NCBI GenBank assembly: GCA_049514515.1 | Contig: JBEKUZ010000017.1 | Location: 1,006 to 65,005, forward strand | Origin: Thermodesulfobacteriota bacterium | Lineage (GTDB): Bacteria; Desulfobacterota; BSN033; UBA1163 | Length of the DNA: 64,000 bases | Direction: 5' to 3' | Part shown: positions 1-64,000 of the stretch, piece after piece | Numbering within the stretch: the stretch's first letter is position 1 | Layout: each line of letters starts with the position of its first letter | Notes under the pieces: generated by a model | What the model saw: the letters and a program-made list of their open reading frames with translations, nothing else | Told to the model about the DNA's origin: nothing | Databases searched by the model: none | Program-made: the position numbers and the translations under genes

Positions 1-14
1 AAAACATTCTTAAG

Positions 15-683
15 ATGGGACCGAAGCCTACAGGGCCTTTCAAAACCTTTGAGGATTTCAACAAGATTCATACAATGGTTTTTGTAGAGGAGAGGGAACC
101 TCAGGTAGCCATCACCTATTTTCAGTCTTTGATCGATGCCAACCCCCATCGTTGCGAGGGGTACTATGGTTTAGGTCTGGCCTATCGGAAGATGGGAAGA
201 TTCGATAAATCGATGGAAGTCCTTCAACAGGCGCACTCTTTGGCCCCTAAGGATCTCGATGTATCCAGAGAGCTGGGCATCGTTTATTTCCTTTCAGGAA
301 AGGTGGATCAGGCCATTGAGCATCTCGAGGCCTTACAATCCACTCCCGGACAAGGTCAACACAATGACCCGATGATGATTTATTACCTTGGGAGGGGATA
401 TCAGGAGAAAGGGGACCTTGCCAAAGCTCTCCCACTCCTTCTGAAGATTCAAAAGGAGAAACCTGAATTCCTTGATGTCTACTACTCCCTCGGATCTGTT
501 TACGGAAGAACAGGGCAGAAGGGACTTTCCCATTTCTATTTTGGGAAATATTTCAAATTAAAGCAGGAGAGAAACAACGCCCTCCTTCACTTCAGAACAG
601 CTATTGACTTGCTGGAGAGGGGAAGCCCCGAGAGAGAAGAAGCCCAAAGCGAGATCAAAGAAATCACGTCACCCAAACGATGA
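15..683 (+). CDS. Tetratricopeptide (TPR) repeat protein; possibly 5'-truncated by the window edge
   Basis: Repeated TPR-like helical motifs (GLGLAYRKMGRFDKSMEVLQQA, LGRGYQEKGDLAKAL, LGSVYGRTGQ). The ORF begins 14 nt into the window. Confidence 0.6.
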   Translation: MGPKPTGPFKTFEDFNKIHTMVFVEEREPQVAITYFQSLIDANPHRCEGYYGLGLAYRKMGRFDKSMEVLQQAHSLAPKDLDVSRELGIVYFLSGKVDQAIEHLEALQSTPGQGQHNDPMMIYYLGRGYQEKGDLAKALPLLLKIQKEKPEFLDVYYSLGSVYGRTGQKGLSHFYFGKYFKLKQERNNALLHFRTAIDLLERGSPEREEAQSEIKEITSPKR

Positions 684-931
684 AACATTTATGGGAGGGC
701 AACCCATCTTTTCCATCCATTTTTAAAAAGGCCAACATTATATCCGAGACCCAAGACGACTACCGGTTCAAGAGAGACGAAGGCAGGATGAAGCCCGCCG
801 AGGTTTATTGCAAAGAGATTTTAGAGATCGGGGTTGACTCTTAGTGAAGTGATTGTGATATTCCCCCACGGCCCAATTGGGTGAACGGTTCGGGACCTTG
901 CTTGGCCAAGGTCCATGGGAGAGACGACCGC

Positions 932-3625
932 ATGAAGGAACGGACGAAGAAGTCGAAAGAGGAAATGATGAGGCTCAATCAGGAGCTTTCGATCCTCAAT
1001 GCCATCGGTCAGACCGTCAATCAGTCCGCCGATCTGGACGAAATTCTGAATAAGAGTGTGGATAAGATGATGGAGATGATCGACGTCCACCAGGCCAGCA
1101 TTTATCTTTTTGACGAAAAGAAGGGCGAGTTGACGTTAGTGGTTCATCGCGGATTTTCCAAGAAGTTTTTGGAACTTATGAAGCATAGAAAGTTCGGGGT
1201 AGGAATATCTGGAAAAGTTGCCCTCTCGGGTGAGTCGGTATTCGTGGAGGACTACCCCAATCATCCGGATGCCTTAGCCATTGCGGTTGAGGATGGGTTG
1301 AAGTCCCTGGCCGTTATCCCCGTTAAGTCGAGAGACAAAATCTACGGGGTGTTAAACATCGCGAAAAAAGAATTTTCAGAGATCGCTCCGTTTGATAAAA
1401 ACCTCTTCAACTCGATCGGACAGATCATCAGCGGAGCGATGGAGAGAACTTTTCTTTATACCGAGAACGTTAAACGTCTGGAAGAGCTGAAGACGCTCTA
1501 TTCGATCAGCCAGGAGATTGCGTCGAAACTTGAGTTAAAAGTGATTCTTCAGAAGATCGTGGAGAGCGCTGTGGAGCTCTTGGGTGGTGATTCAGGAGCC
1601 ATTTCCCTCTGGGACAATCGAAAGCAGAATTATTCTATTGCGATTGTGCATGGATTATCCGAATCGTTTATTGGAATGGAAGTTTCTCAACCCGGGGGTG
1701 GTGTGTCAGCGGAGGTGATTGCCAAGAAGTCCCCCGTCGTCTATAAGGATTATGAGCACCATCGTAACCGATTAGAAGCATTAGATTCCTATCATATTCA
1801 AGAAGGTTTGGGCGTGCCTTTAACCGTTAGGGAGATGATTATTGGGGCGATGGTGATTTGTTCTTCTAACCCTGAGGTCCACTTTAAACAAAAAGAGATC
1901 GATCTTCTGTACAACTTTTCCCATCAGGCGGCCGTGGCTATTGGAAATGCCAAACTCTACGAGGATTCTTTGGCAAAGATCAAACAATTGACTACCCTTT
2001 ACGAGATGGGGAAAACCCTTTCCTCTACCCTGGATCTTGACGATTTGCTCAAAAAGGCATTGGAACTTCTCAAAGAGCGTTTAGGCTACACCGCCTGCGG
2101 AATTCTTCTCCTGGATAAAGAAAAGGACGAACTCTATATGAAGCAACTCATCGGCGGAAATCTGGAGGAGATCAAGAAATTCAAATTTAGAGTTGGAATC
2201 GATGGTATTGTGGGTTGGGCGGCCAAAACCGGGGGACTCGTTTATGTCCCCGATGTTTCCAAGGATTCCCGATACATTCCTGTGGGACCTTGCATCAAAT
2301 CGCAGGCAACCTTTCCTCTCAGGGTGAGGGATCAATTGTTCGGAGTTTTAGACATTGAGAGCGATGAACTCAACGGGTTCGATGAAGAAGATTTGAAGAC
2401 GCTCTCTTCCTTTGCGAGCCAGATGAGCATCTCGATTGAAAATGCTCAGCTTTTCTCCAATCTGAAGCAGACGCTACAGGAATTAAAGCAGGCCCAGGAC
2501 CAGATTGTACAGGCTGAGAAATTAAGAGCCATGGGAGAGATGGCCAGTGGCGTGGCTCACGATTTTAATAACGTCTTGGCTGTCGTCCTGGGGAACATTC
2601 AGCTCCTCCTCCATCAGTTGGATCACCTGAGCCCTGAAGAAGTTCGTGAAGGCTTGAAAACCATTGAGCGCTCCTCGAAGGATGGCGCGGAGACGATCCG
2701 TCGTATACAGGAATTTACGGGCGTGAGAAGGGATAGAGAGTTTGTCACCCTTTCTCTCAACGAAATCATGATGGAAGTCGTGAACATTACTCAACCCCGT
2801 TGGAGGGATCAGACACAAAAGAAGGGGATACAGGTTGGATTGACAACTCACCTGGGAGATATCCCTATGGTTATGGGGAATCCTTCTGAACTGAAGGAGG
2901 TGCTGACCAATATCGTTTTCAATGCTGTCGACGCAATGCCTAACGGGGGTAAGCTGACGGTCACCACGCAACCCCAAGCAGAGGATTGGGTGGAAGTGAG
3001 GATTGCGGATACAGGAGTCGGAATGACCGAGGAGGTGAAAAGGAGGGTTTTTGACCCATTTTTCACCACAAAGGGCGTGACGAATTCCGGGTTGGGAATG
3101 AGCGTTTCCTACGGGATCATCAAGCGTCATGGAGGCGAAATCCTGATCGAAAGCGAATTAGGAAAGGGGACGAGTTTTGTCATTCACCTGCCGACAGGAT
3201 ATGGGGAAGAAGAAGCCGTTGCGAAAGAGGTCACCCCGGTCAAGGAGTCGCGACAAGCACGGATCCTGGTGATCGACGACGAAGATTCTGTTCGAGATGT
3301 TCTCTCCCGCATGTTGAAGGCTAAAGGTCATCAAGTGGCAGTTGCCTCCAACGGCGAAGAGGGAATTGAACGGTTCAGATCTGAGCCATTTGATTTGGTT
3401 TTCACGGACCTGGGAATGCCGAAGGTCTCTGGATGGGAAGTGGGAAAGACGATCAAGGCGATCAATCCCAAAGTCCCCATCGCCATGATCACCGGATGGG
3501 GGGTGGAGCTGGATAGAGAAAAGTTGAGCGAAAGCGGGATTGATCTCAGCATCGCTAAACCTTTCAACTTCGATCAAGTGATTAATTTGGTCTTCGAAGC
3601 CATGGAGTTGAAAGAAAGGATGTGA
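932..3625 (+). CDS. Hybrid sensor histidine kinase with multiple GAF domains, HisKA, HATPase_c and a C-terminal receiver
   Basis: GAF-like segments are present. H-box is AHDFNNVLAVVLGNIQLL. ATPase N and G boxes are NAVDAMPNGG and GVGMTEEV..GLGMSV. Receiver motifs are ILVIDDEDSVRD and FTDLGMPKVSG. The ATG at 932 has a GGGAGAG Shine-Dalgarno upstream; an alternative GTG start lies at 881. Confidence 0.85.
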   Translation: MKERTKKSKEEMMRLNQELSILNAIGQTVNQSADLDEILNKSVDKMMEMIDVHQASIYLFDEKKGELTLVVHRGFSKKFLELMKHRKFGVGISGKVALSGESVFVEDYPNHPDALAIAVEDGLKSLAVIPVKSRDKIYGVLNIAKKEFSEIAPFDKNLFNSIGQIISGAMERTFLYTENVKRLEELKTLYSISQEIASKLELKVILQKIVESAVELLGGDSGAISLWDNRKQNYSIAIVHGLSESFIGMEVSQPGGGVSAEVIAKKSPVVYKDYEHHRNRLEALDSYHIQEGLGVPLTVREMIIGAMVICSSNPEVHFKQKEIDLLYNFSHQAAVAIGNAKLYEDSLAKIKQLTTLYEMGKTLSSTLDLDDLLKKALELLKERLGYTACGILLLDKEKDELYMKQLIGGNLEEIKKFKFRVGIDGIVGWAAKTGGLVYVPDVSKDSRYIPVGPCIKSQATFPLRVRDQLFGVLDIESDELNGFDEEDLKTLSSFASQMSISIENAQLFSNLKQTLQELKQAQDQIVQAEKLRAMGEMASGVAHDFNNVLAVVLGNIQLLLHQLDHLSPEEVREGLKTIERSSKDGAETIRRIQEFTGVRRDREFVTLSLNEIMMEVVNITQPRWRDQTQKKGIQVGLTTHLGDIPMVMGNPSELKEVLTNIVFNAVDAMPNGGKLTVTTQPQAEDWVEVRIADTGVGMTEEVKRRVFDPFFTTKGVTNSGLGMSVSYGIIKRHGGEILIESELGKGTSFVIHLPTGYGEEEAVAKEVTPVKESRQARILVIDDEDSVRDVLSRMLKAKGHQVAVASNGEEGIERFRSEPFDLVFTDLGMPKVSGWEVGKTIKAINPKVPIAMITGWGVELDREKLSESGIDLSIAKPFNFDQVINLVFEAMELKERM

Positions 3626-4344
3626 TGGCCTCAGCGATTGATCCCATCGCGTTGGCCGACGAGGCTGGGAAGATTGTTAGTTCTGGAGAGGAAAGGAAAT
3701 ATTACCGATTCCGTCCTGCTCTTTATTACGGGGGGATCGCCACAGCTGACTGCGTGGGATGTTGTTTGAGGTGCCTCTTTTGCTGGTCCTGGCGCATCGT
3801 GGTTCAACCTGAAAAGGCAGGACGATTCTACTCGCCGGAGGAGGTAGCTGAAAATCTCACTTCGATCGCCGGGAGAAAAGGATTTCATCAAGTTCGGATA
3901 AGTGGTAACGAGCCCACCCTTCACCGATCCCACCTCTTAAGTGTTCTCGACCTCATTCCCAAGGAGATTCATTTCATCCTTGAGACCAACGGGATTTTGA
4001 TCGGCCATGATCCTTCTTATGCAAAGGACCTCTCCCGTTTCCCTCATCTCTATGTCCGGGTGAGCCTGAAAGGGGCCTCTCCTGAGGATTTCACCCATTT
4101 AACCAATGCAAGACCTGAAGGATTTAACTATCAATTGGAGGCGCTGGAGCACCTGGTGGGGGAAGGAATAAATTGTTTCCCGGCCGTGATGGCAAGTTTT
4201 TCTTCCCAGGAGGAGATAAAAAGTTTGAGGCGGAAATTAAAGGGGATCCGGCCCGATTTTGAAGACTTTGAGGAAGAGGAATTGATTCTCTACCCCTTCG
4301 TGTTAGACCACCTCCGGAAAGCCGGCCTTTCTTATTCAATCTGA
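3622..4344 (+). CDS. Small radical SAM enzyme of the PFL-activase-like type, overlapping the stop codon of the histidine kinase
   Basis: CxxxCxxC motif in CVGCCLRCLFCWSW, of the C-L-R-C-L-F-C type seen in glycyl-radical activases. The GTG/ATG start at 3622/3625 overlaps the kinase TGA at 3623-3625. Confidence 0.65.
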   Translation: MMASAIDPIALADEAGKIVSSGEERKYYRFRPALYYGGIATADCVGCCLRCLFCWSWRIVVQPEKAGRFYSPEEVAENLTSIAGRKGFHQVRISGNEPTLHRSHLLSVLDLIPKEIHFILETNGILIGHDPSYAKDLSRFPHLYVRVSLKGASPEDFTHLTNARPEGFNYQLEALEHLVGEGINCFPAVMASFSSQEEIKSLRRKLKGIRPDFEDFEEEELILYPFVLDHLRKAGLSYSI

Positions 4345-4359
4345 AATCTAAAATTGTGT

Positions 4360-5280
4360 CTACCACCATCGCCAGAGGGCAATAACAAGGGTGATCAAGA
4401 AGACGAAAATGAGATTCATGTAAGCCATGAAATAGAAAACTTTTTCGTATGGCGGTTTTTCAGGTTTTGTTTCAACTGGCGTCAGCTCGGCTATTTCGGG
4501 CATCGTCCATATTTTCTCTTCCCCATGAGGCGCTGTCTTAAGAAGATCTGTCAAGTCATTGCCTGCCTGATGCTTTTTGAAGTGGGTTCCTCCTTTCCAA
4601 ACCTTACTCAGACATACATCATAGACCTTGCCTTTGTAAGCGAAATAGGCTGGTCTATTCTCTGTACCGTCAAAATGTGGGAGGTCATCGAAGGTCATTC
4701 TGGCCTTGGGTTGAGTGGGGATGGAAGTCCTTTGTTTCCTGATTTTAGGCCCAATCACAAATGTCACGATGAAGGCCGTCGCCACCATGATCGCGAACAG
4801 GAATATCTTCACGCTCAATAAAATTCCAAATCTTGTGGCATAGAAGATTTTCCATGCTGGGATTCGAGAGACCGTTAACAGCGTTCCTGTAATCGAAAGG
4901 ATAACGATCCCAAGCCACCCGAGGATCAGTTCCCCTTTTGGAAGACCTTTTGCTGCATACGCCGGTTTCAGCAATATATGGACATATAGAATAGTTCCAA
5001 ACCAGGCAATGGCCATCAGAAGATGGACGTATCCGACGATCAACCGGACCACTTTTTGAATGGTACTGAGAGGGCGATAAATGCCTTTCGCTTTCAGATC
5101 TTCCCTGAAGGCTTCTCCATTCTTTGTCAGTTTTCCTCCTGTGGCATCCACATGACAGACCTTACACTCAAACCCCGTCTGTTGAGCATATTCAGGATTG
5201 GAGTGCGAAACCGCAGGGACACAAATGATGGATAGGAAAAAGAGGGCCAGAACATGGGTATTCAAAAGAGACTTCATCAA
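4360..5280 (-). CDS. Membrane-anchored c-type cytochrome fused to a C-terminal cytochrome b5-like heme-binding domain
   Basis: Signal peptide, then a single CKVCH heme c motif, then about 4 TM helices. The C-terminal segment FDGTENRPAYFAYKGKVYDVCLSKVWKGGTHFKKHQAGNDLTD matches the cytochrome b5 / MAPR-like fold (VYDVT..HPGG..AGxDxT pattern). Confidence 0.6.
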   Translation of the reverse strand: MMKSLLNTHVLALFFLSIICVPAVSHSNPEYAQQTGFECKVCHVDATGGKLTKNGEAFREDLKAKGIYRPLSTIQKVVRLIVGYVHLLMAIAWFGTILYVHILLKPAYAAKGLPKGELILGWLGIVILSITGTLLTVSRIPAWKIFYATRFGILLSVKIFLFAIMVATAFIVTFVIGPKIRKQRTSIPTQPKARMTFDDLPHFDGTENRPAYFAYKGKVYDVCLSKVWKGGTHFKKHQAGNDLTDLLKTAPHGEEKIWTMPEIAELTPVETKPEKPPYEKVFYFMAYMNLIFVFLITLVIALWRWW

Positions 5281-5387
5281 TCGGTCATTTTAAGCGTAAA
5301 GAGATCTTTGAACAAAAGGGCGAACAAATCTTACGGTAACACTTCATGTTCGAACTCCATTTCGTTGTCTGTTTTTACCGAGGTTAA

Positions 5388-5870
5388 CTATCCCACCAGG
5401 CAGACGGCTATTCCTGCTCCTCGACTGGTGATCTTGTTCGCAATGCTTCCCATGAGAGCGTGTGCCGTAGCCGAGGCACCGCATCGTCCCATAATCAGAG
5501 TCTGATATCCCCCCGCCTTGGCTTCGGCCAGAATGCATTCCGCCGTGTTTTTGACGGACTCGGAAACCGACTTCGTTTCGATCTGCTTCGGGTTGATCCC
5601 TCTCTGCGTGAGGCTCTCAATCGCGGGCTGAAAAACAGACTCGATCTTGGCCTGTTGGTTGGCCAGCCACTTGTCGAGAACTTTTCTTCTGGCCGCCTTT
5701 TCCTCTTCATTCAGGATATGCCCGTCATCCCAGAGCTCCGGAGGAACTCCCGGGGAGACATGATAGAGGGTGATCTGTAAATCACTTATACCCGTGAACT
5801 GTTTGCCCGCATAGTCCACTGCTTTTGAAGCGCCCTCTGAGCCATCAATGGCAATCAATATCTTTCTCAC
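5388..5870 (-). CDS. uspA: Universal stress protein (UspA family)
   Basis: MRKILIAIDGSEGASKAV at the N-terminus and the C-terminal ATP-binding-type motif LIMGRCGAS...GSIANKI. 22 nt downstream of the qNOR stop codon. Confidence 0.8.
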   Translation of the reverse strand: MRKILIAIDGSEGASKAVDYAGKQFTGISDLQITLYHVSPGVPPELWDDGHILNEEEKAARRKVLDKWLANQQAKIESVFQPAIESLTQRGINPKQIETKSVSESVKNTAECILAEAKAGGYQTLIMGRCGASATAHALMGSIANKITSRGAGIAVCLVG

Positions 5871-5892
5871 GTCGATCCCTCCTTTTCGCCCA

Positions 5893-8160
5893 TCATCTTC
5901 TCACGAATCGATAGGTGAGTCCTGCTGAAATGAGTAAAGGGACCACGCCCAACAGAATGAAAACGGCATCCGCCGGCAAACGCATCCACTCGATCAGAGT
6001 GGTGATGCGAGCATTTAGAAACTCAGGACCTCTCGCATGCCAATATCCGTTCTTCAATACATCGAAGAACTGGAGCACGCCCCCAGGAAAGAGATTCAGA
6101 ACCACCATCCCCGCCAGGCCGATATTCAGCCCCCAGAAGGAGAGCCGAATATATTTCTCCACCCGTGCCCACTCTTCATCGGGCAATACCTGCCGAATGG
6201 CGAAAACCATGAAGGCAACAGCGAACATTCCGAACACGCCCATCATCGCAGCATGGCCGTGATTGGGGGTGAGTATCGTGCCCACCTCGAAATAGCTGAC
6301 AATAGGCAGGTTGATGAGAAACCCGAATATCCCAGCCCCGACAAAGTTCCAGAATCCCACCGCCATCATAAAATAGAAGGTCCATTTGTGAGGGATCGAG
6401 ATTTCTTTGCCGCAGATGTCGCATTTTCCCTCGGACAACTTTATAAAGTCCCAGGCATCCAGTGTCAGCAGTGTCAGGGGTACGACCTCCATGGCGGAAA
6501 AGGTGGCGGCAAAGGCCATCGTTACGTTTGACTGTCCCGTCCAATACCAGTGATGCGCCGTGCCGATGATGCCGCCCCCGAGGAAAAGAATCGCATCTAA
6601 GTAAATGACCCGGGTTGCTGTTATTCGGGTGACCATTCCGAGCTTGTAGAAGAGGACAGCCACCATCGTGGTGACAAAGAGTTCAAAGAAGCCTTCCACC
6701 CACAGATGGATAATCCAAAAACGCCAGTTGTCCACCACCGTGAAGTGGCTCGTACTGGTGAAGAACATGGCCGGTAGATAAAACAGAGGAATCGCAAGAG
6801 CCGCCAACAGGAAGAGGGTGGAAATCTCACGTTCTTCCGGTTTTTTTCTTGCGGGACTGCTCGCTCTGAATATCAAGACGAGCCAGATGATCAGGCCGAT
6901 CGCCAGCAAAATCTGCCAGGCACGACCCAGGTCAAGATATTCCCATCCCTGATGTCCAAACCAGAACCAGAGTTTTCCAAGGAGTTGATAGACGCCAAGC
7001 ATCTCGCCCAGCAGACTGCCGAAGACGACGATAACCAGTGCAACAAAGAGAAAATGGATCCATTTTGCCTGGCCTTTTGGTTCTCTGCCTCCCAATGAGG
7101 TGGCGAGAAACAACCCTCCTGCGATATAGCCGGTGGCTATCCAAAAGATGGCTAACTGTAAATGCCAGGTGCGAAAGACATTGCCTGGAAAGAATGAAGA
7201 TAGATCAATGCCATAGAAACTTCCCGGATCGGCGCGGTAGTGAGCCGTTGCGCCTCCGACGAGGACCTGGGCTAAAAATAGCAAGGCAACAACTACAAAA
7301 TACTTTATTGTCGCTTTCTGGCTTTCGGCGACCGCCCCGGGGATCATTTGAGGATGGATATGTTCGCCCCCACCTTTCCAGCCAAGAAAATTGAATCTGC
7401 CGAAGGAGAAAAGAACGATGGCTGTTCCGGCAAGGAGGGTAATAAGGCTCAAAGCACTCCAGAGAACCGCGTCACCGGTTGGTGTATTTCCGATCATGGG
7501 ATCGTAAGGGAAATTATTTGTGTAAGAAAATGATTTCCCAGGACGATTTGATGCGGAGGCCCATGCGGTCCAGGCAAAGAAAGCGGTCAGTTGCTGGAGC
7601 TCTTTTGGATCCTTGATATGGTTGATCAGCAAGCCTCGATTTAACAGGGGTTGTGCAAAGTATTCTGTCCACTTTCTTATTTGGTTTCCGTAAGACATTA
7701 CTTCAGGAAGGGTGAAGGTCAACGTTTTGGTCTGCTGGTCATAGCGATTCTGTTTCAGCAACTGCTGGACTTCTGCAGTGACGGCAGCTCGTTCAGTCAA
7801 TGTGAGGTCCTGCCACTCGAGATGATAAATCTGTTTTGCGAGGAGGGTACTCGTATCCACGGCAAGCGTGTGAAGATACTCGGCGGAAAAATCAGGCCCG
7901 AGATAGGCACCGTGCCCCCAGATGGTCCCATTCTCCATCAGTCCGTATTTCAGGAAGACTTGTTGGCCAGTCACGATATCGTTGTGGGTAAAGATCGTTT
8001 CCCCGGATGGACCCACAACATTTTCGGGAATGGGTGGGGCATCCTCATGCGCCCGGATGGCCATCCAGATCAACACGGAAAACCCTATGACTAAGACGAT
8101 GATAACAGACCTTCTCCACCAGGGGGACAGTTTTTGAGAAGGACCTTTTTTCTCTGCCAT
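5893..8160 (-). CDS. norZ: Nitric oxide reductase large subunit, quinol-dependent type (qNOR / NorZ)
   Basis: 755 aa. One N-terminal TM and a roughly 200-aa hydrophilic domain (GLMENGTIWGHGAYLGPDFSAEYLH), then a 12-TM heme-copper-oxidase core. The non-heme Fe ligands are canonical (HLWVEGFFE and GTAHHWYW). The heme b/b3 ligands are canonical (NHGHAAMMG). The M24 stop and the qNOR start are 22 nt apart. Confidence 0.8.
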   Translation of the reverse strand: MAEKKGPSQKLSPWWRRSVIIVLVIGFSVLIWMAIRAHEDAPPIPENVVGPSGETIFTHNDIVTGQQVFLKYGLMENGTIWGHGAYLGPDFSAEYLHTLAVDTSTLLAKQIYHLEWQDLTLTERAAVTAEVQQLLKQNRYDQQTKTLTFTLPEVMSYGNQIRKWTEYFAQPLLNRGLLINHIKDPKELQQLTAFFAWTAWASASNRPGKSFSYTNNFPYDPMIGNTPTGDAVLWSALSLITLLAGTAIVLFSFGRFNFLGWKGGGEHIHPQMIPGAVAESQKATIKYFVVVALLFLAQVLVGGATAHYRADPGSFYGIDLSSFFPGNVFRTWHLQLAIFWIATGYIAGGLFLATSLGGREPKGQAKWIHFLFVALVIVVFGSLLGEMLGVYQLLGKLWFWFGHQGWEYLDLGRAWQILLAIGLIIWLVLIFRASSPARKKPEEREISTLFLLAALAIPLFYLPAMFFTSTSHFTVVDNWRFWIIHLWVEGFFELFVTTMVAVLFYKLGMVTRITATRVIYLDAILFLGGGIIGTAHHWYWTGQSNVTMAFAATFSAMEVVPLTLLTLDAWDFIKLSEGKCDICGKEISIPHKWTFYFMMAVGFWNFVGAGIFGFLINLPIVSYFEVGTILTPNHGHAAMMGVFGMFAVAFMVFAIRQVLPDEEWARVEKYIRLSFWGLNIGLAGMVVLNLFPGGVLQFFDVLKNGYWHARGPEFLNARITTLIEWMRLPADAVFILLGVVPLLISAGLTYRFVRR

Positions 8161-8181
8161 GGTATTCTCCTTAGCGTGAGT

Positions 8182-9303
8182 CTATTTCTCAAGTTGCCGA
8201 GGATATTCGGTTAGAACCATCGGTCCTTTCAGGCTCACCACCACGGTGTCTTCTACCCGGACGCCCCACGGACCTGTGTACAATCCACAATTACCTACTG
8301 CGATGACTACGTTCCTCTCGAGAGGAAGTGGCTCTTTCTCCCCATGGAAGAAGGCATGGCCCGGAGGCAAAGGAGATTCCTCGAAGTCAATGCCCACCCC
8401 ATGAATGGGAGGTCCAAAGATATGCCCGCCATGCCCTCCTTCTTTGACCACTTGACGAAGCGTCTGCTCCAACTCAACCATTCCAACTCCCGTCTTCACT
8501 TTGGCGATGGTGTTTTGCTGAGCTTTCAGATATAGATCGTAAGCGGTCTGCTGCTCGGCCGTCGGTTGACCTACACACACCGTCCTGCAGATATCCGCAC
8601 TATAACCGTTGACGATAGGATGGATGTCGATCATCACCAGATCGCCGGCCTGCAATTTGCGAAGTGTTGGAAAACCATGGGCAATATTCGTGCGCGGGCC
8701 AGAAGAGACGTAAGTGCGCCAGAACTCCTCTGCGCCAGCCCGTCGCATAGCAAACTCCGCCTTGGCCGCCACCTGGCTCTCCGTCATCCCTGGTTTCAAA
8801 GCTCCCACGGCTGCTTTCATTCCCTTTACAGCCACTTTTGCTGCGGCTTTGATGCGTTTGATCTCCTCTTTATCCTTGACGATACGCAATTCAGAAAGGA
8901 TGTGCGTGCAATCCTTGACTATTATTGCTGCAGGTTTGGCATGGGGATGGGTGAGTATGCCCATCATGGATTGTGTGAGAAAGGTATACTCCAGCCCGAC
9001 ACTCCCTTCTTTCACTCCAAAATGTTCAAAGTTGTGGGCGATGGAGTGGATCATCCCCACTTCATCATCAAAGCCAACGATGTGATCAAAGTGGGCGAGT
9101 TGTTTTACATCCATGACATCGGTTTGCGGAACTCCCAGAGCCACCTTTCCATCCTGAGTGATCATGGCATAGGCGCAGAGTCGCCCGTCACCTGTCAGGT
9201 AGAACATATTCGAAGGTTTGGTGAGCAAAAGGACGTTGAGACCTGCTTCCTTCATCAATTGGCTGCATCGCGTTAGACGTTCCGGATATTGTTGAGCACA
9301 CAT
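8182..9303 (-). CDS. M24 family metallopeptidase (Xaa-Pro aminopeptidase / creatinase fold)
   Basis: Pita-bread-fold metal-ligand context: DLVMIDIHPIVNGYSADICRTV, HGVGIDFEESP, and the N-terminal creatinase-like domain. Confidence 0.75.
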   Translation of the reverse strand: MCAQQYPERLTRCSQLMKEAGLNVLLLTKPSNMFYLTGDGRLCAYAMITQDGKVALGVPQTDVMDVKQLAHFDHIVGFDDEVGMIHSIAHNFEHFGVKEGSVGLEYTFLTQSMMGILTHPHAKPAAIIVKDCTHILSELRIVKDKEEIKRIKAAAKVAVKGMKAAVGALKPGMTESQVAAKAEFAMRRAGAEEFWRTYVSSGPRTNIAHGFPTLRKLQAGDLVMIDIHPIVNGYSADICRTVCVGQPTAEQQTAYDLYLKAQQNTIAKVKTGVGMVELEQTLRQVVKEGGHGGHIFGPPIHGVGIDFEESPLPPGHAFFHGEKEPLPLERNVVIAVGNCGLYTGPWGVRVEDTVVVSLKGPMVLTEYPRQLEK

Positions 9304-9324
9304 TTCTAAGCCTCCATTGATTCC

Positions 9325-9355
9325 CCTCGCCCCCCTTTATAAAGGGCGGGCGAGG
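9325..9355 (-). other. GC-rich stem-loop between the octaheme gene and the M24 peptidase gene (CCTCGCCC...GGGCGAGG)
   Basis: Inverted repeat seen directly in the sequence. No U-run follows on the transcribed strand, so it could be an RNA processing or stability element or a partial attenuator. Confidence 0.4.
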
Positions 9356-9359
9356 ATTA

Positions 9360-10610
9360 TTATTTCTTTTTTGCCTTTTCATGCATTTCTGCCGCCATTT
9401 CCTTAATTTCTGTCAGGTCCCTCTGCATCTCGCTCCAGCCATACCAGAAGGCATAGTCCGGGTTCGCATGAAATGCTCCTTCGAATGTCCTCATCCGGTG
9501 TTCGAGAAACATGACAAAGAGTTTTTGCTCGACGACGGTTGGAGCATCAGAAAAGGTGAGCAAGTCCGGAAACGGATAAGCATAGTTTTTGGGTTTGGGA
9601 AGGATGCCGTCTTTGTAAAGACTGGCTACTGTCCGGATTGCCTCTGCCATGAGACGATCTGCGTCTTTAATCGTCATATCGCCTTTTGCCAGCTCTGCTT
9701 TAGCAAAATTGATAGAGTGACATCGGTTACATGCCTTAACCATCTTGTCGCGCTCTTTCTGCCAATCTTCCTGGGTCAGCCGGGCCACATTTGCCGCCTT
9801 CACCACGTCTAAGCGGTCGGTCGGTTTCCCTTCAGGGTCGAGAACCCCAAGGGCCTGTAGAATCGTTGCACGGTCAGCGGCCCACTGCTTGTCCTCCGGC
9901 ATGGGGAGTCTCACGGCAAGAAATCCCCAGGCTGTGAGTACACCGTGATTTCCGTTCTGCATATGGCAGGTCTGGCAGGTTGGGGCGGAAATGGTTGAAG
10001 GGAGCACCTTGATTTGCTTAAGCATGTATCGGACGCCATGTTTCGAGCCAGAATACATCTCCCATTGAGGATGGTCGAAACCCGTGTGGCAGGTCTGGCA
10101 GGCCTGTGGTTGCTTCGCTTCCTGAACGGAGAAAGTATGCCGGGTATGGCATGCGTCGCAGGAGGCCAGGCCAAATCCTACGCCTTCCTTCTTTAATTCC
10201 TTTATGTCGGTTTCGCTCTTCAGCCCAATCTTGTGGCATCCTCCGCAGCCCTTCATGCCTTCGATCAGTTCCATGGGTTGCCAGTGTATGGTAGGCATTG
10301 CGTTCATCGCCGCCCACGCAACAGCATGCTTTCCGCTTTTGAATTGTTTTACCCGGGCTTCATGGCACGCTCCGCACGTATCGGGAGTGGGAATTTTCGC
10401 CTTTGCCACATCTTGAGCCGTTTTGTGTTGATCACCATGGCAATCTGAACAGCCAACCTTATTCTGATGGTGTTTGCTCAGTTGCCAATCCGAGACAATA
10501 TTAGGCGTAATTTTTTTATGGCATTCCACACATACCTGGGCTGAAGCAACAGAAATAAAGACCAAACTAAAGAAAGTAATAAGCACCGTTCGAAATGTTA
10601 TTCGTCCCAT
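9360..10610 (-). CDS. Octaheme c-type cytochrome with HAO-family-like heme spacing
   Basis: Signal peptide followed by eight canonical CxxCH motifs (CVECH, CSDCH, CGACH, CGGCH, CDACH, CQTCH, CQTCH, CNRCH). Seven lie in the first ~220 aa and the eighth follows an ~80-aa gap, as in hydroxylamine-oxidoreductase-like octaheme proteins. There is no CxxCK or CX15CH motif. Confidence 0.6.
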   Translation of the reverse strand: MGRITFRTVLITFFSLVFISVASAQVCVECHKKITPNIVSDWQLSKHHQNKVGCSDCHGDQHKTAQDVAKAKIPTPDTCGACHEARVKQFKSGKHAVAWAAMNAMPTIHWQPMELIEGMKGCGGCHKIGLKSETDIKELKKEGVGFGLASCDACHTRHTFSVQEAKQPQACQTCHTGFDHPQWEMYSGSKHGVRYMLKQIKVLPSTISAPTCQTCHMQNGNHGVLTAWGFLAVRLPMPEDKQWAADRATILQALGVLDPEGKPTDRLDVVKAANVARLTQEDWQKERDKMVKACNRCHSINFAKAELAKGDMTIKDADRLMAEAIRTVASLYKDGILPKPKNYAYPFPDLLTFSDAPTVVEQKLFVMFLEHRMRTFEGAFHANPDYAFWYGWSEMQRDLTEIKEMAAEMHEKAKKK

Positions 10611-10848
10611 ATCTCCCTCCTTTTGAGATCATATTCCAATAAGGTGATCATTTCCGCTGCCTGCCCTGTATCCCGCGAGACGCGGGACTAGGTTCAGGGC
10701 CTGTCGGCAGGTCGGTGATTGGATTTCGGTATGATAAGGTTGTAGGCTTACCCTCCTTAGCCCCTACCTTCATGGTCTCTTTCCATTCTAAACATCTCGC
10801 CATTCCTATATCAATCTTTTTTTTGAGATCTTTTTAGGTTCAGGGTAC

Positions 10849-10899
10849 GCCCCGCCCTCGGTCTGGACCGGGGCCGGCAGGCAGGGGCGGGGTTCTTTT
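10849..10899 (+). terminator. Strong GC hairpin (GCCCCGCCC...GGGGCGGGG) followed by TTCTTTT, downstream of mlaD
   Basis: Inverted repeat plus a T-run. It lies in the 330-nt gap that also carries repeated ggttcaggg..cggcagg motifs. Confidence 0.4.
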
Positions 10900-10937
10900 C
10901 TCGTATGGTCGCCTTAATGAGTAAGGCTGCGATGGGT

Positions 10938-11918
10938 TTAAAATACGCTGAATTTAAGGTATTTCTTTGGGTGTTCTTTGATATCTTTCGCCAGGCCCTC
11001 CAATTCGGAGCTCAATTTCCTAAGCTCCAGAAGGAGATCTCGCAGCTCCTTTACAAGTTCTTCATCGCTGAGTAATGCTCCTGCCATGCCTTTGCCTTTT
11101 TCTACACCTTCCAAGATAGAGGAGAGCCGTGAGGCCGCCTGATTGAGGTTGCCGTACAATTCAGGGTCTTCAATCAGTTTCTTCAACGTCCCGGAGCCCT
11201 CATTCAGTTTTCTGGTAAATTCTTCAATCGATGAGATCGTCGTTGCGGTTTTTTTGTAGAGAGAGGGGTCTTCGATGAGCATCTTCAAGGTGCCCTCAGA
11301 ATTTTTGATGTCTTCTAATAGCAGAGCAAGGGTTTCTGTGGACTTCTTTAGATTATTATAGATGGCAGGGTCGGTGAAAAATTTAGCAACGGTCCCTTCC
11401 CCCTTTTCCATTTTCGTCACAAGGATGTCGAGTTTGTCTATGAAGTCGCCCATTTTCCCGATGGCTACAGAAGTAATCTCGATGATCTGGGAGAATTGGA
11501 TTGCCTCTGTTCCCTTTATCAGTTCGCCAGGTTGGAGTGGCGCTGCCCCGGGAGAGCCGGCACTCAGTTCAATGTATTTGTCGCCCAGAAGTCCCATGGT
11601 CAGAATACTTGCTTGGGAGTCCTTTTTGAGAAACCTCAGGGCGTCTTTATTAATAGAAATGGTCACGATGGCTCCGCGGACTGGGTCCAAGTGGATGTTT
11701 CTCACGGAGCCTACCTCTGTGCCGAATATCCAGACAGGGGCACCTCTTCTTAACCCTCTGACATCCCGAAACTCTGCTTTCAACTCGGTCTTTGGTGAAA
11801 ATATTTTCTCGATGTTTCCCGCAAAAAACACGGCCACCAATAGTGCTAAGAACGCAATCGTGATGACCAGACCGGCCTTTAGTTTTGACCATCTGAGCTG
11901 TTTTTTGATATCGAACAT
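10938..11918 (-). CDS. mlaD: MlaD/MCE-domain protein (periplasmic component of the Mla phospholipid ABC transporter)
   Basis: N-terminal TM helix, MCE domain, C-terminal coiled-coil repeats. Last gene of mlaE-mlaF-mlaD. Confidence 0.75.
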   Translation of the reverse strand: MFDIKKQLRWSKLKAGLVITIAFLALLVAVFFAGNIEKIFSPKTELKAEFRDVRGLRRGAPVWIFGTEVGSVRNIHLDPVRGAIVTISINKDALRFLKKDSQASILTMGLLGDKYIELSAGSPGAAPLQPGELIKGTEAIQFSQIIEITSVAIGKMGDFIDKLDILVTKMEKGEGTVAKFFTDPAIYNNLKKSTETLALLLEDIKNSEGTLKMLIEDPSLYKKTATTISSIEEFTRKLNEGSGTLKKLIEDPELYGNLNQAASRLSSILEGVEKGKGMAGALLSDEELVKELRDLLLELRKLSSELEGLAKDIKEHPKKYLKFSVF

Positions 11919-11952
11919 TTTAGTCTCCTCAATGGTTAACCTCCCCCTTTTT

Positions 11953-12699
11953 TTAGGAAGATGCCGGCAAGGGGGGATTTAACTCAGTCAGAAATACGCG
12001 GATCTCCGGGATGGACGACTGCATCAACTGGTCTCTGTTTCCGTCAAATAGGATCGAGCCGTTTTTTAGAAACATAAATCTTTCCGCCAGCCTGAGAGCA
12101 TCGAAAACCTTGTGGGTGACGATAATAAAGCCTTTTCCGCCCTGAGTCAAATCGACAATCAACTTGCATATAATATCCGCATTCACAGGGTCGAGCCCGG
12201 TGGTCGCCTCGTCGTACAGAAACATTTTGGGATCGAACGCTGCCAGGGACCTCATAATGGCAACCCTTCTAAGCATGCCACCGCTCAACTCTTCGGGCAT
12301 CAATTCGATCGCGTGCTCCAGACCCACCTCCCCAAGTAGTCCTCTCACCTTCTTATCGATTTCCTCTTCGGTCATTTTCGAGTATTCCCTTAGGCCAAAG
12401 GCGATATTCTCCTTTACATTGAGCGAGTCAAAAAGCGCCCCTTCCTGGAAAACAATGCTGAATTTCGTTCTGACTTCCCTGAGTTCGTCCTCGTTTTTAT
12501 CCGTGATGTCCTCCCCATCAACGACAATTCTTCCAGAATCGGGTTTTAAAAGTCCCACGATTAGCTTGAGAAGTGTTGTCTTCCCGTCCCCACTTCCTCC
12601 AAGAATGGCTACCCTTTCATTGAAAGGGATGGAAAAACTGACACCTTTCAAGACTTGCTGTATCCCATAAGAAAATGAGACTCGGTCGAATACAATCAT
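11953..12699 (-). CDS. mlaF: ABC transporter ATP-binding protein (MlaF-like)
   Basis: Walker A GGSGDGKTTLLK, signature LSGGMLRRV, Walker B FLYDEAT. The start was trimmed to MIVFDRVSF, which overlaps the mlaE stop codon; the six-frame ORF runs upstream to 12852. Confidence 0.8.
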   Translation of the reverse strand: MIVFDRVSFSYGIQQVLKGVSFSIPFNERVAILGGSGDGKTTLLKLIVGLLKPDSGRIVVDGEDITDKNEDELREVRTKFSIVFQEGALFDSLNVKENIAFGLREYSKMTEEEIDKKVRGLLGEVGLEHAIELMPEELSGGMLRRVAIMRSLAAFDPKMFLYDEATTGLDPVNADIICKLIVDLTQGGKGFIIVTHKVFDALRLAERFMFLKNGSILFDGNRDQLMQSSIPEIRVFLTELNPPLPASS

Positions 12700-13475
12700 A
12701 ATGAAAAACCAAAAATATAAAATAATACCCGGGTCAGGATAAAGTCGGCGACAATGATCATGACAAACGATGCGACCACGGCCCTCGTTGTTGACCGCCT
12801 GAGGCCTATGGCTCCACCTTTTGTGGAGAGCCCCATATAACAGCTGATGCATGCGGTCAGGTATCCAAAGATGAAGGGTTTGATAGAGCCCGATACCACA
12901 TTCTCAAAATTAAGCACGCCCCGAATCGAAGTCCAGTAGACCGAACCGCTCTGATGGCTCACGAACACGGCGATGTAATAGCCTCCTAAGATTGAGACGG
13001 TATCTCCTATAATGGTCAAGGCCGGGAGCATGATCAGCGATCCGATTATCCTTGGGGTAACCAACTTTCTTAGCGGGTCGACGCCAAAAACTCTGAGCGT
13101 ATCCACTTGATGCCCGAGGACCATGGAGCCCAATTCGGACGCCACACCAGAACCCACTCTCCCTGCATAAACCAGCGCCGTCATGACAGGTCCGATCTCC
13201 CGGATGATCGAAACGCCCACGATCTTTCCGATATACATTTTGAATCCCATGGCCGAAAGCTCGGCAGAAAGCTGGAGGGAGAGTGCCATCCCGATAAAAA
13301 GGGAGATGAGAAGAATGATGAAAAACGAACCTGCTCCGGAATAGTCCATCTGTTCGATAACATCCTTCGAGTAAAAGGGCCTTTTCACCAAACCCAAAAG
13401 GCCCTGAAAGGAGAGGAAGTAAAAATCCTGAAGGTCGCTGATCCACTCCTTTATATGAATAGTCTCTTTTTTCAT
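12696..13475 (-). CDS. mlaE: ABC transporter permease (MlaE-like)
   Basis: Multi-TM permease with the MlaE-family C-terminus (STKGGAIGLRRSTTRAVVASFVMIIVADFILT). Confidence 0.75.
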   Translation of the reverse strand: MKKETIHIKEWISDLQDFYFLSFQGLLGLVKRPFYSKDVIEQMDYSGAGSFFIILLISLFIGMALSLQLSAELSAMGFKMYIGKIVGVSIIREIGPVMTALVYAGRVGSGVASELGSMVLGHQVDTLRVFGVDPLRKLVTPRIIGSLIMLPALTIIGDTVSILGGYYIAVFVSHQSGSVYWTSIRGVLNFENVVSGSIKPFIFGYLTACISCYMGLSTKGGAIGLRRSTTRAVVASFVMIIVADFILTRVLFYIFGFSL

Positions 13476-14235
13476 CAGGCTGCCATCGAACCATTAAGGT
13501 CCCCCCGTTGGGTAGGTTATACCCCGAATCAACCTATTGGAGGAGACCGTCATGGTCCCTCGACTAATTTCTCGGCAGTTCAAACCGAAAAGTATGTCCG
13601 AGGAATAGACGATCAGATTTCTTATGAATTTATTGGAAAAAGGTAAATATGTCAATATGGAAATTTTCCTTGTCAAGCCAATTTAGAAATGTCCTATTCT
13701 TACCAAAGTAGAAATGTCCGGGAATTTTCCTTATTTTGAGATGAGAAAGTTCGCATTTTTTGCCGAGATTTCCGAATCCTCAATGGATGTCCAAGCCGTC
13801 TTCAAAGTAGTTTGCTCAGGAAAAACGTTCGCGGGGTTTTCTCAAGGAAGGAAATGAGCCATCTCGCTGGATGTGACAGGGTATTCGAGAAGGCGATTGG
13901 ACAGATAAGATATGAATCATCGAGCAAATACAGTATTTTCCAGCATCAAATACAGTATTTGCCCCATTTATTTATAAATTCATCGTTAGTATCTTGTTGC
14001 TAATACAAACACGTTAGGTATCCTTACATTTCATTGAATCGCCCCTCGCCTATTCCTCTCCCCAGCAGGGAGAAGGGAGGGTGAGGCGGCTTCCATGTTG
14101 AAGCATTTAATGCGCTCGTATTAGTAATCGGAAGATTCAGAGATCAGCAAAAGGAGGTGATGAGCAGAAGGGAGAATCGCAACGGTGCTGAAATGTGCGA
14201 GCGGAGGGTATTAAGGAAGAAAGGAGGAAAATACA

Positions 14236-14598
14236 ATGCGCAAAATAATGATTCTCGGTGTCTTGGCAAGCTTCTTTATGGTTATGAGTGTGGTCCTTCC
14301 AGTCTATGCAGCTGAAACTGTGACAGTCAAAGGTGAGGTGATCGACACCTACTGCTATGCCTTGATGGGAGCAAAAGGCGAGAGTCATCGGCAGTGTGCC
14401 ATCGACTGTGTTAAAGCTGGGATTCCGGCAGGGCTACTTGAGGAAAAAACCGATAAGGTCTATGTCTTATTGCCCAATAAAGACAAGACCGCTTTACCCA
14501 AAGGGGTGATGGACAAGATGGGGCGTATGGCCTCTATCACCGGCAAGGTCTATATGAGCGGCGGAAGTAACTTTTTGACTGTCGAATCCATCAAGTGA
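14236..14598 (+). CDS. Small secreted protein of unknown function
   Basis: Signal peptide MRKIMILGVLASFFMVMSVVLPVYA and several Cys residues. The stop codon overlaps the start of the next gene. Confidence 0.5.
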   Translation: MRKIMILGVLASFFMVMSVVLPVYAAETVTVKGEVIDTYCYALMGAKGESHRQCAIDCVKAGIPAGLLEEKTDKVYVLLPNKDKTALPKGVMDKMGRMASITGKVYMSGGSNFLTVESIK

Positions 14599-15086
14599 TG
14601 CCTATGCTTGAGATCATTCTCCCAGGAGTGCAGCACTTCCAAAATATCCACCCCTTGGTAGTTCATTTTCCTATTGCGTTCCTGGCGGGTGCTGCACTCT
14701 TCTACTTTCTCTCTTGGGTTTTGCGAAACGAGACTTTTGCAACGACCGCATTCCTATTGCTGATCCTCGGCACCCTAGCCGCTGGAGCGGCAGTAGCAAC
14801 CGGCCTTTACGGGGAAGAAGGAGTGATGGTCTCGCGCTCGGTTCGAGAAAATCTTTTGGAACACCATGAAGCATTGATGCTGGCAACACTTGGCGTAAGC
14901 TTTGGCTTAGCCATCTGGGCGGTGATGGCGAAGCCCTTTCCAAAGAAAAAGCGATTGCTATTTCTCTTTGTGCTTTTGGTATTGTTGGGAATTATGACCA
15001 TAGGCGCAGACTATGGTGCCCGGATGGTTTACGATTACAACGCAGGCGGAGATGCCTGTTCACAGCCCATCGACTTTACCAGGTGA
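14595..15086 (+). CDS. DUF2231-family integral membrane protein
   Basis: HPLVVHFPIAF motif and 4 TM helices. Translationally coupled to 14236-14598. Confidence 0.55.
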   Translation: MMPMLEIILPGVQHFQNIHPLVVHFPIAFLAGAALFYFLSWVLRNETFATTAFLLLILGTLAAGAAVATGLYGEEGVMVSRSVRENLLEHHEALMLATLGVSFGLAIWAVMAKPFPKKKRLLFLFVLLVLLGIMTIGADYGARMVYDYNAGGDACSQPIDFTR

Positions 15087-15123
15087 AAGTTCCTAAATTC
15101 TTTTCGAGAGAGATTCGAGAGAG

Positions 15124-15747
15124 TTATCTGGTGGTAAAAAATCCCTTGAGGTTCCGGTATTTCTTTTCTCCGATCCCTTTCACATTTCTTAAATCCTCAA
15201 CGGATCGAAAACCTTTTCTTCTATCCCTATAAGCTATCATTTCCTGCGCTAAGGATTCTCCGATCCCAGGTATCAAACAAAGGTCTTCCGCCGATGCTCG
15301 ATTGAGATCGAGAGGTACGGAAAAAGCGAGCAATTTATTAGCAGCCATCCTGCTGATTTTTATCTTTATCCCCTGTTGCTTCATCTCCCCATGTTTTTCC
15401 TTTGATAATCGACGAAGAGGGGCGATCTGAGGAGATTCTTTCGTGACGATGAGAAGTGTCCCTGATTTCAAAATCTGTGAGGCTGAAGGGATATCGAACC
15501 CGGCAGTTTCCTTCAGACCTCCAGCCCGGTCAACGGCCTCCCTCAAAGTGGGGGAATTCTCGAAAAGATAGACGCCGGGACTTCGAACTTCTCCCGAGAC
15601 TTCAACGACGACTTCTTTCACCGATTCTTCCGGGAAGGGGGAGGGAGCGTGATAAAGAAAACCGAAGTAGAGACTGCCGAGGATGAGAAGAACGATACCC
15701 AAGAGAACCCACTGCTGGGAAAGCGAAAAGTGTTTCATGAATGCCAA
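15124..15747 (-). CDS. comEA: ComEA-family helix-hairpin-helix DNA-binding protein
   Basis: N-terminal TM helix, SLBB-like region, and the C-terminal tandem HhH motif LNRASAEDLCLIPGIGESLAQEMIAYR...LRNVKGIGEKKY. Confidence 0.75.
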   Translation of the reverse strand: MAFMKHFSLSQQWVLLGIVLLILGSLYFGFLYHAPSPFPEESVKEVVVEVSGEVRSPGVYLFENSPTLREAVDRAGGLKETAGFDIPSASQILKSGTLLIVTKESPQIAPLRRLSKEKHGEMKQQGIKIKISRMAANKLLAFSVPLDLNRASAEDLCLIPGIGESLAQEMIAYRDRRKGFRSVEDLRNVKGIGEKKYRNLKGFFTTR

Positions 15748-15897
15748 AGTTCAAAATCTCCCGCTAAAGCGGGATCAAATCAATGACAAATGGCCAAATA
15801 GCATTTTGTCGGCCCCCTCACCCTTCCCCTCTCCCCGCCGGGGAGAGGGAGGGTGAGGGGAATATTCGTGCGAACTTTGACATTTGCTAGTATCTTG

Positions 15898-17478
15898 TTA
15901 TTTTCCATTTTCTTCTTTTAAAAGCTTGTAGTCGATCGAGTCTACCAAGGCTTGCCAGCTTGCCTGAATGATGTTTTCGGAAACTCCCACTGTCCCCCAT
16001 TTTGATTTCCCATCCCACGATTCGATCAAAACCCTCGTTTGGGCTCTGGTTCCATCCTTGGTGGAAAGGATCCTGACTTTGTAGTCGAGCAGATTCACTT
16101 CTTTCAGTTCAGGATAGAATTTTTCCAATGCCTTTCGTAGGGCATTATCCAGAGCATTGACCGGACCATTTCCAACGGCTGCTGTATGCTCCACTTGATC
16201 CCCTACACGAACCATGATGGTGGCTTCTGAAAGGGCTTCTTCCTCGGTCTTCTTTTCCACAATGACGCGGAATCCCATCAGTTCAAAAAACCTTTTATGT
16301 TGCCCGAGCGCCTTCTTGATAAGAATCTCAAAAGAGCCTTCGGCTCCTTCAAACTGGAAACCTTCGCTTTCAAGGTGTTTCAAGTCGTCGAGGATCTTTC
16401 TCACTTTTGGATCTTTGCTCTCCAAATCAATTTTAAACTCACCCGCTTTGTAAAGAACGTTTGATTCGCCGGAGAGGTCGGAGATAAGAACCCTCCGGTG
16501 ATTTCCGACTCGCTCAGGGGAGATGTGTTCGTAAGTGGCGTCCTTTTTTCGGATCGCGCTGACATGCACACCGCCTTTGTGAGCAAAGGCGCTTTCCCCC
16601 ACATAAGGAAGATATTTGTTATGGGGCAGGTTGGCCAGCTCTGAGACGAAGCGAGAGACCTCGGTGATCTTTTTCAACTGGTCGTCTGTGACACAATCAA
16701 TTTCCATTTTCAGTTTGAGATTGGGGATGACGGAACAGAGATTGGCATTCCCGCATCGTTCCCCGTAGCCGTTAATCGTGCCATGAACCATCCTGACACC
16801 TTCCTTGACCGCCAGGATTGTGTTGGCTACTGCCATCTCGGTATCATTATGGACGTGAATGCCCAAGGGAACCGCAATGTTGTTTTTTACCTCTTGGACG
16901 ATGGATTGGATCTCGCCGGGGAAGGTCCCCCCATTCGTATCGCATAAGACGATCCAATCCGCCTTAGCTTCCTGGGCTGCTTTCAGGGTGGAGAGGCTAT
17001 ACTGGGGGTTGTTCTTGAACCCATCGAAGAAATGCTCGGCATCAAACAGAACTTCCTCGACGCACCCCTTGAGGAACTGAATTGAGCTATAGATGATTTC
17101 GAGATTCTGATCAAGAGTAATTTTTAGCGCTTCAAGGGGATGGATATCCCAGGACTTCCCTACGATCGTCACCACCTTCGTGCCAGCCTCGATCAGGGCC
17201 CGGATGTTTGGATCATTTTTCGGCAGAATTCCTGCCCGGCAGGTGCTTCCGAAGGCGACGATCTTCGCAAGAGAAAGGGAAACCGATTTGATCTCCTGAA
17301 AGAACTGAAGGTCCTTTGGATTGGAACCAGGCCATCCCCCTTCGATGTAGTGGATGCCCAATTCGTCCAGCTTTTGCGCGATTCGAACTTTATCCTCAAC
17401 AGAAAAAGAAATGTCTTCTGCCTGAGATCCATCGCGGAGTGTGGTGTCGTAGATTTTTACAGGAATCGAGTCGATCAA
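15898..17478 (-). CDS. cimA: (R)-citramalate synthase / 2-isopropylmalate synthase family enzyme
   Basis: DRE-TIM barrel start ([14 protein letters not shown]), HxH metal motif (HVHND), and the C-terminal LeuA-dimerisation domain; 526 aa. cimA is known to sit next to aspartate kinase in some anaerobes. Confidence 0.65.
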
Positions 17479-17519
17479 AGTAATACTCCCTTGCTGTAGT
17501 GAGCGATCAAAGTAAAGTT

Positions 17520-17593
17520 GTCATTGCGAGGAGTCTCGCTTTGGCGGGACGACGTGACAATCCCCGAGATTGCTTCGCCTCGCTCGCAATGAC
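17520..17593. repeat. Palindromic REP-like element (gtcattgcgag...ctcgcaatgac)
   Basis: Perfect terminal inverted repeats. The same family recurs at 32523-32663, 60751-60781 and 61081-61232. Confidence 0.7.
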
Positions 17594-17681
17594 ATTCTGG
17601 GAATAAGAACGTATTCAAGTCGTTCACTAAAGACGATGAACAAATGTATTGGTTCGTTGTTCATCGTCCGTACTTCTTCGT

Positions 17682-18920
17682 TTATCGTTCTTCTGAAATA
17701 ACAGACTTATCCAATTCAAAAGCGTCGTGGAGAGCCCGGACGGCTAATTCCGTATACTTGGAATCAACAATGCAGGAGATCTTAATCTCCGAGCTGGAAA
17801 TCATTTGAATATTAATTCCCTCTTTGGCCAAGGCAGAGAACATTTGGGTGGCCACATTGGAATGGCTCCTCATGCCCACCCCCACAATGGATACCTTTGC
17901 AATGTCTTCGTTGGATTTGACCTCTTTCCCGCCCAACTCCTTAATCGTGTTTTTGACGATCTGGAGGGTCTTTGCAAAATCGGACTTGGGGACGGTGAAC
18001 GCGATGTCGGCGCAACCTTTCTCGGTGCTGGAGGTTTGAATAATCATGTCCACGACGATATTCGCGTCGGCGATGGGCTTGAAAATTTTTGCCGCCATCC
18101 CCGGGACGTCCGGAACACGCATGATCTCTATCCGTGCTTCATTTTTGTTGTACGTCACACCCGAAACCACAACCCTTTCCATCTCTCTGTCCTCCTTGCA
18201 GACGATTGTACCAGGATTATCGTTAAAAGATGACCTGACATGAATGGGGACATCGTATTTCTTGGCAAACTCAACAGATCGGATCTGTAATACCTTCGCT
18301 CCGAGGCTGGCCATCTCCAGCATCTCATCGTAGGAGATCTTGGACAACTTCCTTGCCTTGGAGCAGACATTGGGATCGGTCGTATAGACTCCGTCGACGT
18401 CGGTGTAGATCTCACAAACATCTGCTTTCAGAGCGGCCGCGACGGCAACGGCCGTGGTGTCGGATCCTCCCCGACCAAGGGTCGTGATATTTTCTGATTC
18501 ATCCACCCCCTGGAACCCGGCTACCACCACGACCCGCCCGTTCTTCAGGTCGCTTAGTATCTTCTCCGATTCAATGCCCGTAATACGGGCTTTGCCGAAA
18601 GCGCTGTCCGTGGCAATCTTAATTTGGAACCCGAGATAGGATTTTGCCTCCGCTCCCATATCCTTCAGAGCGATGGCAAGCAAGGCGATGGAGACTTGCT
18701 CTCCCGTCGAGATGAGCACGTCCATTTCCCTTTCGTCAGGGTTGGGCGTGACCTGATGGGCCAAGCGGACGAGTTTATCCGTTTCTCCGGCCATCGCAGA
18801 GACGACGACCACCACCTCGTGACCTTGGTTGCTACTGCTGACGACCCTCCTGGCGACATTTTTGATTCGATCGATGTCCCCGACAGAGGTGCCGCCATAT
18901 TTTTGAACGACCCGCGCCAT
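17682..18920 (-). CDS. lysC: Aspartate kinase
   Basis: [11 protein letters not shown] and the amino-acid kinase fold, followed by two ACT domains. Confidence 0.9.
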
Positions 18921-18969
18921 TCAAATGCCTCCTTTTCCCCGCTGGGGAATATAGCATGCGGATTTAGAA

Positions 18970-19449
18970 TTAATTCCGCAATTCGCAATCTGAAATCCGC
19001 AACTCCTTAACTAATTCTTCGTAGCGCTTTCCCTTTCCGACGATTTCCAAAGACCTTCTATTCCTTCCTGTGTAGGCTATGCGGATGAGCAGAAGCTCCT
19101 TCGGGAGGAGAGAGGGGATTTTGTCCGCCCATTCGATGGCCGTGATCCCCTTGCTTTGGAAATAATCCTCCAGGCCTAGCTCTTCGGCTTCCTTCTCTTC
19201 GCCGAGACGAAAAAGATCAACATGGTAAAAGGTCATCTTTCCCGGGTATTCGTTAATCAGGGTAAAGGAAGGGCTTGAGATATAAGCCGGATTCCTAATT
19301 CCCGCCCCCGCGGCGAGTCCTTTGATGAATTGCGTTTTTCCTGCCCCCAATTCACCCACCAATGCCACGACATCCCCGGGCAGAAGTCTCCTTCCAATGC
19401 TCTTTCCGATCCGAATGGTCTCTACTGTCCTGCCGGTCTGAATAACCAC
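18970..19449 (-). CDS. tsaE: tRNA threonylcarbamoyladenosine biosynthesis protein TsaE
   Basis: P-loop GELGAGKTQFIKG and the TsaE/YjeE size and signature. Confidence 0.8.
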   Translation of the reverse strand: MVIQTGRTVETIRIGKSIGRRLLPGDVVALVGELGAGKTQFIKGLAAGAGIRNPAYISSPSFTLINEYPGKMTFYHVDLFRLGEEKEAEELGLEDYFQSKGITAIEWADKIPSLLPKELLLIRIAYTGRNRRSLEIVGKGKRYEELVKELRISDCELRN

Positions 19450-19506
19450 TTGTCTGGATTTCAGCTTTCGTAGGGAACGAATATATGCGTTCCCTACAAT
19501 TTCCTC

Positions 19507-19980
19507 TTAGGCCTTAAATTTAAAGTCATCGGGATTGAGACTTTCCAGCCACTCCTTGAGATGATCTCCTTCTTTTTCCATATCGATGGTTCGGGCTTTT
19601 TCGATGACCTGTTCGGACACGAAGATTGGGGCGTCCACAGCCAGAGCGATGGCCATGGCATCACTGGGACGGGAGTCGATAATGATCTCCTCCCCTCCTC
19701 GGTTGAGGTAGATCAAGGCGTAGTAGGTATTTTCCTTCAGGTCATTGACCACGATTTTTACCACCTGGGATTGAAGGGTCTTTAAAATGTTATGGATCAA
19801 ATCATGGGTCGATGGCCGATGAGAACCCATCTTCTTCAGTTTCATCGCGATAGCATTGGCCTCGAAGGGACCGATCCAAATAGGAAGCCCTGTTTTATTC
19901 GATAAATCCATCAGGAGAACGACAAATCCGTTTGATGTGGAATCGAATGTCAGAAACTTCACCTTCATCTCGAAGTACAT
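19507..19980 (-). CDS. Bifunctional nuclease family protein (DUF151/BFN domain)
   Basis: GFVVLLMDLSNKTGLPIWIGPFEANAIA and the BFN-domain signature. Confidence 0.7.
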   Translation of the reverse strand: MYFEMKVKFLTFDSTSNGFVVLLMDLSNKTGLPIWIGPFEANAIAMKLKKMGSHRPSTHDLIHNILKTLQSQVVKIVVNDLKENTYYALIYLNRGGEEIIIDSRPSDAMAIALAVDAPIFVSEQVIEKARTIDMEKEGDHLKEWLESLNPDDFKFKA

Positions 19981-20397
19981 CCCGTCTCTCCTTTCGTTCC
20001 GCTGATCCTTGGCATAAACATGCCGCCGTTTCTCTCGGTCTTCGAATTGCTTCAGGGTTCCTGTTGACCAAATCTTGGGTAACGAGACGAATGAGTCCGC
20101 GCTTCTGTTTATCGTTACACTTCGTTTGGAAATAGAGGGACAAGAAAGGTCGGGGAACCTGCTCCGGGTGGGCCGCTATGTTATTCCGGTCCCTCCTATC
20201 CACGGCCTAGCCCTGCCTCTTCTTCCGCAAGAAGAAGGGGGACGAGCGGATAAGCAAATCAGAACGCTTAATTTAATCTATCTTAAATGAAGAAGGATGG
20301 AAAAATCAACCCTTCGACCTCGGGCTCAGGATCAAGAGGTTCCCGGGCGAAACGACGAACTCGGCCCCGAAAAGACAGGGTTTGGCGTCGTTAAGTA

Positions 20398-21948
20398 TCA
20401 GATCCCTCCCCTGAGAAGAGTGGGCAGTCTTTGAAGAATGTCTGTGGCAATTAAAGATTTTTCGCCTATCTCCCGAGCAACCTCATCACCCGCCAATCCA
20501 TGAATGTAAACGGCGATTTGGACAGAGGTGAGAATGTCAAATCCTTGACAAACCAGCCCACCGATCATTCCGGTGAGCACGTCTCCCGTTCCTCCCGAGG
20601 CCATCCCCGCATTGCCGGTCGGGTTGATAAAGACCTCTCCCTTGGGGGTGGTGATCAGGGTGGGATGCCCCTTGAGGACAAGATGTACGTGCTGGGATTG
20701 TGAGAAATTTCTGCTCAGACCGACCCGATCTTCCAGGACTTCCTTGGTCTGGGATCGGATCAGTCTTGCCATCTCTCCTGGATGGGGGGTGAGAATAAAC
20801 GAGCGATTCTTGATGGGAAGGGTCTTAGGTTGGGTTGCCAATGCCGTCAAACCGTCGGCATCCAAAATGATCGGGAGATCCAGTGTCTTGATCAGCTTGA
20901 GGACGAGCGATTGCGTTTCTTTAAACGTTCCCAGGCCAGGACCAATGACCACCGCCTTTTTGTTTTCGCAGAGACGGACGATGGTCCCGAACGCCCGGAG
21001 GCTAAGTGTTTGTTTGGCGGTCTCCGGAAGAGGCTCCGTCATGACCTCTGTCAATTTTATCTCCATGACGGCATTGAGGCTTTTGGGGAGGGCAAGGGTG
21101 ACCAGGCCCGCTCCCACCCTGAGGGCAGCCTGACTGGCCATGGCTGCGGCTCCTGTCTTGCCAACCGATCCCGCAATGACCAGCAGGTGTCCGTAATCGC
21201 CTTTGTGGGTATTTGGATTCCGGGGGACAGACAACCATTTCTGGATCTCTTCTTTCTCCAAAAGGTAGGTCGGGATTCTTTCCTCCTCCACCAACCTCCT
21301 GGGGATACCGATATCGATGACCTTCACCTTTCCCACATAGTCGATTCCTGGCGGAATGAGGTGGCCTATCTTGGGCAAACCAAACGTGATCGTGAGAAAA
21401 GCCCGGATCGCCGTGCCAAGAGGTTTGCCGGTGTCGGCGTCTAAGCCGGAAGGAATATCAATGGCAACCATAGGCTTTTGGATCGTATTCAAATGATCGA
21501 TCACCTCTCTGTAATAACCCCTCACCTCCGCATCGAGCCCCGTGCCAAAAATGCCATCTATCAAGATGTCGAACTTTTCGATGTCCCTTTTCACTTTGAT
21601 GTAGTCTTTAGAAGAAGGAACAGGGACGACTTCCCCCTTCATGCGGTGGAAGATGGTAAAATTCGTCTCCGCATCGCCTCGGAGACCCTTGGGGTCGGTA
21701 AGGAGATAGGCTCTTACAGAAACCCCTCGGTTCAGAAGATATCGAGCGATCACAAACCCATCTCCTCCGTTGTTCCCTTTCCCGGCGATGATCGCTATCT
21801 TCTTGTTGCGGATATCGGGGAAGGTATCGGAGATCACCTCCGCCGCTCCCCTTCCTGCATTTTCCATGAGGACGATTCCGGGAATACGATAGGTCTCAAT
21901 GGACTTCCGATCCAACTCCTGCATCTGTTCAGCGGTCGCTACTTTCAT
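20398..21948 (-). CDS. nnr: Bifunctional NAD(P)H-hydrate repair enzyme (epimerase plus ADP-dependent dehydratase)
   Basis: YjeF-N (AGKGNNGGDG) and YjeF-C carbohydrate-kinase domains. Confidence 0.85.
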   Translation of the reverse strand: MKVATAEQMQELDRKSIETYRIPGIVLMENAGRGAAEVISDTFPDIRNKKIAIIAGKGNNGGDGFVIARYLLNRGVSVRAYLLTDPKGLRGDAETNFTIFHRMKGEVVPVPSSKDYIKVKRDIEKFDILIDGIFGTGLDAEVRGYYREVIDHLNTIQKPMVAIDIPSGLDADTGKPLGTAIRAFLTITFGLPKIGHLIPPGIDYVGKVKVIDIGIPRRLVEEERIPTYLLEKEEIQKWLSVPRNPNTHKGDYGHLLVIAGSVGKTGAAAMASQAALRVGAGLVTLALPKSLNAVMEIKLTEVMTEPLPETAKQTLSLRAFGTIVRLCENKKAVVIGPGLGTFKETQSLVLKLIKTLDLPIILDADGLTALATQPKTLPIKNRSFILTPHPGEMARLIRSQTKEVLEDRVGLSRNFSQSQHVHLVLKGHPTLITTPKGEVFINPTGNAGMASGGTGDVLTGMIGGLVCQGFDILTSVQIAVYIHGLAGDEVAREIGEKSLIATDILQRLPTLLRGGI

Positions 21949-22330
21949 CGGTTCCTTCCTCTAATAGCACATGGGCCACGGCATAGGGTCGATCGTGGGA
22001 AAGGGTGAGAAGAGCCTTTTCAATGCGGAGGGTTTCATATGCCTCCTTTGCCTTTCGATGGAAGGAGAACATGGGTTTTCCCATGGGATCGTTCTCCACT
22101 TCGATATCCGTCCATTGGATACCGTTCCGGAGCCCCCATCCGATGGCTTTGAGGAAGGCCTCTTTTGCCGCAAATCGGATGGCGAAGCACTCAGCCGGGC
22201 GGGCCTGGCGTTGACACCGGGCGATCTCTTTCTTTGTAAAGACTCGACCCAGAAAAAGATCTCCCCAACGGCCCATCAGATGCTCGATTCGATCAATGTT
22301 CACAATGTCAATACCCGTTCCGATGATCAT
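21929..22330 (-). CDS. acpS: Holo-[acyl-carrier-protein] synthase
   Basis: MIIGTGIDIVNIDRI and the ACPS fold. The start was trimmed to the internal Met because the six-frame ORF runs upstream through a palindromic repeat. Confidence 0.8.
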   Translation of the reverse strand: MIIGTGIDIVNIDRIEHLMGRWGDLFLGRVFTKKEIARCQRQARPAECFAIRFAAKEAFLKAIGWGLRNGIQWTDIEVENDPMGKPMFSFHRKAKEAYETLRIEKALLTLSHDRPYAVAHVLLEEGTDESSDR

Positions 22331-22339
22331 ACAACCATT

Positions 22340-22410
22340 TCGGAATGCGGAATTCGGAATGCGGAGGTCAAAAGCTTTTATTCCGCACTCCGCACTCCGC
22401 AATTTATTTA
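22340..22410. repeat. Palindrome with tandem ggaatgcgg / ccgcactcc units
   Basis: cggaatgcggaattcggaatgcgg ... ccgcactccgcactccgcaa. The six-frame acpS ORF reads through it artefactually. Confidence 0.6.
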
Positions 22411-23117
22411 ATAAGGGCGACCATCTCCCGAACAGCCTGATCTAACCCTACCAGAACCGCCCGGGCAATAATGCTGTGGCCGATATTGAGTTCCTCGATT
22501 TCCTTGATTTCTGCAATCCGTCGGACGTTCACGTAATTCAACCCGTGGCCTGCGGCAATCCGGAGATCACGGTGAGAGGCCTCGGCGACTGCGTCGAGAA
22601 TTATTTTTAGCTCTTCATCTTCCTCGGAAGGATTCTTTGCATCGCAGTACCGACCGGTGTGAATCTCGATGGCATCCGCGCCCACATCCTCCGAGGCCTT
22701 GATTTGATTTTTTTGGGGATCCACAAAGAGGCTGACCGGGATTCCTCCCTTGTGGAGTCGTTGAATCGCCTTTTTGAGAGATGGACTGAATTTGATGACG
22801 TCGAGCCCGCCTTCTGTCGTCAATTCTTCTCTTTTTTCAGGAACGAGGGTGGCGATATTTGGCTTGGTTGATAGGGCAATGCGGATCATCTCTTCAGTAG
22901 GCGCCATTTCAAGATTCAATCGGGTCTGAATCGTCTCTCTGAGTATTCGTAGGTCTCGATCTTGGATGTGGCGTCGATCCTCCCTCAGGTGACATACGAT
23001 TCCGTCCGCTCCGGCCAATTCCGCGATTCCTGCAGCGGTGACAGGATCGGGGTACATCACCCCTCTGGCCTGCCTGACCGTGGCGACATGATCAATGTTG
23101 ACACCCAACCTCGGCAT
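22404..23117 (-). CDS. pdxJ: Pyridoxine 5'-phosphate synthase
   Basis: [16 protein letters not shown] and the PdxJ signature. The start was trimmed to MPRLGVN. Confidence 0.85.
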
Positions 23118-23188
23118 GATCCCCCCTGCATTCGAATGTCGAAAGTGGAAAGGAGAAAGCGGTTTAACCACATTCCCCTCTCTAGATT

Positions 23189-24544
23189 CTACTTCCCGAT
23201 GTATTTCTTAACCAGCTCGACAAGGTCTTGGGCAAACCGATGGAGTTTTGTTTCATCTTCTCCCTCGACCATGATTCGGAGGAGAGGTTCTGTTCCAGAA
23301 TAGCGAATCAAAATCCTTCCGGACTGTTCCAATGTTTTCTCAATCTCCCTGATCCTCTTTTCGATTTCTGGAAACCCAGACAGGTTTTTCTTCTCTTTGA
23401 CTTCTACGTTATAGAGAACCTGAGGAAGAGGTTCCATCACGTGGGTCAGTTCGTCTAAGGGACGTTCTTTCTGTTTCATGATGGCCAGAACTTGTAGGGC
23501 CGTGAGGACCCCATCGCAAGTCGTATTGTAATCCAGAAAGATGGTATGGCCTGATTGCTCTCCCCCAAGATTGTAATCTCCCCGGACCATCTCCTCCACA
23601 ACATAACGGTCTCCTACTTGAGTCCTAATGACTTTCCCACCCGCATTTTTTATCGTCCGGTCCAGCCCAATATTACTCATTACGGTAGTGACCAGCGTTC
23701 CCTTTTTCAGCCTGTTTTCGGATAGCATCTGGTGAGCACAGATCGCCAGAATATAATCTCCATCCACCTCCTTCCCTTTTCGATCCACAAAGACGATTCG
23801 GTCCGCATCTCCGTCGAGAGCGATCCCGATATCTGCTTCCTTCTCCAGGACAAGGCGACTGACCATTTCCGGATAAAGCGAGCCGCAATGGTCGTTGATA
23901 TTTTCTCCATTGGGATCTACCCCAATTGGAATCACCTCGGCTCCCAATTCCTCGAGGACCGTCGGAGCTACTCGGTAGGCGGCCCCATTGGCACAATCTA
24001 AAGCGATTCGAAGACCGTCCAATGTTAAGTTGTTGGGAAAAGTATTTTTGAGAAAGACCACATACCTCCCGACGGCATCGTCGATGCGATGGGCCTTTCC
24101 AACTGCATTCGCTGTGGGACGGAGGGAATGGAGATGATTCGAAAGGATCAATTCTTCGATCCGGTGTTCGATTTCGTCCGGAAGTTTAAAGCCATCCTGA
24201 GAAAAGATTTTGATTCCATTGTCGTAGTAAGGATTGTGAGAGGCCGAAATCACGACACCCGCATTGGCCCTCATACTGGTGGTGATGAAAGCGATGCCGG
24301 GAGTGGGTAAAGGGCCCACCAACATGACATCCGCTCCCATGGAACAGACGCCGGAGGCCAACGCGGTTTCCAGCATATATCCCGAAAGCCGGGTATCTTT
24401 TCCCACCACAATCCGATGTCTTCCCTTCACGTCCTTAAAGATATGGGCGATGGCCCTTCCCAACTGCATGGCCATCTCTCCGGTCATGGGATCTGCATTG
24501 GCGACCCCTCTGATTCCATCCGTTCCAAATAGTTTACGTGTCAT
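23189..24544 (-). CDS. glmM: Phosphoglucosamine mutase
   Basis: LFGTDGIRG, the active-site Ser loop SASHNP, 451 aa. Confidence 0.9.
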
Positions 24545-24749
24545 TCTGTTTCACCCCCACCCGTAAAAATCCCTATTTTTTCCCTCTGCCTGCCTGCAGA
24601 CCGTGTACCTAACTACCGTGCGAGGCAGGCTTTTCTAAGATGGATTGGGAAGGATTAGGTTAGTCATCGTTATCATATTTTCTAAATAAAGGTCAAGTAG
24701 CGCCTGCATTTACTGCGGACGCATTCTATCCCCCCATAAGATGAGGGCG

Positions 24750-25955
24750 CTACGCTTCTCCTGCCAGACGGATGGCGTCGGCTACAGCGATAGCCCTTTT
24801 TGCCTGGAGCACATCGTGACAGCGAATGATATTGGCCCCGTTGAGAACGCCAACCGCAATACTTGAGAGCGTTCCTTCCAATCGCTCTCCGACCTCCGCG
24901 TTCAGAATTTTCCCGATGAAAATTTTGCGTGACGTCCCCAGAAGAATAGGCTTTCCAAGTACTCGAAATTCAAAGAGATTTTTTATGATAGAAAGGTTAT
25001 CCTCAACGGTTTTTCCAAAACCGATTCCGGGATCGATGATGATCTGGCACGGGTCCAACCCCGCGGATTCTGCCCTCTGAATAGAATCTTTCAAATACTG
25101 AAGTATTTCAGAAAATAGGGAATCGTAATGGATATTCTTCTGCATCGTTTCAGGGGTTCCACGGATGTGCATGAGGACAAGGGGGATATCCTCCTTCGAG
25201 GCCACTTTCGCCAGGTCGGGGTCGAAGTTCAACCCGCTGATATCATTGATTATTTCAGCTCCTGCCTCGATCGCCTTCTGCGCTACAACCGATTTATAGG
25301 TATCGATGGAGATGGGCACATCCACTTTGGCGGCAATCGATTTGATAACGGGAATGACGCGGCGAAGCTCCTCTTCTAATTGGAGAGGCTTCGAGCCAGG
25401 TCTGGTCGATTCCCCTCCGATATCGATAATATCCGCCCCCTCCTCAACCATCTTCAGTCCGTGCGAGATAGCCTTTTCTCTGTCAAAGAAGAGGCCACCG
25501 TCTGAAAAAGAATCCGGAGTGATATTGAGAACCCCCATCAAAAGCGTTCTCTTTCCCAGCAACAACGTCCGCTTTCGGCAGCGGATGGCGTATTGTGTCT
25601 TAGAAATGTTCTTAAGGGTTTCTTTAATGGACTGACCAAGAGGGTTGAGGCCTGGATATTGTTCCAATTTGGAGATCAGTTTTTCGAAATGTTTCTGATT
25701 TCCCATTAGAAGGGCGTCCGTCTTTTCGGTGCTGCAATCAAATCCCCTTTCATCGACAGCAATGTCCCCGCCCAATGCGAACATCTCCTGTTTGAGAAGA
25801 TTAGCCGTCCGAGGTTCGATCCCTTCTACTTTGAGATTGAAATGGAGGGTCTTACCCTCCATTAGCCCGATGCTCGCCGGATCCACCCCCATGCTCTCCA
25901 TTTGGTGAATGGCTTCGCTGGCATTTGTAATGTGAAGGCATCGAATCAGATTCAT
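24750..25955 (-). CDS. folP: Dihydropteroate synthase with a ~120-aa N-terminal extension
   Basis: Pterin-binding core (GVLNITPDSFSDGG ... IIDIGGEST ... ILLGTSRK) preceded by an additional domain not found in the minimal FolP. Confidence 0.8.
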   Translation of the reverse strand: MNLIRCLHITNASEAIHQMESMGVDPASIGLMEGKTLHFNLKVEGIEPRTANLLKQEMFALGGDIAVDERGFDCSTEKTDALLMGNQKHFEKLISKLEQYPGLNPLGQSIKETLKNISKTQYAIRCRKRTLLLGKRTLLMGVLNITPDSFSDGGLFFDREKAISHGLKMVEEGADIIDIGGESTRPGSKPLQLEEELRRVIPVIKSIAAKVDVPISIDTYKSVVAQKAIEAGAEIINDISGLNFDPDLAKVASKEDIPLVLMHIRGTPETMQKNIHYDSLFSEILQYLKDSIQRAESAGLDPCQIIIDPGIGFGKTVEDNLSIIKNLFEFRVLGKPILLGTSRKIFIGKILNAEVGERLEGTLSSIAVGVLNGANIIRCHDVLQAKRAIAVADAIRLAGEA

Positions 25956-25960
25956 CTTGC

Positions 25961-27754
25961 CTAAACATTCTCACCCTTGATGATGGCCTCGATTTGATTT
26001 CCGTCAAGAACCTCTTTTTCAAGAAGCGTATTTGCCAACGTATGGAGAGTGGTCATATTCGTCTGGACGATCTCTTTCGCCTTTTCATAGCCTTGGGCGA
26101 CGATGGTCCTTACTTCACCATCAATCAAACGTGCTGTCTCCTCACTATAGTCCCGGTGGCGGGCAAACTCTCTTCCCAAAAAGATCTCTTCTTCTTTCTT
26201 ACCAAAAGTCAGAGGGCCAAGCTTTTCGCTCATTCCCCACTCGCAGACCATTTTTCTGGCGATCTCCGTGGAGCGTTCGATGTCATTTCCCGCCCCGGTG
26301 GTTTGGCTGTTCAACACCAGTTCCTCCGCCACCCTCCCACCCATCATCACGGCGATGTTGTTCAGCAGATAGTCCCTGGGGTAGGTATGCTTTTCGTCTA
26401 TGGGGAGCTGTTGTGTGATTCCAAGAGCTCGGCCCCTGGGGATAATCGTGACTTTGTGAATGGGGTCTGTTCCCGGGATCATTCGTGCGACCAACGTATG
26501 ACCTGCCTCATGAAAAGCGGTAATTCTTCGCTCCTCCAGAGGGATGATCATTGATTTCCGTTCGACGCCCATCAGGACTTTATCTTTGGCCTGTTCAAAG
26601 TCGGCCATCTCGATGCGTTCTTTTCCTAACCGGGCGGCCAGCAGAGCCGCTTCGTTCACGAGGTTCTCCAGGTCGGCTCCGGTAAATCCAGGGGTTCCTC
26701 TGGACAGGACTGCGAGATTGACATCTGCCCCCAACAGGGTCTTGCCAGAGTGAACCTTCAGGATTTGCTCTCTTCCTTTGACATCGGGAAGGGGCACAAC
26801 CACCTGACGGTCAAAACGACCTGGCCTGAGTAGGGCAGGGTCTAAAACATCTGGCCGGTTTGTGGCTGCGATCAGGATGACCCCTTCGTTCGATTCGAAT
26901 CCGTCCATTTCAACCAACAGCTGATTTAAGGTCTGCTCTCGCTCATCGTGCCCCCCGCCCAGGCCGGCTCCTCGATGCCTTCCAACGGCGTCGATCTCGT
27001 CAATGAAAATGATGCAGGGGGCGTTCCGTTTTCCCTGAAGGAAGAGGTCTCGAACCCTGGAAGCTCCGACTCCCACGAACATCTCCACGAAATCAGAACC
27101 GCTGATGCTGAAAAAGGGAACGTCAGCTTCGCCTGCAATCGCTCGTGCGAGAAGCGTTTTCCCCGTTCCGGGGGCGCCGATGAGAAGAACTCCCTTAGGG
27201 ATCCTTCCGCCAAGCTTCGTAAACTTTTTGGGATCCCTGAGAAAATCGATGATCTCCTCAAGTTCACCTTTGGCTTCTTCAATTCCAGCGACATTCTCAA
27301 ATGTTACCTGATGGAGTTCTTTCGTCAGAACTTTCGCCTTACTCTTTCCAAAAGAGAGGGCCTTTCCACCGCCGATTTGCATCTGCCGAATGAAAAAGAG
27401 CAAAACGCCTACGAGAATAATCACCGGAAGCGATGTGATGAGAATACTCCAGAGAGAGAAGGACTCCTCTTCTTTCTTCACATTGATAACCACCCCTTTA
27501 TCTCGGAGAAGTTTAATCATCTCGGGGTCTTCAGGGGCATAAGTTTTGAAGCGTCTTCCTTCTTTATCCCTCCAAATAATGTTTCTACCGCGTATCTCCG
27601 CCTCCTGAACCCGATTGTTTTCCACGGTGGAGATGAAATCGGAATAATTTTTTTCTACCGCTGTTTGACGGGGTTTACTGAAAAGCTGGAAGAGAAGAAC
27701 CATCAGGATGACGATAATTGCCCAGAAGATCAGGTTCTTATAAAGAGAACTCAA
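25961..27754 (-). CDS. ftsH: ATP-dependent zinc metalloprotease FtsH
   Basis: AAA+ motifs ([14 protein letters not shown]), the HEAGH zinc motif, and N-terminal TM helices. Confidence 0.95.
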
Positions 27755-28049
27755 AAATTTTCCTCCGATATTGAAATTTAGCTAAAAAAGATTAACATAG
27801 TCTATATTTTATTTCAATATCAGGGATTTACTCGTAGACATAGTCCGGAGCCCATGGAATCCTTGAGACGGGATCGCACCCTAATCTCTTAACTCTTTGA
27901 ATTATTTGGGTAAATGTTCTATGAGAACGCATGGTTTATTTTTATTAAAAAAAGACTAATAATATTGCTGTGTTACGAATAAATATTAAAGTAAAATATA
28001 GTTTTTTTGCAAAGTCCAAATAAAGCGACGGAGCGTTTAGGGAGTAAAT

Positions 28050-28739
28050 ATGGTGATTGAATCATTGAAACGGTGTCCTCTTTTTGCCGGGCTGAAAGAA
28101 GAAGACCTGAAAAAGATCAAGGCAGTTGCTTCGCTAAGGCGGGTCGGAAAGAAGCAGATTCTCTTTTCCGATGGGGAGGAGGCAAGGGGATTCTATGTGA
28201 TCCTTTCGGGAAAGGTGAAACTCTTCAAGATATCGCCGGAAGGCAAGGAGCAGATTCTTCATGTGGTGTCTCCGCCGGAGGCCTTTGCTGAGGCAGCTCT
28301 GTTTCTCGAAGGAAATTACCCAGCCTTTGCCGAGACCCTAACAGATAGCCAGCTTCTGTTTTTCCCCAAGAGGGATTTCATCCATCTCATCGAGCGGAAT
28401 CCCCAGCTTAGCATCAATATGATCGTCTCTCTTTCGCACTTTTTGAGAAAATTTGCTTCCCTCATCGAAGAGCTTTCCCTCAAAGAGGTTTCATCGCGAG
28501 TTGCAAAATATCTGATCGATCTCTCTTTGAAATCAGCAAAAGAGGGAAGGAACCCCAGAGAGGTCGATTTGGATTTAAGCAAAAGCCAATTGGCTTCAAA
28601 GCTGGGGACAATTAGTGAGACCCTTTCAAGGAGCCTGGCAAAGATGAAAGCCAAAAAGATTATCGAGGTGAAGAAGAACAGGATTCTCATCTTGAATCGA
28701 GAAGCCTTAGAAGCGGTGGCCTCAGGTTTGAAAATATAA
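28050..28739 (+). CDS. Crp/Fnr-family transcriptional regulator of the DNR/NnrR-like class, with no N-terminal Cys cluster
   Basis: cNMP-binding-like beta-roll plus a C-terminal HTH whose recognition helix carries the E--SR motif (SETLSRSLAK) typical of regulators that bind TTGAT-N4-ATCAA-type boxes. Only one N-terminal Cys, so not an FNR-type [4Fe-4S] sensor. An AT-rich promoter region lies upstream. Confidence 0.75.
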   Translation: MVIESLKRCPLFAGLKEEDLKKIKAVASLRRVGKKQILFSDGEEARGFYVILSGKVKLFKISPEGKEQILHVVSPPEAFAEAALFLEGNYPAFAETLTDSQLLFFPKRDFIHLIERNPQLSINMIVSLSHFLRKFASLIEELSLKEVSSRVAKYLIDLSLKSAKEGRNPREVDLDLSKSQLASKLGTISETLSRSLAKMKAKKIIEVKKNRILILNREALEAVASGLKI

Positions 28740-28836
28740 TCCGTCCTCGATCAGAGGTTTCCGCCGTTTGCACAAGAGTTATCCACAGAGTAGGTGTCGA
28801 TGATTCCAATCCATTTGTGAGAAATGCCGAAGAGAT

Positions 28837-29928
28837 TCAGAAACTGCTTTTCTCAATTAAAAGTTTTACTTCTGGAAGGGCCACCTCCTCTATCGTGGAG
28901 GGCTGCCAGTGCGGCAGGTCATCTTTGTCCAGAATGCGAGCGCGGATGCCTTCGAGATAATCCGAGTGTCTTATCATAAAGCGGGCCGCCCTGGTCTCCG
29001 CAGCAAACACCTCCTCCAGGGGACGTCCTTCATTATGCCGCAGCAGCGCCAAGGTGAGGACGAGTGCTGTGGGAGATCGTTCCGACAGCCGGTGATAGAC
29101 ATCCTGACACAAACGGTCCTCCTGGCTGCATCGGGAGAGGGAATTCATGATTTCAGGGAGCGAGGTCTTCCCAGCGAAATGGGTTGCTACCCACTCATCC
29201 ATTTCAGGATTGATAGGCATGTCTTTCTGGAAGAAGGAGGCAAGATAGGATTTGAGGTGCTCTATCGCTACCGTTTGGTCATCGGTGAGCTTTCCCTGGA
29301 AACTTTGAAGGGCCTTTCTCAGTCTCGGCAATCGCTCTCCCCTGGTTAACGAGTTTGCCAGTCCCAGGCGTACGCATTCCGCCCCTTCCATTTCGTAACC
29401 TACAAGTCCAAGGTATTCGGGGTATCCTCTGGGACACTTTGTAAACATCCAGCCTGTTGCGCCCACATCGGGGAAAAAGCCGATACGGGTCTCGGGCATC
29501 GCCATGAGGGTTCGCTCTGCGGCAACCACAATATTGGCCCCGGCAGATATACCAAGACCTCCTCCCATGGTGATGCCATCGGCGATCACGATCACCGGCT
29601 TCGGAAACCGGTGTATAAAAAGGTCCAAACCATATTCCTCTCGAAAAAACTCATCCGCAACGGAGAAAGATTTCTCCTTGACTGCTTTTGCGAGTCTCTT
29701 AAGGTCGCCACCTGCGCAAAACCCTCGGTTCCCGGTTCCGAGGAACAGGACAAACTGATATTGGTCCTCTTGAATCGCTTCGTCAAGGGCTTGGCGGACC
29801 CGCAGGATCATCTCAGTAGTGAGAGCATTGATGACGCGGGGCCGGTTGAGGATGATCTCCATCATAGACGGGTGACGCGTTACAATAACCTCAGGTTCTC
29901 GTTGATATGAACCGGTTGCCATAAACAA
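28837..29928 (-). CDS. Enoyl-CoA hydratase/isomerase superfamily protein (3-hydroxyisobutyryl-CoA hydrolase-like)
   Basis: Crotonase-fold signature (ILNRP..INAL, GNRGFCAGGDLK) and the long C-terminal extension typical of HIBYL-CoA-H-type members. Confidence 0.7.
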   Translation of the reverse strand: MFMATGSYQREPEVIVTRHPSMMEIILNRPRVINALTTEMILRVRQALDEAIQEDQYQFVLFLGTGNRGFCAGGDLKRLAKAVKEKSFSVADEFFREEYGLDLFIHRFPKPVIVIADGITMGGGLGISAGANIVVAAERTLMAMPETRIGFFPDVGATGWMFTKCPRGYPEYLGLVGYEMEGAECVRLGLANSLTRGERLPRLRKALQSFQGKLTDDQTVAIEHLKSYLASFFQKDMPINPEMDEWVATHFAGKTSLPEIMNSLSRCSQEDRLCQDVYHRLSERSPTALVLTLALLRHNEGRPLEEVFAAETRAARFMIRHSDYLEGIRARILDKDDLPHWQPSTIEEVALPEVKLLIEKSSF

Positions 29929-30221
29929 TATCCGCTATTTCCTCCATGAAAAAGAGTTCGCTGACGATGGCTTTCCCATTTTCTTATACATGAGTGATCA
30001 AGATAAATGGGGTGAATCAAGTATTTTTCGGGTTAAGAGACTGTATTTGAACCCCGCTTATACCAAATTCTTTTCTCTCCGGGCCTGTCATGTCGGATCT
30101 TCCGGGAGCAAGAGGAAAGATGAAATTGATAAATCGATAAATTGTTGGTAAATTGGTCTCAGTCCCACGATGAGGATGAGAAGGCATGTATCGACATCGT
30201 ATAAGAGAAGGGAGACCATAG

Positions 30222-31097
30222 ATGGAGATCGAGAAAGTATGCGTGGTCGGTATGGGAACGATGGGAAGCCAGATCGGGATAGTCTGTGCCAGAGGCGGTT
30301 TTCAAACCATCCTGGTGGACCTTTCCGAAGAGTTAACAAGAAAGGGCTTAGGATCTATCAAATCATTTCTAAGCAATCAGGTCAAAAGGGAAAGAATGAG
30401 AAGTGAGGAGATGGAGAAGGTTCTTTCTCTTATTGCCACGACGACAGATTTGACGAAAGCCCTTTCAGACGCGGCATTGGTGATCGAGGCGGTTTTTGAG
30501 GATATCAAGGCGAAGAAGGAGTTGTTCAAGAAGATGGACGGGATCTGTCTTAAGGAAGCCATTCTGGCAAGCAACACGTCCACGTTAAGCATTACGGAGA
30601 TGGGAGCAGTCACGTCTCGACCGGAAAGATGCATTGGAACACATTTCTTGATTCCGGCGGCCTTGACGCCGCTTGTCGAATTGGTGCGTGGGATAGAGAC
30701 TTCTGATGAGACCCACAAAACGATTATTGGCTTCATTACAACCTGCGGGAAAGAGACCGTTACCGTCGTGGACTCTCCGGGTTTTGTGGTCAACCGCCTT
30801 TACCTTCCGATGGTGAACGAGGCTTTCTATGTCTTGGAAAGTTCCCTTGCGAGTCCTGAAGACATCGACAGGTGTTGCGCAAGAGGCCTTGGCTTTCCTT
30901 TAGGCCCCTTGGCCGCGGCGGATGCCTTCGGGCTGGACATTCTTTTGCAATGTATGGAAACGTTTCATAAGGAGCTGGGTGAAAAATATCGACCGGCACC
31001 CCTCCTCGTCAAACTGGTCAAAGCAGGACGCCTCGGCCGCAAGAACGGAAGAGGAGTCTATGATTATCGCCTCTCCCCCCAGGGGACCGCATCGTAA
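30222..31097 (+). CDS. hbd: 3-hydroxyacyl-CoA / 3-hydroxybutyryl-CoA dehydrogenase
   Basis: Rossmann NAD motif [12 protein letters not shown] and the 3HCDH N- and C-terminal domains. Confidence 0.8.
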
Positions 31098-31100
31098 TGA

Positions 31101-32450
31101 TTGGAGGAAGTTACGAGACTTTCCGCTTTCGTTAAGAGGGAAGATATAAAATCCTTCATGTCACGCAGCTGGTCTGTGAGCTGGCCGCTGACGGTGATCA
31201 TGTTTTTTGAGTTCTTGATGGGCCTGACGGATGTTTACATTGCCGGCAAGGTGAGCAAAGAGATCCAGGCGACGTACGGTTTTGTCATTCAGCTCTATTT
31301 TGTTCTTATCGTGATTGCCAATGCCCTTACGGTGGGCACTGTCTCAGTCGTATCGAGGTTGTTCGCGTCACGAAATCAAAATGACTTAACTCAAGCGATT
31401 TTTTCCTCCCTCACGGCGACTGCCGGTGCAGGAATCGTCCTCGTCGCAGGGGGTTTCTTCTTTAGCCCTGAAATCATCCATTTTGTAAACATCCCGGAGG
31501 AGCTCAAATATCTTGCGGTCCCTTTCATCAAAATTTATTCGGTTGGTTTATTCTTCCACTACCTTCTCATCAACTCCAACGGGGTTTTGAGGTCTTGTGA
31601 CAGGGTGAAAGAGTCTTTGAAAACCCAGGCCCTTGTCTGTGCGCTCAACATCGGTCTCAATTTCTTTTTTGTGTTTTATACGCCTCTGGGATACAGGGGA
31701 ATTGCAACGGCCACCGCTTCAAGTGTCTTGATTGGTAGCCTGGTCAACCTATGGAAGGTGAGAAGTTTGATGACTGGGGAGAGGACATTTTCCGTCGGTA
31801 CCGTGCGAAAGATGATGACCATAGGCTGGCCGATTGGAATGCTTCAGGTGCTGTGGCAGCTCTCTTCCATGGTTCTTTTCCTGATCTTGAGCGCATTGCC
31901 CGAACGCCGGGTTGAAATTCTCGCTGCCCTGACGACCGGCCTGAGGATCGAATCGGTCATCTACCTTCCGGTCTTCGGGTTCAACATGGCCAATGCGGTG
32001 ATCGTCGGAAATCTGCTGGGCGAGAAGAGAAAAGAAGATGCCTTGCGAAGCGGATTCATCACCGCTGCGATTGGCGTGGTGGTTGTCACAATCATAGTCA
32101 TCGCGGTCATCTTGAATGCTCGATGGATCGCCTCGTTCCTGTCACATAATGAGATTGTGGTCAGGGAGAGCATGAAATATATTTATATCAGCATGATCAG
32201 CGAGCCATTTATGGCCTGGGGCATTATCCTCGGTGGAGGCCTGAACGGAGCGGGGGATACGCGAAGCGTCCTGATACGGGTTGCCCTGAGTGTATGGCTT
32301 GTAAGGATTCCTTTGAGCTATATCTTTGTCGTCTTCTTTGGGTTCGGACCGGCCTCGGTCTGGTGGTCGATGAATATCTCTCAATTCGTCCAGGCATTTC
32401 TAATGTCCAAAAGATATTTCGATAGAAAGTGGCTGTCCCTGGAAAAATAG
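31101..32450 (+). CDS. MATE-family multidrug efflux transporter
   Basis: 12-TM protein with the MATE repeat architecture. An alternative start lies at 31158. Confidence 0.7.
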   Translation: MEEVTRLSAFVKREDIKSFMSRSWSVSWPLTVIMFFEFLMGLTDVYIAGKVSKEIQATYGFVIQLYFVLIVIANALTVGTVSVVSRLFASRNQNDLTQAIFSSLTATAGAGIVLVAGGFFFSPEIIHFVNIPEELKYLAVPFIKIYSVGLFFHYLLINSNGVLRSCDRVKESLKTQALVCALNIGLNFFFVFYTPLGYRGIATATASSVLIGSLVNLWKVRSLMTGERTFSVGTVRKMMTIGWPIGMLQVLWQLSSMVLFLILSALPERRVEILAALTTGLRIESVIYLPVFGFNMANAVIVGNLLGEKRKEDALRSGFITAAIGVVVVTIIVIAVILNARWIASFLSHNEIVVRESMKYIYISMISEPFMAWGIILGGGLNGAGDTRSVLIRVALSVWLVRIPLSYIFVVFFGFGPASVWWSMNISQFVQAFLMSKRYFDRKWLSLEK

Positions 32451-32490
32451 GAAGTCAGAGGCCGTCCGTATTTTTGTAATCTTTAACCCA

Positions 32491-32710
32491 TTGCGTGCAA
32501 CCCAAATCCCAATTTAGGAAATGGTCATTGCGAGCGAAACGAAGCAATCTCTTCTTTTGCAATGAGATTGCCACGCCTGCGTACCGAAACTATTACTTAC
32601 CAAATGCCTTTGACGGGCCACTTCGGCGTGCAGGCACGCACCTTTTAGGTGCTCGCAATGACTGGATATCGAAGGGGTCTTATTCTTTAAATGGGAATTT
32701 GGGTGCAACA
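32491..32710. repeat. Composite ~220-bp palindromic element with imperfect outer inverted repeats, nested around a gtcattgcgag-family core
   Basis: Outer arms: tgcaacccaaatcccaattt / aaatgggaatttgggtgcaac. Inner arms: gtcattgcgagcg / gctcgcaatgac. Confidence 0.6.
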
Positions 32711-32716
32711 TCTGTG

Positions 32717-32730
32717 TTGACTTAGGTCAA
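32717..32730 (+). promoter_or_regulatory. FNR/DNR-type box TTGAC-N4-GTCAA centred 29.5 nt upstream of a TATAAT hexamer (32753-32758), upstream of the YgbA-like gene
   Basis: Perfect palindrome TTGACTTAGGTCAA. The spacing to the -10 element matches class II (-41.5) FNR/DNR-dependent promoters. Confidence 0.6.
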
Positions 32731-32768
32731 GGCACTTATTTTATTCTGGAATTATAATTAAATAATAG

Positions 32769-33158
32769 ATGGTGATGAAGGAAAGAGGAATGAGATTTAA
32801 AAAAGAAGGGACACCCAAAACGGAAAAAGATGATGTTCGGACTTTGATCAAGTTTGTGGGGATCTACTGTAGAAAGAATCATGATGGAGATAAGTCTCCT
32901 TTTTTATTCAAACTTTTCGATATCAAAGAGATCGAAAAGAGGGAGATCTCGCTATGCCCGGATTGCACACGACTTCTCACCTATGGCCTGACGATGAGGC
33001 TGAAGTGCCCCCATGATCCTAAACCCATGTGCAAGAAATGTGAGACTCAATGTTACCATGGTGAATATAAATCGAAGATCCGGGAAGTGATGAAGTTCTC
33101 CGGGATGTACCTGGTGAAGCACGGTCGGGTGGATGCGCTCTACCATTATCTCCGGTGA
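32769..33158 (+). CDS. ygbA: YgbA-like (nitrous-oxide-stimulated promoter family) Cys-rich protein
   Basis: Pattern IYCRKNH...CPDCTRLLTYGLTMRLKCPHDPKPMCKKCETQCYHGEYKSKIREVMKFSG matches the YgbA family (C..C..L..Y...R...CP......K..C..C..HCY....REKIR.VM..SG). The more likely start is the ATG at 32790, which is preceded by AGGAAAGAGG. Confidence 0.65.
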   Translation: MVMKERGMRFKKEGTPKTEKDDVRTLIKFVGIYCRKNHDGDKSPFLFKLFDIKEIEKREISLCPDCTRLLTYGLTMRLKCPHDPKPMCKKCETQCYHGEYKSKIREVMKFSGMYLVKHGRVDALYHYLR

Positions 33159-33237
33159 AATTCAGAAGGCGGAAAGCACAAGGCAAGAGGCAGTGATTAA
33201 TCTGCATTCTCCTTTCAGCCTACTGCTTTCTGGGGTC

Positions 33238-33251
33238 TTGATCTAAGTCAA
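33238..33251 (+). promoter_or_regulatory. FNR/DNR-type box TTGAT-N4-GTCAA centred 29.5 nt upstream of a TAAATT -10-like hexamer (33274-33279), upstream of the zinc-ribbon ORF
   Basis: TTGATCTAAGTCAA with the same geometry as the box at 32717. An AAGGAG Shine-Dalgarno and the ATG at 33301 follow. Confidence 0.55.
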
Positions 33252-33300
33252 AACACTTTTAGGGAAGGGATGTTAAATTTAAACTAAAGGAGACAAACGA

Positions 33301-33438
33301 ATGGCTGAGAAAAAGGAAATCGCCTGTTTCCTCTGTCACAAAACGGAACACGAGGGAGTTTTGATTCCTTGCCGGAAGGGTGGGCAAGATCTTTGGGTAT
33401 GTACCCGATGTTTACCCATGCTGATCCATGGTGGGTAA
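33301..33438 (+). CDS. Unannotated 45-aa C4 zinc-ribbon protein (ClpX-type zinc-finger-like)
   Basis: Not in the supplied ORF track (under 60 aa). MAEKKEIACFLCHKTEHEGVLIPCRKGGQDLWVCTRCLPMLIHGG has the CxxC...CxxC pattern resembling the ClpX N-terminal zinc finger (CSFCGK...VYICDECV). A strong AAGGAG SD lies 8 nt upstream. Confidence 0.55.
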   Translation: MAEKKEIACFLCHKTEHEGVLIPCRKGGQDLWVCTRCLPMLIHGG

Positions 33439-33508
33439 AACAGATAATCCCCTCAGTTCCTATTTTAGTTAAGGGGGATGAATGGGAATTTGTTAAGGAG
33501 GCACTGGA

Positions 33509-33916
33509 ATGGATAAATATGCAAAGGCATTTGTCAAATCGAGCCTGATCTATCTCGGAATTGGGACCATTATGGGAGTATGTATGGTTTTGTCTCCGGA
33601 TATTCGATTTACCCTCACGCAAGTTCATGTCCATATTCTTCTTCTGGGATTTATGGCGATGATGATTTACGGCGTAGGATATCATATTCTTCCCCGGTTT
33701 ATGGGGAGACCGGTTTACAGCCATCGTCTTGGTAATATTCAGGTATGGCTTGCTAATATTACGCTCATAGGTCTTTCCATTTCGTGGATTACAGAGGCCT
33801 CGCAAGGCGGAGTCTGGCACCTCTCAGCGATTTTATTCGGAATCGGTCAGGGGGTTGCGATTTTTTTGTTTATTTTCAATCTGTGGAAGAGCATGGTTCC
33901 TCAAACCACGGAATAG
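33509..33916 (+). CDS. Small 4-TM membrane protein with conserved His residues; function unknown
   Basis: Four predicted TM helices and an AAGGAGG SD. His-containing motifs are VHVHILLLGF and YGVGYHILPRF. Preferred over the antisense ORF 33284-33820. Confidence 0.55.
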   Translation: MDKYAKAFVKSSLIYLGIGTIMGVCMVLSPDIRFTLTQVHVHILLLGFMAMMIYGVGYHILPRFMGRPVYSHRLGNIQVWLANITLIGLSISWITEASQGGVWHLSAILFGIGQGVAIFLFIFNLWKSMVPQTTE

Positions 33917-34003
33917 TTCGGAGTTTAAAGCTTTGAGTTCGGAGTAAATCGATTAAATCTCCGCACTACAAACTAATTAATCCGAACCGAAAAGGAGTGT
34001 AGA

Positions 34004-34207
34004 ATGGCTGAGAAAAGGTTTCATAAGGATATGGTTATTGGAGATGTTTTGAAGGCGAACCCTGCAGCGATCAAGGTGATCGAAAAATATTTTGGGCAGG
34101 GCTGCTTCACTTGCCCTGGGATGAAGATGGAATCCATCTCTTTTGGAGCGATGATGCACAACATGGATCCAGAAGCAATTATTAAAGAGCTGAATGAGTT
34201 GGAATGA
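34004..34207 (+). CDS. DUF1858-domain protein (hybrid-cluster-protein-associated redox disulfide domain)
   Basis: 67 aa with a GCFTCPG motif and the DUF1858 pattern (IGDVLKANPAAIKVIEKYFGQGCFTCPG..SISFGAMMHNMDPEAIIKELNE). GGAG SD. Confidence 0.7.
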   Translation: MAEKRFHKDMVIGDVLKANPAAIKVIEKYFGQGCFTCPGMKMESISFGAMMHNMDPEAIIKELNELE

Positions 34208-34551
34208 GTGGTATGATGGAGCCTATTCATCTTTTTGAAAAAGCAGAGTTCTCTAAAGAGAACTTTATACCCAAGCAACTCCATATCGGGGATGCAGGAG
34301 CGGCAGTGCTCATCTGCTTTGAACCCGGCCAGTCCATGCCTCTTCACCCTCATCCGGGGGCTTTAGAAGTGATCCTCTATGGGGTTGAAGGGGAGGGGAC
34401 TTTGATGATCGGGGATGAGGAGAAACCCTTTAAGAAAGGAGACCTTATGTTTTGTAAGGGGGAGGTTCCCATCGGCCCCAAGAACACGGGTCAAGGAAGG
34501 TTCATGGTTCTGGTCATTCTTGTCTTAAAGCAGTTGGTTTCCAAAGGGTAA
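34204..34551 (+). CDS. Cupin-domain protein
   Basis: Cupin motifs (PGQSMPLHPHPGALEVILYGVEGEG ... GDLMFCKGEVP). The ATG overlaps the stop codon of the DUF1858 gene. Confidence 0.65.
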   Translation: MSGMMEPIHLFEKAEFSKENFIPKQLHIGDAGAAVLICFEPGQSMPLHPHPGALEVILYGVEGEGTLMIGDEEKPFKKGDLMFCKGEVPIGPKNTGQGRFMVLVILVLKQLVSKG

Positions 34552-35473
34552 GCTTTTTATAAAGGAGACCGTATCTCACCCCGTGGCAACTGATTAAGGC
34601 AGAGGGAGAGTTCAGTTCCTCCATCGCCAGATAAAGAATCGCTCCTCCAGCCAAGATCACATCCGCCCTGGCCGCGGGAAGACCGGGTATCTTCTTTCTC
34701 TCTTCGATCGTTCTGGATCGGTAGAGGAGAAGCTGGTTTTTCAGGCCCTCCCTTCTTAACACGAAATGATGGATCTTTTGAGGGATGAATTCCTCCAAAC
34801 CCTGTTCAACAGAGGCTAAGGTCGTCGCCGTCCCTCCCACAGCGACCATTGACGACGGCTCCTGTGAATGCGGGATTTTGGCAAGTAGCTCTCGGATTCT
34901 GTTCTCCATCGTATTCCACTCTTCCTCTTGAACAGGATCGGAGTGAAGATACTGTTCTGTGAAGCGGACCGAACCGAGTGGAAGGCTTATCCACTGATTG
35001 ATCTGATTGCCTCTCCCCAGGATGAACTCCGTACTTCCCCCACCTACATCGACCACAAGGATAGGTTCGTTTACCTCCATGAGATCCTTTGACACAGCCA
35101 AGTAAGAGAGTCGGGCCTCTTCTTCTCCGGAGATGACCTCAATGGAGAGATTCAGTTTTTCCTTAATCAGTCTTAAGAATTCTGCGGAATTTTTGGCTTC
35201 TCTGAGAGCGTTCGTCCCGACGGCAAAGATGTTTTGGACCTTCATCGCCCGGCATCGTTCCCAATATTGTGACAGAGTTTCAATGCCCCTATTCATTGCC
35301 TCTTTTGCAAGAATTCCACTCTTTTGGACACCCTCACCCAATCGGGCCACCGTCTCCGTCTCAAAAAGCGGCTTTATCTTCTCCCCTTCTACTTCGGCAA
35401 TGAGGAGTAGAATTGTGTTCGTCCCAATGTCAATGGAGGCCAACCTTTTACGCGAAGTAGGGCTGAATTTCAC
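34514..35473 (-). CDS. ppx: Ppx/GppA-family phosphatase (exopolyphosphatase / guanosine pentaphosphate phosphohydrolase)
   Basis: ASIDIGTNTILLLIAE and the ASKHA-fold motifs (DVGGGSTEF). Confidence 0.75.
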   Translation of the reverse strand: MKFSPTSRKRLASIDIGTNTILLLIAEVEGEKIKPLFETETVARLGEGVQKSGILAKEAMNRGIETLSQYWERCRAMKVQNIFAVGTNALREAKNSAEFLRLIKEKLNLSIEVISGEEEARLSYLAVSKDLMEVNEPILVVDVGGGSTEFILGRGNQINQWISLPLGSVRFTEQYLHSDPVQEEEWNTMENRIRELLAKIPHSQEPSSMVAVGGTATTLASVEQGLEEFIPQKIHHFVLRREGLKNQLLLYRSRTIEERKKIPGLPAARADVILAGGAILYLAMEELNSPSALISCHGVRYGLLYKKLTLWKPTALRQE

Positions 35474-36533
35474 GACAGAGTTCCTCGGGGATGATGTTGG
35501 ATGTCAGCTCAGAGTGAAGGGTCTCGAAGGAAGTCCAGTCATTCAGATAATAAGGCTGGAAAGGGGCGCGCGAGATAATTCGGGTGAGAAGCTGGTAATG
35601 GGCTTCGCCGGAAATGGAGTAGACGGAAAAGTTGAAGCTATTGAGGCCTTTCTCGTCGTAATACTTCAGGGTGGAGGCTATTCCCCTGGCCAGAGAAGCA
35701 ATCTCCTCCTTGCCGAAGGTGGCCACGGATCCATGTCCTTCCGCACTTGCACACACTTCGTTGAATCCAGTAGGGGCAAAGGAGACATACCAGTGGACCT
35801 TTCCGATGCAGGCGATATATCGTTTTCCAAGTTCCTTTTCAATCTGGATGAGATCCTTCCAGTAGACGGTTCCATTCTTCTGGTAATAGGAGGAACTGGC
35901 ATCTAATAGCCATTCAATCTCATTCGTCGGAATAGGATCACCAATGACCTGAAGATGGGGATGGAGGATGGTACTTCCTCCAGGGAGAAGGAAATTTTGA
36001 CTGATTTGCCAATAGCGGGTATCCGGATCAAATGCCGTTGTTCTTCGAATGATCTCGATAGCAGCCGTAAGACCCTCTTCGTAAATCTCGGACGTAAATT
36101 GGGTAAGGCTGAGAAAATGCTCATGACAGAGGACGACGACACTTCCGTAGGATCCCACTGGATTGAGATTCGGAAAACCGACTGCCCTTCCGATGCAAAC
36201 CCTTCCTTCCGGGACGATTTCTTTTATGAACTGAGGAGTCTTCTGAAAAATATTCTCAGGACAGAAGAGACATCCTTTCGATTCCTCGGCCATATTCGAG
36301 AAATCGAATTTTCCCGGAGAGGGAAGTCCCCAGGTGATGATGCGACTTCGCCGTTTTGTCAGGGGATCGATCCGGACCTCGGTTGGAACTGAGACCGTTT
36401 CAAATCCCTCAAGGGGAGAACGGAGGTCCGATTGGAGATGATATCGCTCGAACTTGATTTCCATCGTTCGAATAAAATGAAGGACGCCGATATCCCCCTT
36501 TTTAAGGGGACAACCAAGTCCTCCCTTCATCAA
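35448..36533 (-). CDS. Galactose-1-phosphate uridylyltransferase-family (GalT/HIT-like) nucleotidyltransferase
   Basis: Zn motif CLFCPEN and the HIT-like active site ILHPHLQVIGDPIP. An alternative start lies at 36464 (MEIKFERY). Confidence 0.6.
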   Translation of the reverse strand: MMKGGLGCPLKKGDIGVLHFIRTMEIKFERYHLQSDLRSPLEGFETVSVPTEVRIDPLTKRRSRIITWGLPSPGKFDFSNMAEESKGCLFCPENIFQKTPQFIKEIVPEGRVCIGRAVGFPNLNPVGSYGSVVVLCHEHFLSLTQFTSEIYEEGLTAAIEIIRRTTAFDPDTRYWQISQNFLLPGGSTILHPHLQVIGDPIPTNEIEWLLDASSSYYQKNGTVYWKDLIQIEKELGKRYIACIGKVHWYVSFAPTGFNEVCASAEGHGSVATFGKEEIASLARGIASTLKYYDEKGLNSFNFSVYSISGEAHYQLLTRIISRAPFQPYYLNDWTSFETLHSELTSNIIPEELCREIQPYFA

Positions 36534-36582
36534 AGGGAGATTGGGAGGGGTTTTCCGGTCTGCAACCCCAAAGAGCTTCGTT

Positions 36583-37164
36583 TCACGGGTTCACCTTGAA
36601 GAAGAGGTAGTGCTCCACCATTTCACAGAGGATGTGTCCGATGAGAATGTGGGCCTCCTGGATGCGGGGCGTGCTGGTGGAAGGAACGATCAGAGGGAAA
36701 TCGGCCATCTTCCCGACGATACCGCCGTCATTTCCAGTAAGGGCAATCGTCTTAATCCCCATCTCTTTCGCCACTTCAAAAGCCTTGACGACGTTCGGGG
36801 AGTTCCCGCTCGTGGTGATGCCGATGGCGACATCCCTTTCTTTACCGAGGGCCCTAATTTGTTTAGCAAAGATTTCATTGAAAGCAAAGTCGTTGGAAAC
36901 ACTGGTCAGAACAGAGGCATCCGTGGTGAGGGCGATCGCAGGCAATGGCGGACGGTCCATGACATATCGATTGACGAATTCCGCAGCCAGGTGTTGGGCG
37001 TCGGCAGCACTTCCCCCATTTCCGAAGAAAAAGAGTTTGTTTCCTGCTTCGAAGGTGTGAGAAATCAATCTGATTACGTCGAGAAGTTTAGGAAGATTTT
37101 CTCTGAGAAAACGACTTTTGACTTCGGAGCTTTCTTTAAATCGCTTCAGAATGATATTTTCCAT
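36583..37164 (-). CDS. gmhA: D-sedoheptulose-7-phosphate isomerase (phosphoheptose isomerase, SIS domain)
   Basis: LFFFGNGGSAADAQHLAAEFVNRY and ITTSGNSPNV. Confidence 0.85.
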   Translation of the reverse strand: MENIILKRFKESSEVKSRFLRENLPKLLDVIRLISHTFEAGNKLFFFGNGGSAADAQHLAAEFVNRYVMDRPPLPAIALTTDASVLTSVSNDFAFNEIFAKQIRALGKERDVAIGITTSGNSPNVVKAFEVAKEMGIKTIALTGNDGGIVGKMADFPLIVPSTSTPRIQEAHILIGHILCEMVEHYLFFKVNP

Positions 37165-37176
37165 TGAACAAAAATA

Positions 37177-38355
37177 TTATACTTCCCGGGTTCCCATGTC
37201 AAGGGAACCTTTTTGATAAGGCTGTTTCCAGCGTCGATTCAGCCATGGCCATTGGCTCGGATATTGTCTGATGGAATCTTCGATGGTCTTTGTAAATTTG
37301 GCGGTCAGTAATTCCGTGTTCTTCCTTTGGTCTGATGTTAGTTCTATTTCAATAGGACTTCCGATGAACAGGGTCTTCGGGATCCCGTTTTTTCGCACGA
37401 GAAACATGGGCAAAATAGGAGCCCCTGTTTTGAGCGAGAAGATGGCCGGTCCAGGGGGAGTATAGGCTGTTTGGCCGAAGAACGGGACGGGAACTCCTCC
37501 GAGAATTTGTTGTTCATCAGCGATCAGATAGAGGATTTCATTTCGACGGAGGCAATTGAGGGACTTCTTGATTGACGCTGTAGCAGGTTTTGGAGGAAAG
37601 GGTTTCTGCCCCAGCCTTTGCTGATAGCCTCCTAATCTGTCCCATATCTTTGGGAAATTCTCTACCTTGATGATAATATTAAATGGGTAGCCCTCCTTGG
37701 CAAGGATCGTCCCCAGCGTCGTAAAGGCACCCAAATGGCCGCCTAAAGCAATCACTCCGTTCCCTTTCGCCAATGCCGCATCCAGATATTCCCTCCCTAC
37801 GATTTTGATTTCCTTGATGAATTGGCTGGAAGGAGCAGCAGCCGTAAGGATGATTTCGAAAAGCGTGAGTATAAAGTTGAAGAAGACCTCCTTGGCGAGT
37901 CTTGTGATCTCCTTGAAATCCTTCTCTCGTCCAAACGCCAAGAGGAGATTACTAAGAACTCTATCCCTATATTTCTTGGCCAAATAGAAAGCCATGGTCC
38001 CGGAAATTCTTGCAAAGAAGACGATGCTTTTCGGAGGAAAGATACGAAATGTAAGGACGGAGAAGGCCAATAGGAGATCGCCCAGAAGATCCCCGAGCCG
38101 GTATTTTATTTTCTTAGAGTAGGCTTTGACCATGCGATTTCGATACAGAATAAAAGCGGTCCAAATGCTCTCAACATAGATTATTTTAGGCCGGATTTCA
38201 ATAGATATCCGCGGAAGTGCCGTATTCAAAGTAGGATTGACGTTTGGAACTATATTGTTTATCATGTTCTGGAGATTTCGGAGAAGCCTTCGGAAAAATT
38301 CCAATCCACCGATTAAAGTTAAAAAATCAACACACAAAATGCTCTCTCTGGTCAA
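37177..38355 (-). CDS. Lipid A biosynthesis (Kdo2-lipid IVA) acyltransferase family protein (LpxL/HtrB-like)
   Basis: LPLAT-family core (KGNGVIALGGHLGAFTTLG ... IADEQ). The N-terminal ~70 aa of the ORF are probably not translated, and the true start is uncertain. Confidence 0.6.
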   Translation of the reverse strand: MTRESILCVDFLTLIGGLEFFRRLLRNLQNMINNIVPNVNPTLNTALPRISIEIRPKIIYVESIWTAFILYRNRMVKAYSKKIKYRLGDLLGDLLLAFSVLTFRIFPPKSIVFFARISGTMAFYLAKKYRDRVLSNLLLAFGREKDFKEITRLAKEVFFNFILTLFEIILTAAAPSSQFIKEIKIVGREYLDAALAKGNGVIALGGHLGAFTTLGTILAKEGYPFNIIIKVENFPKIWDRLGGYQQRLGQKPFPPKPATASIKKSLNCLRRNEILYLIADEQQILGGVPVPFFGQTAYTPPGPAIFSLKTGAPILPMFLVRKNGIPKTLFIGSPIEIELTSDQRKNTELLTAKFTKTIEDSIRQYPSQWPWLNRRWKQPYQKGSLDMGTREV

Positions 38356-40396
38356 AATGAAAGCAAAAGTTCTCCCAAAGAAATGCTTTGGTTTACTTAC
38401 AAGTGTTTTCTCTTCCAGCAGGGCGTCCCTTGCTTTCTTTATCTGCCTTTTAGCCGTCGTATTCGCCTACCGGATTCAACTGACCATAAGTTTATTTACG
38501 AACGCGGTCAGACCTTTTGACTTTAACCCAGCACAGCATGCGGTCTGGCTTGTTCTTGCTTATTTGCCGAGTGACCTTGCCTTTGTCTTTGTCTGTTTCT
38601 CACTCTCTTGGCTCCTATCTCGGGTGGCTTCTTTCATCAAACAGAGTAAGATGTTTCGGATCTTAAGAATTTCAGGACTTATTTTTTTGCATCTTGTTTT
38701 GTTGGCTGCGGTTCTTATCCACGGAATTCACGGCAGGCTGCTCTTTGATGTTCAGACAGGGTTTGACAGTGCGGTGATGAAGGAGGCGTTCTCAGGCATT
38801 TCGCTGATCGAGACCCTCAGGCTCGTCGGATGGAGGGATTACGTATTTCTTCTTTTTCCCTTTGGATTTTTTTGGCTGACGCTCCTATTCTCCCTTCGTC
38901 TAAGAATTTGGATAGCGGGGATTTCTTTGACATTGGCCATCTTGCTGCTGTCGCTTTCCTTGTTGATGATCGATAACAAAGCGGAGAAGGTCCCTGACGA
39001 GATCCGTCTCAACCCAGTCGTCTTTCTTCTTTCCGATATGACGAAGAGTACGTCCTTTATACATCTTAAGCAAGGTCAAACCATGAGTGCTGTCGGAGGA
39101 AAGGGTTCAGGTATCCAGTCCTTTCGTCCCATGGAAACTAAACCCATAGAGCGAGCGCTATCTCTGCCGGCGAAGAACAATCGTCCTTGGAATCTGATCA
39201 TTTTCATCATGGAGTCAGCAGGGGCCCGATATATCTTTGATACAAGCGACGGCGATGCGATGCCCATGCCGTTTCTCCATAAGATATCGCAGGAAGGCTG
39301 GTATTTGAAAAGACACTTTACGACATCGAATGTCAGTACCAAGGCAGTATTTTCAATACTTAGCGGGCTTTACGATTTCTTCAGTAAGGAGACGTTCGGC
39401 ACACGTCCGGACGTTGAAGTCCCTGCGGTCTATAATTGGCTGGACCAGGGATACGACAGGTTCTTGGTAACCCCTTCTTCGATCTCTTGGTACTTTCCGA
39501 CGAAGTTCGTCGTCAACAGTGGGCTGTCGGAGATCCATAGCTATGAAAATCTGAACTTTAAGATAAAGGAAGAGTTTCATTCGCTGGGCCATTATATTGC
39601 AAGAGACGAGGTCCAAACGACGGATTTCTTCATTCAGAGATTGCGTGAAGCGAGAGAGCCTTTTCTGGGCATCTACATCAGCTTTGCTGCCCACTTCCCT
39701 TATTTCGACTATGGCGAGGACTATCGCATAAGGAAGGATGACGGACATTTGATCAGCCGCTATTATAACAATTTGAATCTTCTGGACCACGGGATTAAGC
39801 GGATTGTTGATCATCTGCGGGAACAAGGTCTGCTGGAACATACCCTGCTGGTCATCGTGGGAGATCATGGCCAGGCTTTTGGTCAACACCATCCGAATAA
39901 TTTTATGCACTATCGCTATAGCTATAATGAGAACCTGGAAGCCCCGGCGATCCTCTATCAACCGGCGCTTTTCAGGCCGAAGACGTTCGGGTTTCCCACA
40001 AGCCACGTAGATTTATTGCCGACCCTGCTTGACGCCATGAGAATTCCGTATCCTTCAACGGCCTTTGACGGGAGGTCTCTTTTCAGCCACCGGGCGAGGC
40101 AAGCCCCCATCTTCTTTTATGGATATGAAGAATCCATCTCGTCGTTGGACAGTCATCTCATAAAAGTTCAGTATTCGTTGAAGAAAAATAAGTGCTGGGC
40201 CTTCGACTTGAAGCTTGATCCGGACGAAAAAAATCCCCTTGATTGCTCTTCATTTCCGCTTGAAGTGGAGGGACTTCACAAATTCGTCGCAGAGCACGAT
40301 GCGAATCTCCTCAAATACAACGCCAGTTTGAGGGAAAAGAAGGGATTGCAGGGGGCAGGAGTGCCCATCTTGAAAGCGGTGAGCTCTCCGAGATGA
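38339..40396 (+). CDS. Membrane-anchored sulfatase / alkaline-phosphatase-superfamily enzyme (phosphoethanolamine transferase or LtaS-like)
   Basis: Five or more N-terminal TM helices. The C-terminal sulfatase-fold domain carries metal-site motifs (IIFIMESAGARY, VIVGDHGQAFGQHH). The start is uncertain (38237, 38339 or 38357), and the six-frame ORF overlaps the divergent lpxL-like ORF. Confidence 0.65.
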   Translation: MLSLVKMKAKVLPKKCFGLLTSVFSSSRASLAFFICLLAVVFAYRIQLTISLFTNAVRPFDFNPAQHAVWLVLAYLPSDLAFVFVCFSLSWLLSRVASFIKQSKMFRILRISGLIFLHLVLLAAVLIHGIHGRLLFDVQTGFDSAVMKEAFSGISLIETLRLVGWRDYVFLLFPFGFFWLTLLFSLRLRIWIAGISLTLAILLLSLSLLMIDNKAEKVPDEIRLNPVVFLLSDMTKSTSFIHLKQGQTMSAVGGKGSGIQSFRPMETKPIERALSLPAKNNRPWNLIIFIMESAGARYIFDTSDGDAMPMPFLHKISQEGWYLKRHFTTSNVSTKAVFSILSGLYDFFSKETFGTRPDVEVPAVYNWLDQGYDRFLVTPSSISWYFPTKFVVNSGLSEIHSYENLNFKIKEEFHSLGHYIARDEVQTTDFFIQRLREAREPFLGIYISFAAHFPYFDYGEDYRIRKDDGHLISRYYNNLNLLDHGIKRIVDHLREQGLLEHTLLVIVGDHGQAFGQHHPNNFMHYRYSYNENLEAPAILYQPALFRPKTFGFPTSHVDLLPTLLDAMRIPYPSTAFDGRSLFSHRARQAPIFFYGYEESISSLDSHLIKVQYSLKKNKCWAFDLKLDPDEKNPLDCSSFPLEVEGLHKFVAEHDANLLKYNASLREKKGLQGAGVPILKAVSSPR

Positions 40397-40481
40397 GATG
40401 CTTGGAGACCGGCAGAAAACTTGGCTCGTGGGCCTTTTATTTTGGTTTCCTAAATAAGCGTCGGAAATGAGGTGTTGAAAG

Positions 40482-40958
40482 ATGTTAGAGCTTAACGAGA
40501 AGATCAAAGAGCATTTTCGCAATCCTCATAACGTAGGGGAGATTGAAAACCCAGAAGGGACGGGAACGATTGATAATCCGGTATGCGGGGATACGACAAA
40601 ACTTTATTTGAGAATCAAAAATGGAGTCGTTGAGGATGCCAGGTTTTTATCCTTTGGATGCGCCGTAACCATTGCCTCCGCCTCTGTGTTAACCGAGAAA
40701 ATTAGGGGCAAGGAGATTTCTGAACTCCTCTTGGGGACTGATGAAGAAGTCGTCAAACGTCTCATGAGCTTAATTGAAACCGAGCTAGGGGAGATTCCTC
40801 CGGTAAAGCTCCACTGTCCGCCCGCCACGGTTCAGGTTTTTCTCGAATCAATTGGCGGATACTTTGAAAAGGAAGGAGAGAATGAGTTGAGTTCGAAAGC
40901 CAAACGCTTAATCCCCCAGATCTCTGAATATTACAAAAGAGGCGGAGAGAAAGAATAA
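40482..40958 (+). CDS. iscU: Fe-S cluster assembly scaffold, IscU/NifU N-terminal-domain type
   Basis: HFRNPHNVGEIENPEGTG..NPVCGDTTKLYLRI ... FGCAVTIASAS carries the three conserved Cys. Confidence 0.8.
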   Translation: MLELNEKIKEHFRNPHNVGEIENPEGTGTIDNPVCGDTTKLYLRIKNGVVEDARFLSFGCAVTIASASVLTEKIRGKEISELLLGTDEEVVKRLMSLIETELGEIPPVKLHCPPATVQVFLESIGGYFEKEGENELSSKAKRLIPQISEYYKRGGEKE

Positions 40959-41359
40959 GGGGAAAACGCTGCGTTAAAGATCGAAGTTATCCCTTTTATG
41001 TGCCTCTAAACCTTCTAACAGAAATCAATAAAAGGGCCTTTCTAATTTAATCTGTAAGTTACTCTGTTTAAAATCAAAATTCCAATCTTGTCATGTAGGA
41101 TTCTTTTAACCGGGAATTCTTGTCGAACTGATCATCAGTATTGTCGAAGCTCATTATTAATTGAATTCTAAGAAGAAAGCATTTACCGCTTTAAAAAGAT
41201 CGACAAAACATTCCGGTTTAAGACCAAACTTTTTTACTCTGTTCTTTATAAGAATTCAATTTAACGAGAGGTCGAAGGTCTTAATAAGCCATTAAATATT
41301 CTGGATAAGGTAGGTTGGAGATGGTGCGAAATATCTCCTAAATTCTCTTGAAAATGGAT

Positions 41360-41375
41360 TGGCACGGGAGTTGCT
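41360..41375 (+). promoter_or_regulatory. Sigma-54 (-24/-12) promoter TGGCACGGGAGTTGCT
   Basis: Exact GG-N10-GC spacing and consensus match (TGGCAC-N5-TTGCT), located 37 nt upstream of the ATG of the ZraP-like gene. Tandem TTGTCGAA repeats about 150 nt upstream could be an enhancer site. Confidence 0.65.
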
Positions 41376-41411
41376 TCCACATCTTTTGTTAAACAAAAAA
41401 ACTCAGAGGAG

Positions 41412-41936
41412 GTGAGATCGATGAAAAAGGCAATGATTGCATTAGGGTTGGTAACTGTGATGTTTTTGGGTGTCTCATATGTCTATGCCCAAGAGCAGGG
41501 TAATTCTCCAGGACATGGGTGGATGCACGGTCAGAAACACGAGGGTCAATGGAATAAGCTCAACCTCACCCCGGAGCAGAAGGTGAAGTTTAAGGAATTG
41601 CGCCGAAGGTTTAAAGGAGAAAACGCTCAACTCATAGGGGGACTTGTGGCCAAACGGTTGGAGCTTCGGTCACTTTGGACCGATCCAAAAGCCGGTTCCC
41701 AGGCCATTTTGGCTAAGGAAAAAGAGTTGAGAGATCTTCGAAACCAGATGAGGGACAAGATTATCCGGTATAGATTGGAAGCTCGCAGTTTCCTCACGCC
41801 CGAGCAGATTGAAAAGTTTGGAATGATGGGTGGAATAGGTTTCGGTCGTGGTTTTCACCGCCATCATCACCATCATGGCTGCGGTTGTCACCATCACCAT
41901 GGTCAAGAAATAGGTCGCCCCGAAATGAGGGAGTAG
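41412..41936 (+). CDS. zraP: Spy/CpxP/ZraP-family periplasmic protein (LTxxQ motifs) with a His/Cys-rich metal-binding tail
   Basis: Signal peptide, two LTPEQ motifs, and the C-terminal HRHHHHHGCGCHHHHGQE. A GGAGG SD is present. Confidence 0.65.
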   Translation: MRSMKKAMIALGLVTVMFLGVSYVYAQEQGNSPGHGWMHGQKHEGQWNKLNLTPEQKVKFKELRRRFKGENAQLIGGLVAKRLELRSLWTDPKAGSQAILAKEKELRDLRNQMRDKIIRYRLEARSFLTPEQIEKFGMMGGIGFGRGFHRHHHHHGCGCHHHHGQEIGRPEMRE

Positions 41937-41980
41937 GAAAAAGACCTATCAATTTGAAACGAAGATAAATAAGGTTTGGG

Positions 41981-42838
41981 ATGACCTTTCCAAATACCGG
42001 AAGAAGTGCTTGGCACTTGTCAAAGGAAATATCTCCTGCCCTGGCCGTTTTGTTCTTCGCTATCTTTTTCTCCCTTTTCTTGAACAATTTATCGGTACAA
42101 GGTTGGGAGACTATCTACAGGGCACTAATCCGATTTTTCCGGCTCACTTTACTCCTTTGCCTTCCACTTTATGTGCTTTCACCCATCTATAGTTTTGTCG
42201 TCAACAAAATAAGGGGGAAGCTTCTTCACACGGGAAAAATGTGGGAATTGCAGATCAAGCCCGTTAAACACTGGATTTTTCGGCCTTTTCAAGGAATTGG
42301 CATAGAACTTCTGTTTGAAACAAAATTGCTTACAGCCCTTCAGGTAATCACAGGGGTGACGACCAAGCCTTTCGTTTTATTCCCCCGAAGTCAGTTTCAG
42401 CCTGGGTGGTTGTTGGTCATCGGTGGGATTACGGTAGTTATTTCCCTTCTCCTATCTATTATCTGGACCCTTGATGACGTAGGGATAAGATATGTCAACC
42501 GGAAGGATCAAGAGATCAGGATGATCGGGAAATATGTAGGGACACTTATGCCCATTATCTTTGGATTTTATGGAATATTCAGCCTGAGTACGGATTTTCC
42601 AACATCACAAGTTTTCGTCTACATATTTAAAACCGTTATCATTCTTTACCCTCCGTTCACAGTCTTCACGGTCTTCCACACCCGGTTCCTCAAAAACAAA
42701 GCAGAATATTTTTTCTCAAAAGCATTACTTGGAAAAGGAGGCGTCTGGTCCGGAGCTGAAAATGATCAAAGGAAGGGGGCGTGGGCGGATGATGGGTTAT
42801 GGCTGGGGAATGGGCTACCGCCTCGCCCCGGAGTGTGA
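41981..42838 (+). CDS. Hypothetical polytopic membrane protein
   Basis: Six or more hydrophobic helices and no recognisable motif. Confidence 0.4.
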   Translation: MTFPNTGRSAWHLSKEISPALAVLFFAIFFSLFLNNLSVQGWETIYRALIRFFRLTLLLCLPLYVLSPIYSFVVNKIRGKLLHTGKMWELQIKPVKHWIFRPFQGIGIELLFETKLLTALQVITGVTTKPFVLFPRSQFQPGWLLVIGGITVVISLLLSIIWTLDDVGIRYVNRKDQEIRMIGKYVGTLMPIIFGFYGIFSLSTDFPTSQVFVYIFKTVIILYPPFTVFTVFHTRFLKNKAEYFFSKALLGKGGVWSGAENDQRKGAWADDGLWLGNGLPPRPGV

Positions 42839-43014
42839 GAGTAGGAAGACACATCTTGTATATGGAAAAAGGAAGAGGAAACTTCTTTTTTTTCCATATT
42901 TGATTAATAAGTTTCTTTGTCAAATTATCTGCTTCTATAAAGAAGAGTGTGTATAAGTTTCGCAGAATTCTGCCCACCAATAATTTTTCATTCTGAGCAG
43001 GGGCGTAGGAATCG

Positions 43015-43431
43015 ATGAAGAAATGGATCGTTCCCTTATTATCCTTACTCTTGATCGCTTTGTTGCTCTTGATCTCCAGCCCCTTCAATCTCCTCAAAGC
43101 ATCGATGACCAAGAAGGAGAGCGGAGAGAAGCCCGGGATTCTTTTTGCCCAGGACGAGGGGAAAGAGGAACAGACAGACCCTCATCTGATTTTGGTCTTA
43201 AAGAGATTGCGTGAAAAGCTCGATGAATGGCTAAAATCGATCAACGACCGGATCGAGAGTGAAGATGTAACTCGTTTAGAGGTTCGGTTCTTGGAGATTT
43301 TGAGGAGTATCTTGGGATGGGTGAGAGAGAAGGTAGATGCAATGATCGCATCTTCTGAAAAGGGAAAAGCCAAGGAGACTTATCAGAAAGTGTTTTCATT
43401 ACTCAAAGCAGGATGGTGTTTTGCTGTTTAA
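43015..43431 (+). CDS. Small secreted protein, unknown family (paralog of 57044-57478)
   Basis: Signal peptide MKKWIVPLLSLLLIALLLL. The conserved core DPHLILVLKRLREKLDEWLKSINDRIESEDVTRLEVRFLEILRSILGWVREKVDA recurs at 57044. Confidence 0.55.
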   Translation: MKKWIVPLLSLLLIALLLLISSPFNLLKASMTKKESGEKPGILFAQDEGKEEQTDPHLILVLKRLREKLDEWLKSINDRIESEDVTRLEVRFLEILRSILGWVREKVDAMIASSEKGKAKETYQKVFSLLKAGWCFAV

Positions 43432-43509
43432 GACATAGCGGCAGATAAAAGGCTAACGCTGTGAGACATCGAAGTCGCAAAAAATCATTAGCGGCGCAGG
43501 GAGATAATT

Positions 43510-44886
43510 ATGCGACGGACAGTCGGAATCATGGTCCTGGTCGTTATCGGGCTGGCTGTGATGGGTAGCGCGGGCATGTGGTGGTTGCGGTCCAAGCGGG
43601 ACAACGAGCCGACGTTCCACACGGTGCCGGTGAAACGGGGCGATCTGGTGGCTAAGATCAGCGCGACAGGCACGCTCGAGCCGGAGGCAGCCGTGGACAT
43701 AGGCGCTCAGGTTGCTGGGGTGATTATCGCCTTCGGCAAGGACAAAGGCGGGAAGGAAATTCAATGGGGTTCGGTCGTGGAGAAAGGCATGATACTGGCG
43801 AAAATTGACGACTCCCTTTACGCCGCTGCTGTGGAAACTGCCAAGGGCCAATTGGAGCAGGCCATAGCGAACAAGGTTAGCGCCGACGCCAATGTGCTCC
43901 AGATGAAAGCGAAGTTGGTGGATGCCGAGCAGGACTGGGGTCGGGCGCAGAAGCTCGGTCCATCCGACGCATTGGCACAGAGCGCTTACGACCAGTACCA
44001 AGCAAATTATGAGGTTGCTAAGGCCAACCTGGCGGCGGCCGAGGCTGCCGTGGAGCAAATGAAGGCTGCCGTGGCACAAGCAAAGGCCAGTCTCGACACT
44101 GCACAGATCAATCTGGGTTACTGTACCATCAAGTCGCCCGTCAACGGTGTGGTTGTTGACCGGCAAGTTAACATTGGCCAGACCGTCGTGTCCAGCCTGA
44201 GTACGCCAAACCTGTTCATCATTGCAACCAATCTCGAGCACATTCAGGCATGGGTATCGGTCAACGAAGCTGACATTGGCAGCATTTCTATAGGCCAGGC
44301 AGTTACGTTCGCCGTGGACGCCCATCCTGGCCGGGTGTTCCAAGGGCAAGTCGGCCAGGTTCGGCTGAACGCGACGATGCTGCAGAACGTGGTCACGTAC
44401 ACCGTCAGGGTCGACACCAATAACGACGACGGCAAACTATTGCCTTACCTGACAACCAACGCGCAGTTCACGATCGGCCGTCGGCAAGACGTGTTGCTGG
44501 TTCCGAATGCGGCGCTGCACTGGTCACCGAAGCCCAATCAGATCGCGCCAAAATCTGGCCAAACGTCCCGCGCTCCTTCTGACTTTTCAAGTGGAGACAG
44601 AAGCAGTGGGGCTGGCGCCGCCGGTGCGCCGAAAGCGCACGGAACCATTTGGGTCGAGCAAGGCGAGTTTGTCCGGCCTGTTCACGTGAGCGTGGGGTTG
44701 ACGGACGGGACATCGACAGAGGTCGAAGGCAACGATTTGACGGAAGGGATGCGCGTGGTTGTCGGCGAAGCAACGAGGGAAGTTGCAGGTGCCCCGAGCA
44801 CTGAGCGCAGTCCATTCACGCCCCAAATTGGACGCGGGCCGCGGCAAGGCCAAGCCAGCTCGGGCGGTGCCAGTGGCGGACGCTGA
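43510..44886 (+). CDS. Efflux transporter periplasmic adaptor subunit (HlyD/membrane-fusion protein family); orphan with no pump gene
   Basis: N-terminal TM helix, and the lipoyl/beta-barrel/coiled-coil architecture of MacA/AcrA-like MFPs. GC content is about 58-60% with GC3-rich codons, unlike the surrounding DNA. Confidence 0.75.
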   Translation: MRRTVGIMVLVVIGLAVMGSAGMWWLRSKRDNEPTFHTVPVKRGDLVAKISATGTLEPEAAVDIGAQVAGVIIAFGKDKGGKEIQWGSVVEKGMILAKIDDSLYAAAVETAKGQLEQAIANKVSADANVLQMKAKLVDAEQDWGRAQKLGPSDALAQSAYDQYQANYEVAKANLAAAEAAVEQMKAAVAQAKASLDTAQINLGYCTIKSPVNGVVVDRQVNIGQTVVSSLSTPNLFIIATNLEHIQAWVSVNEADIGSISIGQAVTFAVDAHPGRVFQGQVGQVRLNATMLQNVVTYTVRVDTNNDDGKLLPYLTTNAQFTIGRRQDVLLVPNAALHWSPKPNQIAPKSGQTSRAPSDFSSGDRSSGAGAAGAPKAHGTIWVEQGEFVRPVHVSVGLTDGTSTEVEGNDLTEGMRVVVGEATREVAGAPSTERSPFTPQIGRGPRQGQASSGGASGGR

Positions 44887-45005
44887 AATTAGCGGATGGA
44901 GTAAATTAGTTTATTACAGAATAAGAGGGAAGAGCAAACCTTTCTCATGGTTCTTAAGTCCCCAGAATTTTTGGAACCAGGGGACAGGAAGAATAGAGAT
45001 ACGAC

Positions 45006-45533
45006 ATGAAGCTGCTTTGTTGCCATCCGAGCGGGCTTATGTACACAGAAATCTACCTTCGTCTTGAGCCACTCGGCGTGGAATTGGTTGCTCAGGCTGC
45101 GCGCCGCGCTGGACACAAAGTACGTATTCTGGACTTGCAGGTCTTTTCCCATCAAGATTATTTTAAGGCCCTGGATCAATGGCATCCTGACGCCGTCTGC
45201 TTCGGTATTAACTATCTTGCCAATATTCCTGAGGTCATTGATCTTGCGAAAGAGACCAGGCAGTGTCTTCCCCAAACCTTCTTCTTCGTGGGAAGGCACA
45301 GTGCCTCCTTCACCGCGCGGGAGATTCTGGAACATGCACAGGGGACGATTGACTGCGTCGTCAGAGGGGAGGTGGACCAGATCGGTTCATCCTCTCTGCG
45401 GCGATGGATGATCGAAAAAGAATCGGCGTGCTTCCGGGGGTGGTCACACAAGAAGGGGAAGGACCGGCACCTCAAATGGTCGACGACCTCGATCGCAAAG
45501 GTACCCATGATGGTGGCTCAAGTCACACCTTAA
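45006..45533 (+). pseudogene. Truncated N-terminal B12-binding domain of a class-B radical SAM enzyme (gene remnant)
   Basis: LEPLGVELVAQAARRAGHKVRILDL matches the cobalamin-binding-domain start of B12-rSAM proteins. The ORF stops after 175 aa, before any CxxxCxxC motif. Confidence 0.5.
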
Positions 45534-45756
45534 AAAGCACCGCTCTCCTCCCCTCGCTTCCTAACACCGCCTAATAACTACCTCTCACATCCCGGGCACA
45601 ATATCATAGCCCCTCGTCTAAGATTAGACTGGTTCCCTCCATTAAGCGTACCAAACTCTCCTGCATTCGGCACACTCATTATCGAGATTTTCGGCTATCT
45701 TGACTTTTGCTCTACATCCTCATAATAATTGAACAACGAGAAGGGAAAAATGGGGA

Positions 45757-47715
45757 ATGATCAGAGAAGGAGTTGCCAAGGCATTTCGGGAAATATTGAA
45801 TATGGAGGAGATCCCCTTCAATGTACCCCCTCAGCGAGAGTTGGGGGATTTTTCCAGCGCCGTTTGTTTGTCCATGGCAAAGCAAAGAAGGGAATCCCCA
45901 ATGAAAATCGCTCAGGAAATGGCTGAGCGATTGAAATCGAACCTCCCACCTTACATTCAAGATATCAGTGCTTCTCCGCCCGGGTACCTAAACTTCAAAG
46001 TGGATTGGGTAGCATTGGCTCAAGACCTCGTCCCTCGGATCCTTCAGGAAGGAGAGTTTTTTGGGAAGCCGGCTTCGGGATCTGGGAAAAAGGTCTTTAT
46101 CGAACACACGAGTGTGAATCCCAACAAGGCGATGCATATCGGCCACCTCAGGAATTCGGCTTTGGGAGACACGGTCGCCAGGGTTCTGAAATGGCTTGGT
46201 TTTTCAACAGAGGTCTGCAATTACATTGACGATACTGGTCTCCAGGTGGTGGATGTGGTGACCGCGCTTCTTTATCTGGATCGTCCTTCCTATACAGAGG
46301 GGTCTGATTTTAAAGTAATCTGGGCAAAGATCCCCCCGGAGAAACCTTTGGATTATTTCTGCTGGGACCTCTACGCCCGTTTTCAGAATGAACTTGAGAA
46401 GAATTCTTTCCTCCTTGAGAAAAGGGAGGAAGTTCACCGCAACATCGAAGGCGGAAATCATCCTATTGCAAGTTTTGCTAAGGAATTATCGATAAAGATT
46501 GTCGAATCTCACCTGGAGACAGTGGCTCAGCTCTCTATCTTCTACGACCTTCTCAACTGGGAGTCGGATATCATCGAGCGTGGATTCTGGGAGGCTACCT
46601 TCGAGCTTCTGAGAGAAAAGGGGACCCTTCGATTGGAAACGGAGGGTCCGAATAAGGGGTGCTGGGTAGTTCCGTTTGGCGGTATCGTCGAGACAGCTGA
46701 AGGGATGAAGAGCCTGGACAAGATTCTTGTTCGATCGAACGGGAGTGTGACGTATACCGGGAAAGATGTTGCTTATCAACTCTGGAAGTTCGGCCTACTC
46801 AAGAAAGATTTTTTATACAGACGCTGGGGTCCCCAAGCCAACGGAATGATGCTCTGGACAACGGCTCGGGATGGCGAGCCCGGGGAAAGTCTTGCGAGAC
46901 CATTCGGCCACGCAGAAAAGGTCATCAATGTGATTGATACCCGACAGAGTTATCCTCAGCAGGTGGTCATGGAATGCCTTCGACAAATGGGCTTCGAGAG
47001 AGAGGCGAGCGAGTCGGTCCATCTGGCCTATGAAGTCGTCAACCTTTCTCCCCAGGCTGCCCGACTTCTGGGGATGGAGGAGACAGAGGAAAAAAAAACC
47101 TATGCCATGTCGGGCCGTTCCGGGACGGGCGTGAAGGCAAAGGACTTTATCCGGATGGTGAAGCAAAAGGTGATCGAGAAGGCAGATCATCCGCTGGAAG
47201 AAAAGGTTGCCTCGGCCTTAGCTTCGGCGGCCATCCGGTACTATTTGCTCAAATTCACGTTGGAGAGTCAGATCGTCTTCGATTTCGATGAAGCCCTGAA
47301 AACGACGGGGGATTCGGGAGTCTATTTAGAATATGCCCATGCCCGGGCGTGCAGTATCCTGAGAAAGGCCGAGGGCCAGAAAATCGATTTCGGATGGAGA
47401 AGGGATTGCATCCCCAAACAATTAACCGAGACGGAAAGGGGACTGCTTGATGCTCTATCGCGGTTCTCTTCAACCGTTGGAAAAGTCGGGAAGGCGCTGA
47501 GGGTCTCTCAACTGGCAGAATATGCGTTTGATCTTGCAACCTCCTTTACTAACTTTTATGAGCATCCTGATCCGGGGGACGACGTACGGACTCCATTTAT
47601 TCATCTTCAAGATCGGGGAATTCGAACCTTCCGTCTTTCTTTGGTCAAGGCATTTCAAAAAGTGATGGAGAATGTGCTCAACCTGATGGGCATGCCCACG
47701 CTTGAAAGAATATAA
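45757..47715 (+). CDS. argS: Arginine--tRNA ligase
   Basis: N-terminal Arg_tRNA_synt_N-like segment (GDFSSAVCLSMAKQRRESPMKIAQE), a class I HIGH motif (AMHIGHLRNSALGD), MSGRSG replacing KMSKS, and the C-terminal DALR-type domain (YAHARACSILRKA). 652 aa, which is longer than typical. Confidence 0.75.
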   Translation: MIREGVAKAFREILNMEEIPFNVPPQRELGDFSSAVCLSMAKQRRESPMKIAQEMAERLKSNLPPYIQDISASPPGYLNFKVDWVALAQDLVPRILQEGEFFGKPASGSGKKVFIEHTSVNPNKAMHIGHLRNSALGDTVARVLKWLGFSTEVCNYIDDTGLQVVDVVTALLYLDRPSYTEGSDFKVIWAKIPPEKPLDYFCWDLYARFQNELEKNSFLLEKREEVHRNIEGGNHPIASFAKELSIKIVESHLETVAQLSIFYDLLNWESDIIERGFWEATFELLREKGTLRLETEGPNKGCWVVPFGGIVETAEGMKSLDKILVRSNGSVTYTGKDVAYQLWKFGLLKKDFLYRRWGPQANGMMLWTTARDGEPGESLARPFGHAEKVINVIDTRQSYPQQVVMECLRQMGFEREASESVHLAYEVVNLSPQAARLLGMEETEEKKTYAMSGRSGTGVKAKDFIRMVKQKVIEKADHPLEEKVASALASAAIRYYLLKFTLESQIVFDFDEALKTTGDSGVYLEYAHARACSILRKAEGQKIDFGWRRDCIPKQLTETERGLLDALSRFSSTVGKVGKALRVSQLAEYAFDLATSFTNFYEHPDPGDDVRTPFIHLQDRGIRTFRLSLVKAFQKVMENVLNLMGMPTLERI

Positions 47716-47802
47716 GTCAGTTCAGAGTGAAGAGTTCAGAGTTAAGAGTTCCGGACTCGTAGAGGTCTTCACGACTCACGATTCACCAGTCACGAGAGAG
47801 AG

Positions 47803-48657
47803 GTGAAAGCCATGAACCGAAGAAGAAGAATTTTGCCGAGGCGATGGTATCCTATTGATGGAAAGGATTGTAAAAGAGAGATCGAATCTTATCTGGAAGG
47901 ATGGACACCCTCTCGACTTCCTGCGAGCAAGGGATTGGGTGGAATCGTCCCTCACGCAGGATGGTATTTCTCCGGAAAGCTTGCCGCAAGGGTGTTCTAT
48001 ACGTTGAAATTAAACAGTAAGGCTGATGTCGTTGTTCTTTATGGGGGTCATCTTTCCGCTGAAGACTTCCCCCGGATTGTGACAGAAGAGGCCTGCGAGA
48101 CGCCTTTTGGTGATATGGAGATTCATACACGCTTTGTAAAGAAACTCATGGAGAGCATGGATATGGGAAAAGAGGGCTCAACCAGCGGAGACAATACGAT
48201 TGAGATTCAGCTGGCCATGGTGAAGTATTTTTTCCCCGAGGCAAAGCTTATCGCCATCCGGTCTCCTCTGTCGCTTAAGGCAGAAACATTAGGGAAAGAA
48301 GTCGCGGCCATTGCAAAGAAGGAAGGCATTTCAATCCTTGCGATTGGATCAACCGATTTAACTCACTATGGGCCTAATTATGGGCTTTTGAGGAAAGGGG
48401 TTGGCCCTGCTTCTGTGGAGTGGGTCAAGAAGGAGAACGATAAGGGATTTATTGACCGAGCCTTGAGCATGGATGCAGAGGGCCTGCTGAAACATGCCAT
48501 GGAAAATGATAGCGCCTGCAGTGCAGGAGCTGCCCTTGCCGCCGTGGCTACCTGCAAAGTCCAGGGATCAGAAAAAGGAGTGCTTCTCGACTACTACACC
48601 AGTTACGACATCATGCCAGACGATAGTTTCGTAGGGTATGCAGGAATCGTTTACTAA
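47803..48657 (+). CDS. Memo-like / AmmeMemoRadiSam system protein B family
   Basis: Hallmark PHAGWYFSG motif with the His residues of the LigB-like fold. A start at 47812 is possible. Confidence 0.7.
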   Translation: MKAMNRRRRILPRRWYPIDGKDCKREIESYLEGWTPSRLPASKGLGGIVPHAGWYFSGKLAARVFYTLKLNSKADVVVLYGGHLSAEDFPRIVTEEACETPFGDMEIHTRFVKKLMESMDMGKEGSTSGDNTIEIQLAMVKYFFPEAKLIAIRSPLSLKAETLGKEVAAIAKKEGISILAIGSTDLTHYGPNYGLLRKGVGPASVEWVKKENDKGFIDRALSMDAEGLLKHAMENDSACSAGAALAAVATCKVQGSEKGVLLDYYTSYDIMPDDSFVGYAGIVY

Positions 48658-48660
48658 CGG

Positions 48661-48897
48661 GTGCCAGCGAGGATTCAAGCTTACAGGGAAGATTATGTGC
48701 TAGAAGGGAATGGGATTAAAGAGATGCAAAAATCACGCGTATTCGCCCACGATCATTTTGCAGTACGGCGGCCTCTCATGCCTTTTTCAAGTGTTGCTTT
48801 CGAGCCCACTCCCATTGGAATCTTGGAGGTCGAGGGCGGGTTGAGAGTAACGGGCTGGATCCCGAAAGTGGATTTGAAAAATATCCCTGGGGGGTGA
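48661..48897 (+). CDS. Hypothetical small protein (weak call)
   Basis: GTG-initiated 78-aa ORF 4 nt after the Memo-like gene. No clear SD and no recognisable motif. Confidence 0.2.
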   Translation: MPARIQAYREDYVLEGNGIKEMQKSRVFAHDHFAVRRPLMPFSSVAFEPTPIGILEVEGGLRVTGWIPKVDLKNIPGG

Positions 48898-48989
48898 AGA
48901 TGCGAGCTTCCCCGCAAATACTTCCCGATGGCAGAATCACCATCGTCCTTGTGCCGAGTTAGAAAATTTTAGATTTCGGTAGGTTCAGC

Positions 48990-49304
48990 TTAATAACGGC
49001 CCCTGCCGCCCTGGTTGGATCTTCCCCCCCGGCCGCCTTGACCTGGGGATCCTCCACGGTTCGGGCGAGGCCGCGCTTCATTCACATTCATCTGCCGGCC
49101 GAGGAGCTCTTTTCCATTGAGGTTCGCAATCGCGGTGCGAGCCTCATTTTGATCGGGCATTTCGACGAACCCAAAACCTCGAGGCTGGCCGCTATACTTA
49201 TCTCTCACGATCGTAGCCGAGTCGACCTTTCCGAAGGCTTCGAAGGCTGTTTGGAGGTTTTCTTCTTTCACGTCAAATGATAAATTCCCCACATAAATGT
49301 TCAT
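48990..49304 (-). CDS. RRM-type RNA-binding protein with a Gly/Arg-rich tail
   Basis: RNP motifs IYVGNLS (RNP2) and GFGFVEM (RNP1), and a C-terminal RGG-rich tail. The start was trimmed to MNIYVGNL. Confidence 0.8.
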   Translation of the reverse strand: MNIYVGNLSFDVKEENLQTAFEAFGKVDSATIVRDKYSGQPRGFGFVEMPDQNEARTAIANLNGKELLGRQMNVNEARPRPNRGGSPGQGGRGGRSNQGGRGRY

Positions 49305-49318
49305 CGTCTCTCTCCTTT

Positions 49319-51055
49319 TCAATATTCGACAAAGCTCTTCAATTTCTCTGCTCGGCTCGGGTGTTTTAGCTTCCTCAATGCCTTCTCCTCAATCTGCCGG
49401 ATCCGTTCCCGTGTGACGTTAAAGTCCTGTCCCACCTCCTCAAGCGTATGGTCGTGTTTTTCCCCGATCCCAAACCGCATCCTCAGAATCTTTTCCTCCC
49501 GCTTATCCAGGGTGGAGAGCACGGTCTGAGTCTGTTGGGCCAGGTTGGAAACGATGGCGGCCTCCTGAGGCGAGATGGATCCCTTATCCTCGATAAAATC
49601 CTCCAGGCGGCCATCCTCCTCCTCGCCGATAGGGGTCTCAAGGGAAATCGTTTTTTTACTGACCTTCAGAATCTTCTGAACGTGGTGAAGGGGGACTCCC
49701 ATTCTTTCGGCGATCTCCTCCAGGGTGGGTTCCCTTCCCATCTGCTGAACAAGAGATCGAGAGGTCCGGTTCAGTTTGTTGATGATCTCGATCATATGGA
49801 CCGGGATGCGTATGGTCCGGGCTTGATCCGCGATGGCGCGGGAAATGGCCTGACGAACCCACCACGTCGCATAGGTGCCGAACTTATAACCCCGCTGGTA
49901 TTCGAACTTTTCAACCGCCCTCATCAACCCGATATTTCCTTCCTGGATCAAATCCAGAAACTGGAGCCCTCGATTCAAATATCTCTTGGCAATGGAGATG
50001 ACCAATCTGAGATTGGCTTTGACCAGTTCCGCTTTCGCTTCCCTGATTTTGACCTCTGCTCTCTCAATGGCTGCCAACGCTTCCTTCAGCCGGCGCGGAG
50101 CAAGGCCCCATTCCGCCTCCATCCTTGCCATTCTACGTTTGGCATTTCGGAAAGCCCTGTTTCTCTCCTCGACCTCTTTTCGCTTGAGGTTGACCTTCTT
50201 CATCTTCGGAAACTTCTTATCCCCTTGGGCGGCGATCCCCAGATCTTCATTGATTTTCTTTACGTCTTGTTCGGCGTTTTCCATTTGAACGTGAATTTGC
50301 TTCAGCTTCTGAATGATCTTACTAACCTGTTCTCCCCTTAAGTTGATTCGCTTGAAAGCGTCGAGCACTTCAGTCTGCTTCTTAACGATCTCTCCCCCCA
50401 CTCTTTTCTTGGAGGATTCCTTCTTCATACCCCTCAACTTCTTTTGAAGAAGTTGAATTTTATTTCCTCCCTTCCGGATTTTATCGATGAGGCGGAGAAC
50501 CCTTATTTCTTCAAGCCTCTTTGCTTTGGCCGTCGTCTCCTCGTCGTCGATCTCATTGGTAACGTCATTGATCTTGATCTTCCCCGTCCGGAGGGCCTTT
50601 CCAAGGAGGGTGATCTCCCTGATCGAAATGGGACATTTGAGAACGGCACCGAGGACCTCATGCTGTCCGCTCTCGATCCTCTTGGCCACTTCCACTTCCC
50701 CCTCTCGAGTCAAGAGTGGAAACGATCCCATCTCCTTCAGGTAGATCCGAACAGGGTCGATGATTTTCGCGGGAATGTCCACATATCCAACCTCAACCGT
50801 TTCCTCTTCATCGGTCGTTTGGATATTTTCATACTCTGTATCGACTCCCGGCAATTCAACGAAGAAATCCATGTCCAACTCATCAGACAGGATGCTGGGA
50901 TCTTCGGTCGGCTCGAACACGTAGGATTCTTCCGATCTTTGTTCTTCCAAGCCTTGCCCCTTTTTCCAATTTTCTTGCATCGGATTTGTCTCAGTAAAAC
51001 ACGGTGAAGGTTGTAGCGGGAGAGGACGAACATGGGCGCCCGACAAAAAGGCCAC
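49319..51055 (-). CDS. rpoD: RNA polymerase sigma factor RpoD (sigma-70)
   Basis: Regions 1.2-4.2, including IAKRY, the [17 protein letters not shown] region 2 and a region 4 HTH. The start may be the internal Met at 50980. Confidence 0.9.
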
Positions 51056-51341
51056 AAAGAACTATCGGGAATTCCCTGCGCCTGCCCCCGCGATGGAACG
51101 ATCTCGCTTCCACAATGAACGTTTGACTACTATACACTATCGTCCTCCGAATAGCAAGGCGATTTGTCCTGTCAATTTTTGTTGACACCTTGTTCCCGAT
51201 TTAATACACTTTTATTGGACCGTAGACCACCTGCATTAATTTCAATCCTATAAGGTAAAGGTGGCATTGCTTTTGCACGGTGACCTGTTGTTCATGAACC
51301 ACAGGCCTTGCCCGCAGGGTTCTACAATGAAGGAGGGGAAA

Positions 51342-51668
51342 ATGCCAGAGATCAAAATTACGTTTAGAAAAGCGCCGGACTACAGAATCATTCCTATAAC
51401 GGGTGCTTGGGGTGGTGTGAACCCTCAGGGAGAAATAATTTTTGATCTATTTGTTGAGAAATTAGAAATTCCTGAATCAGTCCAGCTGAAGGTCGAACCT
51501 GGTCGGCCTCCTGTGGAAATCGCAAGAGAGGGTCAGGTTCATGTGCGTGAGTCCCAGATCGGTGTGGTTGTTCGTCCCGATATCGCCCGTTCCCTGGGAG
51601 AATGGTTGATTCAGAAAGCCAATGAAGCCGCTTCTGGCATTGTAGGAGGAGGCGAGGGCCACGCCTAA
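51342..51668 (+). CDS. Conserved hypothetical protein
   Basis: ATG at 51342 with a perfect AAGGAGG SD. No recognised domain (MPEIKITFRKAPDYRIIPITGAWGGVNPQGEIIFDLFVE...). Confidence 0.45.
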   Translation: MPEIKITFRKAPDYRIIPITGAWGGVNPQGEIIFDLFVEKLEIPESVQLKVEPGRPPVEIAREGQVHVRESQIGVVVRPDIARSLGEWLIQKANEAASGIVGGGEGHA

Positions 51669-51851
51669 CAAAAGTCCAAAGGGAAGAGGGCATGCTCTAA
51701 CCGATAGGATGAGTTCACGGTGTGCAGAGTGCTGATACGCACTTTTGCAATGCAAGCGGTAAGTCCCATTCCTTGCTTGTCATTCCGGACTTGATCCGGA
51801 ATCCAGCCTTTTTAACTAGATTAAATTATTAAGTTCGTCCGAGGCCATAAA

Positions 51852-52091
51852 ATGCCTGAAAAAGATGAAAAGATTAAATGGTATTTAAGACCGGTCAGTG
51901 TAATTCTGCTCTTGTTTTTTGTACTTGGACCTCTTGGACTGCCTCTGCTTTATAAAAGCCCTAAATTCAACAAGACATTAAAAGCCATACTAACCATTAT
52001 CGTGGTTCTTTACACATGCTACCTGATCTACGCTACCTTAGAGATTGGAAGACTATTTTACCTGAGGATGGAAGAATTGCAGAAGTATTAA
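51852..52091 (+). CDS. Small 2-TM membrane protein, hypothetical
   Basis: Two hydrophobic helices; 79 aa. Confidence 0.35.
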   Translation: MPEKDEKIKWYLRPVSVILLLFFVLGPLGLPLLYKSPKFNKTLKAILTIIVVLYTCYLIYATLEIGRLFYLRMEELQKY

Positions 52092-52288
52092 AGTAAAGGT
52101 GACATACCTTTGAGAATTCTTAAATTTATGTATTTTTCCAAGGGCTTATATCTGCCCACTTTTCGAGCAAAACGGTGGAGACGGCCTCTTTCAAGAGGAA
52201 GATAATCTAATTCCACAACGACTCAACAATTCTTTGTGGATTGCGCGGGAAAAGCTTTTCAAAACCGATTTTTGTGAAGAAAAATTGG

Positions 52289-52669
52289 ATGAAAGACGGA
52301 GAAAATAAAATTAAACTCCCTGACGGGACCGGGAACTTTGAAAAAAGAAGGCATCCCAGGTTTACTGTTGATTTGCCAATAGAATATCGACGGAGGGATT
52401 TAGTCGACAAATATGTTCGCGTGATGAATGCCAGTGAAAGCGGATTATCGATTTATTTATCCGAACAGATGGAGGTGGGTCAATATCTGAGGACAAAGCT
52501 CTTCTTCCCCTTCGGTTCCGAACTTAACTTCATAGAACTGGTGACGCAGGTTGTTTGGATGGACGTTCAACCGGGAAAAGATTGGGGAGATTACAGGGCC
52601 GGGGTCAGGTTTATTGATATTTCTCCTGCTGACCTGAGTAATCTAAAAAATTATTTGGGAAGCCTTTGA
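52289..52669 (+). CDS. PilZ-domain protein (c-di-GMP-binding type)
   Basis: RxxxR motif (EKRRHPRF) and D-x-S-x-x-G (NASESGLSIY). The start was trimmed to the internal Met. Confidence 0.65.
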   Translation: MKDGENKIKLPDGTGNFEKRRHPRFTVDLPIEYRRRDLVDKYVRVMNASESGLSIYLSEQMEVGQYLRTKLFFPFGSELNFIELVTQVVWMDVQPGKDWGDYRAGVRFIDISPADLSNLKNYLGSL

Positions 52670-52779
52670 GGATAAACGAATCTGAAAATGACCGTGGGAT
52701 GTGATGCACTGGTTAGAGAATATCAGGAAAATCGAGGATTGAAACCCCTTAGCTTTTTGACAACTGCGTATTAATTTAC

Positions 52780-53679
52780 TTACATCAATTCACGATATGG
52801 AGTGGTGGACTCCTTTATTGCAACTTGTTTGAGATCCTTCTTTAAAAGGAATTGTTGCAAAGAGGAATGAGCAAGGCGTTGTTCAAGTGCGGGACCTACT
52901 ATTATCTCATCAATTGGAAAAGGTTCGACGTTGGCAAAGCTCAGCTCTAAATAAGGTAGAAAGATAGACTTCCTAAGCCCGAACGACATCCGGTTATTCT
53001 CTATTGGCTCGGAAATAATTCTCCACTCGCATTCCTCGTTAAATGCCGGGTGCTTTAGCTTGCTCGCTATTCGCGAAAATTCCATAACAAAATTAATCGT
53101 AACCTTTTGCATTATATTTTCAAGATTATCCGGCTCAGCAGACAGTTTCTTTATCAGATCATCGCCCTTTTTAACAATCTCTTCTCTAATAATAGCCTCT
53201 TGTTTTGTCTTGTCATAAATACAGGGTTCTAACAATAATTTATTAGACTTTAACCAAGGAATCAGCAATTCTGGACGGAATCCAATTGAATATCCCCCAT
53301 TAGACGGGCAGTATCCTCTCCATTGGCTTAAGAGGTCTCCACATGGCGAGAAAGAGAAAACACAAACAGGCATTCTGGTTAATACGTCGAACTCAAAATA
53401 TATTCTTTCTATCGTTCTATAAAATAAATCCAACGATTCTTCTGTGTCAAGCGGAGGCACAGGTATGGCACGCTTCTTTTGAAGCCTGTCCTTAAATTCG
53501 GGAGTCAACTTCTTTAAAATATCAAATGAATATTTAAATTCTTGGGTGTCGTTAAGAAAATGAATTTGGCTGGCAAAAAGACAGCGTGATTCCAAAATGC
53601 CTTTCAACCCATCAATAGACGTATAGTGATACAGGCGCTCTGGGAGTTTCTTTTCAATTGTCCGGTTTGGTTCTTCCAT
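52780..53679 (-). CDS. DUF2971-family protein
   Basis: N-terminal LYHYTSIDGLKGILESRCLFASQIHFLNDTQEF matches the DUF2971 signature. Lies in a low-GC segment. Confidence 0.6.
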   Translation of the reverse strand: MEEPNRTIEKKLPERLYHYTSIDGLKGILESRCLFASQIHFLNDTQEFKYSFDILKKLTPEFKDRLQKKRAIPVPPLDTEESLDLFYRTIERIYFEFDVLTRMPVCVFSFSPCGDLLSQWRGYCPSNGGYSIGFRPELLIPWLKSNKLLLEPCIYDKTKQEAIIREEIVKKGDDLIKKLSAEPDNLENIMQKVTINFVMEFSRIASKLKHPAFNEECEWRIISEPIENNRMSFGLRKSIFLPYLELSFANVEPFPIDEIIVGPALEQRLAHSSLQQFLLKKDLKQVAIKESTTPYRELM

Positions 53680-53876
53680 GTTAGCGCAAAAGCGGGTAGC
53701 TTATATCTGGAAGGAGTCTATACCTTTTGGAAGAATTTGTCAAAACTTGGTTGGAGCAAATAAGGAAAGAAAAGTTTTCTAGATAGGATCTTTCAAATCG
53801 GGTCGGAACAAAAAGCTTGACGAAAGAAATAGATTGTGTATGATTGACTCACAAGATGAAGGGAGGTTATGTGCCC

Positions 53877-54035
53877 ATGACGATGAAACGGATGAACTTC
53901 TATTTGGCAGGTTTACAGATAAAGAGGTTGAAAGCGATCAACAAAAAAACTGGCCTTCCACTGTCAGACATTTTAAGACGAGCGATTGACCAGTATTGGG
54001 AAAGGTTTGAAAAGAAAGGAGGCATGAAAGCATGA
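53877..54035 (+). CDS. Ribbon-helix-helix (CopG/Arc-like) small DNA-binding protein
   Basis: KRMNFYLAGLQIKRLKAINKKTGLPLSDILRRAIDQYWERF has the RHH beta-alpha-alpha pattern. A GGGAGG SD lies 11 nt upstream of the ATG at 53877. Confidence 0.55.
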   Translation: MTMKRMNFYLAGLQIKRLKAINKKTGLPLSDILRRAIDQYWERFEKKGGMKA

Positions 54036-54400
54036 AAAAGATCATATTGGTTCTATTGCCTATGGCCATTTTGAGCGGATGTACTCACACTCTTACAAGG
54101 GTTGAAAGAAAGTATGGAAGCCCTGCAAGAATTGAAATTGAATGTATTGCTGGCGCTATTTGTGACGAGAATACTTACTACAACAATAAAGATGCCGTGA
54201 AATATATTTATTGGTTTTACTACTGGAAAACGAGCAGATTGCTCCAACCATGGGATAGACAAGAATGGTGTTGGGAAATTAAGGCCGATAAGAATGGTAA
54301 GGTTATTTCCCAAAGTGAATACATAGAACAGCAAAATAAGGTGAGATCTGCCAGAGCTCCGGTTCAGGTAAGAGGTGGAAAATTACCAGGGGCCGAATAA
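54032..54400 (+). CDS. Lipoprotein, hypothetical
   Basis: Lipobox LLPMAILSGC. The ATG overlaps the stop codon of the RHH gene. Confidence 0.5.
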   Translation: MKKIILVLLPMAILSGCTHTLTRVERKYGSPARIEIECIAGAICDENTYYNNKDAVKYIYWFYYWKTSRLLQPWDRQEWCWEIKADKNGKVISQSEYIEQQNKVRSARAPVQVRGGKLPGAE

Positions 54401-54638
54401 GGGATTGACCAAAGAAAATAAGAAAAGAAGTGACCTGAATAGCAATCGCTCTTGATCCTAAACAAATCGTTTCCTCTGATGAACTCCTCATGTCCCAGGT
54501 AGTCTCTCAGGAGGCCGTTATCCGGTCACTTGTGGAAAAGGGAATATTCAGCAAAGAGGAGTTTTTAAAAATGGTGAACATGGTAAATCTCGAAATCGCG
54601 AAAATGGTGTAACAAGCCTGGAAAAGGGGTGAGACGCA

Positions 54639-55052
54639 GTGAAATTCAGGATTAACCGAGCGGAGCCAATGATTACGTGGCCTGAGAAGTGCGTCTGGTG
54701 TGGAGGCAAGCCTACATTGAAATTTGAAGATTCTGGTACGGGCTTTGTTGGAAGTGGGTTTTATCGCCGGACCCGGGGAAAGGTGGTGGTTTACTATCCG
54801 CTATGTAAAAGGCATGGGTTATGGTTAAGTGTTTTACAGTCAGTATATCCGATTTCTATCTATGCGGTGATTCTTAGTTGGTGGATTCACTATTCGCTTT
54901 TCTGCTTGCTTCTCGGCGCAATATTTTTTTGGAATCTCTTCGTGAGACCAGTCAGGATCAAGAAAATAACCAAAGACTTCTATACATTGAAAATTCGGAA
55001 GAGGGATTATGCGAGGGAATTTGCTCTGCTTAATAGCTTAGACCCTTTATAG
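54639..55052 (+). CDS. Hypothetical membrane protein with an N-terminal Cys pair (GTG start)
   Basis: CVWCGG...CKRH Cys motifs followed by two TM helices. Confidence 0.35.
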   Translation: MKFRINRAEPMITWPEKCVWCGGKPTLKFEDSGTGFVGSGFYRRTRGKVVVYYPLCKRHGLWLSVLQSVYPISIYAVILSWWIHYSLFCLLLGAIFFWNLFVRPVRIKKITKDFYTLKIRKRDYAREFALLNSLDPL

Positions 55053-55294
55053 GAAAGGAGGTCCCCTAATTCGTTGGTTCATTGTATGGGGTTTATCATT
55101 GGCAAAGGTGTTTTGGAGAGCATTGTGGGAAATGATTTTTAAGCGTGCGATTGATGAGTATTGGGAGAGGTTTGAAAAGAAGAATAAAAGATCATAAAAT
55201 GAGGAAATGGCTGAGTGATATATAAAGAATTGGCAGGAACATGAGAGGCGTTCGGAGGGTTATGCCAGAAAAGAAGAAAAAGAACGGATCGAAA

Positions 55295-55939
55295 ATGGGA
55301 GGTACTCGTATCTTCCTTGTCCGTCACGGTGAAACCCATTGGAATCTGACGCATCGATTCCAAGGCAGGAAAGACGTCCCATTAAACCAAGAGGGTAAAG
55401 ACCAGGCTCGTGCTTTGGCTTTGACGTTGAAAGATGCGCCCCTTACGGCCATCTATTCGAGCCCTTTGGTTAGAGCTATCGAAACAGCACGATGCATAAA
55501 AGAATTCCACCCGTCAACGCCCTTTATTGAAGAAGAGGGTTTAATCGAGATGGATTTGGGAGAGTTTGACGGAATGGAAGCTGCTTACTGGTTTGCCCAT
55601 TACCAAGATTTCATTAAAGCCTGGCGGAGTGCTCCAGGATGTCTCAAAATGCCAGGTGGAGAAAGCCTCCAGGAGGTTCAGACGAGAGCCATAGATACGC
55701 TGAGGCGCATAAGCAAGCTTTATCCATCTGGGAGTACGTTATTGCTCTGTAGTCATAATTTTGTAAACTGTGCCCTGTTATGCCAAGCATTGGGCTTTCC
55801 TCTCGATAGGTTTCGGGACGTGCATCAGGATACTGCGACGCTCAATATTCTTTATATGCGAGGGCAGCGGTTACGGGCGGAACTGGTGAACGACATATCT
55901 CATCTCAAGAAGTACAAAGGCATCTCGACACACAGATAA
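55295..55939 (+). CDS. Histidine phosphatase (phosphoglycerate-mutase-like) family protein
   Basis: RIFLVRHGETHWN catalytic RHG motif and a conserved His in the C-terminal region (CSHNF). Confidence 0.75.
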   Translation: MGGTRIFLVRHGETHWNLTHRFQGRKDVPLNQEGKDQARALALTLKDAPLTAIYSSPLVRAIETARCIKEFHPSTPFIEEEGLIEMDLGEFDGMEAAYWFAHYQDFIKAWRSAPGCLKMPGGESLQEVQTRAIDTLRRISKLYPSGSTLLLCSHNFVNCALLCQALGFPLDRFRDVHQDTATLNILYMRGQRLRAELVNDISHLKKYKGISTHR

Positions 55940-56090
55940 TCTGCGATGATCTCGACAGAGGTTTCTACGGCAACCACATTCGACTCCGAACATGTGGTCT
56001 TTTTTCAAAAAAACTCCTAATGTCCCGGGAGGCCGTTAGGGAATATTCAGCAAAAATGAATTGTTAGAAATATTGAAGGTGGTAAATCAA

Positions 56091-56822
56091 ATGAAGTCCT
56101 TATCAGGTAAGTTGGGAGTTATTCTTATCGGCCTAATTATCTTTGGATGTGCGCAAGTGTCGGGGGCGGACAAGACGGTTTATCGCTCGACCGGTGCGGG
56201 GTATATTTTTCATCCAAAAGTTTCCAATGGCAGAGCCCTCGTATATTGCCATGGCGGTTTTGGAAAGGTTCGTAACCCGGATTTACCCGATGTCGATTAC
56301 TTTGTCAATCATGGCTGGACAGTCGTTGTCCTGAAATACGAGGAAGAGACCGGGAAACGGATGTCCATCCAGGGGGATATTCAAGAAATAATGGGGGTAA
56401 CTCTGTCTTTAAAAGAAAAATTTGGGAGCGTTGACCTCCTTGGGGTTTCAAGAGGCGGATTTGTTGCATTGCAGACCTTTATAAGACACGGTGAGAAATT
56501 TGGAAAATGCGTTGCCGTGGTGGCTCCCACCCATGTTGAATCGTTGGAGGTAATACGAGAGATGACCCGGGAACAGCAGCAGTATGTTAAGGAATTGGAT
56601 GACCCCGATGAGTATGTCGGGGAAATGTCCCTGGTTGACAGACTCGAACTGGGAAAGAAATTATTGCTAATTTATGGCAGTAAAGATGATGTGGTCCCAG
56701 CTTCCCAAGCGGCGGAATTTTGTGAGAAGACAAAATGCAAACTTATTCTGGTAGACGGGAACCACATGTTATTTTCTAGACAAGAGAATGAAAGACTGGC
56801 GGAAGAGTTTTTATTAAATTGA
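56091..56822 (+). CDS. Secreted alpha/beta hydrolase (dienelactone-hydrolase / peptidase S9-like)
   Basis: Signal peptide, and a nucleophile elbow GVSRGG with downstream Asp/His (GSKDDVV, GNHM). Confidence 0.6.
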   Translation: MKSLSGKLGVILIGLIIFGCAQVSGADKTVYRSTGAGYIFHPKVSNGRALVYCHGGFGKVRNPDLPDVDYFVNHGWTVVVLKYEEETGKRMSIQGDIQEIMGVTLSLKEKFGSVDLLGVSRGGFVALQTFIRHGEKFGKCVAVVAPTHVESLEVIREMTREQQQYVKELDDPDEYVGEMSLVDRLELGKKLLLIYGSKDDVVPASQAAEFCEKTKCKLILVDGNHMLFSRQENERLAEEFLLN

Positions 56823-56937
56823 GTAAAGCAGTTTAACGTAACTCATTGATTCATGGTACGGAACGAATCAAAAATTGACAGCGACCTTGGAAAGTGGTAA
56901 AAAGTCTTCAAGGGTGATTATGTCTTTTCGGTAGCCT

Positions 56938-57014
56938 GGGCGATTAGCTCAGTTGGATAGAGCGTTGGTCTCCGGAACCAAAGGCCGTGGGTTCAACTCC
57001 CGCATCGCCCGCCA
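56938..57014 (+). tRNA. tRNA-Arg (anticodon CCG) with encoded CCA
   Basis: Cloverleaf read directly from the sequence: acceptor stem GGGCGAT/ATCGCCC; D-loop AGCTCAGTTGGATAGAGC; anticodon stem TTGGT/ACCAA with loop CTCCGGA; T-arm GTGGGTTCAACTCCCGC. Confidence 0.85.
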
Positions 57015-57043
57015 TTTTAAGAGCTACGGAAGGTGTATCGATT

Positions 57044-57478
57044 ATGAAAAAATGGATCGGTCCTTTCATATCATTATTTCTGATTCTTTTCTTGGGAATT
57101 GGTTTGGTTTACGATTTCTTCCCCATTGCGAGAAAGACGTCACCCAAAGAAATAAGATTAGAAGCGTACCAGGTTGTCCCCATCCTGGATGAGGGGGAAA
57201 AAGGAGAAGCAGACCCTCACATGCTCCAGCTTTTGAAAGAAATACAGAAGAAGTTGGATGGATGGCTAAAATCGCTTAACGAAAAGATTGAAAGTGAGGA
57301 TATCAGCCGTTTTAAGGTTCGTTTTTTGGAAATTTGGAGAAATATCTTGGAATGGGTAAAAGAGAAGGTCGATGCAAAGATCGAATCTTATGAGAAAGAA
57401 AAACCCAAAAAGCAGCCGGGAAAAGGGCTATTTCCGGAGACGTATCAGGAAATTCGGCCCTTCTCTAAAATGGGATGA
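57044..57478 (+). CDS. Small secreted protein, unknown family (paralog of 43015-43431)
   Basis: MKKWIGPFISLFLILFL signal/TM segment, then the conserved core DPHMLQLLKEIQKKLDGWLKSLNEKIESEDISRFKVRFLEIWRNILEWVKEKVDA. Confidence 0.55.
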   Translation: MKKWIGPFISLFLILFLGIGLVYDFFPIARKTSPKEIRLEAYQVVPILDEGEKGEADPHMLQLLKEIQKKLDGWLKSLNEKIESEDISRFKVRFLEIWRNILEWVKEKVDAKIESYEKEKPKKQPGKGLFPETYQEIRPFSKMG

Positions 57479-58107
57479 AGGAAGAAAGAGTATTTATTGC
57501 GTCTAACGGGGTTCAATTAGAAGGCCTCTTGAGTATTCAAGAGGCTTCTTCTTTTAAAGGCGGAGTCATCGTTTGCCATCCTCATCCACAGTACGGTGGA
57601 GATATGGACCACCCAGTTGTTACGACTTGTGCGGAGGTCGCCTCTAAAGAAGGACTTTCCACACTTCGCTTTAACTTCAGGGGAGTGGGCGAGAGCCAGG
57701 GATCTTACGGAGAGGGGATTGCAGAGAGACACGATGTGAAGGCTGCTGCCGACTACCTCTATTCAAGACTGAAGGACGATCATCTTCCGCTTATTTTGGT
57801 AGGGTACTCTTTCGGAGCCTGGGCAGGTTTCCCCATTGTCGTCGAGGATGAAAGATTTGGAGGGATGGTAGCCGTGGCTCCCCCTCTTGAGATTTATGAT
57901 TTTGGTTTCCTGAAGGGCTGCAAAAAGAAAAAGCTTTTCATTGCGGGAGACAAGGATCTTTTCTGTCCACTCTCTCTTTTGGAGAAATGGTATCAACAAC
58001 TCAACGAACCGAAATCCTTAGCCGTTATTCCCGGTGCAGATCATTTTTTCCTTTTTCACACCCAATATCTCACCGAGCCCCTGAGAGAGTTCTTAAAGAC
58101 CTTTTAG
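57475..58107 (+). CDS. Alpha/beta hydrolase (dienelactone-hydrolase-like esterase)
   Basis: GVIVCHPHPQYGG, a GYSFGA nucleophile elbow, and C-terminal Asp/His (GDKD, GADHFF). The ATG overlaps the stop codon of 57044-57478. Confidence 0.65.
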   Translation: MKEERVFIASNGVQLEGLLSIQEASSFKGGVIVCHPHPQYGGDMDHPVVTTCAEVASKEGLSTLRFNFRGVGESQGSYGEGIAERHDVKAAADYLYSRLKDDHLPLILVGYSFGAWAGFPIVVEDERFGGMVAVAPPLEIYDFGFLKGCKKKKLFIAGDKDLFCPLSLLEKWYQQLNEPKSLAVIPGADHFFLFHTQYLTEPLREFLKTF

Positions 58108-59108
58108 GGTTCAAGGATTCGAGGGTTCAAGTGGTTCAACTTGTAAGGATCTGTTCGCGTCAAGACTTCCCAACGCCTTACAGAGTCAATAACACGAAGG
58201 TTTATTCGTTTATTTTTTCCCTCGAACCCTATACCCCTCGACCCCCAGGACCCCACAATTCTTTCTACTGCCCAGCCGAAGCGATATAACAAAAGCCGAA
58301 GCGAATAGGTTCGAAGCGCCTTCTCCATCGTCTCCCTGATTTCTTTATCGTCTCCGGCATAGGCCAAAAAGAAACGCCAGCGATCCGTTCGGGTGATCGG
58401 TAAGCCAAAGCGTCTCCACTTTTCCACGGAACGGTTGAGGCGAAGAAGATTCTTCATCTTTTCCCGATTAGAAAGTTTGGGTTTCCTATAGGAACGATCA
58501 AAATCGATAAGCAGGAGCTGTTCTCCTACTATCAGAATGTTTTTAAGCTGAAGATCGCCATGGAAGAATCCAGCCTGATGAAATTGCCGGATAAGAAGGC
58601 CAGCAGACCGAATCGTTTTTCTCTTTAAAGGAAGAGTTTGGCGCGAACGACGTGTTCCGAACTGCCTCAGATATTGAATCAGGTCGGCAGCCTGAGAAAC
58701 CTCCAAGGAGAGAAAGTAGGCGTGGTAGAGAGGATAGAAGATGCGATAGTGGATGGCTCCGATGGGCTGGATCGTCGGGATCCCGCAGGATCGGATCTCT
58801 TCTGTTAAGGCCAGTTCTCGGAAAGACCTTGCCCCAAAGAAGTAAAGCTTTCCGGTGATGGCTCGTAATAGTCCTCCGTGTGAATATTGGCGAACAACCA
58901 TCCTCCTCCCATCCTCAAGAGGAATGCAGGGATGCGGGGCTCGACCTTTAAGATAATGGGAAACTTGGCTGCTTTTCTCAAGAAAAGTTTTTAAATCATC
59001 AATTCCTTGTTTGAGAAGGGCCTCTTTATACCCCCTTCCAAGGAGGAAAAGGGTCTTTCCTTTTTTGATGAGGGAGAAGGATGGCGGGATCTCGTTATGT
59101 TTGAACAT
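58104..59108 (-). CDS. Lipopolysaccharide kinase (Kdo/WaaP) family protein
   Basis: Kinase catalytic loop HGDLQLKNILI followed by DFD, and the Kdo/InaA-type fold. Confidence 0.6.
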   Translation of the reverse strand: MFKHNEIPPSFSLIKKGKTLFLLGRGYKEALLKQGIDDLKTFLEKSSQVSHYLKGRAPHPCIPLEDGRRMVVRQYSHGGLLRAITGKLYFFGARSFRELALTEEIRSCGIPTIQPIGAIHYRIFYPLYHAYFLSLEVSQAADLIQYLRQFGTRRSRQTLPLKRKTIRSAGLLIRQFHQAGFFHGDLQLKNILIVGEQLLLIDFDRSYRKPKLSNREKMKNLLRLNRSVEKWRRFGLPITRTDRWRFFLAYAGDDKEIRETMEKALRTYSLRLLLYRFGWAVERIVGSWGSRGIGFEGKNKRINLRVIDSVRRWEVLTRTDPYKLNHLNPRILEP

Positions 59109-59267
59109 TTTGGATTAAGGTAATGGAATCGATCAGGTTTGTCAACCCCGAACCCGGCTGGAAACCCGGCTGGATTCATGGCGAAACTACTTACCAAATG
59201 GTATATTTGACATGGTCTTGTCTTTATTATATTTAATTGGATATGACAAAACCTGGAGGGGAATCTT

Positions 59268-60707
59268 GTGGAATATGAACCTGTTATCGGCCTGGAAGTC
59301 CATGCACAGCTCCTGACCCGATCGAAAATATTCTGTGGTTGTTCCACCACATTCGGGGAAGAACCGAATACACAAACCTGTCCTGTGTGTACCGGACAGC
59401 CCGGCTCTCTTCCGGTGATCAACCGGAAGGCGGTGGAGTTCGCAATCAAATTGGGTTTGGCGACCTCCTGCCGAATTGCTCCTTATAGCCTTTTTGCCAG
59501 AAAGAATTATTTCTATCCTGATCTCCCAAAGGGGTATCAGATTTCCATGTATGAGTTCCCTTTGGCCGTGGGTGGCTTTATTGACATCATGGTGGATGGC
59601 AAAAAGAAGCGCATTCAGATCATCCGGATTCATATGGAAGACGATGCCGGGAAGTTGAAGCATGGCGAGACACCCGAGACGGCATCCTTCAGTTATGTGG
59701 ATTTCAACCGCACAGGCGTCCCCTTAGTTGAGATTGTAAGCGGACCGGACATCCGATCTCCAGAGGAGGCGGGTGATTATTTGAGAAAACTCCGGTCGAT
59801 CCTTCAGTACCTGGAAATCTGCACAGGAGATATGGAGAAGGGTACTTTTAGATGTGACGCAAACGTTTCGGTCCGGCCAAAAGGCCGGAAAGAATTCGGG
59901 ACGAGGACGGAATTGAAGAACATGAATTCCTTCCGTCATGTAGAAAAGGCATTAGAGTTTGAAATCAAACGGCAGATGGCGGCGTTGGAAGACGGAGAAG
60001 AAGTCGTTCAGGAGACGCGGCTCTGGGATGTCGATCAGGGAGTCACGATTTCGATGAGGGGAAAAGAAGAGGCCCATGATTACCGCTACTTCCCGGATCC
60101 GGATCTTGTTCCGTTGAGGATCGATGAGAACTGGGTTGGGGAAGTTCGGAAAAAGCTTCCCGAGCTTCCTGATGAAAAGAAAGAAAGGTTTATCCGGCAA
60201 TATGAAATCCCTGAGTATGACGCGGAAATCCTCACCTCGGCAAGAGCTATGGCCTATTATTTTGAGGAATGTGTCAGTTTCTTTCCGGAGCCTAAAATCG
60301 TGAGCAACTGGATGATGGGAGATTTGCTCCGGGAGTTGAAGCGGGACGAAAAGGAGATCGATCATTGTCCTGTTACTCCCAAGCACCTGGCAGAGATGCT
60401 TTCGATGATCAAAAAGGGGACGATCAGCGGAAAAATTGCCAAGGATGTTTTTGAAGAGATGTATCGCACGGGGGCCTACCCGGAAGACATCGTGAAAGAC
60501 AAAGGTTGGGTTCAAATCCTTGATGAAGGGGAGATCGAAAGAGCTATACAAAAAGCGATAGACGCCAATCCGAAGCAGGTGGAGGATTATCGAAAAGGCA
60601 AGGAGAAACTCTTTGGCTTTTTCGTGGGAGAAGTGATGAAGCAGACCCATGGAAAAGCGAATCCGAAGTTGGTCAATGAATTGCTGAAGAAGAAACTCAA
60701 AGCGTAG
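59268..60707 (+). CDS. gatB: Asp-tRNA(Asn)/Glu-tRNA(Gln) amidotransferase subunit B
   Basis: [13 protein letters not shown], and full-length GatB including the C-terminal YqeY-like tail. Confidence 0.9.
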
Positions 60708-60792
60708 GGATTCTATCGGGCTATGCCCTCGTAATGACTTTTTTCCTTTTGGTCATTGCGAACGGAGTGAAGCAATCTCAGAAAAATGATCC

Positions 60793-61080
60793 ATGAGTAA
60801 ACAATACTATGTTTACATCATGACCAACAAAAATAATAGAGTCCTCTACACCGGTATAACCAATGACTTAAAGAGGAGAGCATACGAACACAAAGAGAAA
60901 CTTGTTGATGGGTTTACGAAGAAATATAATGTTTCAAAACTCGTTTATTATGAAGCCCATGAAGATCCAGAAAATGCCATTTTGAGAGAAAAGAAGATAA
61001 AGGCGGGCTCAAGACAAAAGAAAATTGATTTGATTAATTCAATGAACAAGGAGTGGCGCGACTTATATGAAGAAATTTGA
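60793..61080 (+). CDS. GIY-YIG nuclease family protein
   Basis: YYVYIMTNKNNRVLYTGITNDLKRRAYEHK. Bracketed by direct copies of a REP-like repeat. Confidence 0.75.
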   Translation: MSKQYYVYIMTNKNNRVLYTGITNDLKRRAYEHKEKLVDGFTKKYNVSKLVYYEAHEDPENAILREKKIKAGSRQKKIDLINSMNKEWRDLYEEI

Positions 61081-61249
61081 GATTGCCACGCTACGCTCGC
61101 AACGGCTTCGTCGGATTGCCACGGGCTACGCCCTCGCAATGACAGCCCTTTTGGCGCTGAAAGGTTTCTTTCCTGTCGTTGCGAACGAAGCCCTGCACCG
61201 CATGGTGTTCAGGGCGGAGTGAAGCAATCCCAGATTTTGAATACATTTT

Positions 61250-62335
61250 ATGAAATTCAAAACCATCGAATGGAAAGGTGACCGGGTGAGGATCCTCGAC
61301 CAGAGGAGGCTTCCGCAGGAGGTCCGTTATCTGGATTGCCGGGATGCGTCTTCTGTCGCCCAGGCCATCCGAACCATGGCTGTCCGCGGGGCACCTGCCA
61401 TCGGTGTCGCGGCGGCCATGGGAATCGCGCTCGCAGCAAAGAGGATTCGATCCAATCAGGCTAAGATGTTCCGAAAGAATCTCAAAAGGGTTTGTGATGA
61501 AATGAGCCGGACCAGACCCACGGCAGTCAACCTCTTCTGGGCCGTGAACCGAATGAAAGAAATATTGAATCTGGTCCATGCGGATGGGGCTGAGAAGACG
61601 AGGCATCATTTAATAGAGGAGGCTTTGCGGATTTACGAAGAAGACGTGGAGATCAATAGAAAAATTGGGGAGAATGGGAAGAAACTTATTCACAGCGGAG
61701 ATGGAATCCTGACTCATTGCAACGCCGGAGCATTAGCGACGAGTGGATACGGGACGGCACTGGGAGTGATCTACGCGGCGCGAGACCAAGGAAAGAAGTT
61801 TCAAGTCTTTGTGGATGAGACAAGGCCCATGCTCCAGGGATGCCGACTGACGGCGTGGGAGCTGGTTCAGGAAAAGATTCCGGCGACTCTCATTACCGAT
61901 AATATGGCCGGTGTTTTAATGAGGAAGGGCTTGGTTAATCTGGTCGTGGTGGGGGCGGATCGAATTGCAAGAAATGGAGATACCGCCAATAAAATTGGGA
62001 CCTACGGACTTGCGGTTCTCTCGAAATTTCATGATATTCCTTTTTATGTGGCGGCCCCGACCTCTACACTTGACCTCTCTTTAGTTTCCGGAGAGGAGAT
62101 ACCGATCGAAGAAAGAAACATTGCAGAAGTGACCCATTTTTGTGGGTATCCGATCGCTCCAAAAGGCGTGAAAGCCTTTAATCCCGCCTTTGACGTGACT
62201 CCCCATTCACTCATTAATGGCATCATTACGGAGAAGGGGATTATTCGAAAACCTTTTGAAAGAGGTCTAAAAAGGATAATGACAAATTCCAAATCACCCC
62301 CCCACCCATCCCTCTCCCCGCGGGGAAGAGGGTAA
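61250..62335 (+). CDS. mtnA: S-methyl-5-thioribose-1-phosphate isomerase
   Basis: eIF-2B alpha/beta/delta-like fold with the MtnA signature ([12 protein letters not shown]...[19 protein letters not shown]). The last ~15 codons run into a GC-rich palindromic repeat. Confidence 0.8.
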
Positions 62336-62352
62336 GACGGGCTGACAAGTCC

Positions 62353-63144
62353 ATGAAGAAGCCAATCATCACCTTACTCACCGACTTCGGCACCAAAGAC
62401 CATTACGTGGCTTCGATGAAGGGCGCGATTTTGAATATCAACCCTCGGTGTCTCCTAGTCGACATTACACACCAGGTGAATCCGCAGGACATAGAAGAAG
62501 GCGCCTTTATACTGGCCAATGCCTATTCTTATTTCCCAAAGGGAACGATTCATCTTTCGGTGGTGGACCCAGGGGTAGGGGGGATCAGGAGGCCCATTCT
62601 TGTCGTGACGCCACATTATTTTTTTGTGGGCCCCGACAATGGGCTCTTTACGCTCGTGGCACAGAGGGAGAAGATTAAACAGGTGGTGGTTCTCACCCAA
62701 AAGAAGTATTTTCTTTCAAAAATCAGCAGCACATTTCATGGAAGGGATATCTTTGCCCCGGTGGCTGCACATCTCTCTCTGGGTGTCAAGCCCAAGGCTT
62801 TTGGACACGAAATCAAATCCCTGAAAGAGCTTGGGCCTCGGAGACCCTTTGTCAAAGAAGGGAAATTATTCGGAGAGATCCTCCATATCGATGCGTTCGG
62901 AAACGTGATCAGCAATATTGATGAGGAAAAACTTCTTCGGTTCGTTCAAAGTAGATCTTTTGCCATTTGTGCAGGAAGGAAAGTTATCTCGGGTTTGAAG
63001 AAAGGATACTGGGAGGGCAAGAAAGGCGAGCCCATCGCACTTTTGGGAAGCGGCGGGTTTGTCGAAATCTCTGTAAGGGAAGGGAATGCTCAAAAGATAC
63101 TGAAGGTGAATAGGGGAGATCAGATTATAATAAGCACCAAATAA
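62353..63144 (+). CDS. SAM hydrolase / SAM hydroxide adenosyltransferase family (DUF62)
   Basis: ITLLTDFGTKDHYVASMKG and the VVDPGVG signature. Confidence 0.75.
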   Translation: MKKPIITLLTDFGTKDHYVASMKGAILNINPRCLLVDITHQVNPQDIEEGAFILANAYSYFPKGTIHLSVVDPGVGGIRRPILVVTPHYFFVGPDNGLFTLVAQREKIKQVVVLTQKKYFLSKISSTFHGRDIFAPVAAHLSLGVKPKAFGHEIKSLKELGPRRPFVKEGKLFGEILHIDAFGNVISNIDEEKLLRFVQSRSFAICAGRKVISGLKKGYWEGKKGEPIALLGSGGFVEISVREGNAQKILKVNRGDQIIISTK

Positions 63145-63189
63145 CATGCCCCGTACTTAATATAATGCGGGAAAAATTCCCTTCGCTTT

Positions 63190-63266
63190 GATTGTCATTT
63201 CGGGCTTGACCCGGAATCCAGGGGAAGGCTGGATTCCTGCTTCCGCAGGAATGACCGCAACAAGAA
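63190..63266. repeat. Second REP-like family (gtcatt-ccgg-cttga-cccggaatccagg ... ctggattcctgc..caggaatgac); a related copy lies at 51780-51808
   Basis: Inverted repeat seen directly. The copy at 51780 (gtcattccggacttgatccggaatccagcc) shares the core. Confidence 0.55.
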
Positions 63267-63325
63267 CTATTGAGAATTGGATGGGTGAGGGGGCCGAAAA
63301 AACGAATAGGGAGATAGGGTGCGCC

Positions 63326-64000
63326 ATGGTATCGAATAAGGCTCAAGACATTCCTCCATTCATTGTGATGGATGTTCTGGAAAAGGCTCAAGAACTGGAG
63401 AGAAATGGGGAGCATATCATCCATTTAGAAGTAGGGGAGCCGGATTTCGACACTCCGGAATGTATCAATGAGGCTTGTTATCGTGCAATCCGTGAGGGGA
63501 AGACCCATTATACGCACAGCCTGGGGTTGATCGAGCTACGGGAAGCCATTGCAGAAGATTACTTGAAAAAATATGGGGTGAAGGTTTCCCCCGAACAAAT
63601 TCTTGTTGCTTCAGGAACCTCTCCGGCCATGCTCCTTCTCTTTGCTGCCCTCTTAGAATCTGGGGATGAGGTTATCCTGTCCAATCCCTATTATCCATGT
63701 TATCCCAATATCATTCGGTTTGTTGATGGATCTCCTGTTTTTGTCAAGGTGATGGAAGAGGAAGGGTTCCAGTATCTTCCGGAGATGATCGAGGAGAAAT
63801 TGAGGCCAAGGGTGAAAGGGATCATGATCAATTCACCTTCCAATCCCACTGGAAATTTGATGCCTGCGGAAAGGATGAGAGAGATTGCTCGTTTCTCTCC
63901 TTTTATCATCTCGGACGAAATTTATCATGGGTTGGTCTATGAAGGGGAGGTCCATACAATTCTTGAGTTCACAGACCGCGCTTTTGTGATCAACGGGTTT
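63326..64000 (+). CDS. Class I/II pyridoxal-phosphate-dependent aminotransferase (aspartate-aminotransferase-like); 3'-partial at the window end
   Basis: HLEVGEPDF, SNPYYPCY and INSPSNPTG motifs. No stop codon within the window. Confidence 0.75.
   Translation, partial: MVSNKAQDIPPFIVMDVLEKAQELERNGEHIIHLEVGEPDFDTPECINEACYRAIREGKTHYTHSLGLIELREAIAEDYLKKYGVKVSPEQILVASGTSPAMLLLFAALLESGDEVILSNPYYPCYPNIIRFVDGSPVFVKVMEEEGFQYLPEMIEEKLRPRVKGIMINSPSNPTGNLMPAERMREIARFSPFIISDEIYHGLVYEGEVHTILEFTDRAFVINGF

Follow-up and report, generated by a model that had tools for sequence, protein, structure and literature searches.

A reductive-type octahaem cytochrome of the HAO family beside a nitric oxide reductase in a Thermodesulfobacteriota lineage: a possible nitrogen-oxide reduction or detoxification island

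When the gene for an octahaem cytochrome of the HAO family lies close to that for a quinol-dependent nitric oxide reductase (qNOR), do the two enzymes form a pathway from nitrite through NO to N2O, do they act more loosely on a shared nitrogen-oxide pool, or are they neighbours by chance? The question is raised by a locus within a 64,000-nucleotide stretch of DNA (the window) from a Thermodesulfobacteriota bacterium, a sediment organism. A first-pass annotation of this DNA had described five closely packed genes on one strand, at positions 4360–10610, as a candidate nitrite-to-NO-to-N2O module. The layout is confirmed by the ORFs and domain assignments: five intact ORFs lie on the minus strand, with successive gaps of 56, 21, 22 and 107 nt (Table 1).

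Table 1. Genes and candidate transcription signals of the locus (positions in the window)
Feature	Position	Strand	Size or remark
HAO-family octahaem cytochrome c (Hao), predicted periplasmic, reductive type	9360..10610	-	416 aa
M24-fold (prolidase-like) protein, predicted cytoplasmic	8182..9303	-	373 aa
qNOR/NorZ, quinol-dependent nitric oxide reductase	5893..8160	-	755 aa
UspA-family protein (Usp)	5388..5870	-	160 aa
Haem-c/CopD-like/cyt-b5-like membrane protein	4360..5280	-	305-306 aa
GC-rich stem-loop	9325..9355	-	5 nt past hao stop, without U tract
Sigma-70-like promoter candidate TTGATA-18-TAGAAT	10785..10814	-	consensus match only, 10/12 positions

The octahaem protein matches the Pfam family Multi-haem_cyto (PF13447, E 1.6e-30). 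It begins with a Sec signal peptide ending in ...VASA/Q and carries CxxCH motifs at residues 27, 54, 79, 122, 151, 171 and 212, with an eighth at 294; the catalytic haem 4 is that of C122GGCH. A profile of the Hao family matches seven solved chains of the HAO family (HAO, HAO-like and HDH; E 2.7e-52 to 3e-37), which bears out the earlier placement of the protein in this family, and no affiliation with tetrathionate or sulfite reductases was found. The highest-scoring solved relative is Kuenenia HAOr (6H5L, profile E 2.7e-52), but because its score of 181 bits barely exceeds those of the oxidative HAOs (173, 166 and 160 bits), no specific affiliation with HAOr can be drawn. All eight motifs are CxxCH, with no CxxCK among them, and no OTR, ONR or MccA chain was matched at a profile E-value of 1e-3, so that identification of Hao as OTR, ONR, NrfA or MccA is ruled out; the NrfA chain 3UBR gave a weak partial match (E 1.2e-4).

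The first-pass annotation had named an Asp-His pair and a cross-linking Tyr as the residues to look for at the catalytic site. The pair is present as Asp179-His180 in C171QTCHTGFD179H180, which aligns with CATCHSGVDH of NeHAO, and it is kept in 10 of the 11 diverse family members aligned. Where the Tyr would be, Hao has Phe388 or Trp389: Phe388 aligns with Tyr467 of NeHAO and the corresponding Tyr of KsHOX, three residues ahead of a conserved Gly-Trp, while an ungapped count from His381 puts Trp389 at that position. The site is anchored by the invariant His381 and the Gly391-Trp392 motif, and throughout the family alignment this column never holds Tyr but Phe, Leu, His, Thr or Gln. An assignment of Hao as an oxidative, P460-type HAO is rejected on the replacement of this Tyr. 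Tyr-less HAOs act as reductases in vitro (PMC8042395). Since the Asp-His pair is kept and the cross-link Tyr is absent, a reductive role for Hao is plausible, and judged by its sequence the protein is a member of the HAO family of reductive type.

Hao can be compared with characterised members of the family. Nitrifier HAO and anammox HOX and HDH possess a Tyr-haem P460 cross-link and oxidise their substrates. Hao shares with these enzymes the family and the Asp-His catalytic pair but, unlike them, lacks the Tyr, and genes for c554 and cM552, the partners in the nitrifier HAO-c554-cM552 system, are absent. The HAOr of Kuenenia stuttgartiensis (Kustc0458/0457; 6H5L) is a nitrite-to-NO reductase and can reduce nitrite, NO and hydroxylamine (PMC8042395). 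It resembles Hao in its octahaem HAO fold, eight CxxCH motifs and lack of the cross-link Tyr; however, the match is distant, Hao is ~100 residues shorter, and its host, of the Thermodesulfobacteriota, has no anammox genes. Nor is there a dihaem Kustc0457-like partner at the window locus, where the sole other c-type haem motif is the CxxCH of the membrane protein. A second Tyr-less HAO from a non-nitrifier, the epsilonproteobacterial epsilon-Hao, acts in vitro as a reductase of nitrite and hydroxylamine (Haase et al. 2017, cited through PMC8042395 and PMC8940962). Both proteins have Trp at or beside the Tyr-equivalent position (Trp389 in Hao), but the Met eight residues earlier that belongs to the epsilon-Hao signature in the published description (PMC8940962), with which alone Hao was compared, corresponds to the invariant His381. 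Cluster look-ups of ten distant Hao representatives returned a single organism name, that of a Clostridiales MAG, and no epsilon-Hao label.

The earlier claim that the qNOR keeps every catalytic His and Glu agrees with a residue check against Geobacillus qNOR (3AYF), which the protein matches over residues 16-746 (E 1.4e-174). The haem and FeB residues are His333, His485/Glu489 (HLWVEG), His536/537 and His634/636; the quinol site has His307 and Asp731, with Asp311 in place of Geobacillus Glu332. With its NorB_cytochrome_c-like (PF22085) and COX1 domains (E 1e-57 and 8e-56 in Pfam) and no CxxCH, the protein shows every feature of the qNOR (NorZ) family and is predicted to be catalytically complete. 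Usp matches PF00582 (E 4e-14) and has the ATP-binding motif G-x2-G-x9-G-S of the UspA family as GRCGASATAHALMGS at residues 128-142. The label 'M24 peptidase' holds for the fold, with Creatinase_N and Peptidase_M24 domains (PF00557, E 5e-46), whereas peptidase activity is doubtful. Of five canonical metal ligands four are retained (D226, D237, H301 and E351); the fifth, Glu313 in Pyrococcus prolidase, is replaced by Asn338 in 'AVGNCGLY' (or Gly336 under the gapped HMMER alignment), and 117 of 120 orthologues share the GNCG motif.

The last gene of the set encodes a membrane protein with marginal Pfam matches to CopD (33.7 bits, cut-off 32.1) and Cyt-b5 (26.0 bits, cut-off 23.7); its score against the NCBIfam CopD model is far under the cut-off. 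Its start codon is probably the ATG at 5277, which would give the protein the 305 aa of its orthologues. A signal or anchor helix is followed by a periplasmic monohaem motif (C39KVCH), three TM helices with the weak CopD-like match and invariant His86 and His101, a b5-like domain predicted to be cytoplasmic, in which His233, His237 and His252 are invariant, and a C-terminal TM helix. An AlphaFold2 model built from a shallow alignment (mean pLDDT 50.5, pTM 0.29) was too poor for fold comparison.

Signals around these genes suggest more than one transcription unit. The M24, qNOR and usp genes are separated by gaps of 21-22 nt with good Shine-Dalgarno sites; no clear site was found in the 107-nt gap ahead of the membrane-protein gene. 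The GC stem-loop that had been noticed between the octahaem and M24 genes is real when its folding is compared with that of shuffled sequence: it has 13 pairs and -26.4 kcal/mol (z = -3.1), none of 200 shuffles folds as well, and it is unique within the window. Its position is shared, since many relatives have a hairpin at the matching place after hao, in several cases a canonical terminator with a U tract. It is likely a partial terminator or 3' stabiliser insulating hao from the downstream genes. That the post-hao hairpin is a terminator in several relatives in turn suggests that hao is transcribed separately from M24-qNOR-Usp. The promoter candidate precedes the hao start by ~175 nt and comes after a GC hairpin that follows mlaD; scans for promoter and terminator consensus sequences gave no more matches than expected from shuffled sequence.

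Regulatory signals were sought as well. Regular-expression searches of the window and of the lineage loci described below found no FNR/DNR box, sigma-54 promoter or NsrR-like motif upstream of hao; a lone FNR/DNR-like match lies at a non-syntenic locus (L151). No Rfam family was found in 4000-11200, and a Pfam scan of the flanking genes identified no NsrR- or NorR-type regulator in the locus. A neighbouring GAF hybrid kinase was rejected as a dedicated regulator: it is convergent rather than divergent, belongs to a conserved chromosomal backbone, and is present even without NOR (L006) or without Hao (L172).

We next consider relatives of the locus. Searches for Hao loci used an 11-sequence alignment (A2), a 29-sequence alignment (A1) being too divergent. 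ORFs in high-GC loci were called with a GC3 filter, since calling by greatest length picks antisense shadow ORFs. The lineage of the window was defined by Hao at least 78% identical and the same GAF-kinase/DUF2284/M48 backbone; a locus was taken as well flanked when at least 3.5 kb was readable on each side, and a NOR was counted if within 6 kb. By these measures a NOR accompanies Hao in 11 of 13 well-flanked lineage loci, as a qNOR downstream in six, as cNorCB upstream in five (NorB E 2e-121 to 3O0R_B) and never as both. The remaining two (L005 and L088) have Hao with no NOR within 8-10 kb. Loci of the qNOR and cNOR types are intermixed on an NJ tree of Hao, and so the NOR type was replaced several times while the Hao-NOR link was kept. 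We found no described Hao-NOR gene cluster in the literature.

The other members of the set are less constant. Many lineage loci have M24 together with Hao, but M24 orthologues also occur with a split qNOR where Hao is absent (L172) and in unrelated surroundings (L173). In L117, L118 and L129 the gene next after hao is that of the membrane protein. Between mlaD and the GAF kinase the gene content is a mosaic that may also include PFK, cupin, radical SAM or rubrerythrin genes (the last at L003/L170), and some of the Hao-NOR adjacency may reflect an insertion hot spot. The five genes do not hold together as the compact conserved module first proposed, given that those for M24, Usp and the CopD/b5 protein come and go among close relatives.

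Orthologues of Hao 67-80% identical occur in more than ten phyla, and here the pairing largely disappears. A NOR lies near Hao in two of 53 non-lineage loci with both flanks readable, against 11 of 13 within the lineage (Fisher p = 5e-9, a value that ignores relatedness, the lineage loci being non-independent and some perhaps from the same species). Among 80 species genomes the only case (L007) itself belongs to the lineage. Adjacency of Hao and NOR in related genomes, a point on which the first-pass annotation had hung its proposal, thus stands within the lineage and fails outside it. Most non-lineage orthologues have no nitrogen-cycle neighbour. The commonest neighbours of Hao are multihaem/MtrC-like cytochromes upstream (13/105) and ResB/CcsA downstream (17/105), an MtrB-like porin lies beside Hao in other phyla, and the pattern fits an electron-transfer cytochrome of broader use. 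Independent links to nitrogen-oxide genes do occur in other phyla. NrfA is encoded directly upstream of Hao in one MAG of the Anaeromyxobacteraceae and one of the Bryobacterales, and an Ignavibacterium MAG has it two genes upstream. L150 has cNorCB downstream of Hao, and in L127 the genes for qNOR, RIC/YtfE and hemerythrin form a cluster divergent from hao. Of 105 loci, four have hemerythrin next to Hao on the upstream side. No sulfur-metabolism family is found among the 25 commonest immediate-neighbour families on either side.

How, then, is the pairing to be explained? A linear, NirS/NirK-independent truncated denitrification, in which Hao would be a nitrite reductase dedicated to forming NO, as anammox HAOr is, with qNOR respiring that NO to N2O, would account for the retention of NOR through rearrangements and type swaps, as expected if the Hao product is toxic NO, and the highest-scoring solved relative does produce NO from nitrite (PMC8042395). 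We nevertheless regard it as unlikely: the bit scores give no specific affiliation with HAOr, a Kustc0457-like gene is not adjacent, L005 and L088 do without a nearby NOR, and in other phyla the orthologues of 67-80% identity are hardly ever near a NOR; three are near the ammonifying NrfA. As for NO as the product of Hao, the company of NrfA elsewhere in the clade is at least as compatible with scavenging or ammonification. A chance adjacency has its own attractions, Hao being in that case a general periplasmic electron-transfer or sulfur- or metal-reducing cytochrome at a fixed site, and NOR, Usp, M24 and others gathering in a hot spot for accessory genes. The mosaic slot, with its PFK, cupin and rubrerythrin genes, would be so explained, as would the company of MtrB-like porin, MtrC-like cytochromes and ResB/CcsA in other phyla, and a sulfur role has been proposed for a Desulfobacterota HAO clade (PMC9213671). 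Yet chance would hardly give two NOR types that exclude each other, lie to opposite sides of hao and are interspersed on the tree; the NrfA, RIC/YtfE and hemerythrin links in unrelated phyla, the conserved Asp-His pair of nitrogen-converting HAOs and the missing sulfur-metabolism neighbours likewise weigh against coincidence, which we hold to be improbable.

Least probable is a single obligatory five-gene operon whose products, M24 and Usp among them as integral functional parts, make up one complex. The five same-strand genes with short gaps and the frequent company of M24 and Hao agree with it; the strong hairpin after hao with terminators there in relatives, the long gap without a clear Shine-Dalgarno site before the last gene, and the absence of M24, Usp or CopD/b5 from some close relatives, together with M24 in L172 and L173, speak against it. 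We favour, at about even chances, a lineage-specific island for nitrogen-oxide reduction or detoxification with a reductive-type HAO cytochrome, itself highly conserved, at its centre.

In such an island, secreted Hao would reduce a small nitrogen oxide (nitrite, NO or hydroxylamine) in the periplasm, and the membrane qNOR would use quinol to convert NO, formed or leaked locally or arriving from outside, to N2O. The two would act on one nitrogen-oxide pool, and an obligatory linear pathway would not be required. With a promoter-like site of its own and a strong hairpin at its 3' end, hao is probably not expressed at the same level as the closely packed M24, qNOR and usp genes. The membrane protein, with its haem c, TM histidines and b5-like domain, is the likeliest candidate for a dedicated donor of electrons to Hao, since its c-haem domain faces the periplasm and its gene adjoins hao in relatives that branch more basally. 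Usp would be an accessory for stress, as would the rubrerythrin of relatives. The substrate of Hao, its product (NO, ammonium or hydroxylamine), the electron path and any co-regulation are points that we infer.

The proposed island has affinities with two known kinds of gene set. Nitrosative-stress sets comprise norB/qNOR, ytfE/RIC and hcp, with NrfA as a periplasmic NO scavenger. The locus is like them in combining NOR with stress proteins (Usp, and rubrerythrin in L003/L170), as is the qNOR-RIC-hemerythrin cluster beside Hao in L127; to our knowledge, Hao is not a described member of nitrosative-stress regulons. With the nir-nor clusters of denitrifiers (NirS/NirK with cNOR or qNOR) it shares a candidate periplasmic enzyme for nitrite or NO beside a NOR of interchangeable type. 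It differs in having a multihaem HAO as the candidate where those clusters have a cd1 or copper Nir, in giving no match to an NnrR/DNR/FNR box upstream of hao, and in the apparent transcriptional insulation of hao.

A bolder proposal, which we rate as a long shot, is that the large, horizontally spread, ~416-aa Tyr-less HAO clade of more than ten phyla is an unrecognised periplasmic nitrite/NO reductase. In the lineage of the window, electrons would reach it through a new kind of transmembrane relay, made up of a periplasmic haem c, His-ligated haems in the membrane and a cytoplasmic b5-like domain; with interchangeable qNOR or cNOR, it would form a NirS/NirK-independent respiratory branch from nitrite to N2O. 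If true, anoxic sediments would release N2O from a source that surveys based on nirS/nirK overlook.

In anoxic metagenomes, genes for Tyr-less HAO homologues belong to the most abundant of the 'nitrogen-cycle' class (PMC9213671, PMC8940962, PMC12758564). The parts of the locus are known, and the Hao-NOR combination is a new arrangement of them. The locus and its relatives, including one on the 2.97-Mb contig ERZ25039519:contig_16283, provide concrete candidates for biochemistry and transcriptomics. The pairing with a NOR of changing type, the adjacency of nrfA and that of qNOR, RIC and hemerythrin suggest that nitrogen oxides are what a widespread, uncharacterised HAO clade acts on; should Hao produce NO, surveys based on nirS and nirK markers would miss these organisms as producers of N2O.

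The five genes that the first-pass annotation had drawn together as a nitrogen-oxide module are intact ORFs, all on the minus strand with gaps of 56, 21, 22 and 107 nt, and Pfam upheld each of its domain calls. A strong Shine-Dalgarno site stands ahead of each of hao, M24, qNOR and usp; none is found in the 107-nt gap ahead of the last gene, whose start is probably the ATG at 5277, matching 305-aa orthologues. No second multihaem cytochrome gene is encoded in the 64-kb window.

Genes of the five-gene set, nitrogen-oxide genes beside Hao elsewhere, and gene orders of the variable slot beside hao in the window's lineage (L numbers are relative loci)
Feature or gene order	Locus	Coordinates	Strand	Source
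Multi-haem_cyto PF13447 ORF (hao)	window	9360-10610	-	Pfam
Creatinase_N + Peptidase_M24 ORF (M24)	window	8182-9303	-	Pfam
NorB_cytochrome_c-like + COX1 ORF (qNOR)	window	5893-8160	-	Pfam
Usp ORF	window	5388-5870	-	Pfam
Borderline CopD + Cyt-b5 ORF, also one CxxCH	window	4360-5280	-	Pfam
NrfA upstream of Hao	L080	7647-9161 and 9229-10527		
NrfA upstream of Hao	L021	9556-9921		
NrfA upstream of Hao	L070	7069-8571		
qNOR, RIC/YtfE-type di-iron protein, second hemerythrin, one unknown gene	L127	205-4535	-	
Hao	L127	5030-6277		
Hao-M24-qNOR-Usp-CopD/b5	window			
Hao-M24-rubrerythrin-qNOR-Usp-CopD/b5	L003, L170, L171			
Hao-qNOR-Usp	L001			
Hao-M24-qNOR-Usp	L089			
Hao-M24-qNOR, qNOR split	L086			
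Hao-qNOR	L090, L111			
cNorC-cNorB-Hao +/- M24 and CopD/b5	L007, L087, L103, L107, L109, L114, L117, L129			
Hao-M24-PFK-CopD/b5	L005, L096, L098, L099, L102, L113			
Hao-Usp	L088			
Hao alone	L006			

The octahaem cytochrome Hao carries a signal peptide of the Sec type and eight CxxCH motifs (residues 27, 54, 79, 122, 151, 171, 212 and 294); CxxCK is absent from its sequence. Against solved structures, its family profile matched HAO-family structures: Kuenenia HAOr (6H5L, E 2.7e-52), HOX (4N4J, E 9.5e-50), Nitrosomonas HAO (about E 1e-46) and HDH (E 3e-37). No OTR, ONR or MccA chain fell under E 1e-3, and a single NrfA chain (3UBR) gave a weak partial match (E 1.2e-4). Clustering with tetrathionate or sulfite reductases was not seen, and the earlier assignment to the HAO family stands. 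The distal Asp-His pair is kept (C171QTCHTGFD179H180 aligned with NeHAO CATCHSGVDH). Phe388, three residues ahead of the conserved Gly391-Trp392, aligns with the cross-linking Tyr of NeHAO (Tyr467) and KsHOX alike; counted ungapped from the invariant His381, the equivalent is instead Trp389, and under neither alignment is it a Tyr. Diverse family members carry Phe, Leu, His, Thr or Gln in this column. An established rule for HAOs links absence of the cross-linking Tyr to the reductive type (PMC8042395, PMC12758564), and by this rule Hao is predicted to be a reductive-type enzyme. In the profile search HAOr and the oxidative HAOs reach similar bit scores (181 versus 173, 166 and 160), which by sequence places Hao in a separate clade, outside the HAOr subfamily. 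Going by the published description of epsilon-Hao, the position of its signature Met (PMC8940962) is taken by His381 in the window protein.

The Hao clade is large, with at least 7,648 matches at E <1e-10 among 8,000 candidates scored. In the best 80 loci of a scan using one genome per species (L006-L085 in genome_contigs, match near 10001-11250 in each), Hao is 67-80% identical to the window protein. These loci belong to Acidobacteriota, Ignavibacteria/Bacteroidota, Nitrospirota, Gemmatimonadota, Aminicenantes, Zixibacteria, Latescibacterota, Verrucomicrobia, Anaeromyxobacteraceae and others. Such identity of a ~416-aa Hao in MAGs assigned to more than 10 phyla, with locus G+C of 0.33-0.72, marks unusually strong conservation and implies that the protein has spread widely by horizontal transfer. 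Within 10 kb of Hao, genes for a NOR, M24, Usp or CopD/b5 were seen in only one of the best 80 loci, L007, and no constant companion family was found, none occurring in more than 19 of 83 loci. Since the partners are missing near Hao in the rest of this set, the five-gene layout is not a conserved Hao module.

A census of immediate neighbours covered 105 loci outside the window's lineage. Downstream of Hao, ResB (system II cytochrome c biogenesis) is the most frequent (17 loci; DAO, 4); upstream are multihaem c7/c3/MtrC-like cytochromes (13), Yip1 (10), hemerythrin (4) and NrfA (2). Recurrent arrangements are MtrB-like porin-multihaem-Hao-ResB-CcsA-NapC-like, ABC-Yip1-Hao-DAO, Hao-Rieske-cytochrome b-second Hao-like and Fer4_5-hemerythrin-Hao. 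One conserved cluster, shared by L011, L018, L019, L023, L025, L027, L040 and similar metagenome loci, runs from a small Hao-like cytochrome through an MtrB/PioB-like porin, a large multihaem cytochrome, Hao, ResB and CcsA to a NapC-like multihaem protein, and looks like an HAO-containing extracellular-electron-transfer conduit. In Cytophagia-labelled MAGs (L022:5300-5791 onward; L031), Hao is followed by Rieske, cytochrome b and another octahaem protein of Hao-like type, a set resembling the HAO-containing bc1-type complexes of anammox bacteria. Nitrogen-oxide genes also occur beside Hao in other lineages. NrfA, a pentahaem nitrite reductase (PF02335, E 1e-133 to 2e-172), is encoded immediately upstream in one MAG each of Anaeromyxobacteraceae and Bryobacterales; in a MAG of Ignavibacterium it is two genes upstream. 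At L127 a qNOR-RIC/YtfE (ScdA_N + hemerythrin)-hemerythrin cluster, a classic nitrosative-stress set, is divergent from Hao, and at L150 cNorCB lies 1.5 kb downstream; both loci are outside the lineage.

Lineage loci were collected by exact-protein look-ups and a metagenome scan and analysed by tblastn. Their Hao orthologues (at least 78% identical) occupy a single chromosomal site, often with MlaEFD on one side and with a GAF hybrid kinase, DUF2284 and an M48/TPR protein on the other, the latter three forming a constant backbone flanking a slot of variable content. Among 13 loci with at least 3.5 kb readable on both sides, a NOR lies within 6 kb of Hao in 11 (qNOR in six, cNOR in five, both in none), against 2 of 53 outside the lineage (Fisher p = 5e-9, relatedness ignored). 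The upstream NOR of lineage loci is a true cNOR (NorB E 2e-121 to 3O0R_B, with a c-type cytochrome ahead). On a neighbour-joining tree of Hao proteins, cNorCB-Hao(-CopD/b5) loci form a basal group, the window falls inside an all-qNOR clade, and a third clade mixes qNOR, cNOR and phosphofructokinase (PFK) types. Given this spread of NOR types, the Hao-NOR link has outlasted several swaps of NOR type and position. Such retention is the mark of functional coupling and not simply of a single inherited arrangement.

Several further features of the site were observed. In a whole sub-clade (L005:12520-13611; L095, L096, L098, L099, L102, L113) a phosphofructokinase gene, an odd glycolytic insertion in a cytochrome locus, stands between M24 and CopD/b5 in the place held elsewhere by qNOR-Usp. 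The qNOR is split into NorC-like and COX1 ORFs in L086:10499-12782 and L172:9515-11477, possibly by pseudogenisation or assembly frameshifts; the L172 site has M24 and the split qNOR without Hao. In L107:7242-9389, two extra genes for distant Hao-like proteins (29-32% identical) separate cNorCB from the main hao. In the window, a hybrid histidine kinase gene with three GAF domains (881-3625, +) converges on the cluster, and the start of a small radical-SAM gene (3622-4344, +) overlaps it by 4 nt; nothing clearly marks the kinase as the cluster's regulator.

Assignment of the 5893-8160 product as a qNOR is unambiguous at the sequence level. It matches Geobacillus qNOR over its full length (E 1.4e-174) and has no haem-c motif; as first described, its catalytic residues are complete: every ligand of haem b, haem b3 and FeB is there, as is the HLWVEG Glu, and the quinol site retains its His and Asp. 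Usp has an ATP-binding motif. The M24-fold protein, prolidase-like (E 9e-45 to 1PV9) and cytoplasmic, has one of its five metal ligands replaced: Pyrococcus Glu313 corresponds to Asn338, residues 335-342 reading AVGNCGLY in place of the ITIEPGIY of prolidases. The GNCG motif is kept in 117 of 120 orthologues, which suggests an altered active site rather than decay; with the ligand replaced and the motif conserved, 'peptidase' is a label of the fold, and the activity is putative. The M24-fold gene also occurs with Hao but no NOR, with NOR but no Hao (L172), and, at L173, in unrelated surroundings beside a Haem_bd protein. The CopD/b5 protein comprises a signal/anchor helix, a periplasmic C39xxCH43, three TM helices carrying invariant His86 and His101, a b5-like domain (invariant His233, His237 and His252) predicted to be cytoplasmic by the positive-inside rule, and a final C-terminal TM helix; its AlphaFold model (pLDDT 50.5) is too poor for further use. 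Because its gene is the next one after hao in L117, L118 and L129, which are more basal loci, we infer that it is the top candidate for a dedicated redox partner of Hao.

The stem-loop at 9325-9355 has a folding energy of -26.4 kcal/mol (z = -3.1), is unique within the window, and has no U tract after it. In many lineage relatives the hao stop is followed directly by a long hairpin, often perfect and of differing sequence, and canonical intrinsic terminators (hairpin plus U tract) follow hao in L096, L098, L100, L102, L113, L129 and L006; in L001, L088 and L089, where the next gene is close behind, there is no hairpin. A promoter-like consensus match lies at 10814-10785. The 327 nt upstream of hao (10611-10937, -) contain a GC hairpin after mlaD, then a leader of ~170 nt that holds another GC-rich inverted repeat (CCTGCC...GGCAGG), and match no Rfam family. 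The hairpins, the promoter-like site and the solitary hao of other phyla suggest two units, hao in its own or an attenuated unit and M24-qNOR-usp as a tight unit downstream; they count against a single obligatory five-gene operon. The two-unit reading agrees with the differential transcript levels earlier proposed across the hairpin.

Hao may be the source of the NO consumed by qNOR, as HAOr produces NO. The evidence does not put this role ahead of an ammonifying or scavenging one, since Hao has no specific affinity to HAOr, its near-identical orthologues elsewhere lack NOR and sometimes stand beside NrfA, and some relatives keep Hao without NOR. A role unrelated to nitrogen, in sulfur or extracellular electron transfer, has also been suggested (PMC9213671) and is a real rival: multihaem cytochromes and cytochrome c maturation genes are the commonest Hao neighbours over the phyla.

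In published work Desulfobacterota-type HAOs are abundant and of unknown function (PMC9213671, PMC8940962, PMC12758564), and in Desulfurivibrio dismutans under DNRA the most up-regulated protein is an octahaem cytochrome in a multihaem locus (PMC12142623). Every part of the present locus is of a known kind; neither a Hao-NOR gene cluster nor replacement of one NOR type by the other next to Hao turned up in literature searches. The contig of the close relative L171 (ERZ25039519 contig_16283, 2,968,949 bp) is nearly genome-sized and would permit a full nitrogen-cycle gene inventory of the lineage. The locus is best read as an island for nitrogen-oxide reduction or detoxification that is specific to the lineage, in which a reductive HAO in the periplasm and a NOR in the membrane would work on one nitrogen-oxide pool.

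Follow-up and report, generated by a model that had tools for sequence, protein, structure and literature searches.

The window analysed here, a 64,000-nucleotide stretch of a Thermodesulfobacteriota genome, carries on its minus strand a gene whose product combines a c-type and a b5-type haem site and which follows a qNOR gene. What kind of protein is this, and is qNOR the enzyme that it serves? An earlier note made from the sequence alone had described a periplasmic mono-haem cytochrome c, a four-helix membrane anchor and a C-terminal b5-like domain, and had suggested an electron relay connected with qNOR. The open reading frame, which we call T (4360..5277, minus strand, 305 residues), starts with an ATG at 5277, with an alternative TTG one codon upstream at 5280, and ends with a stop codon at 4360..4362. 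Its tripartite make-up is real, as judged by the CKVCH motif, Pfam matches to Cyt-b5 and CopD, and an AlphaFold2 (AF2) model with a pLDDT of 87 and a pTM of 0.76. The domain order is signal peptide, small CKVCH haem c domain, three transmembrane (TM) helices, b5 domain and TM4. The four helices of the earlier note are therefore correct in number, but they are arranged 3+1, with the b5 domain in the cytoplasmic TM3-TM4 loop, and the bundle that they make up is CopD-like, not just a generic anchor. T is a real and widespread bacterial membrane protein, apparently undescribed, with haem sites on both faces of a CopD-like core.

Residues 1-26 (MKSLLNTHVLALFFLSIICVPAVSHS; 5200..5277, minus strand) read as a Sec-type signal peptide, which is probably cleaved; AF2 models residues 2-19 as a helix and residues 21-26 as a low-confidence linker. 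The haem c domain follows at residues 27-71 (5065..5199, minus strand), with the CKVCH motif at residues 38-42 (C38, C41 and H42; 5152..5166). A CxxCH motif is present in every listed T representative that covers this region and is invariant in 36 of 36 diverse sequences, as would be expected if the haem site proposed in the earlier note is genuine. Because the 36-homologue alignment contains no conserved Met or His in residues 27-71 that could act as the distal ligand, and because T has no match to the Pfam cytochrome c profiles (Cytochrom_C and Cytochrome_CBB3, E≤1), the site is, on sequence evidence, a minimal haem c site and not a standard class I cytochrome c domain.

Few b5-type cytochromes are known from bacteria, and to our knowledge none has an established role in respiration. 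The b5 domain of T comprises residues 190-265 (4483..4710, minus strand) and is recognised by Pfam, PDB and Foldseek comparisons. PF00173 (Cyt-b5) matches residues 207-260 with 26.0 bits (cut-off, 23.7). Searched as a single sequence, the segment matches PDB entries 6NZX (E = 1e-14) and 6VZ6 (E = 4e-12), and the T family profile matches 6NZX with an E value of 6e-27. Foldseek superimposes the AF2 model of the domain onto 6NZX with a TM-score of 0.93 and an r.m.s. deviation of 1.2 Å. The proposed b5 fold thus holds, and it can be assigned more closely. The alignment with 6NZX is free of gaps; the MIHIR insertion specific to MAPR proteins is absent, and the predicted ligands are not the MAPR tyrosines. 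The predicted axial ligands, His232 (4582..4584) and His251 (4525..4527), are invariant in all 36 homologues and correspond to His42 and His61 of 6NZX, whose ligand identities are taken from 10.1101/2021.11.30.470528. Two further haem-contacting residues of 6NZX, H46 and S34, are kept as His236 (invariant) and Ser224 (32/36). These features place the domain in the prokaryotic cytb5M class, with a predicted bis-His haem b site. The solved cytb5M structures from Hadesarchaea (6NZX) and Methanococcoides burtonii (6VZ6) share 43% and 36% identity with the domain, respectively, and superimpose with TM-scores of 0.93-0.94. They are free-standing soluble domains of ~78 residues without an assigned function, whereas the b5 domain of T is inserted into a loop of a membrane protein with several helices. 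The papers on cytb5M (Tamarit, Teakel, Cahill and co-workers, bioRxiv 2021) make no mention of fusions to CopD or cytochrome c.

The four TM helices, all defined by the AF2 model, are TM1 (residues 72-108; 4954..5064), TM2 (residues 114-138, with the invariant G131; 4864..4938), TM3 (residues 149-184; 4726..4833) and TM4 (residues 276-304, with F281, A285, N288 and L289 conserved; 4366..4452), all on the minus strand. A conserved cytoplasmic motif, G111-L-P113-x-x-E116 (4930..4947, minus strand), precedes and overlaps TM2. PF05425 (CopD) matches residues 120-185 with 33.7 bits (cut-off, 32.1), and the same match is precomputed for all 120 close T homologues listed. The NCBIfam equivalog copper_CopD scores 34.9 against a cut-off of 195, so T is not a CopD equivalog. 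The T profile aligns with TM5-TM8 of E. coli YebZ (39.9 bits). Shared features are His85 in TM1 (5023..5025), which is invariant, points towards the periplasm and aligns with YebZ His154; the WFG motif; glycines in TM2 and TM3; and Lys157 in TM3 (4807..4809), which is also invariant, lies at approximately the same membrane depth as His85 and aligns with the lysine of the YebZ sequence LLLLKAIL. The WFG motif is part of HxxxxxxWFG, within which lies His100 (4978..4980), at the cytoplasmic end of TM1; this histidine is present in 30 of the 36 homologues and absent in the other six. His85 and Lys157 very probably line a pocket in the periplasmic leaflet that was inherited from CopD. T also differs from CopD proteins (YebZ, Bacillus subtilis YcnJ and PcoD): the AF2 model and the YebZ alignment give T four helices instead of eight, there is no histidine at the position of YebZ His135, CopC is missing as a partner and its docking place is taken by a haem c domain, and the last cytoplasmic loop contains the b5 domain. 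In its sequence features T is similar to the class of truncated CopD proteins reported in PMC11923076. A bundle that binds haem b through the TM1 histidine, as in HemJ, was considered as a further possibility; the Pfam scan, the one comparison made, gave no UPF0093 match.

The topology of T rests on helix parity, c-type fusions and homology to CopD; loop charge counts (positive-inside rule) are not decisive alone. Among the listed 50%-identity representatives that span TM4, seven of 150 continue into CxxCH-rich c-type sequence after this helix; three of the seven are full-length proteins of 727-734 residues with eight extra CxxCH motifs. In P0147, P0152 and P0176 an octahaem c-type domain follows TM4 directly. 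Since c-type sequence occurs after TM4, the C-terminus is expected to be periplasmic and the b5 domain cytoplasmic. Together with the three intervening helices and the CopD topology, these variants place the CxxCH site and the b5 domain on opposite faces of the membrane, in agreement with the earlier note.

Homologues of T are numerous, with 2100 database matches at E≤1e-3 (the best of them 94% identical); at E<1e-30, clustering at 50% identity gives 98 clusters. The hosts are Syntrophaceae-like Thermodesulfobacteriota, Nitrospirota, Geobacteraceae, Aminicenantes and Nitrospinales; among cultured carriers are Geotalea sp. SG265, Geomobilimonas luticola, Pelotalea chapellei and Geobacter sp. 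AOG1. In our conservation set of 36 diverse full-length homologues, which are 27-48% identical to T of the window, the invariant residues are C38, C41, H42, H85, G94, G131, K157, W227, G230, H232, H236, P250 and H251. Variants that seem to lack a domain are mostly frameshifts or fragments: P0171, P0229 and P0256, seemingly without b5 domain, are frameshifted genes, and most matches seemingly without haem c begin with V or L at contig ends. The three modules therefore travel together. Three further matches that seem to lack haem c (P0142, P0167 and P0192) start with Met. The earlier note did not recognise the architecture as a described family, and indeed Pfam, NCBIfam and the PDB contain no such family that we could find; nor does the literature that we searched on b5 in combination with CopD or HAO, and on HAO in combination with a 'steroid binding protein'.

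We then looked for partners of T in its neighbourhood. Four kilobases upstream, at 9360..10610 on the minus strand, lies a gene for an HAO-family octahaem cytochrome c (416 residues, eight CxxCH motifs and a signal peptide; Pfam Multi-haem_cyto). Its nearest relative in the PDB is Kustc0458 (6H5L, E = 4e-31). Kustc0458, a nitrite/NO/hydroxylamine reductase (HAOr type) that is longer than the HAO-like protein of the window, depends on a cytochrome partner of its own, Kustc0457. This partner is a soluble dihaem cytochrome c, unlike T, which is a membrane protein with c-type and b-type sites. Homologous HAO-like domains are fused to the C-terminus of T in several lineages. The C-terminal domain of P0152 matches the whole mature HAO-like protein of the window with 28% identity (E = 1e-46), and that of P0176 does so with an E value of 7e-34. 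An AF2 model of the natural fusion P0152 was poor in its multihaem domain (pLDDT 64, pTM 0.46). All neighbours of the fusion genes are unrelated, which suggests that the fusion proteins need no further partner. Among 148 surveyed loci related to T, 48 contain an HAO-like gene, and in 11 loci this gene is directly upstream of T, on the same strand and within 400 bp. An HAO-like gene also adjoins T in Geotalea (L043) and Desulfobulbaceae (L049), and lies 3-8 kb away in two Nitrospira MAGs (L025 and L068). Part of this signal is plain synteny, because the same-strand block of the close clade also contains a peptidase gene and pfk. It also speaks against a link with HAO that in most lineages outside the Syntrophaceae-like clade T is surrounded by housekeeping genes and no redox gene. 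The fusions, the adjacency in operons and the recurring proximity across other phyla nevertheless make an HAO-family octahaem cytochrome a better supported partner of T than qNOR, as far as gene content and sequence can tell. The second recurrent neighbour is a short NorB-like oxidase with a dihaem cytochrome c; in a Nitrospirales MAG (L027) this pair immediately precedes T, and short NorB-like genes are found upstream of T in roughly twenty loci beyond those with qNOR. Radical SAM genes were also considered as a conserved partner and rejected: they are convergent downstream genes in the Syntrophaceae-like clade and Geobacteraceae, but are not specifically related. No conserved cytoplasmic reductase gene was found near T.

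We tentatively propose, with a little less than even confidence, that T is a haem-carrying module of the inner membrane, with half of a CopD protein as its four-helix frame, and that it serves periplasmic reductases of the HAO-like and NOR types in electron transfer. Its haem c would exchange electrons with multihaem N-oxide reductases of the periplasm, the main candidate partner being an HAO-family octahaem cytochrome that resembles the reductive Kustc0458, and the second the cytochrome c subunit of the short NorB-like oxidases. T would then play the part that NrfA and HAO assign to proteins of the NrfH or cM552 type. The proposed role is shared with NrfH, NapC and cM552, membrane cytochromes that tie a periplasmic multihaem N-oxide enzyme to its electron supply, as is a haem c at the membrane surface beside a conserved lysine-containing pocket. 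These proteins differ from T in having a single TM helix, four c-type haems and no cytoplasmic domain, and they are not homologous to it; T has one CxxCH motif and four TM helices, and no part of it matches PF03264. Any likeness to NapC/NirT/NrfH would be functional only, with quinol use as a candidate role. We know of no electron donor to reductive HAO-like octahaem enzymes outside anammox bacteria and Epsilonproteobacteria; T, with haem sites on two faces and sometimes fused to such an enzyme, is a concrete candidate.

The electrons could come from either side. Menaquinol might be oxidised at the His85/Lys157 pocket, or a cytoplasmic reductant might reduce the b5M haem, from which electrons would pass across the bundle in a true trans-membrane relay. 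Such a relay is plausible but unproven. His85 is the sole invariant histidine within the membrane and an inherited CopD residue. More generally, both His85 and Lys157 go back to CopD ancestors and are linked with the uptake of copper; they are not evidence of a haem or quinone site. From helix geometry, the distance from the level of His85 to the cytoplasmic face would be ~25 Å, which is long for single-step tunnelling. In the most far-reaching version of our proposal, T would be a new class of electron conduit that connects the cytoplasmic b5 haem with the periplasmic haem c and feeds HAO-like octahaem and NOR-type reductases straight from a cytoplasmic reductant, bypassing the quinone pool. 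The crossing might use a cofactor at His85/Lys157, with His100 in most members, or might lie at an oligomer interface. We regard this version as possible but doubtful; if true, it would give the prokaryotic cytb5M domain its first assigned physiological role. In PuuD (DUF989 plus cytochrome c), b561/Dcytb, NOX/FRE and STEAP, membrane helices likewise couple cytoplasmic redox chemistry to an outward haem, and PuuD, a membrane urate oxidase, also has a core four-helix unit. All of them differ from T in fold and cofactor set, and those among them with proven trans-membrane transfer hold two haems inside the membrane on pairs of histidines, a feature that is missing from T.

The main rival to electron transfer to N-oxide reductases is a copper function. 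T could be a CopD-type importer of copper or another metal, or a metalloreductase: the half-CopD bundle would pass Cu at His85, the haem c would replace CopC and reduce Cu(II) to Cu(I), and the b5M haem would supply or remove the electron, as in the eukaryotic Fre, STEAP and Dcytb reductases. The Pfam and NCBIfam CopD matches and the YebZ alignment, with His85 on His154, speak for such a function, and so does the adjacency of cytb5MY genes to ferric-reductase-like membrane genes in CPR bacteria. Loss of YebZ His154 abolishes copper uptake, and ~35% of the CopD sequences surveyed are reported to be truncated to four helices with one histidine, and ~4% to carry cytochrome c domains (PMC11923076). 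Several observations weigh against it. The second YebZ histidine, His135, has no equivalent in T; a copper importer would have little reason to be fused to an entire octahaem enzyme of the HAO type; and the hosts are mostly strict anaerobes that probably have few copper enzymes. CopC or other copper genes accompany ~70% of copD genes. No gene for CopC, PCuAC, Sco or copper resistance was found among the annotated recurrent neighbour clusters of T. We consider a copper function unlikely. The CopD four-helix bundle has so far been studied as a copper importer and is here combined with redox domains; either the fold has been taken over as a scaffold for electron transfer, or CopD-type copper import is coupled to redox chemistry.

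A role in enzyme assembly is improbable. T would then be a metallation factor for NOR-type enzymes of the haem-copper superfamily, comparable to CuB-loading factors of the CopD/CtaG type, and would provide qNOR or the short NorB-like oxidases with the metal or haem of their active site, or reduce it there. CopD/CtaG-type proteins do act in oxidase assembly (PMC9145763; PMC13344008), NorB-family genes recur upstream of T (qNOR in the window and six relatives, and the short NorB-like genes mentioned above), and a DUF364 'heavy-metal chelation' gene is located in the same block. Most family members, though, have no NOR gene within 10 kb, T is fused to HAO-like proteins and not to NOR, there is no Caa3_CtaG match in T, and the presence of two dedicated haem sites fits catalytic electron transfer more readily than the work of a chaperone. 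Still less probable is haem handling, in which the MAPR-like b5M domain would take up cytoplasmic haem b and the histidine-bearing bundle would carry it to the other side, for instance for cytochrome c maturation or haem export. Eukaryotic MAPR proteins have been discussed as haem chaperones, T has a conserved histidine in a TM helix, and its hosts are rich in c-type cytochromes; against this, cytb5M proteins are stable bis-His cytochromes, unlike the Tyr-ligated MAPRs (10.1101/2021.11.30.470528), the invariant CxxCH of T is the mark of a resident cofactor, and T has no similarity to CcsBA, CcmC or CcmF.

This leaves qNOR itself. The qNOR gene (5893..8160, minus strand, 755 residues) is identified by Pfam and by a match to PDB entry 3AYF (E = 1e-174), which shows homology only. 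It lies upstream of T on the same strand, as the earlier note had stated, with a Usp gene (5388..5870, minus strand; Pfam) in between, and T starts 107 bp after the Usp gene. The same qNOR-Usp-T arrangement is found in two of the other loci (L001 and L072). When true qNOR was recognised by its N-terminal domain, it was present near T in only six of the 148 loci, all from close relatives that are at least 66% identical, so a functional tie to qNOR is not borne out. In many relatives pfk is directly upstream of T, in some even with qNOR in the block, and in Geobacteraceae, Aminicenantes and most Nitrospirota T is located among housekeeping genes with no redox neighbour. We read the neighbouring qNOR as an insert, confined to this lineage, in a block of N-oxide genes and not as a specific partner of T. 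The idea that T is a dedicated trans-membrane relay giving the adjacent qNOR non-quinol electrons is hardly credible: the shared strand, the short spacing and the repeated arrangement speak for it, but qNOR is confined to those few relatives, pfk often takes its place, and the solved qNOR homologues are self-sufficient with quinol.

A scan of 4000..10900 for promoters and terminators gave background levels. A metagenome scan with alignment A2 returned only close relatives (64-91% identity), adding no new lineages but improving the statistics within the clade. In the collections that we searched, the best existing label on T genes is the JGI annotation 'predicted heme/steroid binding protein/uncharacterized membrane protein', which hides these genes from surveys of the nitrogen cycle and of electron transfer.

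T, the membrane protein under study, is encoded by a minus-strand open reading frame at 4360..5280, with an ATG at 5277 and a TTG one codon upstream; the product has 305 residues. Residues 1-26 form a Sec-type signal peptide, and the 45-residue segment that follows contains the sole CxxCH motif (CKVCH, residues 38-42). Pfam recognises a CopD domain (PF05425, residues 120-185, 33.7 bits vs. a cut-off of 32.1) and a Cyt-b5 domain (PF00173, residues 207-260, 26.0 bits vs. a cut-off of 23.7), the latter in the segment for which the earlier note had proposed a b5 fold. The AlphaFold2 model (mean pLDDT 87, pTM 0.76), calculated with an input alignment of 36 diverse homologues, is of good confidence and shows helices at residues 72-108, 114-138, 149-184 and 276-304, with a mixed α/β domain at residues 190-265. 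The Pfam matches and predicted helices bear out the three modules and four transmembrane (TM) helices previously read from the sequence, but not the placement of the b5 domain at the C-terminus: the order is three TM helices, b5, one TM helix, and the b5 domain is therefore a loop insertion.

Each of the three parts of T belongs to a known family. In line with the earlier note, we found no description of a haem c, CopD bundle and cytb5M combination in the literature, and no curated model. NCBIfam has no specific model for T (the copper_CopD equivalog scores 34.9 vs. a cut-off of 195), and the only label seen on homologues is the JGI annotation 'predicted heme/steroid binding protein/uncharacterized membrane protein'. 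Residues 9-47 match residues 5-43 of a 'multiheme cytochrome cf' (PDB 6QVM; E = 5.5e-7 with the family profile), which is its N-terminal region with signal peptide and first CxxCH, a hint that the small haem c domain may descend from a multihaem cytochrome's first haem unit.

A large protein collection contains 2100 homologues of T at E ≤ 1e-3; among the 120 matches listed, identity to T is 72-94%, with PF05425 precomputed for all and PF00173 for most. Searching a 50%-identity library returned 98 clusters at E < 1e-30. Across 36 full-length homologues that are only 27-48% identical to T, the haem c motif (C38, C41, H42) is invariant, as the proposed c-type site demands, and so are H85, G94, G131, K157, W227, G230, H232, H236, P250 and H251. 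His100 is kept in 30 of the 36, and the cytoplasmic loop motif G111-x-P113-x-x-E116 is almost invariant. Homologues that appear to lack b5 are frameshifted, and those that appear to lack haem c are mostly contig-end fragments with a V or L start (three start with Met); thus, the three modules appear always to occur together.

Covalent haem attachment is a periplasmic-side process, and three helices separate the CxxCH motif from the b5 domain. In seven of the 150 TM4-spanning 50%-identity representatives listed, TM4 is followed by CxxCH-rich c-type sequence, which puts the C-terminus of T in the periplasm and the TM3-TM4 loop in the cytoplasm. Three of these variants are full-length (P0147, P0152 and P0176; 727-734 residues) with eight extra CxxCH motifs, and four are shorter (P0151, P0154, P0155 and P0179). 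The CopD homology agrees with this topology: in Bacillus subtilis YcnJ, a CopD homologue, the N-terminal CopC and C-terminal YtkA domains are both extracellular. Loop charge counts alone are not decisive. We strongly infer from helix count, c-type fusions and CopD homology that the c-type site lies on the periplasmic and the b5 haem on the cytoplasmic face, as originally proposed.

The family profile matches residues 143-259 (TM5-TM7) of Escherichia coli YebZ, a CopD family member, with 39.9 bits. His85 of T aligns with YebZ His154 and Lys157 with the lysine in 'LLLLKAIL'; glycines in TM2 and TM3 are shared as well, as is the WFG motif. His135 and His154 of YebZ are close to its periplasmic face, and copper uptake is lost in the H154A variant; of the CopD sequences surveyed, ~35% are truncated four-helix forms with one histidine and ~4% have cytochrome c domains (PMC11923076).

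The b5 domain matches two archaeal proteins of 78 residues with known structures, 6NZX (E = 1e-14; 6e-27 with the family profile) and 6VZ6 (4e-12; 7e-25), onto which the model superimposes with TM-scores of 0.93-0.94 and r.m.s. deviations of 1.2-1.4 Å. They define the prokaryotic cytb5M class, in which His42 and His61 ligate haem b and His46 and Ser34 also touch it (10.1101/2021.11.30.470528; 10.1101/2021.11.17.468889). In a gap-free alignment these correspond to His232, His251, His236 and Ser224 of T, each invariant or almost so. Because the haem-contact residues are kept, the b5 domain is very probably a bis-His haem b site. The two papers describe the domain only as a stand-alone protein and in an operon, specific to CPR, that also has ferric-reductase-like genes, and do not mention fusion to CopD or cytochrome c.

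We analysed 68 T loci from species-representative genomes and 80 metagenome loci, the latter all close relatives, by neighbour clustering and tblastn with the window's proteins. Hosts of the 68 are Syntrophaceae, Syntrophorhabdus, other Thermodesulfobacteriota MAGs, Nitrospirota, Aminicenantes, Nitrospinales and Geobacteraceae, including the cultured Geomobilimonas luticola, Pelotalea chapellei, Geotalea and Geobacter sp. AOG1. The closest match (94% identity) is from a 'delta proteobacterium' MAG (L001).

A likely partner of T is the HAO-like octahaem cytochrome at 9360..10610 on the minus strand (416 residues, eight CxxCH motifs, signal peptide). Among proteins of known structure it is closest to HAO-family enzymes, with Kustc0458 as the best match (6H5L, E = 4e-31), a reductive HAO that converts nitrite to NO and can reduce NO and hydroxylamine as well (PMC8042395). 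The extra C-terminal domain of the long T variants is PF13447; in P0152 it spans the mature HAO-like protein from first residue to end (28% identity, E = 1e-46), and P0176 matches with E = 7e-34. The neighbours of the fusion genes are unrelated (TRAP transporter, GlgE, exopolysaccharide genes), so T plus HAO-like domain looks like a self-sufficient unit. An unfused HAO-like gene is the immediate upstream neighbour of T at 11 loci (same strand, <400 bp) and occurs anywhere in the locus at 48 of 148. It adjoins T convergently in Geotalea (L043; PF13447 confirmed) and divergently in a Desulfobulbaceae MAG (L049), and is 3-8 kb away in two Nitrospira MAGs (L025, L068). By our estimate, a gene with a few copies per genome would fall near T by chance in roughly 1-2% of cases. 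Fusion, operon adjacency and recurrent proximity, seen across about five lineages, exceed this expectation, although the numerous matches within a single clade are not independent.

Since His85 is the copper-critical CopD residue, the main rival explanation is a redox-coupled copper importer or cupric reductase; however, no copper genes recur among the neighbours, and copper handling fits poorly with fusion to an HAO enzyme.

Only the Syntrophaceae-like clade, in which T is at least 63% identical, has a syntenic block. Its genes on one strand encode, in order, a dihaem cytochrome c, a short NorB-like COX1 protein, a DUF364 protein, the HAO-like cytochrome, in some cases an M24 peptidase and pfk, and T; a radical SAM gene follows on the opposite strand. 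The dihaem cytochrome, short COX1/NorB-like protein (440-465 residues) and DUF364/DUF4213 'heavy-metal chelation' protein recur upstream of the HAO-like gene and T (L027 7732..9877; L002 3876..5195; L005 4691..5515; L009 4162..4857); in L027, a Nitrospirales MAG, the first two are immediately upstream of T. As the NorB-like protein has only weak NCBIfam matches (ccoN, CtaD), it could represent a so far uncharacterised oxidase, either NOR-type or C-family-like. At about 40 loci (e.g. L003, L004, L005, L081, L085, L093) a PF00365 6-phosphofructokinase gene ends ~6 bp before the T start, which suggests co-transcription. A 914-residue sensor histidine kinase/response-regulator hybrid (881..3625, plus strand; architecture read from sequence) and a TPR protein (15..683, plus strand) are convergent to T, with synteny kept across the clade (neighbour clusters c1 and c3).

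The NorB neighbourhood also suggests a CtaG/CopD-like metallation factor for NOR-type enzymes, but most family members have no NOR gene nearby. Because T has a covalent haem of its own and a b5 site with stable bis-His ligation, a role in haem trafficking is unlikely. Immediately upstream of T, the window lineage has qNOR and Usp genes, a place taken by pfk in many relatives; a true qNOR, called by its N-terminal domain, is found at only six of 148 loci, and the neighbours in Geobacteraceae, Aminicenantes and most Nitrospirota loci are housekeeping genes (ligA, pcrA, dnaE, accA, sucCD, ftsZ, birA). The qNOR link is therefore lineage-specific, and the qNOR-specific relay of the earlier note is the least supported reading; the HAO-like protein is the better-supported partner. 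With qNOR (5893..8160), the HAO-like gene possibly forms a nitrite/NO-handling block in an anaerobe-like genome.

Our preferred reading of T is a membrane electron-transfer cytochrome on an unexpected scaffold. Three features are directly evident or strongly indicated: a site for covalent haem c on the periplasmic face, a bis-His site for haem b on the cytoplasmic face and, in the outer leaflet, a pocket of the CopD-type bundle with conserved His and Lys. The haem c would exchange electrons with periplasmic multihaem N-oxide reductases, first the HAO-like protein and perhaps also the short NorB-like oxidase through its cytochrome c subunit, making T a functional counterpart of NrfH or cM552. 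Electrons could enter by a trans-membrane relay starting at the b5 haem. In favour of this route are the haem sites on both faces and His100, which most members keep and which lies where TM1 reaches the cytoplasm; however, T has a single invariant histidine in the membrane, its neighbourhood contains no conserved gene for a cytoplasmic reductase, and His85 is about 15 helical residues (roughly 22-27 Å) away from the inner face. Alternatively, menaquinol might be oxidised at the His85/Lys157 pocket beside haem c, but this leaves the b5 domain without explanation. A structure model of the T-HAO fusion was too poor in quality to interpret. We propose T as a candidate for a missing redox partner of reductive HAO-like enzymes; it also places the truncated CopD bundle and the cytb5M domain in a testable physiological context.

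Cytb5M-like domains also occur as tandem arrays of 3-6 per protein in P0146, P0160 and P0185, possibly from Gram-positive bacteria. Lipoprotein signal peptides (…LSAC, …LVAC) are present in P0146 and P0185, and P0160 begins with a hydrophobic segment; these look like extracytoplasmic arrays, and b5M domains are therefore not always cytoplasmic. In one Thermodesulfobacteriota MAG (L063 2138..3784), an HAO-like gene is followed after 3 bp by a 131-residue open reading frame comprising only b5M and TM4. This is either what a deletion has left of T or a b5M protein with a tail anchor.

Follow-up and report, generated by a model that had tools for sequence, protein, structure and literature searches.

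An HcpR-type Crp/Fnr regulator predicted to activate two nearby nitrosative-stress promoters in an uncultured peat-soil bacterium

Our analysis of a 64 000-nucleotide stretch of Thermodesulfobacteriota DNA (hereafter the window) suggests that an HcpR-type regulator of an uncultured peat-soil bacterium turns on two nearby NO-stress promoters, a mechanism that we consider probable as a whole. The regulator would most likely sense NO or nitrite-derived stress through a cofactor-bearing N-terminal sensor domain, like its characterized relatives, and its dimer would bind two palindromic TTGAC-N4-GTCAA boxes. At about −41.5, each box would stand in for a −35 element at a promoter that retains a good −10, and the regulator would most likely recruit RNA polymerase there as a class II activator. 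The first unit turned on would be ygbA, and the second a putative operon of four genes, whose products (zinc-ribbon protein, four-helix membrane module, DUF1858 protein and cupin) have presumed roles in the stress response. Computation shows that the sites are non-random, that their place and spacing are conserved across species, that they are tied to the regulator gene and that they covary with its recognition helix. An initial annotation of this DNA had proposed a small NO-response regulon; a regulator without an Fe–S cluster, class II boxes and nitrosative-stress genes are borne out by footprinting, linkage and covariation, whereas NO as the inducer is suggested by gene content only. The regulator, the boxes, their −10 hexamers and the genes behind them all lie on the plus strand.

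The two perfect boxes were found where they had been placed. Box 1, TTGACTTAGGTCAA (32717..32730), is predicted to be the HcpR site at the promoter of ygbA, and box 2, TTGATCTAAGTCAA (33238..33251; reverse complement TTGACTTAGATCAA), the one at the promoter of the zinc-ribbon operon. Both are 14 bp long, with centres at 32723.5 and 33244.5, and they scored 27.1 and 25.0 bits, respectively, with a weight matrix built from orthologous sites, against a maximum of 14.7 bits in 20 shuffled windows. The same scan of the 64-kb window gave nothing beyond these two boxes above chance. Perfect TTGAY-N4-RTCAA sites number three in the window, where 0.41 are expected (three or more in 0 of 100 shuffles), and sites with one mismatch occur at chance level (12 versus 10.2 expected). 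The third perfect site, at 25994 inside the ftsH coding sequence, scored 12.4 bits, which is within chance, and no −10 was found at the expected offset from it. Across 44 related loci (601 kb), 35 perfect boxes were counted against approximately 3.9 expected, a ninefold excess, and 29 of these sit in promoters, with the start of the box 36 nt from a TAnnnT hexamer. In these loci, the flanks of the boxes and the DNA that precedes them are unconserved. The box upstream of ygbA is perfect in 16 of 19 related loci and absent as a perfect box in the other three, and that of the zinc-ribbon operon is perfect in nine of ten and present in all ten when one mismatch is allowed.

The regulator gene (28050..28739) encodes a protein of 229 aa with the Crp/Fnr architecture, a cNMP-binding-like sensor (PF00027, 84.2 bits, 6.4e-24) followed by a C-terminal helix–turn–helix domain (HTH_Crp_2, PF13545, 62.7 bits, 3.3e-17). 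Its translation holds a single cysteine, C9, and a search of it for an FNR-type cysteine cluster or Fe–S motif found none. The recognition helix, GTISETLSRSL (codons 28605..28637), has Ser180, Glu181 and Arg185 in CRP numbering and is invariant across 16 orthologues. The earlier description of a Crp/Fnr protein that lacks the FNR cysteine cluster and carries an E--SR helix is therefore accurate (one cysteine, helix GTISETLSR). His71 is kept in the family, yet missing from the Acaryochloris relative. In a PDB search the best solved relative was DNR (3dkw, 8.9e-30, residues 9–222 aligned), at 107 bits versus 87 for the next match, while hcp-linked uncharacterized relatives are nearer; FNR entries matched more weakly than DNR (3.7e-19 to 7.4e-19).

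The label given initially, DNR/NnrR-type, did not survive comparison: the regulator lacks the proposed haem histidines of DNR, the NnrR motif is mismatched and HcpR features fit. The regulator is better named HcpR-type (profile 2 of Rodionov et al. 2005), because its site and recognition helix, as well as its nearest gene-linked relatives, are all HcpR-like. Profile 2, itself predicted computationally and backed by little direct biochemistry, has the consensus nnTTGACcnngGTCAAnn and members in Desulfotalea, Geobacter, Desulfuromonas, Synechocystis (slr0449) and Anabaena (Rodionov et al. 2005, PMC1274295). Both window boxes fit this consensus, and each is the same as, or the reverse complement of, a Table S1 site: box 1 is the same as the predicted hcp1 site of D. 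psychrophila (Desulfotalea), and the reverse complement of box 2 is the same as the predicted Anabaena hcp site. Profile 2 proteins have Ser or Pro at CRP position 180, as does the regulator (Ser), and the published regulons include nor genes and a COG1917 cupin, the latter among the predicted Geobacter members (PMC1274295). However, the 2005 regulon tables are without ygbA, the zinc-ribbon protein, the four-helix module and DUF1858, all boxed here, and the defining HcpR targets, hcp and frdX, were sought in the window and in close-clade loci and not found there.

Pseudomonas aeruginosa DNR (3dkw, 2z69), an NO-responsive activator that acts at FNR-like boxes and controls nor genes, likewise has no cysteine cluster, shares the E-x-x-S-R helix and is the closest solved structure. 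However, the alignment pairs the histidines put forward as haem ligands in DNR (His139, His167 and His187) with R133, K161 and K184 of the regulator; the hcp/frdX-linked relatives are closer (up to 50 % identity) and the host here is no proteobacterial denitrifier. The alpha-proteobacterial NnrR is also an NO-responsive Crp/Fnr activator, and among the genes that depend most on it in B. diazoefficiens is a member of its regulon that adjoins nnrR and encodes a small DUF1858 protein (PMC6710368). An NnrR identity was nevertheless rejected, as the NnrR consensus is ctTTGcg-N4-cgCAAag, whereas both boxes read TTGAC/TTGAT...GTCAA and differ from TTGcg-N4-cgCAA at half-site positions 4–5. FNR (E. 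coli, Aliivibrio fischeri) belongs to the same family and its TTGAT half-site also occurs in box 2, but an oxygen-sensing FNR needs four [4Fe–4S] cysteines and the regulator has one, so this identity was likewise rejected.

The genes behind the boxes are as they had been described, a YgbA-like gene, a zinc-ribbon/four-helix pair and a DUF1858/cupin pair. The first (32769..33158) belongs to the YgbA_NO family, with 57.2 bits against PF11756 (cut-off 25) and 94.6 bits against NCBIfam NF007714 (cut-off 88). Its true start is likely the ATG at 32790, with GGAAAGAGGA upstream, giving 122 aa, and the orthologue alignment shows the start region to be conserved. Enterobacterial ygbA is NsrR-repressed and NO-responsive (PMC1274295, discussion; PMC2884951; PMC5320621). 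The first gene of the second unit (33301..33438) encodes a zinc-ribbon-like CxxC...CxxC protein of 45 aa that gave no curated family match; it is 67–97 % identical in 10 related loci, always with the box upstream. After the four-helix gene comes a gene for a DUF1858 protein (34004..34207), a hybrid-cluster-protein-associated redox disulfide domain with a CFTCPG motif (PF08984, 50.9 bits; TIGR03980, 59.6 bits), and then one for a small cupin (34204..34551; Cupin_2, 2.2e-13), with a 4-nt overlap between its start and the DUF1858 stop codon. The cupin gene is kept after DUF1858 in related loci and probably ends the operon. A qNOR gene, which had been counted with the window's nitrosative-stress functions, is indeed present at 5893–8160, but the matrix scan gave no site above chance at that locus and it is therefore not a predicted regulon member in this genome.

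The blind test of the motif was a metagenome scan for TTGACYTARGTCAAGG, which selected 120 loci and recovered hcp (nine), frdX-like genes (seven), ygbA (five), nor genes (five) and others, including ccoN-like and hemN-like genes. In the related loci, the boxes stand before ygbA, the zinc-ribbon operon, norCB, a flavodiiron/multihaem operon and frdX-like ferredoxins. The norCB operon of one related genome bears a box and its NorB matches 3o0r_B at 4e-125, the boxed flavodiiron protein is related to NorV, and TTGACTTAAGTCAA, a sequence present in related loci, is the same as the norB site of Synechocystis. There is a small but appreciable probability that this regulon is genuine and answers to a signal other than NO, namely oxygen, general redox stress, CO or nitrite itself, as flavodiiron proteins and haem–copper enzymes reduce O2 too, the cupin, zinc-ribbon and four-helix proteins are without known function and ligand-binding residues of the regulator were not assignable. 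NO remains the preferred signal, given that the targets recurring across genomes are hcp, frdX, norCB, qNOR, ygbA, NIR_SIR-like genes and the partners of NnrS-like proteins, and that characterized DNR and HcpR proteins (P. gingivalis, Desulfovibrio) respond to NO.

At class II promoters FNR binds a site at −41.5. In the window, the distance from box centre to −10 is exactly 29.5 nt at both promoters, as had been claimed, with TATAAT (32753..32758) before ygbA and TAAATT (33274..33279) at the second; orthologues have a TAnnnT hexamer at the same offset from the ygbA box and a −10-like hexamer at the same offset from the other. This spacing is the one that class II activation requires and is conserved, and the position of about −41.5 relative to the start derives from the −10 assignment. 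A sigma-70 scan found no complete promoter at the ygbA box and no −35 match at either promoter. Class II activation is predicted because the box replaces the −35 of a promoter that has a good −10. The regulator could conversely be a repressor that occludes the −35 region and is released when nitrosylated or damaged, as the boxes overlap the −35 position and HcpR2 of D. desulfuricans has been proposed to act as a repressor at hcp (PMC5701242). This is unlikely: a consensus-like −10 with no usable −35 (AAGGCA at the ygbA promoter) is the usual mark of activator dependence, and across approximately 29 sites the distance to the −10 is constant to within 1 nt, which is needed for face-of-helix contact with polymerase and not for occlusion. 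Moreover, the regulator has one cysteine and therefore no Fe–S sensor of the kind proposed for HcpR2.

Activation by the 28050 protein itself, rather than by another family member, is supported by gene order. In one related locus (L005) the regulator, MatE and ygbA stay adjacent though intervening genes have been lost; in another (L045) a box lies between divergent norC and regulator genes, followed by a box, ygbA, a further box and then the zinc-ribbon, four-helix, DUF1858 and cupin genes. A box directly follows the regulator in L047 and L048, and boxed frdX-like genes in L048 and L053 adjoin regulators 43–51 % identical to the 28050 protein. Among the 120 motif-selected loci, a regulator homologue adjoins the motif in at least 25, with 33–50 % identity and an LGTI[S/P]ETLSR helix. 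Several of these motif-linked regulators diverge from hcp (L079, L102, L150, L163) or from frdX (L091, L135, L186), and those divergent from hcp with the TTGAC motif are 43–50 % identical to the 28050 protein. Furthermore, helix and site change together. The regulator and its 40–50 % relatives combine a GTI[S/P]ETLSR helix with TTGAC sites, a relative with a GTVREVISR helix has TGTGACTTAAATCACA ahead of an operon that includes DUF1858 and the four-helix protein, and R-E-x-x-S-R relatives carry TGTGA-type sites. This covariation follows the published rule that Ser or Pro at CRP position 180 goes with TTGAC-type sites (PMC1274295).

These results bear on the possibility that the boxes are genuine but bound by a Crp/Fnr member from outside the window, a true FNR or a paralogue, with the 28050 protein a mere neighbour. 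TTGAT/TTGAC-N4-ATCAA/GTCAA sites are common to FNR, DNR, FixK and HcpR profile 2, the ccoN-like and hemN-like genes of the metagenome scan are typical proteobacterial FNR/Anr targets, and the inspectable genome amounts to 64 kb, outside which additional paralogues that recognize TTGAC/TTGAT boxes may be encoded. Nevertheless, we judge this quite improbable, as the regulator gene remains linked to the boxed genes through several rearrangements, its helix fits the published rule, relatives with different helices have a different motif before similar genes, and the window has no Crp/Fnr gene other than that at 28050. That both boxes are chance palindromes, as seems to be true of the third perfect match, at 25994, is refuted by scores far over the shuffle maximum, by the ninefold excess with conserved position and spacing in related loci and by the coherent gene sets and regulator family recovered in the blind scan.

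The second gene of the putative operon (33509..33916) encodes a four-helix membrane protein of 135 aa with the fold of helices IX–XII of haem–copper oxidase/NOR subunit I. Its COX1 match (PF00115, 5.6e-8) reached 32.5 bits, under the cut-off of 34.8, and it aligns with CcoN residues 309–411 of 3mk7 (3.3e-9). An AlphaFold2 model (pLDDT 93.5) was searched against the PDB with Foldseek, and the top 20 matches were all haem–copper oxidase/NOR subunit I, with query TM-scores of approximately 0.6 to 0.83 (cbb3 CcoN best, approximately 0.8) and a target TM-score of approximately 0.25, the match spanning a quarter of the target. The protein corresponds to one third of the 12-helix scaffold, and a full PF00115 subunit I was rejected, since the match is below the cut-off and only the equivalent of CcoN 309–411 is present. 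It retains the helix X His-x-His pair (H40, H42) and H59, and no CuB ligand set is visible in it. The CcoN/NorB helix IX–XII fold and the helix X His-x-His are features in which it resembles haem–copper oxidase subunit I. An NnrS identity (PF05940) was rejected, there being no Pfam match and a non-significant hhalign probability of 1.3 % against a canonical NnrS. The link to NnrS is indirect: two proteins, P0315 and P0345, match the NnrS Pfam model, match the module in three stretches and carry DUF1858. The module family takes single, double and triple forms, the last with three tandem modules in approximately 410 aa, as well as DUF1858 fusions. P0273 combines DUF1858 with the four-helix module in a single protein, and P0315 and P0345 combine it with NnrS.

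In summary, the most novel part of this system is a stand-alone four-helix module with the haem–copper oxidase fold that is linked to DUF1858. The regulator itself is an ordinary member of the already described HcpR family, and what is new is a few target genes.

Searching the window for the form TTGAY-N4-RTCAA revealed two boxes at exactly the positions proposed in the initial annotation, namely box 1 (32717-32730), in the ygbA promoter, and box 2 (33238-33251), in the promoter of the zinc-ribbon operon. The proposed spacing of 29.5 nt was also borne out, when measured from the box centres to the first base of TATAAT (32753) or TAAATT (33274), and this places the box centre at -41.5 if the -10 hexamer spans -12 to -7. 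A consensus scan found no complete sigma-70 promoter at either box, and a usable -35 element was absent from both. Three perfect matches were found in the window, compared to 0.41 expected. Using a weight matrix trained only on orthologous sites of other genomes, the two boxes scored 27.1 and 25.0 bits, compared to 12.4 and 11.1 bits for the next best sites and a top score of 14.7 bits among 20 shuffled windows. The third perfect match (TTGATTTCCGTCAA, 25994-26007) lies inside the last codons of ftsH (25961-27754, reverse strand), 39 nt before the folP start, and is probably indistinguishable from chance, as its 12.4 bits falls within the scores of the shuffles. It has no -10 element at the offset of the real sites and was conserved only in relatives with at least 88 % regulator identity, where the coding sequence is conserved anyway. 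One-mismatch sites (53928, 54452, 52775, 6985 and 19703) occurred in a chance-level number beside unrelated genes and were likewise rejected.

The regulator gene (28050-28739, forward strand) is followed by genes for an enoyl-CoA hydratase (28837-29928, reverse), a 3-hydroxyacyl-CoA dehydrogenase (30222-31097, forward) and a MatE transporter (31101-32450, forward). The MatE gene, 4 nt from the dehydrogenase gene upstream, has no box of its own, and in most related loci it separates the regulator gene from ygbA. The ygbA-like gene (32769-33158, forward) is probably translated from a conserved ATG at 32790 that has a ribosome-binding site upstream. Downstream of box 2, and also on the forward strand, are the genes for a 45-aa CxxC...CxxC zinc-ribbon protein (33301-33438), a 135-aa four-helix membrane protein (33509-33916), a DUF1858 protein (34004-34207) and a cupin (34204-34551), the last convergent with ppx (34514-35473, reverse). 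The zinc-ribbon gene through to the cupin gene is probably a single operon, based upon gaps of 70 and 87 nt, the 4-nt overlap of the DUF1858 and cupin genes and the lack of a further box. A short element of the MITE or REP kind, whose terminal inverted repeats read GTCATTGCGAGC / GCTCGCAATGAC, was present in three copies in the window (17520-17593, 32524-32662 and 60752-61143), with six arm matches compared to 0.26 expected, and one copy lies directly upstream of box 1. In the related locus L005, an inserted copy (12566-12652) separates ygbA from a one-mismatch box.

Scanning the regulator alignment against one genome per species returned 64 loci, which included approximately 44 non-redundant orthologous loci of Syntrophaceae-like or Thermodesulfobacteriota genomes (72-96 % protein identity). 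Within these orthologous loci (601 kb), 35 perfect boxes were found compared to approximately 3.9 expected; 29 were in promoter regions, four were the ftsH coding site of near relatives and two appeared random. Perfect boxes preceded 16 of the 19 ygbA genes and nine of the ten zinc-ribbon genes in related loci, rising to all ten of the latter with one mismatch permitted. In footprint alignments, the sequence upstream of the box was not conserved; the box was retained with GGCA after it, and a TAnnnT hexamer was found at 36 nt (± 1 nt) from the start of the box.

Linkage of the regulator gene to the boxed genes was retained among related loci. In L005, which lacks the two fatty-acid genes, the regulator, MatE and ygbA adjoin, while in L043 and L045, which belong to one genome, a contiguous arrangement was seen of a norC-like/norB operon, a shared box, the regulator, a box, ygbA, a box, and the zinc-ribbon, four-helix, DUF1858 and cupin genes; the NorB of this genome matched that of P. 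aeruginosa at 4e-125. The window itself has no box upstream of the regulator gene that would indicate autoregulation, unlike L043 and L045, where one is present. In L047, a 53 % identical relative of the regulator is followed by TTGACTTAAGTCAA, with TATATT at the same offset, and by an operon whose products include a multihaem cytochrome and a NorV-related flavodiiron protein. Relatives of 51 and 43 % identity (L048 and L053) adjoin boxed ygbA-like or frdX-like ferredoxin genes. The regulator is 100 % identical to an NCBI protein from an uncultured Thermodesulfobacteriota genome, and identical copies were found on peat and wetland metagenome contigs. At L057 (8001-8246), the position beside ftsH holds only an 82-residue regulator remnant, and an intact regulator, MatE and ygbA lie approximately 1 Mb away on the same 1.28-Mb contig (L005/L049), near a transposase gene, which suggests that this block moved as a unit.

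The initial interpretation was right in substance, although the family of the regulator, initially annotated as DNR/NnrR-type, is better described as HcpR profile 2. The regulator has a single cysteine and the recognition helix GTISETLSR. The closest solved structure was DNR (8.9e-30; next match 1e-23); however, the proposed haem ligands of DNR (His139, His167 and His187) correspond to R133, K161 and K184 of the regulator in the alignment, and the window boxes depart from the NnrR consensus TTGcg-N4-cgCAA. Placement using NCBIfam was not informative, with the best matches (FtrB and Fnr) far below their cut-offs. Sites predicted for HcpR profile 2 (nnTTGACcnngGTCAAnn), which is that of delta-proteobacteria other than Desulfovibrio and of cyanobacteria, fit the boxes in detail (PMC1274295 Table S1). 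The predicted site of D. psychrophila hcp1 (TTGACtTAGGTCAA) has the sequence of box 1, that of Anabaena hcp (TTGACtTAGaTCAA) is the reverse complement of box 2, and that of Synechocystis norB<>hcpR (TTGACtTAaGTCAAgg) is the form seen in L043, L045 and L047 (PMC1274295 Table S1). Profile 2 regulators have Ser or Pro at the position of CRP Arg180 (PMC1274295), and the regulator carries Ser there. On an Acaryochloris plasmid, TTGACTTAAGTCAA separates qNOR from the divergently oriented gene of a 36 % identical regulator.

A metagenome collection was searched by the DNA motif TTGACYTARGTCAAGG alone and the downstream genes were read, giving at least 120 loci. Downstream of the motif were hcp (at least nine loci; the one checked matched Prismane at 1e-174), frdX-like ferredoxin (at least seven), ygbA (at least five), ccoN-like and HD/zinc-ribbon genes (at least four each), norC-like and NIR_SIR-like genes (at least three each), the zinc-ribbon gene and qNOR (at least two each), and the four-helix protein, cupin, DUF2249 and DUF438-hemerythrin (at least one each). 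In at least 25 of the listed loci, a regulator homologue (33-50 % identical) adjoins the motif, often divergent from hcp or frdX, and on this evidence the regulator belongs with the hcp/frdX-linked HcpR proteins, a placement based upon motif, recognition helix and hcp/frdX-linked relatives rather than a tree. These homologues share the helix LGTI[P/S]ETLSR, and 18 of 25 have a His at the position of His71. This kind of HcpR was already described computationally in 2004-2005 and is seen here with an extended target set. At four unrelated loci (L083, L087, L128 and L144), a protein with an N-terminal MKCPGQD..CxxC zinc ribbon is encoded directly 3' of the motif, making it a possible further member of the HcpR regulon; the L083 protein, the only one of the four checked, also has an HD domain.

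The boxes might instead be read by an unseen paralogue of the regulator. Loci from other phyla served as a specificity control. A related regulator in L074 has the helix GTVREVISR, with Arg at position 180, and is encoded next to an operon that comprises hemerythrin, AF_0155, DUF1858, NIR_SIR-like and four-helix protein genes and is preceded by TGTGACTTAAATCACA (2470-2490), a CRP-like motif of the HcpR profile 1 type. The same motif (~240-260) precedes a similar operon with an additional 527-aa COX1-family gene in L076, a locus in which no regulator gene was seen. Helix and motif change together, as the published rule predicts, and this covariation argues that the window regulator, and not an unseen paralogue, would read the boxes.

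The initial annotation of the window as rich in N-oxide genes was upheld, but qNOR falls outside the regulon predicted for this window. The qNOR cluster (4360-10610, reverse strand) comprises genes for a HAO-like multihaem cytochrome (9360-10610), an M24 peptidase (8182-9303), qNOR (5893-8160, 21 nt after the peptidase gene), a universal stress protein (5388-5870) and a CopD/cytochrome b5 fusion (4360-5280). No above-chance HcpR box was found in this cluster or in the 327 nt that precede the cytochrome gene, and only a lone TTGAT half-site (~10813-10817) precedes the multihaem-M24-qNOR operon. A related multihaem cytochrome (75-77 % identical) is boxed and linked to the regulator in L047 and L043. 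The Acaryochloris plasmid (L071) likewise has CopD after qNOR. Near the cluster, a radical SAM gene (3622-4344) follows that of a large hybrid histidine kinase (881-3625), which contains a receiver domain and three GAF domains.

The best-supported reading of the regulator is that of a class II activator, for which we infer binding, activation and signal alike. A dimer would bind the palindrome at -41.5 and replace the -35 element; the spacing to the -10 element is held within 1 nt across approximately 29 sites. The signal is most likely NO or nitrite-derived stress, judging from the company of the sites, which includes norCB, qNOR, flavodiiron protein, hcp, frdX, ygbA and DUF1858. In enterobacteria, ygbA is NsrR-repressed and NO-responsive; in B. 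diazoefficiens, a small DUF1858 gene beside nnrR is among the most NnrR-dependent genes; and characterized relatives of the regulator respond to NO. His71 is a candidate sensor residue, but not a universal one.

No curated family covering the four-helix protein was found. The protein aligns to residues 309-411 of the cbb3 subunit CcoN, including the His-x-His of helix X. A first AlphaFold2 model from a shallow alignment (pLDDT 58.8) was set aside, and a model from 40 diverse homologues reached a pLDDT of 93.5. The modelled fold corresponds to helices IX-XII in haem-copper oxidase subunit I, and the top 20 structural neighbours were all oxidase or NO-reductase subunit I (query TM-scores ~0.6 to 0.83), the best being cbb3 CcoN (~0.8). 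Among the 40 homologues, 16 positions are invariant, including H40, H42, Y58, H59, P62, N83 and N124. A full-library search revealed single (~135 aa), double (~290 aa) and triple (~410 aa) forms, each module with an H-x-H...YH..P motif (P0242, P0246, P0273, P0315 and P0345). One of these proteins (P0273) is fused to two DUF1858 domains, and those that match the NnrS model (P0315 and P0345) contain three matches to the module and a C-terminal DUF1858; an hhalign comparison of the family with a single canonical NnrS gave no significant match. Anammox bacteria, Nitrospirae and Firestonebacteria have single-module members as well, and linkage of the family to HcpR-type regulators extends over several phyla. 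We tentatively raise the rather unlikely idea that the second promoter drives a new NO-handling membrane haemoprotein system, with the module as its core alongside a DUF1858 redox-disulfide protein, a zinc-ribbon partner and the cupin. The module keeps the helix-X His-x-His pair and may form a trimer, giving a 12-helix, NnrS-like scaffold. If true, this may bear on the origin of 12-helix oxidase and NnrS scaffolds by module triplication. Among the findings here, the four-helix oxidase-like module and its DUF1858 partner most merit further work.

In summary, understanding of how such regulators work is unchanged, and the approximately 29 orthologous sites, with their fixed promoter geometry and helix-motif covariation, provide a test set for Crp/Fnr specificity rules. 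With our study, the HcpR nitrosative-stress regulon is predicted also for an abundant, uncultured Thermodesulfobacteriota lineage of peat and wetland (Syntrophaceae-like genomes) and gains ygbA, the zinc-ribbon protein, the four-helix oxidase-like module, DUF1858 and the cupin as conserved members, so that families of no known function gain a clear physiological context from membership of this regulon.
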